In this document: one piece after another, positions 1-27,718 of the stretch | How the letters are laid out: each line of letters starts with the position of its first letter | How positions within the stretch are numbered: the stretch's first letter is position 1 | Assembly: GCA_015064885.1 (NCBI GenBank) | Contig: SVRJ01000030.1 | Location: 1 to 27,718, forward strand | Direction of reading: 5' to 3' | Source of the DNA: Oscillospiraceae bacterium | Lineage (GTDB): Bacteria; Bacillota; Clostridia; Oscillospirales; CAG-272 | Length of the DNA stretch: 27,718 nt | The notes under the pieces: model-generated | What the model saw: only the letters and a program-made list of their open reading frames with translations | Databases searched by the model: none | What the model was told of the DNA's origin: nothing | Translations under genes and position numbers: made by a program

Positions 1-1634
1 GCTGAAAGGATCTGCATATAATATTCTGCAGGAGATACAGTTGCGGAAAAGAAGACGGCAGAGTGCGAAAACGCGAGCCTTTCACCGATAGAAAAGGACG
101 GGTCCACGCACATGCATTTGAAAAGGATCTCCTTGTCTTCTATCTCTATATAGTATCTCATTCCGTCACGCTCTTCCTCAAGTTGAGAAACGAACTGAGA
201 AAAATTTTTCAGGAATGCTTCTGCTGACTCATATATGCCCGTACCCTTAAAATCGTCACAAAAATCGGAAAGCTTCTTTTTGAGCTCGAGAGAGGCTGAA
301 TACAAGCCTTTAAACGGAGCATCGGATATATAGAAGCCTCGTTTTACGCCTTTTGGATCAACTATAATACTGTCGTCACAGAGGTGTGACACTTTTTTAA
401 GTGTCTTTGCAAAGCTGTTTATATCGTTTTTTATTTTTCCGAAAAGTACTTCTCCGCCCTCTTCACGGCAGGCCTCGGAAAGCTCTGCAAAAAGATTCAC
501 AACGTCTGACATTCTGAGCTCTGATGAAAACATCTCCTTGGCACGCGAAACAAGATTATGCGCCTCGTCAATAAGAAAAACGTATTTTCTTTTGGGAGCG
601 TTATCGTCAAAATAGCGTCTTATTCTCACCGCGGGATCGAACACGTAATTATAATCGCATATAACAACTCCGCACATCTCCGAAAGGTCGAGAGAGAGCT
701 CGTACGGGCATATATTGTATTTTTGTGCTATCTCACATACAGTCTCACTCGAATATCCGTATCGTGATGAAATAAGCTCGTATATAGCCTCCTCGCTTCG
801 TGAATAGTAACCCTTCATAAGCGGACAGTTAAAGGAGTCGCACTCACCGTCAAAAATCTTGCTTTGAGGGCAAATACGCCTTTTGGCAGAAAGTTGGACG
901 CACCTGACCTTTGCGCCGCTCATGAAGAGTTTTTCGCAGGCCTTGAAGGCTTCGTTCGCAGTGCTTCCCTTGGCAGTGAGATAAAATATCTTATCACAAT
1001 ATCCTTCACCCATGGCGCGCACTGATGAATAGAGAGCGGATATAGTTTTACCGATCCCCGTAGGGGCCTCTATCAGAACTCTTGTGCCGTGCTTTATTGC
1101 GCGGTATGATCTTTTTATAAATTCCTCTTGCCCCACGCGCACGGATCTGTACGGAAATTTTAAAGAGCGCAATGTAAGCGCAGATTCTTCGGCAATCTTT
1201 TTTTCTATATAATATTTTCTGTGTATCTTCCGCATCAGTTTCTCAAGCTTTTTCTCCGCGAGGGCAGAGTTATAGACGCTTTCGAAGCAGATACGATCAC
1301 CGTTTTTGTCGAGGAACACGAGGATCTTGACAAGAGATTCTCTCCTATCACCCATAAAAGCGGACGCAGTAAGAGTGCTCAGCGCATTTATATACTGCTT
1401 GCTCACCACGGCGTTCTCTCTGTCGGTTACGTTCAGTGACACGGTACGTATTCCGTCACACTCTCCGACCTCACCGAATGCTTTTATTTTATATAAGACG
1501 TCCGCATAGGTAAACGAGATAATGAAGAACTCGTCCGTATCCTTCTCTGCGACAAAGCAAAAGTGCTCATTACCGAAAGCACATACGGAGGCGGCTGCAG
1601 CTACGCTTAATTCTATTTTTTCCTCGTTCAGCAT
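1..1634 (-). CDS. ATP-dependent DNA helicase, DinG/Rad3(XPD)-like FeS family. Partial: N-terminal ~545 aa, C-terminus lies beyond window start.
   Basis: Manual translation of the minus strand from the ATG at 1634 (RBS GGAAGGAG 9 nt upstream). Walker A 'IEAPTGIGKT' at about aa 186. Four-Cys cluster (C..CDSFNCP) typical of the XPD/DinG FeS domain. No stop before the window edge. Confidence 0.8.
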   Translation of the reverse strand, partial: MLNEEKIELSVAAAASVCAFGNEHFCFVAEKDTDEFFIISFTYADVLYKIKAFGEVGECDGIRTVSLNVTDRENAVVSKQYINALSTLTASAFMGDRRESLVKILVFLDKNGDRICFESVYNSALAEKKLEKLMRKIHRKYYIEKKIAEESALTLRSLKFPYRSVRVGQEEFIKRSYRAIKHGTRVLIEAPTGIGKTISALYSSVRAMGEGYCDKIFYLTAKGSTANEAFKACEKLFMSGAKVRCVQLSAKRRICPQSKIFDGECDSFNCPLMKGYYSRSEEAIYELISSRYGYSSETVCEIAQKYNICPYELSLDLSEMCGVVICDYNYVFDPAVRIRRYFDDNAPKRKYVFLIDEAHNLVSRAKEMFSSELRMSDVVNLFAELSEACREEGGEVLFGKIKNDINSFAKTLKKVSHLCDDSIIVDPKGVKRGFYISDAPFKGLYSASLELKKKLSDFCDDFKGTGIYESAEAFLKNFSQFVSQLEEERDGMRYYIEIEDKEILFKCMCVDPSFSIGERLAFSHSAVFFSATVSPAEYYMQILS

Positions 1635-1741
1635 GGCCACGTCTCCTTCCGGTGAAATTTCCATAATTTTAGGGGTTACATTTTTTACGCTTTAGCATTA
1701 TAATATTAATAGAGGTCAGACTTCAAAAGATGGAGGTAATT

Positions 1742-2353
1742 ATGGAGTTGATAATAATAAGTGATAAAAAAATGAAAATAATGCTCACAGAGAAAGAACT
1801 TTACCGATATAATCTCGATAGTGAAAATTTCAGCTTGGAAAACGATGCACAAAGGCATGCTTTCCGTCGGGTGCTGAACGATGCATGCAGGCAGAGCGGA
1901 TTTGAAAACAAGCACTCACGTCTTATGGTACAGATGTATCCCGGAAAAAAAGGAGGCTGTGAGATCTTTGTAACAAGAATGGAATCAGGAGACGGCGACT
2001 CAAAAAAAGCATCACTGTTATCCCCCATATCTATAGACCTTGACTGCTGCGAAACTAACGGCGACGTGGCGTGCTATTCATTCGGATGCTTCTCACATCT
2101 GAACGTTGTATGCAGACAGCTTCAGATATCCGGTTTTGCGGGAAACAGCAATGCTTACGTTTCGAGTGACGGTACATATTATCTGGTGCTCAGCGGATTC
2201 TTCTCAAAAAACACCCAAGAAAAGCCGTACACTGACATATCGTTTATAAACGAGTTTGCCAAAGGTACCGGTCTGTGTGTACTGAGCTTTGCCGAGGAAT
2301 ACTGCAAAAAGATCTGCGATAAAAATGCAGTAAAGCTCCTCGGAAATATTTAA
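1742..2353 (+). CDS. mecA: Adaptor protein MecA (ClpC adaptor)
   Basis: The ~200-aa protein has an N-terminus 'MELIIISDKKMKIMLTEKELYRYNL' and a C-terminus 'YSF..YYLVL....AEEYCKKI' that resemble B. subtilis MecA. GGAGG lies 6 nt before the ATG at 1742; the ATG at 1730 falls inside the RBS. Confidence 0.55.
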   Translation: MELIIISDKKMKIMLTEKELYRYNLDSENFSLENDAQRHAFRRVLNDACRQSGFENKHSRLMVQMYPGKKGGCEIFVTRMESGDGDSKKASLLSPISIDLDCCETNGDVACYSFGCFSHLNVVCRQLQISGFAGNSNAYVSSDGTYYLVLSGFFSKNTQEKPYTDISFINEFAKGTGLCVLSFAEEYCKKICDKNAVKLLGNI

Positions 2354-2973
2354 TTTAATCCGAATTTTATTCTTGCGGCGTCTGCTATAAGCTTCGCGCT
2401 GCCCTCAATGCCCATAACCGAGGAGTCAAGCATAATATCGTAATTATCATACTTTCCCCATTTGTTACCCGTATAATAGTTGTAGTAGTTCGATCTGCGC
2501 TTATCCGTCTTTTCGATAAGATCCTTAGCCTCGGATGCGGATATCTGATTTCTGTCACTGATGCGGGCTATACGCTTCTCTGTGGGAGCATATACATATA
2601 CTCGGAGTATAGAACCCGTATTTCTCAAGGCGTAATCCGCACAGCGTCCTATAAAAACAGCATTTTCCTTTTCCGCTATACCTCTGATAATATCAGACTG
2701 CACCGCAAAAAGCTTATCGTTTATAGGTGAATCGTATCTTATATTGGGCATACCGTAGAGAGTAGATCCCATAGCAAGCGTATAAAGAAGACTTGAAGGA
2801 TGCTTTTCATCAGCCAAATTCAAAACGTCTTCCGAATATCCGCTTTTCTGTGCCGCCATATTGATAAGCTCTCTGCCGTAGGCTTCTACACCCAACATTT
2901 CGCCGACTCTGAGTCCTATCTCACGTCCGCCGCTTCCGTACTGTCTTGCAATAGTAATAACGAAGTTACTCAT
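2350..2973 (-). CDS. Cytidylate kinase-like family protein (PF13189-type P-loop protein)
   Basis: N-terminus 'ITIARQYGSGGREIG', 207 aa, typical of the Firmicute cytidylate-kinase-like family. RBS AAGGAGG lies 9 nt upstream of the ATG. Confidence 0.75.
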   Translation of the reverse strand: MSNFVITIARQYGSGGREIGLRVGEMLGVEAYGRELINMAAQKSGYSEDVLNLADEKHPSSLLYTLAMGSTLYGMPNIRYDSPINDKLFAVQSDIIRGIAEKENAVFIGRCADYALRNTGSILRVYVYAPTEKRIARISDRNQISASEAKDLIEKTDKRRSNYYNYYTGNKWGKYDNYDIMLDSSVMGIEGSAKLIADAARIKFGLN

Positions 2974-3026
2974 ATAATCTATCCTCCTTGCCGTTATACG
3001 ATTATTTTTATATTTCCTCGTATATT

Positions 3027-3055
3027 ATTATAACATATTATCGCCAATTTGTAAA
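3027..3055 (-). promoter_or_regulatory. Sigma-A promoter (TTTACA-17-TATAAT) for the cytidylate-kinase-like gene
   Basis: Minus-strand reading TTTACAaattggcgataatatgtTATAAT, about 50 nt upstream of the ATG at 2973. Confidence 0.5.
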
Positions 3056-3145
3056 GAGCATTATAAAAAATATCCTTGAAAAACTTCTTTTATTTCTTCG
3101 AAGAACATATATTTTTTTAAGAAAAGTGCAAAAGAGGTCTTTCAA

Positions 3146-4711
3146 ATGATAAAAAAGGAGTATTCGTCCACAAGGACTCCGTCCGCGTTTTTTTATAACG
3201 GAATTTCTTCCACGGTATCGGCTATAGCGCTGCGGGCTTCTGCTATGCTCTTTAACGTGTATCTTTCTTCAACCGCCGGAGCAGGAGCCATGGGGCTTTT
3301 ATCCCTTGTATACAGTGTTTGGGGCTTTGCACTTACTCTCGGATGCGTTTCGGGAGGTTTTTTGTCCTCTCGGATATACGCAAGTGAATCTTCTCTCGGT
3401 GGTAACGTATACCGCGGAAGTTCAATGTGTGTCCGTTTCACCTTTATATGCGGAGCATTTATCGGTACTTTGCTTTTCTTTGGTTCGGATGCACTTTCCT
3501 TTTGGGTGCTTGAAGACGCAAGGTGCTCGATTCCTCTTAAAATATTGGCTTTTTCACTTCCCTTTATTTCTGCAAGCGGAGCTATCGAAGGGTATTTCAA
3601 CGCCTGCACCAGATCATATAAAGCCGCAGGAATGAGAATGTGCGAGCAATTGATACGCATATCGGTCACAGCTTTCGCATTTCTGCTTTTAGGTCACAAA
3701 AACGACCGTGATGCCTGTATAAATATCGTTTTGAGCGGAGCAATAACAGAAATAATTTCTTTTACTTTACTTCTTGCACTTTTTATACGCGACAGATGCA
3801 CCCACCTTGAAAAAACAACTTCCCCCGCAATATCCACATACAGAGAGATGGCCTCTCTCGTTCTTCCGTTAACGCTCAGCACAGGTATGCGCTCGGCCTT
3901 AACTTCTATAGAGCATATAATGATCCCAAAGGGGCTTGTTTCTCACGGCAGTGCGTATAACGATGCGCTTTCTCTTTTCGGAACGATACACGGAATGGCA
4001 TTGCCCGTGGTGCTTTTTTGTTTTTCGGTTCCATCTTCATTTGCTTCACTTCTCATTCCGAGGATAGCAGAGCTGAGCGCTCGCAAAAACAAAAAAGAGA
4101 TCTCCTACGTTGCCGGCAGGGCCTACCGCCTCGCCACATGCTTTTCCTTTGCAGTCGCGGCATTTATTATACTCTCTTCAAAGGTTCTCGGAAATATACT
4201 CTACCCGGGTACGTCGGCAGGTATATACGTATACGTTCTTGCCCCTCTTATCCCAATAATGTACATTGATTCGGTAAGTGATTCTTTTTTAAAAGGGCTT
4301 AACTGTCAGCTGTATTCTATGAGAATAAACATAATAGACTCGATCATAAGCCTTGTATGCGTAGTTTTTCTTATTCCCCGCCTCGGTATCTCGGGATATA
4401 TTGTCGCAATATATGCAAGCGAAACATTCAACACGTGCGCAAGCCTTGTAAAGGTACTGAAAAAGACCGGCTACAAGATACCGGTTACAAGATACGTTAT
4501 AATACCTTTGCTTTGCGCGATCTTCTCGGCAAAGCTGACAAAAGGCGCGTATATATTGCTTTGCACACATCACAGCGGATTGCTTTTTCCTTTGCTTTCG
4601 GCTGCAGTATTTTTTACTGCAACATATTTTATTCTGCTCACTCTGACAAGAAATATTACCGAGGATGAAAAAAGATGGATCAAAGTATTGGTAAAGTCAC
4701 CGATAAAATGA
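3146..4711 (+). CDS. MOP-superfamily polysaccharide/oligosaccharide flippase (SpoVB-like / Wzx-MurJ-like)
   Basis: 521 aa, about 14 predicted TM helices, with length and hydrophobic pattern like stage V sporulation protein B. RBS AAAAGAGG upstream. Confidence 0.55.
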   Translation: MIKKEYSSTRTPSAFFYNGISSTVSAIALRASAMLFNVYLSSTAGAGAMGLLSLVYSVWGFALTLGCVSGGFLSSRIYASESSLGGNVYRGSSMCVRFTFICGAFIGTLLFFGSDALSFWVLEDARCSIPLKILAFSLPFISASGAIEGYFNACTRSYKAAGMRMCEQLIRISVTAFAFLLLGHKNDRDACINIVLSGAITEIISFTLLLALFIRDRCTHLEKTTSPAISTYREMASLVLPLTLSTGMRSALTSIEHIMIPKGLVSHGSAYNDALSLFGTIHGMALPVVLFCFSVPSSFASLLIPRIAELSARKNKKEISYVAGRAYRLATCFSFAVAAFIILSSKVLGNILYPGTSAGIYVYVLAPLIPIMYIDSVSDSFLKGLNCQLYSMRINIIDSIISLVCVVFLIPRLGISGYIVAIYASETFNTCASLVKVLKKTGYKIPVTRYVIIPLLCAIFSAKLTKGAYILLCTHHSGLLFPLLSAAVFFTATYFILLTLTRNITEDEKRWIKVLVKSPIK

Positions 4712-4717
4712 GCCAAA

Positions 4718-4756
4718 AAAAGATGCTCATATAGATTTTTCCATATGAGCATCTTT
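4718..4756. terminator. Bidirectional rho-independent terminator between convergent genes
   Basis: 12-bp stem AGATGCTCATAT/ATATGAGCATCT with a 10-nt loop. Strong T-run on the minus-strand side, weaker on the plus side. Confidence 0.6.
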
Positions 4757-4768
4757 GCATAAGTATTA

Positions 4769-5476
4769 TCAAACAGAAAGCTTTTCTGTTATTTTCGGGA
4801 AAGCGGATTCAAATTCGAAATGCATATCAAGAAAATGACCGAACATTCTGATAAGCGGAGCATTTACCATTGTTATAATAACCGTTCCGACTCCTATTCC
4901 GTCAAATGAATGGTTGAGGAGGAGAGCAAGAGCAAGCGAAATAGCGAGCAGCAATATATCGTTGGCGAACTTCACCTTCTCTTCTCTTATCTTATACTTT
5001 TCAGATATCTCAACTACTATGAGCTCGTGTATCTGAAGCGGAAGAGTTGTTCTGAAAAGACAAGCTATCGAAAACGCGGTAATAAGCTCACCGAATATAA
5101 AGCATATGATCCTTGCCGCAAAAGTTGAATAAACACCTACTCCTCCAAATATCATAAGCCAAAAATCTATCAGAACTGACGAAATTATCGCCGCGCCGAA
5201 GCTATACAGATATCTGTGGTTAAAGCGTTCGACCGCAATAACCATTACTATCATAACAAAAAGCTGCCACAAAGCCTCTGCCATTCCGTGTGAGAACCAT
5301 TCTGCATAGTGCGCTATTTTGTGATGTAGAATATACGGAGGCGCCGCTATCATAGAAAGACCGAATCCGGATTTTATGGTAAGGCATACACCGAGTGCGC
5401 AAAATACGGTGCCTACGATAAATGCAAGCTCATTGCATTTTGTAAGTTTTTTCATTTCAAAGAAACCCAACCTCAT
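4769..5476 (-). CDS. Small integral membrane protein (YczE/YitT-like, uncharacterised)
   Basis: 235 aa with several hydrophobic helices and motif 'IKSGFGLSMIAAPPYIL'. Start is ambiguous: ATG at 5476 or ATG at 5455 (MKKLTK). Confidence 0.4.
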   Translation of the reverse strand: MRLGFFEMKKLTKCNELAFIVGTVFCALGVCLTIKSGFGLSMIAAPPYILHHKIAHYAEWFSHGMAEALWQLFVMIVMVIAVERFNHRYLYSFGAAIISSVLIDFWLMIFGGVGVYSTFAARIICFIFGELITAFSIACLFRTTLPLQIHELIVVEISEKYKIREEKVKFANDILLLAISLALALLLNHSFDGIGVGTVIITMVNAPLIRMFGHFLDMHFEFESAFPKITEKLSV

Positions 5477-5586
5477 ATTATTTTTAAAACACAGATATTA
5501 TAACACTTTTATTCCTTAATGTCAAGTGGCGTTTTGCACAAATCATAGTAATTCGCCCCGATTATTGTCGAATTTGATATTTTCGC

Positions 5587-5615
5587 TTGACTTAATGCGA
5601 TTTATATGGTATAAT
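5587..5615 (+). promoter_or_regulatory. Sigma-A promoter TTGACT-17-TGgTATAAT
   Basis: Consensus -35 and extended -10 about 40 nt upstream of the EEP lipoprotein start. Confidence 0.55.
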
Positions 5616-5657
5616 ATTTCTCGATAAAAACATTATCAAAGGATTTCAAGAAATAAT

Positions 5658-6548
5658 ATGAAAAAGCTAACTGCACTTTTAACACTGGTTCTTATACTTT
5701 CTCTCACGCTCATTTCCTGCATTGACGAAGGTAATATTTCAGATGATCAAACAGATGGAACGACGTTGGCTGACGCTTCCACACCCCCGGCAGCAGACAC
5801 GACCACCGCTTATGACACCACTACGGAAAGCCAAGAAGGGCTTCTCTCTCTTAATATAGGATCATACAATATTGCAAACGGAAAGCTTGTATCTCACGAT
5901 ATAAAAGTAATTGCAAACGATATTCTCTCAAAGGATCTTGACATAGTAGGACTTCAGGAAGTAGACAAATTCGCTAAACGATCGAAATACATAGACACAA
6001 TGGCTCTCCTTTCTGAGTATACCGGATACAAATACTATCACTATACTGTAGCAATAAATATCGCCGGAAATGAAGCGGTATATGGACAAAAAGGGGAATA
6101 CGGCACGGGTATACTTTCAAAATATCCAATTCTCGAAACGAAAAGCATTAAGCTTGAATCGGGAGGAAATGAGCAACGTATGCTCGGATACGCCAAGATA
6201 GACGTAAACGGTCAGATAATAAATTTCTATAACACTCATCTCTCATACGAGGATTTTTCAATACGTACAGGACAGTTCGAAACGATCGCAAGCTTACTCA
6301 AGGACAAGGAATACTGCATTCTCACCGGAGACTTTAATATCGCCGGCTTTGGAGAATTCAAATCTATACCCTTCCTCAACACAACGTGCAACGCAAACAA
6401 CTGGCTTACTACCTTCCCGTCAAACTCAAGCTCTATAGACAATATTCTGTTTTCAAACGAATTCGCTCTCGCTCAGAGCAAGGTTCTTGCCCAGGGACAC
6501 TCTGACCACAACATGCTTTATGCTACACTTAAATATAGATCCAAATAA
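5658..6548 (+). CDS. Endonuclease/exonuclease/phosphatase (EEP) family lipoprotein
   Basis: Lipoprotein signal peptide MKKLTALLTLVLILSLTLISC (lipobox LISC). EEP motifs 'GLQEV', 'TGDFN' and a C-terminal 'SDHN'. Confidence 0.7.
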   Translation: MKKLTALLTLVLILSLTLISCIDEGNISDDQTDGTTLADASTPPAADTTTAYDTTTESQEGLLSLNIGSYNIANGKLVSHDIKVIANDILSKDLDIVGLQEVDKFAKRSKYIDTMALLSEYTGYKYYHYTVAINIAGNEAVYGQKGEYGTGILSKYPILETKSIKLESGGNEQRMLGYAKIDVNGQIINFYNTHLSYEDFSIRTGQFETIASLLKDKEYCILTGDFNIAGFGEFKSIPFLNTTCNANNWLTTFPSNSSSIDNILFSNEFALAQSKVLAQGHSDHNMLYATLKYRSK

Positions 6549-6550
6549 GA

Positions 6551-6579
6551 AGATCCCGAGAATATCCTCGGGATCTTTT
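6551..6579. terminator. Bidirectional terminator hairpin
   Basis: 10-bp stem AGATCCCGAG/CTCGGGATCT with a 6-nt loop followed by TTTT. It sits between the convergent stops at 6548 and 6579. Confidence 0.6.
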
Positions 6580-7136
6580 CAGTACGGAAATTCATCCTCA
6601 TCGCTATCCTTATCATCATCGGGAAGAAGGTCAAAGGAATCGAACGGATATATCGGTGTTTCGGAGACAAATTCGGTTTCGACGTCCTTTTTTTTCTGTT
6701 GTTCTCTGGCGATCTTCAGCCATTGTTCCGCATAGTTCTCGGTAAGAGGAGAAAGCTCTGCGCGAAGGACGTATTCGCTTTTTTTATTTTTTCTTTTTTC
6801 CCACGCTTCAAACCAGGCAAGCCATACAATATGCTGCGCACCGTATGAACCGTCAAGAAATTCAGATATTGTTTTCATAGCCGCAAGCTCGATCTTTTCC
6901 GAGCAATCAAAATATTCAAGCAAGCAAAATGCGAATATTCGTCTGACCGGTTCGGAAGGATCGTCAAGCTTTTTGGAAAGCTCGTATTCCTTGTCCGGGA
7001 AATCTTCTTTTATTCTTACGCACGTATCCAGAACAGTTTCCATAGCCTCAAAGAATCTATCCGGTTCTTTTGCTCCAAAGCTATATGCCGACGCGGCCGC
7101 CGCAAGTTTTTCGCAGTACAAATCAAATGTTTCCAT
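6579..7136 (-). CDS. Hypothetical protein with acidic C-terminal tail
   Basis: ORF with alternative starts (TTG 7148, ATG 7142, ATG 7136). GGGGA lies 5 nt before the ATG at 7136. No recognisable family. Tail 'DSFDLLPDDDKDSDEDEFPY'. Confidence 0.45.
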   Translation of the reverse strand: METFDLYCEKLAAAASAYSFGAKEPDRFFEAMETVLDTCVRIKEDFPDKEYELSKKLDDPSEPVRRIFAFCLLEYFDCSEKIELAAMKTISEFLDGSYGAQHIVWLAWFEAWEKRKNKKSEYVLRAELSPLTENYAEQWLKIAREQQKKKDVETEFVSETPIYPFDSFDLLPDDDKDSDEDEFPY

Positions 7137-7159
7137 AAACATCCCCAAAATTTTAAAAC

Positions 7160-7183
7160 AGGGACCGGCACAGACCGGTCCCT
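7160..7183 (-). terminator. Rho-independent terminator downstream of glyQS
   Basis: 9-bp GC-rich stem AGGGACCGG/CCGGTCCCT with loop cacaga. On the minus strand it is followed by GUUUUAAAAUUUU. Confidence 0.6.
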
Positions 7184-7189
7184 TTAAAA

Positions 7190-8587
7190 TCAGAATTCCA
7201 ATGCTTTTTCAAGGTAAGCGCGAAGCTCGGTTATAGGAAGTCTTACCTGCTCCATTGTATCTCTGTCGCGGACGGTAACACAACCGTCATTTTCGGATTC
7301 AAAGTCGTACGTTATGCAGAAAGGTGTTCCTATCTCGTCCTGTCGGCGGTATCTCTTACCGATAGACCCGGACTCGTCGTACTCTACGTTAAAATACTTG
7401 GCAAGCTGCTCGAATACCTCTCCTGCCTGATCTGCAAGCTTTTTAGAAAGAGGGAGAACTGCTGCCTTAACCGGAGCAAGTGCGGGGTGGAGGTGAAGAA
7501 CAACTCTTGTATCGTTCTTTGCTTCGTCAACGACCTCTTCATCGTAAGCATCAACAAGGAATGCGAGGGCTACGCGGTCAGCGCCGAGAGAGGGCTCAAC
7601 AACGTAAGGAACGTACTTCTCGTTTGTTTCGGGATCAAAGAATTCCATAGACTCACCCGAATGATTTGCATGCTGAGTGAGGTCATAGTCTGTTCTGTCA
7701 GCAATTCCCCAAAGTTCACCCCATCCGAACGGGAAGAGGAATTCAAAGTCTGTTGTAGCCTTTGAGTAGAAGCAGAGCTCTTCGGGGCTGTGATCGCGAA
7801 GTCTGAGGTTTTCGGGCTTCATTCCGAGAGAATAGAGGAACTGTTCGCAGTAGTCCTTCCAATACTTAAACCAATCAAGGTCTGTACCGGGGCGGCAGAA
7901 GAACTCAAGCTCCATCTGCTCGAACTCTCTTGTTCTGAATATAAAGTTACCGGGAGTAATTTCGTTTCTGAAGGATTTACCTATCTGGCAAACACCGAAA
8001 GGCATCTTCTTACGTGTTGTTCTTGCAACGTTTTTGAAGTTTACAAAAATACCTTGAGCGGTTTCGGGGCGGAGGTAAAGCTCAGAGGTAGAGTCCTCGG
8101 TTACACCCTGATAAGTCTTGAACATAAGGTTGAACTTTCTTATATCTGTAAAGTCATCCGATCCGCAAGAGGGACACTTTATGCCTTCCTTTGCTATATA
8201 TTCTGCCATTTCGGCATTAGACCAGCCCGCAGGATTAACGTCAAGATTATTTTCAGCCGCATAGTCTTCGATAAGCTTATCGGCTCTGTGTCTGGTTTTA
8301 CAAGCCTTACAATCCATAAGAGGATCCGAGAATCCGCCTACGTGACCTGATGCTACCCAAGTTTCGGGGTTCATTATAATAGCGCAGTCAAGACCTACGT
8401 TATACTTATTTTCCTGTACAAACTTCTTCCACCAAGCCTTCTTTACGTTGTTTTTGAATTCAACGCCAAGAGGTCCGTAGTCCCATGAGTTTGCAAGGCC
8501 GCCGTAGATTTCGGAGCCGGGGAATATAAAGCCTCTGTTCTTGCACAAAGCAACGATCTTGTCCATTGTTTTTGCTCTGTTGTCCAT
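7190..8587 (-). CDS. glyQS: Glycine--tRNA ligase (class II, alpha2 type)
   Basis: 465 aa. '[20 protein letters not shown]', '[25 protein letters not shown]' and the C-terminal anticodon-binding region are characteristic. Confidence 0.95.
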
Positions 8588-8635
8588 TTGAATTTAACTT
8601 CCTTTCGAGATTAAATTATAATTAACTTTATTATT

Positions 8636-9769
8636 TTAATATTGTTTACGGTACGGAAGAAATGCGTTTATGGTCGCATCCTCGCTTACTTTAAATATCA
8701 GCTCTCCGTTTTCTGTGACTTCATTTCCGATAATATCTATCTGACGCTTTCCAAATGCGGAATACCCGTACCAAAGATCCTTATTATCAACAACGTCGTT
8801 TACAGTCATATCGGTTATAAAGTACTTTTGTACCTTTACGAAGGATGCACCCGCGGTCGCATATCCTCCGGGCTGGGTAAGCTTTGAGAGAAATGCTCTT
8901 ACCATATTCATACCGAAATGCTCGATATTCATATTCTGATCTTCGGTGTAACCGTTATAAAGAAGCATCTGCTTAACGCTTTCACCGTCAAGAGTCTGCT
9001 GACCCGCGTTGAAGCTGAAGTTGATTCCGTCCTCAAGACTTGTCTGCGACATATTAACAGAAAGATTTGTATCAATACCTTCTATTTCATCAACAAGATC
9101 ATCAACGTATTCCGAATGCAAAAGAACGTATCTGTCCGGACGTATTCCGGTTATTGAATGAACCGAATTGACTACTCCTTCTATTCCGCTACGGTAAAAG
9201 ACGTCACGCATGAGCAGTCTTTCATTTCCGTAATTTACAAGAGTGTTTGCGGGGAATGAGGTGAAGGTAAACTGTTTGTTCTCCTTATCCATACGAACAA
9301 GCAACGTCACGTCATTATGTACGGTTCTGTACGTGTTTTCTTCAAGTCCTCCGATTATATTCGGGGATCCGTCAAAAGATGTATCTTCACTTCCCTCCTC
9401 GGGAGGAAGAGGAAGACCTGAAACGTTATCCGGAGACGGTGAGACATCGTTTGGGAAGGGCGTTGCACCCGCAACACCTATACTGTTCTTAAGATACGAA
9501 TAATCATAGTCACCGTAGAAAGACGGTCTGTAGTCGGTTATGACCACCAATATGTAGAGAGAATTGCCTTCTATCTTAGTATTAAGAGCGGGGGGCAATG
9601 TAACCTCGTCATCTTCGGGCTCGGTTTCCGCGCTTCCGAACGGGTCAACGATAAATGCTCCGCCGATACTGTTTACAACGATGGCAACTACAAGAAAAGC
9701 CACAACACCAAAGGAGGCGAATGCTATTGCAAAAGAAATCAAAAAATTCTTAACTGTAGAAAACAACAA
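8636..9769 (-). CDS. LytR-CpsA-Psr (LCP)-like membrane-anchored protein, divergent
   Basis: TTG start. N-terminal TM helix, then an LCP-like core ('TLLVRMDKENKQFTFTSFPANTLV', 'ITGIRPDRYVLLHSEYVDDLVDEIEGIDTNLSV') with a Pro/Ser/Asp-rich insert. The family assignment is from recalled LCP patterns, not a search. Confidence 0.4.
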   Translation of the reverse strand: MLFSTVKNFLISFAIAFASFGVVAFLVVAIVVNSIGGAFIVDPFGSAETEPEDDEVTLPPALNTKIEGNSLYILVVITDYRPSFYGDYDYSYLKNSIGVAGATPFPNDVSPSPDNVSGLPLPPEEGSEDTSFDGSPNIIGGLEENTYRTVHNDVTLLVRMDKENKQFTFTSFPANTLVNYGNERLLMRDVFYRSGIEGVVNSVHSITGIRPDRYVLLHSEYVDDLVDEIEGIDTNLSVNMSQTSLEDGINFSFNAGQQTLDGESVKQMLLYNGYTEDQNMNIEHFGMNMVRAFLSKLTQPGGYATAGASFVKVQKYFITDMTVNDVVDNKDLWYGYSAFGKRQIDIIGNEVTENGELIFKVSEDATINAFLPYRKQY

Positions 9770-9806
9770 AACACATCCTTTCTTCGTTTAAAATATATTA
9801 CACTAT

Positions 9807-9835
9807 ATTATACTACATTTAAGATCTTTTTTCAA
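9807..9835 (-). promoter_or_regulatory. Sigma-A promoter TTGAAA-17-TATAAT for the LCP-like-glyQS transcription unit
   Basis: Minus-strand reading TTGAAAaaagatcttaaatgtagTATAAT, about 40 nt upstream of the TTG start at 9769. Confidence 0.5.
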
Positions 9836-9885
9836 GTACCTTAAGAATATTTTTATATCGTATTTGTAAATTTTCATCTTTTCGG

Positions 9886-9921
9886 TGAAAAAAGCACCGC
9901 CGCTCACTTATGAGCGGCGGT
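9886..9921 (-). terminator. Rho-independent terminator of the P-type ATPase gene
   Basis: 11-bp stem ACCGCCGCTCA/TGAGCGGCGGT with a 4-nt loop. On the minus strand it is followed by a U6 run. Confidence 0.8.
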
Positions 9922-9937
9922 AATGATCGGTTTTATA

Positions 9938-12637
9938 TTACTTTTTCTTAAATACTCTGTGGAAGAACTTAAATATCTCAACTATCGGAATTATAGCAAA
10001 TCCGAGAGCCATAGCGATAAGGTATTCCTCAAGTCCGATATTGACCATGCTGAACGTATTTGCGATAGGCTCAACAAGAACTACTACGGAAGTAAGAATG
10101 AGCGAAAGAGCTCCTGCACCCCAGAGCCATTTGTTCTGACCCTTCATTGTGAAGATAGAACCGTGGAGCGAACGCATATTGAAGGAGTGGAAGACCTCAC
10201 ACATAGCGAGGGTAAGGAATGCCATAGTGGTACCGTGGATGCTTTCCTCACCGACGTTAAAGTTACCTACCTCAAGGTAATGTCCTACGAAATAGGAAAC
10301 AAGAGTGATAACTGTAACGAGGAAGCCCTGGTAGAAGACAGCCCAACCGAGACCGCCTGCGAAGATACCTTCATCCGATGCGCGGGGTTTACGTTTCATA
10401 ACGTCAGCCTCGGGCTTTTCCATACCGAGAGCAAGTGCCGGGAAGCAGTCTGTGATAAGGTTTATCCAGAGAAGCTGTACGGGCTGGAATATCGTAAATC
10501 CGATAAGCGTTGCAAAGAAGATCGAAAGCACCTCGGAAAGGTTAGAAGCGAGAAGGAACTGAATAGCCTTACGGATATTATCGTATATTCTTCTTCCCTC
10601 TCCTACAGCAGAAACGATAGTAGCGAAGTTATCGTCTGCGAGTATCATATCGGCAACGTTCTTGGTAACGTCGGTACCGGTTATACCCATACCTACACCG
10701 ATATCCGCATTCTTTATTGAGGGGGCGTCATTAACGCCGTCTCCGGTCATTGCGGTTACCATACCGCGCTTACGCCAAGCGTTTACTATTCTTGTCTTAT
10801 GCTCGGGCTGAACTCTTGCATATACGGAATACTTTGTTACGTCCTCTTCAAACGCTTCGTCAGAGATCTCATCAAGCTGTGTGCCTGTGATAGCCTGGTC
10901 GGGGCTGTCGATAATACCGAGCTGCATAGCGATTGCTACAGCAGTATCCTTATGGTCGCCCGTGATCATTATAGCTCTGATACCGGCTGCCTTACATTCG
11001 TCTATAGCGGGCTTGACCTCGGGTCTCACGGGGTCGATCATACCGACAAGACCTACAAAGCAGAGGTCGTTTTCAACAAGCTCTGCCTCATATACCTCGG
11101 GAGCCGCGGAAAGATCCTTCTTTGCAGCACAGAGAACACGGAGTGCCTTATCAGCCATTGCTTTATTCTGTCCGAGAATAGCAGACTTTATCTCCTCTGT
11201 CATAGGAACAACGTTTCCTTCAACGAGAGCGGAGGTACATCTCTTGAGGACCTCATCCGGAGCACCCTTTGTATACTGAATAACGTTTCCATTTTCGTCG
11301 TTGTGCACGGTGGTCATCATCTTTCTCATAGAGTCGAAAGGAACTTCACCGACACGAACAAATTTTGTCTTTTCTACGGTCTTATCAAGTCCGAGAGCGT
11401 ATGCGTAATTGACAAGAGCACACTCTGTAGGCTCTCCTATAGCAGACTTGGTTTCGGGGTCTATTTCAGCGTCACTGCAAAGAGACATAGCATTTGCAAG
11501 AAGATCCTTGTCGCAAGTATACTCTTCTACAACGGTCATTTTATTCTGTGTAAGCGTACCTGTTTTATCCGAGCAGATTATCTGTGTACATCCGAGAGTC
11601 TCAACAGCGGTAAGTTTTCTGATGATAGCGCTGCGCTTGGACATATTGGTAACACCGATAGAAAGAACTATAGTTACTACCGTTGCAAGTCCTTCGGGAA
11701 TAGCTGCGACCGCAAGAGAGATAGCGAGCATAAAGGAGTTGAGAACGGTATCAAATCCGGCACCGTTTCTGAGAAGCTGGACACCGAAGATTATTACGCA
11801 TATACCTATAACGAGATAGGTGAGTATCTTGGAAAGACCTGCAAGCTTTATCTGAAGGGGGGTTCTTCCCTCCTCTGCCTGAGAAAGTGCGTCTGCAATC
11901 TTACCCATTTCGGTTTCCATGCCCGTACCGCAAACTACCGCCTTACCGCGTCCGTATGCAATAGTACTTCCCATGAAGACCATGTTCTTTCTGTCACCGA
12001 GGGGAACGTCCTTGCCGTTTTCGCCCAGAATAGCGTCATCTGTCTTTGTTACGGGAACAGATTCACCCGTAAGTGCCGCCTCTTCGACTTTCATGCTTGC
12101 GCACTCTATGATTCTGGCGTCAGCGGGAACGGCATCGCCTGCTTCAAGTACTATGATATCACCAACAACGAGGTCCTCGCTCTTAACGGTGATCTGCTTA
12201 CCGTCTCTGATAACCTTACTTGTTGCTGCAGCGATCTCCTGAAGAGCTTCTATTGCTTTTTCCGCCTTGCTTTCCTGGAATACTCCGAGAATAGCATTGA
12301 TGAGGACGACGACAAGAATTATTACAACGTCAGAGGGGAATCCCATATGACCGCTCTCAATTCCCTCATATATCTCGACACCTGCCGATATGGCAGCGGC
12401 AACGAGGAGGATTATGGTCATAGGTTCTGCGAGCTGCTTAAAGAATCTTACTATAAGAGATTCTTTTTTTGCTTCAACAAGCTTGTTTTTGCCGTTTTTC
12501 TCAAGTCTCTCGGCAGCTTCTTTTTCGGTAAGGCCGTCATTTCCGCTTTCAAGAGTTTGAAGAACATTTTGTTTGTCTTCTTCGTAGAATTTCATCTTGT
12601 GATAAAGTTCCTTTCTTAATTTGTTTTTTAATTTCAT
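9938..12637 (-). CDS. P2-type cation-transporting ATPase (Ca2+/Mn2+ pump family)
   Basis: 'CSDKTGTLTQN' phosphorylation motif, 'TGDGVNDAPS' hinge and 10 TM helices, about 899 aa. The start may be the second ATG (MKFYEEDKQ) at 12592. Confidence 0.92.
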   Translation of the reverse strand: MKLKNKLRKELYHKMKFYEEDKQNVLQTLESGNDGLTEKEAAERLEKNGKNKLVEAKKESLIVRFFKQLAEPMTIILLVAAAISAGVEIYEGIESGHMGFPSDVVIILVVVLINAILGVFQESKAEKAIEALQEIAAATSKVIRDGKQITVKSEDLVVGDIIVLEAGDAVPADARIIECASMKVEEAALTGESVPVTKTDDAILGENGKDVPLGDRKNMVFMGSTIAYGRGKAVVCGTGMETEMGKIADALSQAEEGRTPLQIKLAGLSKILTYLVIGICVIIFGVQLLRNGAGFDTVLNSFMLAISLAVAAIPEGLATVVTIVLSIGVTNMSKRSAIIRKLTAVETLGCTQIICSDKTGTLTQNKMTVVEEYTCDKDLLANAMSLCSDAEIDPETKSAIGEPTECALVNYAYALGLDKTVEKTKFVRVGEVPFDSMRKMMTTVHNDENGNVIQYTKGAPDEVLKRCTSALVEGNVVPMTEEIKSAILGQNKAMADKALRVLCAAKKDLSAAPEVYEAELVENDLCFVGLVGMIDPVRPEVKPAIDECKAAGIRAIMITGDHKDTAVAIAMQLGIIDSPDQAITGTQLDEISDEAFEEDVTKYSVYARVQPEHKTRIVNAWRKRGMVTAMTGDGVNDAPSIKNADIGVGMGITGTDVTKNVADMILADDNFATIVSAVGEGRRIYDNIRKAIQFLLASNLSEVLSIFFATLIGFTIFQPVQLLWINLITDCFPALALGMEKPEADVMKRKPRASDEGIFAGGLGWAVFYQGFLVTVITLVSYFVGHYLEVGNFNVGEESIHGTTMAFLTLAMCEVFHSFNMRSLHGSIFTMKGQNKWLWGAGALSLILTSVVVLVEPIANTFSMVNIGLEEYLIAMALGFAIIPIVEIFKFFHRVFKKK

Positions 12638-12652
12638 TCAAAGACATAGATG

Positions 12653-12788
12653 CAAAAGAAATAAAAAAGACTTTTGCGGGTGATCCCGCAAAAGTCTTGC
12701 CGGCGATCACTCGCTGAACGCCCGAATCGAAACCGACCGAGTTGACGAACGTTCATTTACCGAAGTATGGCTACTCCCTTTTGCTTCT
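12653..12788 (-). ncRNA. Candidate yybP-ykoY (Mn2+) riboswitch with intrinsic-terminator expression platform
   Basis: Leader RNA contains GGGAGUAG...CAUAC and CGUCAAC...GGUCGG, which match the recalled yybP-ykoY L1/L3 consensus. It is followed by a 14-bp hairpin (AAGACUUUUGCGGG/CCCGCAAAAGUCUU) plus a U-run, 20 nt before the ATPase start. The 5' GCAAAAG of the aptamer can pair with the CUUUUGC of the terminator's 5' arm (anti-terminator). Confidence 0.65.
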
Positions 12789-12791
12789 ATT

Positions 12792-12820
12792 ATTATACCA
12801 TAATTTTTATGTCAAGTCAA
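12792..12820 (-). promoter_or_regulatory. Sigma-A promoter TTGACT-17-TGgTATAAT driving the riboswitch/ATPase
   Basis: Perfect-spacing -35 and extended -10 immediately upstream of the riboswitch 5' end. Confidence 0.6.
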
Positions 12821-12865
12821 TAGGACAGCATAAATATTTTTAAAAATTAACAATTTATTATCACT

Positions 12866-13660
12866 TTAATATTCTTCTATATTTATTTTTCTGACCTGAC
12901 CGTTTATACTGTGACCGAGAAACATTTCTGCAATTTTTTCGAATCCGGATATCTCATCGCTAACAAAATACGAGAGATCGCCGCCATCTCCTAAAAGCAT
13001 ATTTTCGTTTTTCATCATGGTGTAAATACTCTTTGCAGCCTCTTCTCCGCTGTTTATCAAGGTTACTCCCGGCATTACCGAAGCTATAATATCTGAAATT
13101 ATCGGAAAATGCGTACATCCAAGTATAAGTGTATCAGCACCGCTTGCTTTTATATCCGCAAGGTATTTCTCGGCGGTAAGTCTTGTTATTTCGTTATCTT
13201 TTTCTATAAAACCGTTTTCAACCAGCGGAACAAAGAGCGGACAAGCCGTAGTAATAACCTTCGCGTCGGGGGCTATTTTTTTGATGGCTTTGTTAAAGGA
13301 GCCGCTTGCTACCGTAACACCGGTTCCTATAACGCCTATGATCCTGTTTTTTGTCGCTTTTACCGCAGCTTCAGCCGATGGCTCTACAACACCGACTACG
13401 GGAATATCCGATATACTGCGAAGATCATCTATCGCTATTGAGCTTACCGTTCCGCAAGCGACGAGGACGGCGTTTATATCGTGAGTACGAAGGAAAGCAA
13501 GATCCTGCCTTGCGTATTTAAGGAGCGTGCTTTCAGAGCGGGTGCCGTAGGGTACGCGTCCCGTATCTCCGAAATATATTATATTTTCATTCGGCATTAT
13601 TTTTTCAAGCGCTCTTACTGCAGTAAGTCCACCGAGACCGCTGTCAAATACTCCTATCAT
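12866..13660 (-). CDS. murI: Glutamate racemase
   Basis: 'IGVFDSGLGGLT', 'VVACNTA-like VLVACGT' and 'GCTHFP' motifs, 264 aa. RBS AGGAAGG. Confidence 0.93.
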   Translation of the reverse strand: MIGVFDSGLGGLTAVRALEKIMPNENIIYFGDTGRVPYGTRSESTLLKYARQDLAFLRTHDINAVLVACGTVSSIAIDDLRSISDIPVVGVVEPSAEAAVKATKNRIIGVIGTGVTVASGSFNKAIKKIAPDAKVITTACPLFVPLVENGFIEKDNEITRLTAEKYLADIKASGADTLILGCTHFPIISDIIASVMPGVTLINSGEEAAKSIYTMMKNENMLLGDGGDLSYFVSDEISGFEKIAEMFLGHSINGQVRKINIEEY

Positions 13661-13723
13661 AAAAAACCTTCCTATTATTTTTTCTTATCGGCAGATACGA
13701 TAAAGTATATAACTATCTATAAT

Positions 13724-13752
13724 ATTATATCACAAGTATACTGTTTTGTCAA
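13724..13752 (-). promoter_or_regulatory. Sigma-A promoter TTGACA-17-TGaTATAAT for murI
   Basis: Minus-strand reading TTGACAaaacagtatacttgtgaTATAAT. Confidence 0.55.
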
Positions 13753-13756
13753 TATA

Positions 13757-13791
13757 AAAACGGACTTCTGCAATATACAAAAGTCCGTTTT
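13757..13791 (-). terminator. Terminator of the liv operon
   Basis: Stem AAAACGGACTT/AAGTCCGTTTT with a 13-nt loop and flanking A/T runs, directly after the livF stop. Confidence 0.65.
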
Positions 13792-13799
13792 ATCTAAAA

Positions 13800-14504
13800 T
13801 CAACCGCCAAGATAAGCCTTCTTTATCTCGGGGCTTTCGGAAAGCTCCTTGCCTGTTCCGCTGAGAACTATTCTGCCCGATTCAAGCACGTATGCTCTGT
13901 CAGATATCTTAAGAGCCTTACCTGCATTCTGCTCAACGAGAAGGATAGTAGTTCCTATACTGTGGAGGTCCTTTATGATACTGAATATCTGATCGACAAG
14001 GATCGGAGAAAGTCCCATAGAAGGCTCATCAAGCATAAGCAGCTTGGGGTGGCTCATTATAGCACGACCCATAGCAAGCATCTGCTGCTCACCGCCCGAA
14101 AGGGTTCCGGCAACCTGAGATTTTCTTTCTTTAAGTCTCGGGAAGAGATCATAGACACGCTCTATATCTTCCTTTAAAACTTTATTCATCGAAAATGCAC
14201 CCATCTCAAGATTCTCAAGAACTGTCATTTGTAAAAATACGTGTCTTCCCTCCGGAACGTGAGCAATTCCGTATTTTATAAGCTTATGGGGCTCGAGATG
14301 AGAAATATCCTTTTCATCAAATGTTATAGAACCGGTAGTCGAGCGAAGAAGACCCGAAACGGTATGAAGAGTAGTTGTTTTTCCCGCACCGTTGGCACCG
14401 ATAAGAGAAACGATCTCTCCGGTATTGACCTCAAAAGAAACGTCTCTTATTGCGTGTATTTTTCCGTAATACACATTAAGATTGTCAACTTTAAGCATTT
14501 TCAT
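13800..14504 (-). CDS. livF: Branched-chain amino acid ABC transporter ATP-binding protein LivF
   Basis: Walker A 'GANGAGKTT', 'LSGGEQQMLA' signature and the LivF-type C-terminus. The start ATG at 14504 overlaps the livG stop, with RBS AAAGGAAG. An ATG at 14519 is an alternative. Confidence 0.88.
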   Translation of the reverse strand: MKMLKVDNLNVYYGKIHAIRDVSFEVNTGEIVSLIGANGAGKTTTLHTVSGLLRSTTGSITFDEKDISHLEPHKLIKYGIAHVPEGRHVFLQMTVLENLEMGAFSMNKVLKEDIERVYDLFPRLKERKSQVAGTLSGGEQQMLAMGRAIMSHPKLLMLDEPSMGLSPILVDQIFSIIKDLHSIGTTILLVEQNAGKALKISDRAYVLESGRIVLSGTGKELSESPEIKKAYLGG

Positions 14505-15345
14505 CTTCCTTTCTGCCAAGGTATGCTTCGATAACTTTATCGTTATTCTTTATATCTTCCGGAGTTCCTTTTGCAATTATCTTACCGAAATTAAGTACGG
14601 CGATACCCTCACAAAGTCCCATTACGAGGTTCATATCATGCTCTATAAGAACGATAGCTATCTGGAATTCGTCTCTTATCTTACGGATATTATCCATAAG
14701 TTCGGATGTCTCGGAGGGGTTCATTCCCGCCGCAGGCTCGTCGAGAAGAAGCACCTTGGGATTGGTTGCCAAGGCTCTGAGGATCTCAAGTCGTCTCTGC
14801 GCACCGTAGGGGAGGTTACCCGCCTCGACCTTAGCGAGGTCCTGCATATCGAATATCTTGAGAAGATCGTATGCTCGCTCTGTGGCTTCCCTTTCACTTC
14901 TTCTGTATCTGGGTGTATGGAAAAGCGAGTCAAAAAGATTTTCGCTTATAGAATTTCCGAGTCCGACCTTAACGTTATCTATAACGCTCATATTATTGAA
15001 AAGGCGAATGTTCTGGAACGTTCTTGCGATACCCATTCTGTTGACCTCGCTGGGAAGCTTACCTGCGGTAGACTTTCCATCGAGGAGTATCGCGCCGCGG
15101 GTGGGCTGGTATACGTTGGTGAGAAGGTTAAATACAGTCGTCTTACCCGCTCCGTTCGGTCCGATAAGACCGGATATCTCTGTCCTTCCTATCGCTATCG
15201 AAAAATCGTCAACTGCACGGAGTCCTCCGAAATCTATACCGAGATTTCGGACATCAAGCACAGGTGGCTTATCTACGTCTCTTTCGGGAAGAAGTATATT
15301 TGGTGGAGGAGCAACCATTTTTGTCTTTGGATATTCTTTATTCAT
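14491..15345 (-). CDS. livG: Branched-chain amino acid ABC transporter ATP-binding protein LivG
   Basis: 'GPNGAGKTT' and 'LPYGAQRRLEI', 284 aa, with the LivG-specific N-terminal extension. Confidence 0.88.
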   Translation of the reverse strand: MNKEYPKTKMVAPPPNILLPERDVDKPPVLDVRNLGIDFGGLRAVDDFSIAIGRTEISGLIGPNGAGKTTVFNLLTNVYQPTRGAILLDGKSTAGKLPSEVNRMGIARTFQNIRLFNNMSVIDNVKVGLGNSISENLFDSLFHTPRYRRSEREATERAYDLLKIFDMQDLAKVEAGNLPYGAQRRLEILRALATNPKVLLLDEPAAGMNPSETSELMDNIRKIRDEFQIAIVLIEHDMNLVMGLCEGIAVLNFGKIIAKGTPEDIKNNDKVIEAYLGRKEDENA

Positions 15346-16405
15346 TTGCGCTTCCCTCCTTTACCTTTTTCTTTTCCGCTACCCTTTTTTTCGCCTCTGC
15401 CATCAAGTTCTTTACACTGAATCTTTCTCTTATTGCAATAAGCTTGGGAGAAGCATTAAAGAGCATAAGAAGGATGAGAAGTATAGAATAGATAAGCATT
15501 CTGTAGTCCTGGAGATCTCTGAGCATTTCGGGGAGGATTATCATTATTATAGCTGCAATAACAGATCCTCTTACACTTCCAAGTCCGCCGAGAACAACGA
15601 TAACGAGTATTTCAATAGACATATTGAAATCGAATTTAGCCGCTTTGATAATAGAGAGGCTATGGCCCCAAATAACTCCCGCAATTCCTGCGATAAAAGC
15701 AGCGAGCGCAAATACCATAAGCTTATAGTACGTTATCTTTATACCTGTAGCGTCGGCGGCTATTCTGTTATCTCTGACAGCGGTTATTGCGCGTCCGTGC
15801 TTACTTTTAGCAAGGTTTATAATAAGTATTACCGATACTATAACCGCAACGGCTGCAAAGGGGAGAAGATTCTTCGGGGTCTCATAAATAGGCTCTGTAT
15901 CGTATCCTATCGCTCCTCCCGTAAAATCAAGATTGATTATAACGTTCTTTATTATCTCACCGAAAGCAAGAGTAACTATCGCAAGGTAGTCACCGTTAAG
16001 TCTGAGTACGGGGATACCGATAATTATTCCGAAAACAGCCGCAATGATACCTCCGAACAGCATAGCGATCGGAAGACGTACATAAAGGGGTATCTGCGGG
16101 AATTTTTCAAGTATAGCTACAGACAACATGCTTCCCGAGTATGCTCCCACCGACATAAACGCAGCGTGACCGAGTGAAAGTTCACCAAGAAATCCTACGA
16201 CAAGGTTAAGCGAAACGGAAAGCAAAATATAGCAAGAAAGTGTAATTACCATATTAAGCATCTGTCTGCTTGCACTTCCGCTGTAGATCATTGCGGAATA
16301 TACTGCATAGAATACAATTACTATGTAGATCGTAACGGCGTCACGCGAGATGAGTTTTTTTATCTTGCTTTCACCAAGAAGGTTATTATTTTTCTTTTCG
16401 CCCAT
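15338..16405 (-). CDS. livM: Branched-chain amino acid ABC transporter permease LivM
   Basis: 355-aa polytopic permease with 'GELSLGHAAF'. Overlaps the livG start. Confidence 0.85.
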   Translation of the reverse strand: MGEKKNNNLLGESKIKKLISRDAVTIYIVIVFYAVYSAMIYSGSASRQMLNMVITLSCYILLSVSLNLVVGFLGELSLGHAAFMSVGAYSGSMLSVAILEKFPQIPLYVRLPIAMLFGGIIAAVFGIIIGIPVLRLNGDYLAIVTLAFGEIIKNVIINLDFTGGAIGYDTEPIYETPKNLLPFAAVAVIVSVILIINLAKSKHGRAITAVRDNRIAADATGIKITYYKLMVFALAAFIAGIAGVIWGHSLSIIKAAKFDFNMSIEILVIVVLGGLGSVRGSVIAAIIMIILPEMLRDLQDYRMLIYSILLILLMLFNASPKLIAIRERFSVKNLMAEAKKRVAEKKKVKEGSANE

Positions 16406-16408
16406 AAC

Positions 16409-17302
16409 TCACACCTTCTCATTGATTTTCTTACCGAGCAATCCGGTAGGCTTAATAACGAGTACGAGAATAAGTACTCCGAAAACTATAGCGTCTGTAA
16501 ACTGTGTTGATATGTACGCCATAGAAAGCTTTTCAATAACGCCGAGCATAATTCCTCCGAGCATTGCTCCGGGAACAGAACCGATTCCTCCGAACACGGC
16601 GGCGGTAAACGCCTTGATACCGGGCATTGAACCTGTTGTCGGCTTAATATACGTATAGGACATACCGTAACAAAGGCTCGCAAATGCGGCAAGTGCAGAG
16701 CCTATTGCAAACGTTATTGAAATAGTTCTGTTAACGTTGATTCCCATCAGCATAGCTGCGTCTTTATCTTCTGAGACCGCACGCATAGCCTTACCGAGCT
16801 TTGTCTTGTTTATAAATAAAGTCAGGGCTATCATAAGCACGACGGTAATACCGAGTGTAAAGAGGGTCTCGCCGGAAACCGTTATCTTGTCACCGATATG
16901 AAGGGGCGGAAGATTGAAAAGAGTAGGGATACTCTTAGGATCCGATTTGAAAATAAGCAGTGCAAGATTCTGAAGGAAATAGCTGACACCTATTGCGGTT
17001 ATAAGAACCGAAAGTGAGGGCGCACGTCTGAGAGGCTTATATGCCAAAAATTCTATAATTATACCGAGGAGTGCGGAAAAAATGATGCTTATCACAATTC
17101 CGAGTATCGACGGACATTTTCCAAGCGCAACAGTTGTATAGATCATATACGCGCCGACCATAATTACATCGCCATGCGCGAAATTAAGCATTTTAGCTAT
17201 ACCGTAAACCATGGTATAACCGAGAGCTATAAGTGCATATATACTGCCAAGGCTTAATCCTTGTATCAGTGTTACAATCAAATTCGTCACTTTGAACACC
17301 AC
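16409..17302 (-). CDS. livH: Branched-chain amino acid ABC transporter permease LivH
   Basis: GTG start. 'GSIYALIALGYTMVYGI..NFAHGD' matches the LivH N-terminus. Confidence 0.85.
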   Translation of the reverse strand: MVFKVTNLIVTLIQGLSLGSIYALIALGYTMVYGIAKMLNFAHGDVIMVGAYMIYTTVALGKCPSILGIVISIIFSALLGIIIEFLAYKPLRRAPSLSVLITAIGVSYFLQNLALLIFKSDPKSIPTLFNLPPLHIGDKITVSGETLFTLGITVVLMIALTLFINKTKLGKAMRAVSEDKDAAMLMGINVNRTISITFAIGSALAAFASLCYGMSYTYIKPTTGSMPGIKAFTAAVFGGIGSVPGAMLGGIMLGVIEKLSMAYISTQFTDAIVFGVLILVLVIKPTGLLGKKINEKV

Positions 17303-17477
17303 GACATTTCTCTACGTGAAATGTCCTTTCAAAAAATAATCAAAATTTTCGGTTAAGCGTTTTGCATTTATGCAAATACGCATATTTTATAAATATGATA
17401 ATAACACCTACACGCACCGAGCCCAAGGGCGCGGTGCGCGTAACGTGTAAATAAGTAAATTAAACTAATTGCAGAAA

Positions 17478-18665
17478 TCAGTCAACAACTACAGTCTTGC
17501 CGTTTACGATCTTAAGGATCATAGGCTCTTTAACTGTTTCACCGTCTGCTGTCCACTTCATTGTTCCGGTTGCGCCCGTAACCTCGATTTGGGTCATAGC
17601 TGCTATCATTTTTGCATTGAAGTCTTCGATCGACATAGTAACAACGTTATCAGCGTTAAGTCCGCCCTTTGTAAGAGCTGCAACTATAGTATAAATGCAG
17701 TCATAAGCGTCTGCAGCGAACTGGTCGGGAGTCTTACCGTACTTAGCCTTATAAGCGTCAACAAATGTCTTTGCAACGCCTTCCTGGCTGTCAGCATAGA
17801 AAGGAGTGAGGAGGAGAACGCCTTCAGCGTCTGCTACGTTGTCACCGCACTTTTCGATAAGACCGTCAAGACCGTCTGCTCCGAACCATTCGATATCGAG
17901 AGACATCTGAGCAGCCTGACGGAGGATCTTAGCAGCGTCAGCCGCATAGATCGGGAAAAATACGAGCTCAGCGCCGCTATTCTTGATAGCTGTAAGCTGT
18001 GTTGTAAAGTCTGTGTTTGTAGACTCTGTATACGTCTGCTCTGTAACGATAGTAATACCGAGAGCTGCTGCCTTTGTCTTAAACGTATCAACGTTACCTA
18101 CGCAGTAGTCATTTCCGTTATCATAAAGAATAGCTACCTTTGTTGCAAGGTTCTTATTCTTTATTGTATTAGCTGCGATCTCTCCCTGCTGAGGGTCGTT
18201 AAAGCAAAGTCTGAACGCGTTGGGTTCGCCTATGGAGTCAAGAGCGGATGCGGAGGGAGTGAGGATAAGAAGTCCGTCATTCTTAGCAGCCGCAACGATA
18301 TCCTTGTTCTCACCGGAAAGAGTACCGCCGAGAGATACCTTCATGCCGTCGTCAATGAGCTTACCGTAGCCCTGAACAGCCTTTTCACCGCTTCCGCCGG
18401 AGTCAGCTTCGAGGAGCTTGAGCTCAAATCCGTTGACGCCGCCTTTTGCATTTATCTCTTCAACTGCAAGCTTAGCGCCGTCTCTTACCGAGATACCGTA
18501 GTTAGCATATTCGCCTGTAAGGGGACCAGTGAAGCCGATCTCAAGGATAACCTTACCGTCTTCTGTTGTCTTCCATACATCGTTCTTCTTGCCGCAGCTT
18601 GCGAAGCAAAGTGCTGTCATGACAAGAACTAATGTGATCGCCAAAATCTTCTTTGTTGCTTTCAT
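17478..18665 (-). CDS. Branched-chain amino acid ABC transporter substrate-binding lipoprotein (LivJ/K-like)
   Basis: Lipoprotein signal MKATKKILAITLVLVMTALCFASC. Type-I periplasmic-binding fold motifs ('GPLTGEYANYG', 'ILYDNGNDYCVG'). Confidence 0.85.
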   Translation of the reverse strand: MKATKKILAITLVLVMTALCFASCGKKNDVWKTTEDGKVILEIGFTGPLTGEYANYGISVRDGAKLAVEEINAKGGVNGFELKLLEADSGGSGEKAVQGYGKLIDDGMKVSLGGTLSGENKDIVAAAKNDGLLILTPSASALDSIGEPNAFRLCFNDPQQGEIAANTIKNKNLATKVAILYDNGNDYCVGNVDTFKTKAAALGITIVTEQTYTESTNTDFTTQLTAIKNSGAELVFFPIYAADAAKILRQAAQMSLDIEWFGADGLDGLIEKCGDNVADAEGVLLLTPFYADSQEGVAKTFVDAYKAKYGKTPDQFAADAYDCIYTIVAALTKGGLNADNVVTMSIEDFNAKMIAAMTQIEVTGATGTMKWTADGETVKEPMILKIVNGKTVVVD

Positions 18666-18801
18666 CTGTAAACAACCTCCTTTAATAATTTCGATTTATG
18701 CGAAAATGCGTGTAACACACGCTTACAAATTTTAAAGCCTCTACGGCATGCAATCCGCGAAAGATTGCAACCGCACAACCTTCAAAATTTATTTGTATTA
18801 T

Positions 18802-18830
18802 ATTTTATCACATAACAAAGATTTTGTCAA
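18802..18830 (-). promoter_or_regulatory. Sigma-A promoter TTGACA-17-TAAAAT for the liv operon
   Basis: Minus-strand reading TTGACAaaatctttgttatgtgaTAAAAT, with a ~135-nt structured leader before livJ. Confidence 0.55.
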
Positions 18831-18916
18831 GGGTTATTACAAACAAAAATGAATAATTACTCAAAAAATATTTCAAATAAATGTTACAAAAACTAAAGTA
18901 ACATTCTAAAAGTATA

Positions 18917-19264
18917 TCATCCCTGTAATCCAAACGACACAGCGATAGCATTGTTTATTTCGCTCATAGATTCATCGTCAAGGTGGCCCATCTTTTCCTT
19001 GAGCCGCTGCTTATCTATAGTTCTTACCTGCTCGAGCAAAACGACAGAGTCCTTGGAAAGCCCTACCTTATCCGCATAAAGATCTATATGTGTAGGAAGC
19101 TTGGCTTTTTCCATACGCGAGGTTATTGCTGCCGCTATTACCGTGGGACTGTACTTATTTCCCACGTCATTCTGGATTATCAGAACGGGACGGAGACCTC
19201 CCTGTTCAGATCCCACCACGGGACTGAGATCCGCATAATAAATATCTCCTCTTTTTATGTTCAT
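18917..19264 (-). CDS. ndoA: Type II toxin EndoA/MazF-family mRNA interferase (PemK superfamily)
   Basis: '[58 protein letters not shown]' is near-identical in pattern to B. subtilis EndoA (YdcE). RBS GGAGGAA. Confidence 0.9.
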
Positions 19265-19365
19265 CTTTGTTCCTCCGGAAAACTGTATTCCGAAGTTATT
19301 TTTTACAGAGCAAACGCATTTTAAACATTGATAGAAAAAGTTAATAGTTTATTTCAAAAAAAATC

Positions 19366-19398
19366 TTACCAAAACAATATTTAGATGATATAATCTAA
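19366..19398 (+). promoter_or_regulatory. Promoter (TTACCA-17-TGaTATAAT) with the -10 embedded in palindrome TTAGAT-N6-ATCTAA
   Basis: Extended -10 at 19386-19394. Inverted repeat TTAGATgatataATCTAA at 19381-19398, 28 nt upstream of the ATG at 19426. Confidence 0.4.
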
Positions 19399-19425
19399 CT
19401 AAGTAAAAAGCAAAGGGGGATATTC

Positions 19426-20268
19426 ATGCTTATTTCATCAAATTCCGGACTTCACAGCGGACGGGTCGGAAAAGAACGTTATACTATGTTTGAGGCACTT
19501 GACTTTTTCCACGAGGTAGGGTTTGAAGCCTTTGATATAAATTTCTGCGCTACAATATACGGAGTTGGAGACTCCAAAAAGCAGCGTGAATACATTCTTG
19601 ACGGAGACTGGCAAAAAAACGTTTACGATATAGGAAACAAGGCTGCCGCCCTCGGAATAGCAATAAACACATCTCATCTTCCCTTCTTCAAGTACGCAAG
19701 CAAAGAAAGCCTTCCTTTGTACGACTATTATCAGGAAATGGTCTTCCGCTCTATGGAGGCAGACGCTATGCTCGGGGTAAAGTGGACTGTCGTTCATATG
19801 ACACACGACCCACAGAGCACTGCCGATTACGTTCGGGAGCTTTGCGAATATGCGACACCGAAGAAACTCGGCATTGCTATTGAGAATACCACGATCCCGG
19901 TAGAGCCGCTTTGTGAGGCTATAGATATCCTTAAAGGCGAGGGATATCTCGTAGGTGCATGCTATGACACCGGACACGCCAACGTTGCGGGACTTGATCA
20001 GCGAGAGGCTATCACTACCCTCGGAAACAGGCTCAAGATGCTTCACGTACATGACAACTTCGGTAAAGATCAACATCAAGCTCCTTTCTGCGGTCAAATA
20101 GATTGGAATGACGTCATGGAAGGTCTTGCCGCAATAAACTATACGGGAGATTTCAATTACGAAGTAAATCCTGCAAAGATTCCGGAATGTGCAAGAAAAG
20201 ATTATGCACGTTATCTTATTGAAGTTGCGAAGCATCTCTTTACAATATACGACAAAGCCCGTTTGTAA
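19426..20268 (+). CDS. Sugar phosphate isomerase/epimerase (xylose-isomerase-like TIM barrel)
   Basis: 280 aa with 'VVHMTHD', 'IENT', 'CYDTGHANV' and 'LHVHDN' metal-binding pattern of the AP-endonuclease-2/xylose-isomerase-like fold. RBS AAAGGGGGA. Confidence 0.7.
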   Translation: MLISSNSGLHSGRVGKERYTMFEALDFFHEVGFEAFDINFCATIYGVGDSKKQREYILDGDWQKNVYDIGNKAAALGIAINTSHLPFFKYASKESLPLYDYYQEMVFRSMEADAMLGVKWTVVHMTHDPQSTADYVRELCEYATPKKLGIAIENTTIPVEPLCEAIDILKGEGYLVGACYDTGHANVAGLDQREAITTLGNRLKMLHVHDNFGKDQHQAPFCGQIDWNDVMEGLAAINYTGDFNYEVNPAKIPECARKDYARYLIEVAKHLFTIYDKARL

Positions 20269-20273
20269 ACAAT

Positions 20274-20320
20274 AAAAAGCATATCCTACACCTACAGGTT
20301 GGGATATGCTTTTTATTTTG
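20274..20320. terminator. Bidirectional terminator between convergent genes
   Basis: AAAAAGCATATCC / GGATATGCTTTTT stem with a 15-nt loop, flanked by A-run and T-run. Confidence 0.6.
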
Positions 20321-20323
20321 TGA

Positions 20324-21166
20324 TCAGTCGGAAACGGTTACCCATTCACCGGGACATGCTTCGGCCTTCATCACCGCATCGTGTATTCTCATTACCTCGA
20401 GGGATTCCTCGACGTCAAACGACACCGTACCGGAATCGAAGAATCTTACGATATCCTTTGTAAGCTCTACAAAAAAATCCGACTTGATCGATCTGTGCAT
20501 TGCCTTTCCGTCATACCCTTCAGCAGTTACACCATATGGCATTGAAGGAACGTAAAGCAGAGTAGCCGTCTTTCCTCCGTCAGCCTCTATGCGACATACA
20601 CGCTGGCTTCCGCTTATATCGAGTCTGACCTTACGCGCGTGTGAAGCAAGAAGCTTAACCGCGATCTCGGCCTGGTGAACGATATATTCGTGAAAGAGTG
20701 CGACAGTTCCCGCAACGGTCAGGTGTTTAACGTCCGTAAAGTCGCAAAGCTCGGTAGAGTATCTGAGTGAGGAAGAACTGAAAAATGGTGTTCCGTATTT
20801 TTTCGAAAGATCGAATATTTCTTTTGCCTCTTCATATGAAGAAGTAAAGGTCTTATCGATATATACACATTTCCCGAACGGGAAAACACGCCTTGCGTAT
20901 TCAATATGCTTTTCAGAATTATCCGGAGCAAGTATCATAACGGCATCACTTTTTTCACAGACCTCCTCAATGGTGGCACACTTATGAGCAGCGTATTTTT
21001 CACACCATTCGTCTGTGGTAGTACCGTAAACGGGAGAGCTGTCTATCTCAGCCCAAACGTATTCTACCTTATATTTTGCAGATATCTTCTCCAGCCATAT
21101 CGGGTAGTTGTTGGCGTGCCATTCACCGACATAATAATCAATTATACCTATCTTTTTCATATTCAA
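20324..21166 (-). CDS. Divergent Gfo/Idh/MocA-like protein lacking the canonical GxGxxG
   Basis: N-terminus 'KKIGIIDYYVGEWHANNY' sits where the Rossmann motif should be. The central 'CVYIDKTFTSSYEEAKEIFDLSKKYGTPF' resembles the Gfo/Idh/MocA EKP region. 4-nt overlap with the upstream canonical paralog. Confidence 0.4.
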   Translation of the reverse strand: MNMKKIGIIDYYVGEWHANNYPIWLEKISAKYKVEYVWAEIDSSPVYGTTTDEWCEKYAAHKCATIEEVCEKSDAVMILAPDNSEKHIEYARRVFPFGKCVYIDKTFTSSYEEAKEIFDLSKKYGTPFFSSSSLRYSTELCDFTDVKHLTVAGTVALFHEYIVHQAEIAVKLLASHARKVRLDISGSQRVCRIEADGGKTATLLYVPSMPYGVTAEGYDGKAMHRSIKSDFFVELTKDIVRFFDSGTVSFDVEESLEVMRIHDAVMKAEACPGEWVTVSD

Positions 21167-22227
21167 AAGGTAACCTCTGTGCCCTTTTCAGCGGACGCAT
21201 AGAGAGCATCAAGGAGTTTTGCGCTTTCAAGAATATTATCTATATGGCTTCTGTTCTTAACTCCGCTCTGTACAGATTCGATGAACGCACGGCTCTCGCA
21301 GAGGTACATATTAGGAATATCGTATTCCGGATATGTAGTAGTGAGAGTTTCACCGTCAAAGAATTCAAACTTCTTTCCGTAGATAAGTCTTGCTCCTCCC
21401 TTGTCTCCAAGGAAATCTATAAACATTTCGTCTCTTCCGACGTTCTGCGCCCAAGCGCCGTTAAAGGAGATTCCTGCCTTATCGGTACGGATATATCCCG
21501 AAACAAACTCTTCAACGTCGTTAACTCCGTTAACAGTATCTGAGGTATCCTCCGCCCACATCGATTTATATTTGTAGCTTTGCATATCCTTCGCAAGCTC
21601 TGAATAAGTGTCACAGGTAAGTGTTTTGATCTGTGCACTTCCAAGTATATAGAGAATAAGATCAAAGAAATGGATTCCCCAATCTATGAGCACGCCGCCA
21701 CCGGAAAGCTCCTTGGTAGTAAAGGATCCGCCGAGTCCGGGTATTGAGCGGTGACTTCTGAACGAGCAGTAAACATGATAAAGCTTACCGAACTTTCCTT
21801 CTCTGTTCATCTCCTCAAGCATTTCAACGCTCTTATGGTATCTGTTACATACGCCTATATTGAGAATCTTTCCGGATTCCTCAGCCTGCTTTGCCATCTC
21901 GCATGAAAGCTCATAGTTTACTGTTATAGGCTTCTCGCAGAAAACGTGCTTGCCTGCTTTAAGTGCATCCATAGTAATGGTATAGTGCGAATAATTGGGG
22001 GTTATAACGTATACAGCTTCAACCTCGGGATCTGCAAGAGCGACCTTATAATCCTCTATAGCATATTTTATATTCGGATATTTTTCTTTTATCGCCTGAG
22101 CCTTTTCGGGAATAATATCGCATACGTACTTTATATCGATAATATCATCCATCTGTGCAAATGCGGGAAAATGAGCATGGCCTGCTATTCTTCCGCAGCC
22201 TATTACGGCTATAACGGTTTTTTTCAT
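21163..22227 (-). CDS. Gfo/Idh/MocA family NAD(P)-dependent oxidoreductase
   Basis: 'IAVIGCGRIAGHAH', 'FCEKPITVN', 354 aa. RBS AAAGGA. Confidence 0.85.
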   Translation of the reverse strand: MKKTVIAVIGCGRIAGHAHFPAFAQMDDIIDIKYVCDIIPEKAQAIKEKYPNIKYAIEDYKVALADPEVEAVYVITPNYSHYTITMDALKAGKHVFCEKPITVNYELSCEMAKQAEESGKILNIGVCNRYHKSVEMLEEMNREGKFGKLYHVYCSFRSHRSIPGLGGSFTTKELSGGGVLIDWGIHFFDLILYILGSAQIKTLTCDTYSELAKDMQSYKYKSMWAEDTSDTVNGVNDVEEFVSGYIRTDKAGISFNGAWAQNVGRDEMFIDFLGDKGGARLIYGKKFEFFDGETLTTTYPEYDIPNMYLCESRAFIESVQSGVKNRSHIDNILESAKLLDALYASAEKGTEVTF

Positions 22228-22258
22228 AACTTTTATCCTTTCAATATACGTTAATTGA

Positions 22259-22309
22259 TCGAGACATTTATCTCGACGATATTATAACATAAAATCATTC
22301 TAAAGTCAA
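22259..22309 (-). promoter_or_regulatory. Sigma-A promoter TTGACT-17-TGtTATAAT with palindromic operator TCGAGA-N6-TCTCGA over the transcription start
   Basis: -35 at 22304-22309 and -10 at 22281-22286. The perfect inverted repeat at 22259-22276 covers about +1 to +16, 30 nt before the ATG at 22227. Confidence 0.5.
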
Positions 22310-22320
22310 GTAAAAAACAA

Positions 22321-22342
22321 CAAAAAAACAAGGAAGCCGAAG
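22321..22342 (-). terminator. Terminator of secreted protein A gene
   Basis: CAAGGAAGC-cgaa-GCTTCCTTG followed on the minus strand by UUUUUUUGUUGUUUUUU. Confidence 0.75.
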
Positions 22343-22370
22343 CTTCCTTGTTCTATATTTTAATTGATTA

Positions 22371-23423
22371 TCAGTGCTTTCTCTTAGCTGCAACGAAAGC
22401 TGCGCCTGCAAATGCAATGATAACTGCCGCACCGCTTACGATAGAGCCGCAACCTGCTTCGTTCTTGGGAGCTGCTGTTGTAACAGCGGGAGCCTTTGTT
22501 GTTGTAGAGGGAGCGTTAGTAGCTGTGGGAGCCTTTGTTGTTGTAGCGGGAGCCTTTGTTGTTTCCTTGGGAGTTGTGGGAGCTGCTGTTGTCTCCTCGG
22601 GAGCTTCAGGATACTTATATGCCTTGAGAGCTGTTTCGTCAAGGTACTTCTGATAGTAGAAGCCTGCGTAGTTAAGACGAGGACCGTTGCCTGTATTCAT
22701 TATGCCGTCTGCACTGTTGTACTCGAGGTGGTAGTACTCGAATGTGTGCTCACCTGCTGTAAGGTCAGCTGTGATGTTGTATACACAACCCATCTGATAG
22801 AATTCATATGTCTTGTTAGCAACTGCCTTCTGAGCATCTTCTACAGAGTATACGTAGTTATAACCCTGAAGGAATACAAGCGGAGAATTGGAGATGTTTA
22901 CCTGATACTTCTGACCACCGTCGATTGAGTAAGAGAATCCTCTTTCCTTTTCGGGCTTGCCAACGTTTTCAGCCTTGATCTCTGCACAACCGATAACTAC
23001 GAATTCGTACTTACCCGCTTCGGGAACTGTGAACTTATAAACGGCCTTAGCTGTGGAACCGTCTTCAGCATTGTTCTGCCAGATAGCAGGATACATAAAT
23101 ACGCCTTCATCGATGAAGTGAACGTCAAACTGGATCTGATCCTTGTAGAGTTTCTTATCAAACTTCTGGACCTCGATAGTACGTGTGCCGGAGCCGGGAG
23201 CCTTACCTACGGAAGCAGTAAGATCATACTCGGAAGCATACACGAACTTTGCATCGTCACGGATAATGGGAGTACCGTTCACATACATATCAACAACAGT
23301 CGAGAACTTAACGTTTGCTGTTATATCAATAGCTGTGCATCCCTCCGGAATTGCAGATGTTGATATGGACAGAGCCGAGAACAACATTGCGATCGTAAGA
23401 ATTAAAACAAGTGCCTTTTTCAT
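22371..23423 (-). CDS. Secreted protein A: signal peptide, unknown ~270-aa domain, Thr/Pro/Ala-rich linker, C-terminal 'GCGS'-TM-KRKH anchor
   Basis: Start ATG at 23423 with AGGAGG 8 nt upstream. The track ORF start at 23495 has no RBS. Signal 'MKKALVLILTIAMLFSALSISTSA'. Linker 'TTAAPTTPKETTKAPATTTKAPTATNAPSTTTKAPAVTTAAP'. Tail 'AGCGSIVSGAAVIIAFAGAAFVAAKRKH'. Confidence 0.7.
   Translation of the reverse strand: MKKALVLILTIAMLFSALSISTSAIPEGCTAIDITANVKFSTVVDMYVNGTPIIRDDAKFVYASEYDLTASVGKAPGSGTRTIEVQKFDKKLYKDQIQFDVHFIDEGVFMYPAIWQNNAEDGSTAKAVYKFTVPEAGKYEFVVIGCAEIKAENVGKPEKERGFSYSIDGGQKYQVNISNSPLVFLQGYNYVYSVEDAQKAVANKTYEFYQMGCVYNITADLTAGEHTFEYYHLEYNSADGIMNTGNGPRLNYAGFYYQKYLDETALKAYKYPEAPEETTAAPTTPKETTKAPATTTKAPTATNAPSTTTKAPAVTTAAPKNEAGCGSIVSGAAVIIAFAGAAFVAAKRKH
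22440..22620. repeat. Imperfect tandem ~21-nt repeats (GGGAGCCTTTGTTGTTGTAG-like) encoding the TTKAP linker
   Basis: At least four consecutive near-identical units are visible in the DNA. Confidence 0.6.
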
Positions 23424-23604
23424 TGAAATTTCCTCCTGAAAAATATTAAACTGTGTTCTTACACGCACAGTTATTATGCTATTATTATAGCACACTTCTA
23501 TATTTTTGTCAACCGATTTACAAGCAAAAAAAATTAAATTCTACTTATTATACATATTTTAATAGTAATTTTTGTGCACTTTCACAACAAAAATCGTCTA
23601 AAAA

Positions 23605-23626
23605 GCAGCCCTCCTTTAAGAGGGCT
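23605..23626 (-). terminator. Weak-to-moderate terminator after the flotillin gene
   Basis: 7-bp stem AGCCCTC/GAGGGCT with a 6-nt loop. On the minus strand it is followed by UUUUUAGACGAUUUUUG. Confidence 0.45.
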
Positions 23627-23633
23627 ACAAATA

Positions 23634-25022
23634 TTACTCGTTTTCGGAAGCTGCGGGAGCTTCTTCAACCTTTTTTCCGAGCATTTCGGGAAGCTGCATA
23701 CCTGCAAGCGCGAATACCTCTTCAAGAGGGGGAACAGACTTCATCATGCCGGAGAGGAATCCTGCCGTAGCATTCTTTCCATCCGAATTCTGACCGTTAT
23801 CCCAAACGGTTACCTTGTCTATCTTTATGTTCTTGATAGCATCGACCTGAACACGCATGAGGTCCTCGAGCTTATCTGCGATAAGAAGCTTGAGGGCTGC
23901 TTCCGCATCGCCGCCGGCAGACTTAACGATCTCTGCAAAACCTGCCGCCTGCTTTTTAAGTATCTCTTCCATACCGCGAGCTTCAGCTGCCATCTTTGCG
24001 TAGATAGCGTCAGCTTCACCCTGCGCCTTGCGGCGTATCTGCTCAGCCTCAGCCTCTGCCTCGAGCTCCATCTTTCTCTTCTTAGCTTCTGTCTGAACGA
24101 TAATATCAGCCTCGAGAGTTGCCTGCTCACGCGCACGGCGTGCTTCTTCAGCGGCCTGCTCGGCAGCGTAGGATTCCTCAAGGGCTTTAGCTGCCTGGAT
24201 CTTTTCAGCGGTGGTAGCTATCTTCTGCGCTTCAGCCTCTTTTTCCTTAAGAGCCGCTTCGGACATAGCTATCTTCATCTTTGCTTCGTTTTCACCCTGA
24301 ATAGCTACAGAGTCAGCCTGAGAAACCTTAATACGCTGATCCATATGCGCGTTTGCTTCACCGATAGAACCGTCTCTTTCCTGCTCAGCAACGCTCTTCT
24401 TAGCGTCGTTGATAGCCTTAGCCGCAGCTTCCTTACCGAGAGCTGCAATATATCCGGATTCATCGCTGATATCGGTTACGTTAACGTTGATAAGGCGAAG
24501 ACCGATCTTTTTAAGCTCTGTTTCAACGTTGCTACTTACGGCTGCGAGGAACTTATCGCGGTCTGTATTGATCTCCTCAATGTCCATGGTTGCGATAATA
24601 AGACGGAGCTGACCGAAGATGATATCCTTTGAGAGCTCCTGGATCTCGGAAAGCTGAAGGCCGAGAAGACGCTCTGCCGCATTCTGCATTACGCCGGGCT
24701 CGGTAGAAATACCAACAGTAAAACGAGAAGGAACGTCGATACGGATATTCTGTCTTGAAAGAGCGTTTTTAAGGTCCACCTGGATCGATATGGGAGTAAG
24801 GTCAAGGAAAGCGTATGACTGGAAAACGGGAACTACAAATTCCGCGCCGCCGTGAATACACTTGGCGCTTCTGTTTGTACCGTCCTTATTCTTACCGATA
24901 GAACCGTACACGACCATGATCTTATCTGAGGGGCACTTTTTATATCTTGAGCACGCCCAGATAATAAACGACATAACCACCAGAACGATGGCACACACGA
25001 GAATAACAGTTTCAGATCCCAT
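23634..25022 (-). CDS. floT: Flotillin-like SPFH/band-7 protein (FloT/YuaG-like)
   Basis: N-terminal TM, SPFH domain, long Ala/Glu-rich coiled coil ('AEQAAEEARRAREQATLEADI..EAEAEAEQIRRKAQGEADAIYAKMAAEA') and flotillin C-terminus, 462 aa. Confidence 0.88.
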   Translation of the reverse strand: MGSETVILVCAIVLVVMSFIIWACSRYKKCPSDKIMVVYGSIGKNKDGTNRSAKCIHGGAEFVVPVFQSYAFLDLTPISIQVDLKNALSRQNIRIDVPSRFTVGISTEPGVMQNAAERLLGLQLSEIQELSKDIIFGQLRLIIATMDIEEINTDRDKFLAAVSSNVETELKKIGLRLINVNVTDISDESGYIAALGKEAAAKAINDAKKSVAEQERDGSIGEANAHMDQRIKVSQADSVAIQGENEAKMKIAMSEAALKEKEAEAQKIATTAEKIQAAKALEESYAAEQAAEEARRAREQATLEADIIVQTEAKKRKMELEAEAEAEQIRRKAQGEADAIYAKMAAEARGMEEILKKQAAGFAEIVKSAGGDAEAALKLLIADKLEDLMRVQVDAIKNIKIDKVTVWDNGQNSDGKNATAGFLSGMMKSVPPLEEVFALAGMQLPEMLGKKVEEAPAASENE

Positions 25023-25062
25023 AATAATACCTCCGATATAAATTTTGTTTCTGAATTGTTTT

Positions 25063-25668
25063 TTACTTGCGCTTGACTACAAGCGTTGTCTGTCCGCTGA
25101 GGCCGATAACAACGATCTCACAACCTGTAGGTATAGGCTCTCCCTCATCGGTCACCGCATCACGCTCAACATAGGTACCCTGAAGCAGAACGTTGACCTT
25201 TCCCTCCCCCGTACGAGCGGGAGGAACTGTAAGATATACCCTACCCGAAACACCGAGAGCGTTTCGGTTATCAAGATTGCCGTCGTTGCGAAGGCGCATA
25301 ACAGTGCGCATAAGCAAAGCCAGCACAAGCATCATTAAGAATCCGCATACAGCGGCTACGGGAATAGTTATGAGAAGCATAATTCCCGCGCGGTCCATGA
25401 CAAATCCGACCCATCCGAATACTACAAGAAACGCTATAATACCTCTGATCGAGAATATACGCAAAGCATCCATTCCGTCAAGGTCAACGTCAAATTCGGG
25501 ACCGTCGGCGTCTATAGACTCTCCAACTGAAATATCTCCTCCGTCGGCTTCAAGTCCTATTCCCACAAGCATGAGCACCGTCTGTACAAGCAAGACGACC
25601 GTTGCGGGAATTGCAACACATGCAAATATTTGAGACACGAGGCTCAGAGAATCCCACCAAGCAAACAT
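25063..25668 (-). CDS. NfeD-family membrane protein (YuaF-like flotillin partner)
   Basis: Polytopic N-terminus plus a C-terminal OB-fold-like beta domain ('GRVYLTVP..GKVNVLLQGTYVER..GCEIVVIGLSGQTTLVVKR'). GGAGA lies 6 nt before the ATG at 25668. Directly upstream of floT, as in the yuaF-floT arrangement. Confidence 0.7.
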   Translation of the reverse strand: MFAWWDSLSLVSQIFACVAIPATVVLLVQTVLMLVGIGLEADGGDISVGESIDADGPEFDVDLDGMDALRIFSIRGIIAFLVVFGWVGFVMDRAGIMLLITIPVAAVCGFLMMLVLALLMRTVMRLRNDGNLDNRNALGVSGRVYLTVPPARTGEGKVNVLLQGTYVERDAVTDEGEPIPTGCEIVVIGLSGQTTLVVKRK

Positions 25669-25769
25669 AATAATCTCCATTCTGCCGCATTTGCGGCTGC
25701 TTAAAATTTAAAATGATTAAACCAATACGTTACTTTTGTAACAGTAGATAATATGCGGTAGCGTGCAAA

Positions 25770-26324
25770 TTAATTTAATGACGAAAGAATTTCCTCGGCT
25801 GCACTTCTGGATATGCTCGCATAATGAGCGTATGCCATTACCTGAAGGATCTTGACAAGTCTCTGGCGCGCACCCGGTATCGGCTCTACGTAGTTAGCCG
25901 CTACCTGTTCCGCTGCCGTTCTGACAGATTCTCTGTTTGTAACTATACCTCCGGTATGAGAGATAAGCTCAACGTACTTGTGATACAGCTCACTGTCACT
26001 GATAAGGTCGTCGCTCTCATCGTGGAGCCTGCCGTTGATATACGACAGAAGTCCGCATATGCGATCGAGTTGAATAGACTCACGAAGCATATTAATGATA
26101 ACTATACGTGCAAACTGATCGGCACTGTACTGTCTTTTCACCGGCGGTGAAACAAATTCTCTCTTCACCCAGTTCTGTATCATGTAAGGTTCAAGTCCCG
26201 TCATTACCGAAACCTGTGAAAGAGTTATTCCTCCCGCGGCAAAAATGCCTTCAAACAACATCCGCGAGGTATTCTCGGTTATCCCGGAAACTTCTATTGT
26301 CGTACCCGGTAATGTCTTCAGCAT
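25770..26324 (-). CDS. MerR-like HTH protein, possibly DUF1836/YkrK-like regulator
   Basis: 'ITLSQVSVMTGLEPYMIQNWVKREFV' has the MerR-type HTH pattern, 184 aa. Resemblance to the B. subtilis YkrK (htpX repressor) family is from memory and not verified. Confidence 0.45.
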   Translation of the reverse strand: MLKTLPGTTIEVSGITENTSRMLFEGIFAAGGITLSQVSVMTGLEPYMIQNWVKREFVSPPVKRQYSADQFARIVIINMLRESIQLDRICGLLSYINGRLHDESDDLISDSELYHKYVELISHTGGIVTNRESVRTAAEQVAANYVEPIPGARQRLVKILQVMAYAHYASISRSAAEEILSSLN

Positions 26325-26350
26325 TTCACCACCTCCATTTCTGTACTATA

Positions 26351-26379
26351 ATTATACCACACAATCACGTGATTGTAAA
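26351..26379 (-). promoter_or_regulatory. Promoter TTTACA-17-TGgTATAAT with a perfect 16-bp palindrome ACAATCACGTGATTGT (26361-26376) covering the -35/spacer
   Basis: Read directly from the sequence. An additional half-site ATCACG lies at 26390-26396. Confidence 0.6.
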
Positions 26380-26440
26380 TAGGGTGTGCGTGATTTTTAT
26401 ATTTTTTTAACCTTTTGTTTATAATTCAGAAACCTTTATC

Positions 26441-26484
26441 AAAAAATCACCCCCGAAAAGGAGTATAAAGCCTCTTTTCGGGGG
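26441..26484 (-). terminator. Terminator of secreted protein B gene
   Basis: 11-bp stem CCCCCGAAAAG/CTTTTCGGGGG with a 13-nt loop. On the minus strand it is followed by UGAUUUUUUGAU. Confidence 0.75.
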
Positions 26485-26507
26485 ATGTATTTATAGTTTT
26501 AATAGCT

Positions 26508-27644
26508 TTATCTGCGTTTTTTTGCGGTTATAACACCTGCAAGAGAAACGAGAGCAATGAGTGTAAGTCCGCTTGTTACTGCGGAGGAGCAGCCGTTTTT
26601 ATTGTCAGGCGGAGCGGTAGTAGTCTCCGGTGAGACTGTAGTTTCGGGAGTAACGGTAGTCGTTTCGGCTGCCGAAGTAGTCACCGTAGGTGTTGGCGTC
26701 GTAACGACAGGCTTTGTTGTAGTTACGGGGACGGTAGTATTTTTAACTTTGTTAAGGCAGATCAAGCAATCAGACCTCATATCCTTCGCATATGACGGAA
26801 CGTGGTATTTTCCTGTAATATAATCGTCGCCTTTATATATATTAACGTTTTTAACTATGATCGGTTCGTTCTCCCTACCAAAGCTCATATTTACGGTAAA
26901 TCCGAGATCGTTATATCCATCCGTGACAAACGAATAATCGAAATCGAATGAGTCAATAAACTGGTACGAATCACATGATGAAGAATAAGGACCTATAAAA
27001 ACCAAACACGTTCTGTCATATATAACAAGAGCAAGATTGCGGAAAGTGCCGCTTGCAATAATTATAGGCTCGAATTCCGCATAAGAGCTCTCGTTGAACT
27101 TATATTTGCCGGCAATTCTTTTTATCCCCTTTTTCGCGCCAAGGTCGCCGTTCCCACCAAAGCGTCCGTAAACACCGTACAGATTTGAATGGTATCTGTT
27201 ATTCGTCTGCATAGGGTCCTTATCAAGGGCTTCAAGCTTTTCTGCCGTGGGAAAATTAACATATACACCTCCTCTGTGATCGGGAAGCAGAATTTCCATG
27301 GCGATAGTATAAACCTTGCCGTCTCCTAACGTAAGGCCGTCGATATTATCCCCGTACCACAAGCTCATATCTTGAGTACTTGCTTTATGAAGAGCAAGAG
27401 TTCTTCCACCGTCAAGTATAGAAACGATTTCGTCAGGATTCAAATCTTGTCTGTCCGAGGAATGAAACATCTTAGAGGTATAAACTCCGGTCGTCTCACC
27501 GAATTTGACTTCATAAAGGAGGTCGCCGTCCTTTGCATCCTCATACGTAGATATAAGAGTATTAGAAGAGGCCTCTGTGGGAACAAAGCCGAACACAGAC
27601 GCAAGAATAACGAACGTAAGAGCTAAAGACAAAGCTTTCTTCAT
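26508..27644 (-). CDS. Secreted protein B: signal peptide, unknown ~300-aa domain, Thr-rich linker, C-terminal 'GCSS'-TM-KKRR anchor
   Basis: ATG at 27644 with AAAGGAG 8 nt upstream. The longer track ORF start is unlikely. Signal 'MKKALSLALTFVILASVFGFVPTEA'. Linker 'TTVPVTTTKPVVTTPTPTVTTSAAETTTVTPETTVSPETTTAPP'. Tail 'NGCSSAVTSGLTLIALVSLAGVITAKKRR'. Confidence 0.7.
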   Translation of the reverse strand: MKKALSLALTFVILASVFGFVPTEASSNTLISTYEDAKDGDLLYEVKFGETTGVYTSKMFHSSDRQDLNPDEIVSILDGGRTLALHKASTQDMSLWYGDNIDGLTLGDGKVYTIAMEILLPDHRGGVYVNFPTAEKLEALDKDPMQTNNRYHSNLYGVYGRFGGNGDLGAKKGIKRIAGKYKFNESSYAEFEPIIIASGTFRNLALVIYDRTCLVFIGPYSSSCDSYQFIDSFDFDYSFVTDGYNDLGFTVNMSFGRENEPIIVKNVNIYKGDDYITGKYHVPSYAKDMRSDCLICLNKVKNTTVPVTTTKPVVTTPTPTVTTSAAETTTVTPETTVSPETTTAPPDNKNGCSSAVTSGLTLIALVSLAGVITAKKRR

Positions 27645-27681
27645 TGTTTCTTCTCCTTTCATATATGTCTTCTTGTTTTTA

Positions 27682-27710
27682 ATTATAACATAAAAGCATG
27701 TGCTTGTCAA
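27682..27710 (-). promoter_or_regulatory. Sigma-A promoter TTGACA-17-TATAAT for secreted protein B
   Basis: Minus-strand reading TTGACAagcacatgcttttatgtTATAAT, about 30 nt upstream of the RBS. Confidence 0.55.
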
Positions 27711-27718
27711 TAGCACGT

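Follow-up and report, generated by a model that had tools for sequence, protein, structure and literature searches.

A probable cysteine-containing C-terminal sorting signal of gut and rumen Clostridia, linked in relatives to genes for an Lgt paralogue and a CPBP protease

Introduction

How are two unrelated secreted proteins that end in the same short Gly-Cys tail held at the surface of an uncultured clostridium? The question is raised by a stretch of 27,718 nucleotides from Oscillospiraceae bacterium (contig SVRJ01000030.1 of assembly GCA_015064885.1), analysed as a whole and called here the window, which encodes the proteins that we refer to as A and B. An earlier note on this DNA, made from the sequence, had proposed that the tail has the architecture of a tripartite C-terminal sorting signal resembling none of the classical ones, and that its Cys might be lipidated or processed by a dedicated intramembrane enzyme.

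C-terminal signals containing a Cys were tied to CPBP-family "myxosortases" only in 2023-2025, and have so far been described from Myxococcota/Bradymonadales, Proteobacteria and Synergistales, and from archaea as CGP-CTERM. Lipidation by an unknown enzyme, followed by a cut made by the CPBP myxosortase, was predicted for them (bioRxiv 10.1101/2023.06.07.544157). Cleavage of TraA by MrtX has been shown experimentally, an "Lgt-like acyl-transferase" being postulated alongside and the housekeeping Lgt being merely the leading guess for the enzyme that lipidates the Cys (PMC11980579). We found no literature report of Cys-CTERM signals in Clostridia, nor of any coupling between an Lgt paralogue and a CPBP protease.

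Results

Protein A (350 aa plus stop; positions 22371 to 23423, minus strand, from the open reading frame and its translation) is composed of a signal peptide, a CBM35/CBM6-like beta-sandwich, a Thr/Pro stalk and the Gly-Cys (GC) tail. Its Sec signal peptide, MKKALVLILTIAMLFSALSISTSA (23352 to 23423), starts with MKKAL and has a cleavage-like site between TSA and I. The AlphaFold model (mean pLDDT 79.7) matched CBM35/CBM6 modules in Foldseek at a target-normalised TM of about 0.6, and the disordered Thr/Pro/Ala-rich stalk of 51 aa (22455 to 22607) is supported by a pLDDT under 50 for residues 286-341. The tail then consists of the signature G-C-G-S (22443 to 22454), with G324 and C325 as invariant columns in three alignments, a hydrophobic helix of 19 aa, IVSGAAVIIAFAGAAFVAA (22386 to 22442; helix predicted for residues 331-348), and the basic cluster KRKH (22374 to 22385). 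Positions 22371 to 22470 thus hold the final 33 codons and the stop, the encoded end being ...APKNEAGCGSIVSGAAVIIAFAGAAFVAAKRKH. A hairpin followed by a T-run, typical of a terminator, lies directly past the stop codon (22325 to 22354, minus strand), and a perfect TTGACA-17-TATAAT promoter-like site with a TG element, a consensus match only, is found 5' of the gene (23484 to 23512, minus strand).

Protein B (378 aa plus stop; 26508 to 27644, minus strand, likewise from the open reading frame and its translation) has the same order of parts around a globular domain that is unrelated to that of A and had no Pfam match. Its signal peptide also starts with MKKAL, with a cleavage-like site between TEA and S, and its stalk is followed by G-C-S-S (26583 to 26594), a hydrophobic helix of 20 aa, AVTSGLTLIALVSLAGVITA (26523 to 26582), and the basic cluster KKRR (26511 to 26522), giving the encoded end ...DNKNGCSSAVTSGLTLIALVSLAGVITAKKRR. 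Another promoter-like site of the same perfect consensus (TTGACA-17-TATAAT with TG), again judged by consensus match only, lies 5' of B (27682 to 27710, minus strand). The layout reported in the earlier note is therefore confirmed in both proteins, with helices of 19-20 residues and a Thr/Pro-rich stalk ahead of each tail. Following B beyond the end of the window through its homologues (P0024-P0026) revealed two further tandem B paralogues, and processing enzymes sought there by the same route were not found.

A six-frame scan identified GC tails in the window only in A and B. No significant nucleotide similarity was detected between the DNA encoding the two tails, and a recent duplication as the origin of the common tail was rejected on this ground. 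Beyond the window, a homology search found 23 orthologues of A; in the alignment of 21 of them, 41-81% identical to A, G324 and C325 were invariant columns, unlike the stalk and the helix, which varied. This set, which was gathered by means of the passenger domain, does not depend on a profile of the tail. A word-indexed homology search with the 42-residue tail alignment returned 15 short fragments only, and a tail-profile search of 1.84 billion proteins yielded 247 protein clusters at E<=1e-3, with the match at the extreme C-terminus in about 133 of the best 150 of these 247. In a set of 169 different tails from unrelated passengers, conservation was 100% for G(-1) and for C(0), 88% for G(+1) and 75% for S(+2); as these matches were chosen by a profile that weights the G-C, its invariance among them is partly circular. 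At one locus (L038), G(-1) is replaced by S. In 168 tails the signature is followed by 19-23 residues without charge, 161 of the 169 finish with 3-4 Lys/Arg, and the Cys lies 23-29 residues before the C-terminus. The "three residues, then S-G" that the earlier note included in the pattern holds for tails like those of A and B, but not as a feature of the family, in which positions +5 to +7 are merely rich in Gly/Ala/Ser. The pattern as a whole is far beyond chance.

Sec-type N-termini, for which the earlier note had suggested that the carriers be inspected, were present in 75 of the 85 full-length GC-tail proteins; the tripartite element, with the architecture of a sorting signal, stands at the extreme C-terminus of proteins bearing signal peptides. 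Its passengers comprise the CBM35-like domain of A, the B family, GLUG, F5/8-type C, Big_3 and CBM9-like domains; this diversity bears out the proposal that the tail is a module and not a mark of paralogy. The hosts are uncultured gut and rumen Clostridia, and most of the passengers look like carbohydrate-binding or adhesin domains.

The tails of A and B reached the cut-off of none of the sorting-domain models in NCBIfam release 20.0. The MYXO-CTERM domain model did not match the tails; the sole matches of this kind, at 12-14 bits, were to the C-termini of models for individual MYXO-CTERM proteins. GVDTG, PVV, PEF and Heimdall models gave weak, sub-threshold matches, and for the remaining sorting domains, among them PEP-CTERM, GlyGly-CTERM and PGF-CTERM, all matches were sub-threshold or absent. 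The nearest model was Synerg-CTERM (TIGR04564; cut-off 22.5 bits), which matched six of 22 related tails and accepted one of them (26.3 bits), while giving no match to the tails of A and B at E<=10. The claim that the signature is unlike the classical ones consequently stands for A and B, which are below every cut-off, but needs to be softened for their relatives: since Synerg-CTERM accepts one of the 22, the tail is better regarded as a relative of a known class than as something unlike everything known.

Sortase, exosortase and rhombosortase signals were rejected, as no model or motif match was found. A variant sortase signal resembling the NPXTG of Ruminococcus, with cleavage by a sortase and linkage to peptidoglycan, is suggested by the sub-threshold matches of 13 of the 22 tails to Rumino_NPXTG (NF033846; best 18.8 against 23.5 bits), and by weaker ones to LPXTG (TIGR01167; 13 against a cut-off of 15.9), LAETG and GVDTG. 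These Rumino_NPXTG matches span model positions 5-30 only, that is, the helix and the basic part; an xPxTG-type pentapeptide is absent from before the helix, where the tails have G-C in its place, and no sortase gene was seen in the window, nor did the Pfam-annotated genes in the fetched contexts include one. We consequently regard this explanation as extremely improbable.

In relatives, the genomic context of the tail genes points to a different pair of enzymes. Starting from the substrate side, the A family retrieved 29 species-representative loci, and in 17 of the 25 informative ones the tail gene is followed on the same strand by a PF01790 Lgt-family gene, placed directly downstream of it, and then by a PF02517 Rce1-like (CPBP) gene, whose start often overlaps the preceding stop by 4 bp. 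The trio was the sole gene set common to at least four different flanking contexts. Starting from the enzyme side, among 80 metagenome loci fetched with the Lgt paralogue the CPBP gene was immediately downstream in 47, 15 loci were truncated and 19 were without CPBP. In a neighbour-joining tree these 19 fell in separate clades, and the large CPBP-linked clade had no informative exception. Where the upstream open reading frame of a CPBP-linked locus could be judged (n=35), it encoded directly upstream a GC-tail protein in 18 cases (330-914 aa, with F5/8-type C, Big_3 or CBM-like passengers), so a tail gene adjoins only about half of the enzyme pairs. The fetched contexts showed no genes for type II secretion. 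The hosts of the fetched loci are all Clostridia/Eubacteriales MAGs and, because they are related uncultured Clostridia, part of this synteny is inherited.

The gene downstream of the tail genes encodes a member of PF01790 (88-101 bits) that scored 55-72 bits against the Lgt equivalog model TIGR00544, under its cut-off of 118.9. Contig L019 carries both a canonical Lgt (186 bits on TIGR00544) and the linked gene (72 bits); this coexistence implies that the linked gene is an extra paralogue. In the Lgt of E. coli, N146 is reported to be essential and H103 to be important. Aligned to that enzyme (5AZB), the paralogue keeps R143, G154, Y235, R239 and E243 and carries the changes H103Y, N146C, E151C and L152C, so that its invariant signature reads GRxGCxxxGCCxG as against the canonical GRxGNFxNxExxG. 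Because N146 is lost and H103 replaced, the chemistry of the paralogue may differ from that of Lgt or be absent.

The linked CPBP protein keeps the catalytic motifs FEExxFRG, FxxxH and HxxxD/N. It showed weak matches below the cut-offs to MrtJ, Mrt_core, MrtS and MrtC, failing each of the curated myxosortase models (13-26 bits; cut-offs 75-195): about 13-20.5 bits on Mrt_core (NF040914; cut-off 100), 15-23 on MrtS (NF040589; cut-off 130) and 17-26 on MrtJ (cut-off 75), the latter being among its best NCBIfam matches. The linked protease is thus a CPBP family member outside the curated Mrt models.

These scores also bear on whether the tail just belongs to the defined Synerg-CTERM class, with processing by an orthologue of MrtS. 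Besides the six matches and the one acceptance given above, the description of that class fits the GC tail: a Gly/Ser cluster ending in an invariant Cys, then the helix without a spacer and a basic cluster, carried by many proteins per genome and assigned to a predicted CPBP/Rce1-like enzyme, MrtS. Against membership, the tails of A and B fail the model and the CPBP protein remains far below the MrtS cut-off. Synerg-CTERM has been described only from Synergistales, in diderm Synergistota with linked type II secretion, whereas the hosts here are Clostridia in which no such link was seen and which, judging from the LCP enzyme and MecA encoded in the window, look like wall-bearing Gram-positives; an Lgt paralogue, co-encoded here, is unreported for Synerg-CTERM. 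Membership is, in our judgement, very unlikely.

Neither the Lgt paralogue nor the CPBP protein was found in the window in an HMM scan of all its open reading frames, and the pair was absent from the contigs of this species that were examined; contigs of this organism are present in the ENA assemblies ERZ28436109, ERZ27236851 and ERZ27248436. It was also absent beside A in its closest orthologues, whose flanks (L001-L010, L137 and L138, eight contexts) contain unrelated metabolic genes. One relative, with a GlyRS 81% identical to that of the window, has the pair right after GlyRS, a position occupied in the window by a different gene. P0198, P0212 and P0283 were rejected as the CPBP of this species as they come from other samples, and the flotillin, NfeD-like and MerR/DUF1836 proteins encoded between A and B were rejected as partners of the tail because orthologues of A elsewhere have other neighbours. 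A CPBP gene, one of the kinds of co-occurring gene that the earlier note had proposed to look for, is linked to tail genes in relatives (17 of 25 species loci and 18 of 35 metagenome loci), but was not found in the window or in the contigs of this species.

The lack of a processing enzyme in the window or beside A in its closest relatives is what a plain, unprocessed C-terminal anchor would predict, its juxtamembrane Gly-Cys being kept, for example, to form an intermolecular disulfide, for S-acylation without cleavage or for interface packing; the stalk, helix and basic cluster would suffice for anchoring. Such an anchor leaves unexplained the 100% G-C in 169 tails with freely diverging helices, and also the recurrent placement of tail, Lgt and CPBP genes, found from two independent search directions. 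Overall, we consider it unlikely.

A different explanation is that the enzyme pair serves N-terminal lipoproteins, through an alternative lipidation or N-acylation, and that its proximity to the tail genes is inherited synteny, with the tails handled otherwise or not at all. In support of this idea, the CPBP-type protein LnsB participates in lipoprotein N-acylation in Staphylococcus aureus (PMC7387801), many pairs occur among housekeeping genes, following FtsK or GlyRS, and have no tail gene alongside, and Cys-type Lgt paralogues also exist without a neighbouring CPBP. On the other hand, at least five families of unrelated passengers are represented among the tail genes that directly precede the pair, and the flanking contexts differ; the tail proteins have type-I-like signal peptides and no lipoboxes, and a canonical Lgt stands beside the paralogue on contig L019. 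Together, these observations make a role restricted to N-terminal lipoproteins distinctly unlikely.

Discussion

The reading that we favour is that the GC tail is a Cys-containing tripartite sorting signal, probably the monoderm counterpart of MYXO-CTERM and Synerg-CTERM. We infer that its Cys is lipidated and the helix then cleaved off, in that order, and that this organism possesses the enzyme pair, the pair itself being known from relatives. The suggestion in the earlier note that the Cys hints at lipid attachment and a dedicated intramembrane enzyme agrees with the Lgt paralogue and the CPBP gene downstream of the tail genes in those relatives, a gene linkage pointing to a pathway, hitherto undescribed, in which a lipidated cysteine at the C-terminus serves as the protein anchor.

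In such a pathway, Sec would export A and B by means of their N-terminal signal peptides, whose sequence features are present in both. The C-terminal helix would come to rest in the cytoplasmic membrane, with the Lys/Arg inside, following the positive-inside rule, and the Gly-Cys at the boundary of the outer leaflet. The dedicated, divergent Lgt paralogue would then lipidate the Cys thiol, probably with diacylglycerol from phosphatidylglycerol, and the CPBP/Rce1-like glutamic intramembrane protease would cut just after the lipidated Cys, removing the helix and the basic tail, a step modelled on Rce1 and on MrtX, whose cleavage has been demonstrated experimentally. The mature protein would remain on the outer face of the membrane through its lipidated C-terminal Cys, and the Thr/Pro stalk would push the carbohydrate-binding-type domain through the wall. 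That this amounts to a dedicated "C-terminal lipoprotein" pathway, in which the paralogue with the Cys-rich signature lipidates and the co-operonic CPBP protein acts as an analogue of signal peptidase II, is a proposal to which we give about an even chance.

MYXO-CTERM resembles the GC tail in its tripartite form and invariant Cys (within a generic GCGC motif) and in its CPBP intramembrane protease, MrtX being experimentally required for cleavage (PMC11980579) and the CPBP protein having a presumed role here; both would share lipidation of the Cys, postulated there for an "Lgt-like" enzyme (PMC11980579). The differences are that the MYXO-CTERM domain model has no significant match here, with the CPBP protein below the Mrt_core cut-off, that myxobacterial proteins proceed to the outer-membrane surface via a type II secretion system, and that the myxobacterial enzyme never adjoins its substrates and its lipid transferase is unidentified. 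The JDVT-CTERM/MrtJ system likewise has a Cys in the signal and keeps substrate and CPBP protease in one conserved neighbourhood, but it is a dedicated one-substrate system of Proteobacteria in which no Lgt paralogue has been described, and the MrtJ cut-off of 75 bits was not reached here.

The N-terminal lipoprotein pathway and the one proposed here would both rely on an Lgt-family enzyme and then on an intramembrane peptidase (LspA in the former) acting beside the modified Cys, and the residues next to the Cys of the tail, G on its N-terminal side and G/S following it, resemble positions -1, +2 and +3 of the lipobox. The polarity is inverted in the GC tail, with the helix lying on the C-terminal side of the Cys and the hydrophobic L-x-x missing ahead of it; CPBP would replace LspA, and the paralogue has the signature N146C/E151C/L152C. 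Eukaryotic and archaeal CAAX processing also employs a separate enzyme to lipidate a Cys in the C-terminal region and then a Rce1-family protease to cut just after it. CAAX proteins are, however, cytosolic and lose three residues after receiving a prenyl lipid, whereas the GC tail is extracytoplasmic, about 25 residues including the helix would be removed and a glycerophospholipid donor is presumed. PGF-CTERM, processed by archaeosortase ArtA, shares a Thr-rich stalk before the signal and a C-terminal lipid anchor gained after removal of the helix, as proposed here, in cells without an outer membrane, but it differs in its enzyme, of the exosortase/archaeosortase family, in a PGF motif instead of G-C and in its archaeal hosts.

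The linked Lgt paralogue may represent the enzyme that lipidates the Cys in MYXO-CTERM and Synerg-CTERM, and offers a concrete candidate for the missing lipid transferase; if this is true, the cassette names an enzyme class for the lipidation step of MYXO-CTERM, Synerg-CTERM, JDVT-CTERM and CGP-CTERM. NCBIfam release 20.0 contains no model naming the tail, the protease subfamily or the Lgt paralogue, which leaves an annotation gap. The finding of the same kind of signal in Clostridia, where gut metagenomes of humans and animals yield hundreds of protein clusters that carry it, suggests an abundant and new mode of surface anchoring to be considered for gut Firmicutes, by which, if the proposal is correct, surface carbohydrate-binding proteins would be anchored through a lipidated C-terminal Cys. 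The unit of three genes is small enough for heterologous reconstitution.

A common C-terminal module on proteins A and B

The genes for proteins A (22371-23423) and B (26508-27644) both lie on the minus strand, and for both we chose the MKKAL start common to the homologues, the mechanically listed ORFs beginning further upstream. Each protein opens with a Sec-type signal peptide and continues, in an order common to both, with a globular domain and a Thr/Pro-rich stalk before the signature, helix and basic end. The tail of A comprises G-C-G-S, a 19-residue uncharged segment and KRKH (positions 22371-22470 hold the stop codon and final 33 codons), and that of B comprises G-C-S-S, a 20-residue uncharged segment and KKRR. 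No further ORF in the window has a GC-tail ending, neither protein contains a Pfam domain, and the tail-coding DNA of A showed no significant similarity to that of B. A promoter-like TTGACA-17-TATAAT element, matching the sigma-70 consensus perfectly (12/12) and with an extended TG, is located 5' of A (23484-23512) and likewise 5' of B (27682-27710), and a hairpin plus T-run terminator lies 3' of each gene (22325-22354 for A, 26448-26465 for B); hence A and B look like separate units, and these matches suggest that both are probably expressed strongly, each independently. An AlphaFold model of A, built from an orthologue alignment, was confident for residues 25-280 (mean pLDDT 79.7), with a disordered stalk and the tail as a predicted helix. 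Compared with the PDB using Foldseek, it matched CBM35 and CBM6 modules (target-normalised TM about 0.6); A is a probable carbohydrate-binding protein of the surface. In B no domain is recognisable.

Searching with the full A sequence retrieved 23 orthologues (40-99% identity), none of them characterised and every one from a metagenome or MAG of gut or rumen, together with proteins matching through the stalk and tail only: the B family (matches P0024-26), two GLUG-domain proteins and another family. The tail thus behaves as a module on unrelated proteins, as the earlier note had proposed. All the proteins retrieved terminate in [GS]-G-C-[GSK]-[SGA] followed by a helix and then a basic cluster. 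G324 and C325 never vary across the A-family alignment, while stalk and helix drift; as this set was picked through the passenger domain, the invariance of G-C there constitutes an independent test. An exhaustive search of 1.84 billion representative proteins with a 33-position tail profile gave 247 matches at E<=1e-3, and about 133 of the best 150 carry the same layout at the extreme C-terminus, the remainder being long repeat proteins with other ends. G(-1) and C(0) occur in 100% of 169 distinct tails, G(+1) in 88% and S(+2) in 75%; Glu or Lys predominates at positions -3 and -4, and an uncharged run of 19-23 residues precedes 3-4 Lys/Arg. A signal-peptide-like N-terminus was found in 75 of the 85 full-length carriers. 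The tail of G-C, helix and basic end first described for A and B is therefore real and widespread; the x3-S-G placed after G-C-[GS]-S as part of the pattern proved not to be general.

Comparison with defined sorting signals

The signature had been described as unlike the classical sorting signals, and the tails of A and B indeed fell below every cut-off of the NCBIfam release 20.0 sorting-domain models. The A tail reached 18-19 bits on Rumino_NPXTG (cut-off 23.5), where the aligned part is the helix and basic region only, and 14-17 bits on GVDTG_CTERM (cut-off 29); the B tail matched the end of a myxosortase-dependent phytase model at 12 bits. Synerg-CTERM (TIGR04564) matched 6 of 22 tails, one of which passed (26.3 vs 22.5 bits). 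A sortase signal and straightforward Synerg-CTERM membership are both very unlikely, as the tails fail the motif and model tests. Synerg-CTERM is described as a Ser/Gly cluster stopping abruptly at an invariant Cys, with the helix following without a spacer; it is confined to Synergistales and tied to the CPBP protease MrtS as well as to a secretion system of type II. The same report groups MYXO-, JDVT-, Synerg- and CGP-CTERM as Cys signals cleaved by Rce1-like CPBP enzymes following presumed lipidation, and makes no mention of Firmicutes or Clostridia (bioRxiv 10.1101/2023.06.07.544157). Cleavage of MYXO-CTERM by MrtX has since been shown experimentally, the lipidating enzyme being drawn as an 'Lgt-like acyl-transferase', with Lgt as lead candidate (PMC11980579).

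Linkage of the tail to a pair of membrane enzymes

With an A-family alignment, 29 loci were fetched from species-representative genomes (match 30-48% identical to A), all from uncultured Clostridia/Eubacteriales MAGs from gut samples of humans, ruminants, horses and other animals. The A-orthologue bears the tail in 27 of the 29, once with S-C in place of G-C. The same two genes, detected by a motif and transmembrane screen and then by HMMs, lie directly downstream on the same strand in 17 loci, that is, in 17 of the 25 with enough downstream sequence, so that a CPBP/CAAX protease, which the earlier note had suggested looking for, is linked to the tail in relatives. These genes often overlap by 4 bp and encode membrane proteins of about 265 aa, the first belonging to LGT (Pfam PF01790, 88-101 bits) and the second to the Rce1-like CPBP family (PF02517, 55-59 bits). 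All-against-all clustering of flanking genes identified the trio of tail protein and enzyme pair alone as common to these loci, which occur in four or more distinct flanking contexts. Directly downstream of the A-orthologue, three loci encode another, unrelated GC-tail protein (556-588 aa), and in the two long enough to show it (L018, L025) it sits between the A-orthologue and the pair. It is unlikely that the tail is a plain, unprocessed membrane anchor, since neither the invariant G-C nor the linkage to the pair would then be explained.

The converse search, in which metagenome contigs were scanned with an alignment of the Lgt paralogue, confirmed 385 relatives. The best 80 were fetched, and all 80 have the unusual active-site signature; a CPBP gene is immediately downstream in 47, the contig ends in 15, and 19 are without CPBP. 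In a neighbour-joining tree these 19 form separate clades, and the large CPBP-linked clade has no informative exception. The paralogues without CPBP sit in a conserved context of another kind, comprising an SPFH protein, an ABC-F ATPase, the paralogue, a small membrane protein and PolA; in five such contigs (L067, L072, L082, L048 and L071, around position 10000) the small protein has 3 TM segments and PolA is next in 3/5. Four others (L074, L076, L115, L117) contain Cys-rich-signature paralogues without a neighbouring CPBP, in differing contexts. Where a CPBP-linked locus had an upstream ORF to judge (35 loci), a GC-tail protein of 330-914 aa was directly upstream in 18, with passengers including F5/8-type C (discoidin), Big_3 and CBM9-like domains; truncated loci added two further tail proteins, and other loci have FtsK in that place. 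When CPBP homologues served as the starting point, the gene immediately upstream was again in each case the Lgt paralogue, and additional contexts came to light. As the substrate leads to the enzymes and the enzyme to substrates in the same trio, the two search directions converge.

The many pairs without an adjoining tail gene, and the Cys-type paralogues that occur without CPBP, make it possible, if decidedly improbable, that the pair modifies N-terminal lipoproteins, a role with a precedent in the CPBP-type LnsB, which acts in S. aureus N-acylation (PMC7387801); such a role would leave unexplained why tail genes of unrelated families repeatedly adjoin the pair.

Features of the two enzymes

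One locus (L019) also encodes a second Lgt, with the canonical GRWGNFFNGEAFG signature and 186 bits on TIGR00544 (cut-off 118.9), against 72 bits for its linked paralogue and 55-72 bits for all paralogues tested; judged by these scores, the linked gene is not the housekeeping enzyme but an extra paralogue. A profile-based alignment with E. coli Lgt (5AZB) indicated that R143, G145, G154, Y235, R239, E243 and R246 are retained, whereas N146, E151 and L152 are replaced by Cys within an invariant GRxGCxxxGCCxG and H103 by Tyr, a change that is not paralogue-specific as the canonical Lgt of L019 has it too. The paralogue thus keeps the fold family and both arginines implicated in diacylglyceryl transfer and has a remodelled signature loop, which would fit an altered substrate. 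In the CPBP protein all catalytic motifs (FEExxFRG, FxxxH and HxxxD/N) are intact, and a QxGYSFLIGGMC segment is highly conserved. Its matches to the MrtJ, Mrt_core, MrtS and MrtC models are weak and far under the cut-offs, placing it by sequence in a new CPBP subfamily. Among 8000 scored candidates 1492 were homologues at E<=1e-20, and the few named among the best 120 listed were Clostridia or Clostridiales MAGs.

A candidate C-terminal sorting system

The signal and its genetic linkage are observed. As the best-supported reading, we consider it reasonably likely that they belong to a Clostridial and presumably monoderm form of the C-terminal sorting systems that use a Cys. Once the protein had been exported by Sec, its C-terminal helix would retain it in the membrane, the Lgt paralogue would lipidate the invariant Cys where it meets the outer leaflet, and the CPBP protease would cut just after this residue, leaving the protein anchored by a lipidated C-terminal Cys, its Thr/Pro stalk having the length needed to span the wall; we infer lipidation, cleavage and the order of the two from the Rce1 and MrtX precedents. 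A Cys-CTERM signal with a CPBP protease is an already known kind of system. New are the host group, in which neither an outer membrane nor a type II secretion step comes into view, the GC signature and its breadth across gut metagenomes, the CPBP subfamily and, above all, the co-operonic, non-canonical Lgt paralogue. We found no description of this three-gene cassette in the literature searched, and it turns the question of the Cys-lipidating enzyme into a directly testable one.

What most weakens this reading is that neither the window nor same-species contigs yielded the enzyme pair; the window itself encodes no CPBP protease, rhomboid, sortase or Lgt, and A is unlinked to the pair in its clade. 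Strict G-C retention in that clade (matches P0001-P0010) argues that the machinery is probably still encoded elsewhere in the genome. A relative with a GlyRS 81% identical to that of the window (L125/L126, 731-7823) has the order Ca-ATPase, GlyRS, Lgt paralogue, CPBP and ROK kinase; the window (7190-12637) has Ca-ATPase, LCP enzyme and GlyRS, then a 189-aa acidic ORF of no family (6579-7148). As the order differs at GlyRS and another gene occupies the place of the pair, this locus has been rearranged.

Genomic surroundings

The gene content of the window is that of ordinary Firmicute functions: MecA-like and cytidylate-kinase-like proteins, a MurJ/SpoVB-like flippase, a DUF6198 membrane protein, an EEP-family lipoprotein, GlyRS, an LCP enzyme, a Ca-ATPase, glutamate racemase, a Liv-type ABC transporter, sugar-related oxidoreductases and a MazF/PemK-type toxin (18917-19264, minus strand; 129 bits on PF02452). 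Between A and B, on the minus strand, are a flotillin/SPFH gene (23634-25022), an NfeD-like membrane protein gene without Pfam match (25063-25680) and a MerR/DUF1836 regulator (25770-26324), none conserved beside A-orthologues elsewhere. The gene order is repeated in same-species contigs L001-L004 and L120. Another one, L121, extends beyond the window end (27718) and carries two extra B-family paralogues with GC tails (8786-9856 and 10001-11125), in tandem immediately upstream of B; with A and B, the species has at least four GC-tail genes in about 9 kb. The stalk and tail of these paralogues are 55-58% identical to those of A despite unrelated globular domains, which suggests module exchange. 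Contig ends of this species repeatedly fall in stalk/tail-coding repeats (L001 2-241; L120 2-274).

Two window proteins (5658-6548, plus strand; 17478-18665, minus strand) have canonical N-terminal lipoboxes (..LTLISC.. and ..CFASC..), so the organism would also use the ordinary Lgt/Lsp lipoprotein route. An open frame of about 563 codons on the minus strand (1-1700) is probably part of a gene cut by the window start. Long plus-strand ORFs at 10799-12619, 17469-18632, 23574-24632 and 14858-16177 lie antisense to the genes for the Ca-ATPase, a solute-binding protein, flotillin and ABC components, respectively; we regard these ORFs, whose translations are rich in Cys, Ser and Leu, as non-coding shadows.

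Follow-up and report, generated by a model that had tools for sequence, protein, structure and literature searches.

The stretch of DNA analysed here (the window) comprises 27,718 nucleotides from an Oscillospiraceae bacterium (GCA_015064885.1, SVRJ01000030.1:1-27718) and carries near its right end the gene of a secreted protein, referred to as protein B. According to the ORF list and the translation, this gene (26508..27644, minus strand) encodes 378 aa that comprise a signal peptide, a lectin-like domain, a Thr/Pro stalk and a C-terminal GC tail. The enclosing ORF extends over 26508-27716 on the minus strand, and gene callers choose the upstream ATG at 27662 as the start, from which the frame reads through the ribosome-binding site; the real start is the ATG at 27644, with the ribosome-binding site AAAGGAGA upstream of it (27652..27659, minus strand, GGAG-to-ATG gap of 8 nt). 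The promoter, TTGACA-17-(TG)TATAAT (27682..27710, minus strand), matches at 12/12 positions and has an extended -10 element, while the terminator consists of a hairpin, CCCCCGAAAAG...CTTTTCGGGGG, followed by a T-run (26441..26484, minus strand, from the sequence).

The translated signal peptide of B, MKKALSLALTFVILASVFGFVPTEA (27570..27644, minus strand), is modelled by AF2 as a helix at residues 2-19, and its cleavage site, after TEA, was inferred by eye without a signal-peptide predictor. For the strain-variable globular domain (26742..27569, minus strand), AF2 and Foldseek predict a concanavalin-A-like / L-type lectin fold (pLDDT mostly > 90 for residues 30-300), the top Foldseek matches being the legume lectins 1qnw and 1gz9 (E 2e-7) as well as the lectin modules of SraP and YwfG. 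A translated Thr/Pro-rich stalk of 49 aa (26595..26741, minus strand) follows, which is predicted to be disordered (AF2 pLDDT < 50 across residues 302-362). The C-terminus of B, encoded by 26508-26609 (minus strand), translates to PDNKNGCSSAVTSGLTLIALVSLAGVITAKKRR* and ends in ...PDNKN-GCSS-AVTSGLTLIALVSLAGVITA-KKRR-stop, with the last 28 residues representing the tail. Its parts are the motif G-C-S-S (26583..26594, minus strand), in which Gly351-Cys352 is invariant in the tail comparisons, the translated hydrophobic, Gly/Ala/Ser-rich helix AVTSGLTLIALVSLAGVITA (26523..26582, minus strand), and the basic cluster KKRR with the stop codon (26508..26522, minus strand, translation); the AF2 helix 358-377 covers part of the hydrophobic segment and extends into the basic cluster. 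The original prediction had placed a GC[GS]S-TM-KR tail on secreted protein B at 26508-26610, and the translation shows both coordinates and content to be correct.

The second tailed protein of the window, protein A (22371..23423, minus strand), has 350 aa composed of a signal peptide, a CBM6/35-like domain, a stalk and a GC tail. Its AF2 model (pLDDT 80.4) gave CBM35/CBM6 modules and a GH115 beta-sandwich as top Foldseek matches. The C-terminal residues are ...KNEAGCGSIVSGAAVIIAFAGAAFVAAKRKH*, and the tail itself, GCGS-IVSGAAVIIAFAGAAFVAA-KRKH with the stop codon, occupies 22371..22454 (minus strand, translation). The signal peptides end in TSA (A) and TEA (B), neither with a cysteine. On the same strand, A has a promoter TTGACA-17-(TG)TATAAT (23484..23512, 12/12 match, extended -10), a ribosome-binding site AGGAGG (23432-23437, from the sequence) and a terminator with a 13-bp stem and a T-run (22325..22354, from the sequence). 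At the consensus level (12/12 promoters), it holds that both genes have their own consensus promoter, strong ribosome-binding site and terminator; their monocistronic expression is inferred, in the absence of expression data.

One tail on two unrelated proteins

BLASTP aligned A with B over the stalk and tail only (E 7e-5) and left the globular parts unaligned, in agreement with the claim that the globular domain of B is unlike that of A (L-type-lectin-like vs CBM6/35-like folds by Foldseek). When the 447 window ORFs were searched, the B-family tail HMM had A as its sole other match (E 2.4e-5) and the A-family tail HMM had B (E 4.3e-4), with all remaining window ORFs at E > 0.9; no tail besides those of A and B was found among the window ORFs scanned. 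The resemblance of the two tails exceeds chance. No similarity was found between the tail-coding DNA of A and B, which excludes a remnant of recent duplication.

It is hardly credible that the likeness of A and B is merely a leftover of local duplication, or a chance pairing of hydrophobic C-termini, without any signal function. B does belong to a four-gene tandem family in which the tail is common by descent, but the folds of A and B differ, their globular sequences cannot be aligned, the reciprocal tail HMMs are specific, and the tail sits on dozens of unrelated proteins elsewhere and persists in each family to identities as low as 33-40%. With many unrelated passengers, differing folds and dissimilar tail DNA, the idea of a transferable signal in place of a duplication remnant gained support. 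The tail of B had also been described as an independent occurrence, a view that needs qualifying for the tandem family of B, where the tail was inherited by duplication.

A JGI contig (L010) with 100% identity to window positions 16508-27718 continues past the right end of the window with three further B paralogs in tandem, all of them tailed, and the source genome thereby holds at least five tail genes within ~9 kb. At the DNA level these genes form a mosaic: B shares 97.5% identity with the adjacent paralog over its first 198 nt, the 54 nt coding for its helix show 91-93% identity to two paralogs (the third shows ~79% over 75 nt), and the stalk DNA of A matches that of the three B paralogs beyond the window at 80-82% identity, which indicates that modules were exchanged by recombination. 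In a sister strain (contig L001), the flanks are 96-99% identical to the window and 26669-27464 is diverged, the lectin-like domain of B being swapped for a version with ~54% protein identity. The mosaic DNA and this domain swap together imply that signal peptide, stalk and tail are exchangeable modules, and that the exposed domain diversifies.

As to the other contents of the window, its GlyRS corresponds to MBE6669929.1 and its flotillin to MBE6669943.1, an LCP-family gene is located at 8636-9769, and window lipoproteins likewise set a Thr-rich stalk beside the lipidated cysteine (5658-6548). No Rfam families were found in the window. The NfeD-flotillin operon between A and B was considered as a part of the system and rejected, as its adjacency is lost around A homologs in other MAGs.

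Conservation and distribution of the tail

Homologs of A and B (28 found for B) were fetched via the globular domains, and the tail was therefore not selected for. Alignment of their C-termini, the check that had been suggested with the original prediction, gave the expected picture of a conserved cysteine and basic tail behind a stalk of variable length. Gly-Cys and the terminal K/R cluster were kept in 22/22 relatives of A (to ~41% identity) and in 24/25 relatives of B (to ~32%). The tails of the homologs consist of a helix and 2-5 terminal K/R, with 25-29 aa from the glycine to the C-terminus throughout, and stalk lengths range between 47 and 70 aa in the A family and between 58 and 78 aa in B-type proteins; in the 600-aa relatives of B, 308-316 aa lead up to the motif and an extra domain precedes the stalk. 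P0028, the lone B homolog without Gly-Cys, ends in APKTGD-helix-KKRVSVK, an LPXTG-like signal that scores 15.6 bits (cutoff 15.9). Orthologs lacking the cysteine or the basic tail, or ending in LPXTG, had been named as the refuting case; an LPXTG-like signal at the very same place speaks not against the idea but for a tail that does the same job as a signal for anchoring at the surface.

In a larger set of 143 unique tails, glycine and cysteine are present in 100%, followed by G at +1 (86%) and S at +2 (77%). This set was picked for having GC, and for this reason the invariance figures that count are the 24/25 and 22/22 given above. The pattern across it is [EKD]-[GKS]-G-C-G-S-x-[VI]-x-[GS]-G, often with a final D, H or N, and in 141/143 tails each the first K/R follows the cysteine after 19-23 residues and the last 8 residues hold 2-5 K/R. 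The motif C-[G]-[S]-x-[VI] is a lipobox when reversed, with the helix and the K/R cluster mirroring the h- and n-regions of lipoprotein signal peptides, a likeness that may serve as a hint and not as evidence.

A 34-position tail profile yielded 75 matches at E ≤ 1e-3 in 1.84 billion cluster representatives, and 71 of the 75 end ≤ 6 residues from the C-terminus, in proteins of 47-1462 aa. Among the domains carried as passengers are GLUG, GDSL lipase, Big_3, CBM6 and endonuclease I, most passengers having no Pfam domain. Classified by a rough regex, the N-termini of 101 of the 115 full-length tail proteins were signal-peptide-like (96) or lipobox-like (5), and in some mini-proteins nothing but an acidic linker separates a lipoprotein signal peptide from the tail, with no further parts. 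A word-indexed search of proteins using a 41-aa profile of stalk plus tail gave only short fragments (45-76 aa), which said little about taxonomy, and with a narrower tail pattern (A5) just 2 loci were confirmed in genome contigs and 3 in those from metagenomes. All named hosts of the tail are Clostridia (the Oscillospiraceae/Ruminococcaceae MAG, other Clostridia MAGs, uncultured Lachnospiraceae and Clostridium sp. CAG:448). The tail has the layout expected of the general tripartite C-terminal sorting class (motif, helix, basic cluster, extreme C-terminus, signal peptide), and it also shows the further property of unrelated passengers with several copies per genome. We regard it as very probable that the tail is a dedicated anchoring or sorting module; the fuller explanation, a modular, tripartite sorting/anchoring domain peculiar to Clostridia of gut and rumen (Oscillospiraceae/Ruminococcaceae, Lachnospiraceae) that is processed as proposed in the following section, has as much for it as against it.

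The same tail could also be a permanent, uncleaved type I transmembrane anchor in which Gly-Cys has some other function (for example helix capping, packing or a reversible modification), and which was spread together with the stalk by shuffling. We consider this, the main rival reading, rather unlikely. In its favour, the topology is what any stop-transfer anchor would show and is explained equally well, the recombination of stalks (80-82% DNA identity) means that shared ancestry could account for part of the conservation, and a processing enzyme is missing from most neighbourhoods examined. Generic anchors, however, have no invariant Gly-Cys and no C-G-S-x-[VI]-x-G-G across tails that are otherwise ~33% identical, whereas a constant spacing to the C-terminus, dispersal in many copies and replacement by an LPXTG-like signal are hallmarks of enzyme-recognised signals. 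A permanent anchor would moreover turn the gene pair described in the following section into a coincidence.

An Lgt-like/CPBP gene pair and a possible route of maturation

At locus L020 (GCA_016294925.1), a PF01790 Lgt-like gene comes 31 nt behind the gene of the A homolog P0051, and a PF02517 CPBP gene overlaps this Lgt-like gene by 11 nt. The same order, Lgt-like then CPBP with a 4-nt overlap, is found after P0044, the closest relative of P0051 (63% identity), at locus L022, where a hairpin lies between the substrate gene and the pair. The two loci are 69% identical in their DNA (76% for the Lgt-like proteins and 75% for the CPBPs) and, being thus related, amount to about one independent evolutionary observation. 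The Lgt-like protein scores 78 bits against an Lgt equivalog cutoff of 118.9; compared with E. coli Lgt, it keeps R143, G154, Y235, R239, E243 and R246 and carries the changes H103Y, N146C and E151C. In the CPBP beside the tail gene, the EExxxR, FxxxH and HxxxD motifs are all kept. The top NCBIfam match of the L020-type CPBP is the JDVT-CTERM protease MrtJ with 23.6 bits (cutoff 75), and on Mrt_core it reaches 14.7 bits (cutoff 100).

The pair was present in 2 of ~10 distinct tail-gene neighbourhoods; a protease or conserved partner was absent from L001, L003-L007, L016, L017 and L021. Neighbourhoods that mostly lack the enzyme are what is expected of a many-to-one system. For the remaining mark of the tripartite class, a dedicated processing enzyme that accompanies the signal across genomes, the pair at L020 and L022 is the only lead. 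The pair is likewise absent from the known 37 kb around A and B, and motif searches and phmmer, applied to every fetched locus, turned up no CPBP or Lgt-like genes beyond those reported here. The only CPBP gene seen in the source genome lies beside yceG at a distance of ~9.5 kb from the window's left end, has the catalytic motifs and finds its best sorting-enzyme match in MrtS (26.9 bits, cutoff 130). With 22% identity and membership in a different subfamily, it was ruled out as the ortholog of the L020 enzyme. CPBP genes are frequent in Firmicutes. Any role of these enzymes in processing A and B in the source genome is inferred.

Canonical Lgt was also ruled out as the enzyme acting on the tail, given a charged residue at -3 to the cysteine and the reversed direction of the chain. 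The Lgt/CPBP pair might alternatively be devoted to ordinary lipoprotein tailoring, for which the CPBP-like LnsB of S. aureus, acting on ordinary lipoproteins, offers a precedent; LnsB, however, is itself without the catalytic motifs (PMC7387801). In the literature, nothing was found on the Clostridia tail, on "lipo-invert", or on an Lgt-paralog/CPBP pair.

In the processing route that we favour, the protein would be exported by Sec via its N-terminal signal peptide until the C-terminal helix, with the K/R cluster inside the cell, halts the transfer (an inferred topology), by which the invariant Gly-Cys would come to lie at the outer face of the membrane, while the Thr/Pro stalk of 50-80 aa would bear the carbohydrate-binding-like domain through the wall. 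The Lgt-like diacylglyceryl transferase is inferred to lipidate the cysteine thiol and the CPBP/Rce1-like intramembrane protease to remove the helix afterwards, which would leave the protein held by a C-terminal lipid, in a mirror image of N-terminal lipoprotein maturation. Lipidation and cleavage by this pair, for which no experimental evidence exists in any member, are at best an evenly balanced proposition and may deserve less credit than that. The specific version in which an Lgt paralog with the motif GR[IL]GCLMAGCCHG and a translationally coupled CPBP process the GCGS tail as a "mirror-image lipoprotein" pathway remains tentative. What was observed directly is how the tail is built, how constant and modular it is and where it occurs, as well as the Lgt-like/CPBP pair beside a tail gene in two related genomes; it is probable that the tail holds many different proteins at the cell surface, and it possibly does so via a lipid on the cysteine.

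The binding of gut and rumen Clostridia to plant fibre, mucus, phages and one another is determined by their surface proteins, and these bacteria are mostly uncultured, with their proteins labelled hypothetical. A recognisable anchoring signal would make their surface proteomes predictable from sequence, and this one is uncatalogued, as A, B and most of the examined tail proteins go unflagged by Pfam and NCBIfam. For the Cys-type signals, the protease is known (CPBP myxosortase), while the Cys-modifying enzyme is not, Lgt being a guess (PMC11980579). A substrate gene next to a divergent Lgt gene that overlaps a CPBP gene offers a compact three-gene system in which this guess can be tested. If the proposed processing is real, the Gram-positive envelope would contain C-terminally lipid-anchored surface proteins, monoderm bacteria would have their first known Cys-type sorting system, and this system would name the long-missing class of lipidating enzymes for all Cys-type signals, MYXO-CTERM included.

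Comparison with known sorting systems

Pfam and NCBIfam (release 20.0) scans covered A and B, isolated tails (first 17, later 53) and 51 complete tail proteins, and no curated sorting-domain model was found above its cutoff for A or B. Below the thresholds, tails matched Rumino_NPXTG, LPXTG_anchor, GVDTG_CTERM, the MYXO-CTERM-anchored families, Synerg-CTERM and PGF-CTERM. Such scattered weak matches to Rumino_NPXTG, LPXTG_anchor, GVDTG_CTERM and PGF_CTERM could point to a different sorting enzyme (a non-canonical sortase, an XrtG-like exosortase-family enzyme or a rhomboid) that attaches the proteins to the wall or a polysaccharide, as could the tripartite design common to LPXTG, PEP-CTERM, PGF-CTERM and GlyGly-CTERM, the LPXTG-like signal in one homolog and the LCP-family gene in the window. 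We judge this very unlikely, since LPXTG-like, PEP, PGF and Gly-Gly motifs are absent, the model matches are sub-cutoff and involve the helix and the basic residues, sortase, exosortase and rhomboid genes were not seen in any neighbourhood examined, and all four known Cys-type signals are paired with CPBP proteases. These four, MYXO-, JDVT-, Synerg- and CGP-CTERM, come from Myxococcota, Proteobacteria, Synergistota and Thermococcales, and there is no mention of Firmicutes, Bacillota or Clostridia in the paper that describes them (bioRxiv 10.1101/2023.06.07.544157).

A Cys-type signal, the reading preferred here, is best compared with MYXO-CTERM, the substrate class of the CPBP-family myxosortase MrtX. 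An invariant Gly-Cys, a TM helix and a basic C-terminal cluster are common to both, as are a disordered linker before the tail, many unrelated secreted passengers and many copies per genome. The tails of Clostridia differ in having a single cysteine (GCGS, not GCGC) and Lys instead of Arg, and their hosts are monoderm, so that type II secretion across an outer membrane, a step needed in MYXO-CTERM sorting, would have no counterpart. The whole proteins A and B gave nothing at the reporting threshold against TIGR03901.2 and TIGR03382.1, while matches of tails to the MYXO-CTERM models were weak and recurrent (best E 0.018 and 0.028, sub-cutoff); a subgroup of tails (P0160, P0163, P0165) passes TIGR03382 GC_trans_RRR with 16.1-16.7 bits vs 15.85. 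JGI annotates some fragments of that subgroup as GC_trans_RRR. Curators confine MYXO-CTERM to Myxococcota (bioRxiv 10.1101/2023.06.07.544157), and no MrtX/C/P ortholog was found. Of the MYXO-CTERM tests, A and B accordingly meet that of an invariant cysteine near the C-terminus and fail the curated HMM cutoff and the host and enzyme criteria. MrtX cleavage has been shown experimentally, whereas lipidation of the cysteine is a proposal in which Lgt is the favoured enzyme (PMC11980579); the working model for MYXO-CTERM is Lgt-like lipidation followed by CPBP cleavage (PMC11980579; bioRxiv 10.1101/2023.06.07.544157).

JDVT-, Synerg- and CGP-CTERM likewise have an invariant cysteine, a helix and a basic tail, and in JDVT-CTERM the enzyme adjoins a single target, as at L020 and L022. 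A DP motif (JDVT), a GP motif (CGP) and the taxonomic ranges set JDVT and CGP apart from the tails of Clostridia. Only 2 of 53 tails touched the Synerg-CTERM model (TIGR04564, E ~0.01), A and B had no match to the Synerg-, JDVT- and CGP-CTERM models, and the criterion of a cognate MrtS/MrtJ/MrtA was not met; an Lgt-like partner was not described in the literature on these three signals.

The LPXTG/sortase system matches in its succession of signal peptide, passenger, wall-spanning Thr/Pro stalk, motif, helix and basic tail, in its Gram-positive host, and through the APKTGD at the equivalent position in one B homolog. It differs in that Gly-Cys replaces the LPXTG-like motif in A and B, for which the LPXTG criterion is not met; TIGR01167 reached 13.8 bits on the B tail (cutoff 15.9), with the match confined to the helix and basic part.

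With regard to the lipoprotein pathway (lipobox, Lgt, LspA), a lipobox [LVI][ASTVI][GAS]C is absent from the signal peptides of A and B, and the lipoprotein criterion is not met. The "lipo-invert" model NF058595, for a putative C-terminal anchoring domain (cutoff 37 bits), matched neither A, B nor any tail; its only matches, at 13.8-20 bits, were to lipoprotein signals at the N-termini of three mini-proteins (P0157, P0156 and P0163). The tail is C-terminal and its chain reversed, and the divergent Lgt-like protein is paired with a CPBP and not with LspA. The likeness lies in a tail that mirrors a signal peptide, with K/R, a hydrophobic span and a reversed [VI]-x-S-G-C, and in an Lgt-family gene that adjoins the tail gene at L020 and L022. 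Against this background, the B tail is best classed with the Cys-type tripartite sorting signals, as a hitherto undescribed form of them in Gram-positive bacteria; its processing (a lipidated cysteine and a removed helix) is inferred and, as said above, evenly poised at best.

Signs of recombination among tail-bearing genes

Three further paralogs of the secreted lectin-like protein B (356, 374 and 369 aa) are encoded in tandem past position 27718 of the window, on the overlapping JGI contig L010 (6331–9890), and B is therefore counted as the fourth member of an array. All three carry the GC tail (a C-terminal Gly-Cys followed by a membrane helix and a Lys/Arg cluster). Over its initial 198 nt, B matches the adjacent paralog at 97.5% identity, a sign of gene conversion. 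The stalk-coding DNA of the CBM6/35-like protein A (22443–22592) shares 80–82% identity with the stalks of the same three paralogs, while the globular domains of A and the B paralogs are unrelated despite this likeness, a pattern that points to stalk modules having been recombined between these genes. The lectin-like domain of B (26669–27464) varies between strains: compared with the sister-strain contig L001, it has diverged to ~54% protein identity, while the flanking regions, including the signal peptide and the tail, remain 96–99% identical; the domain looks like a replaceable surface cassette.

Lgt-like and CPBP genes

In two related MAG contigs, L020 (10001–12755) and L022 (473–3197), a GC-tail gene is followed by a divergent Lgt-like gene and an overlapping CPBP/Rce1-like protease gene. 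The Lgt-like protein of this arrangement carries the substitutions H103Y, N146C and E151C as well as the motif GR[IL]GCLMAGCCHG, and the catalytic motifs of the protease are intact. The source genome encodes a CPBP protease of 286 aa (contig L019, 19495–20355), ~9.5 kb to the left of window position 1, with the motifs EEFTFRG, FFGMIHF and HFVFN and an adjoining yceG/mltG gene. Its top match among sorting enzymes was MrtS, at 26.9 bits (cutoff 130), and it shares only 22% identity with the L020 protease.

Other genes and open reading frames

An NfeD-like membrane protein (25063–25680, reverse strand) and a flotillin/Band 7 protein (23634–25022, reverse strand) are encoded between A and B in one apparent operon (23634–25680), whose adjacency to A is not kept in more distant MAGs. 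The window also contains a DUF1836/MerR-like gene (25770–26324) and a MazF/PemK-family toxin gene (18917–19264, reverse strand; Pfam E 8e−38). Four long forward-strand ORFs (9923–12619, 14482–16177, 17469–18632 and 23574–24632) lie antisense to genes for a P-type ATPase, the Liv transporter and flotillin, and are almost certainly not genes because their translations are Cys/Ser-rich and of low complexity.

Mini-proteins and ordinary lipoproteins

Seven metagenomic mini-proteins of 68–76 aa (P0153, P0156, P0157, P0161, P0163, P0167 and P0174) consist of nothing but a lipobox-bearing lipoprotein signal peptide and the GC tail, joined by a short Thr/Pro/Glu/Ala linker of acidic character. Processing at both ends, if it occurs, would yield a ~25-aa peptide with a lipid on each end. 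Ordinary lipoproteins are encoded in the window as well, namely a LivJ-like binding protein (17478–18665, reverse strand) and an EEP-family nuclease/phosphatase (5658–6548, forward strand), the latter having a Thr-rich stalk immediately after the lipobox Cys, the mirror of the arrangement in A and B.
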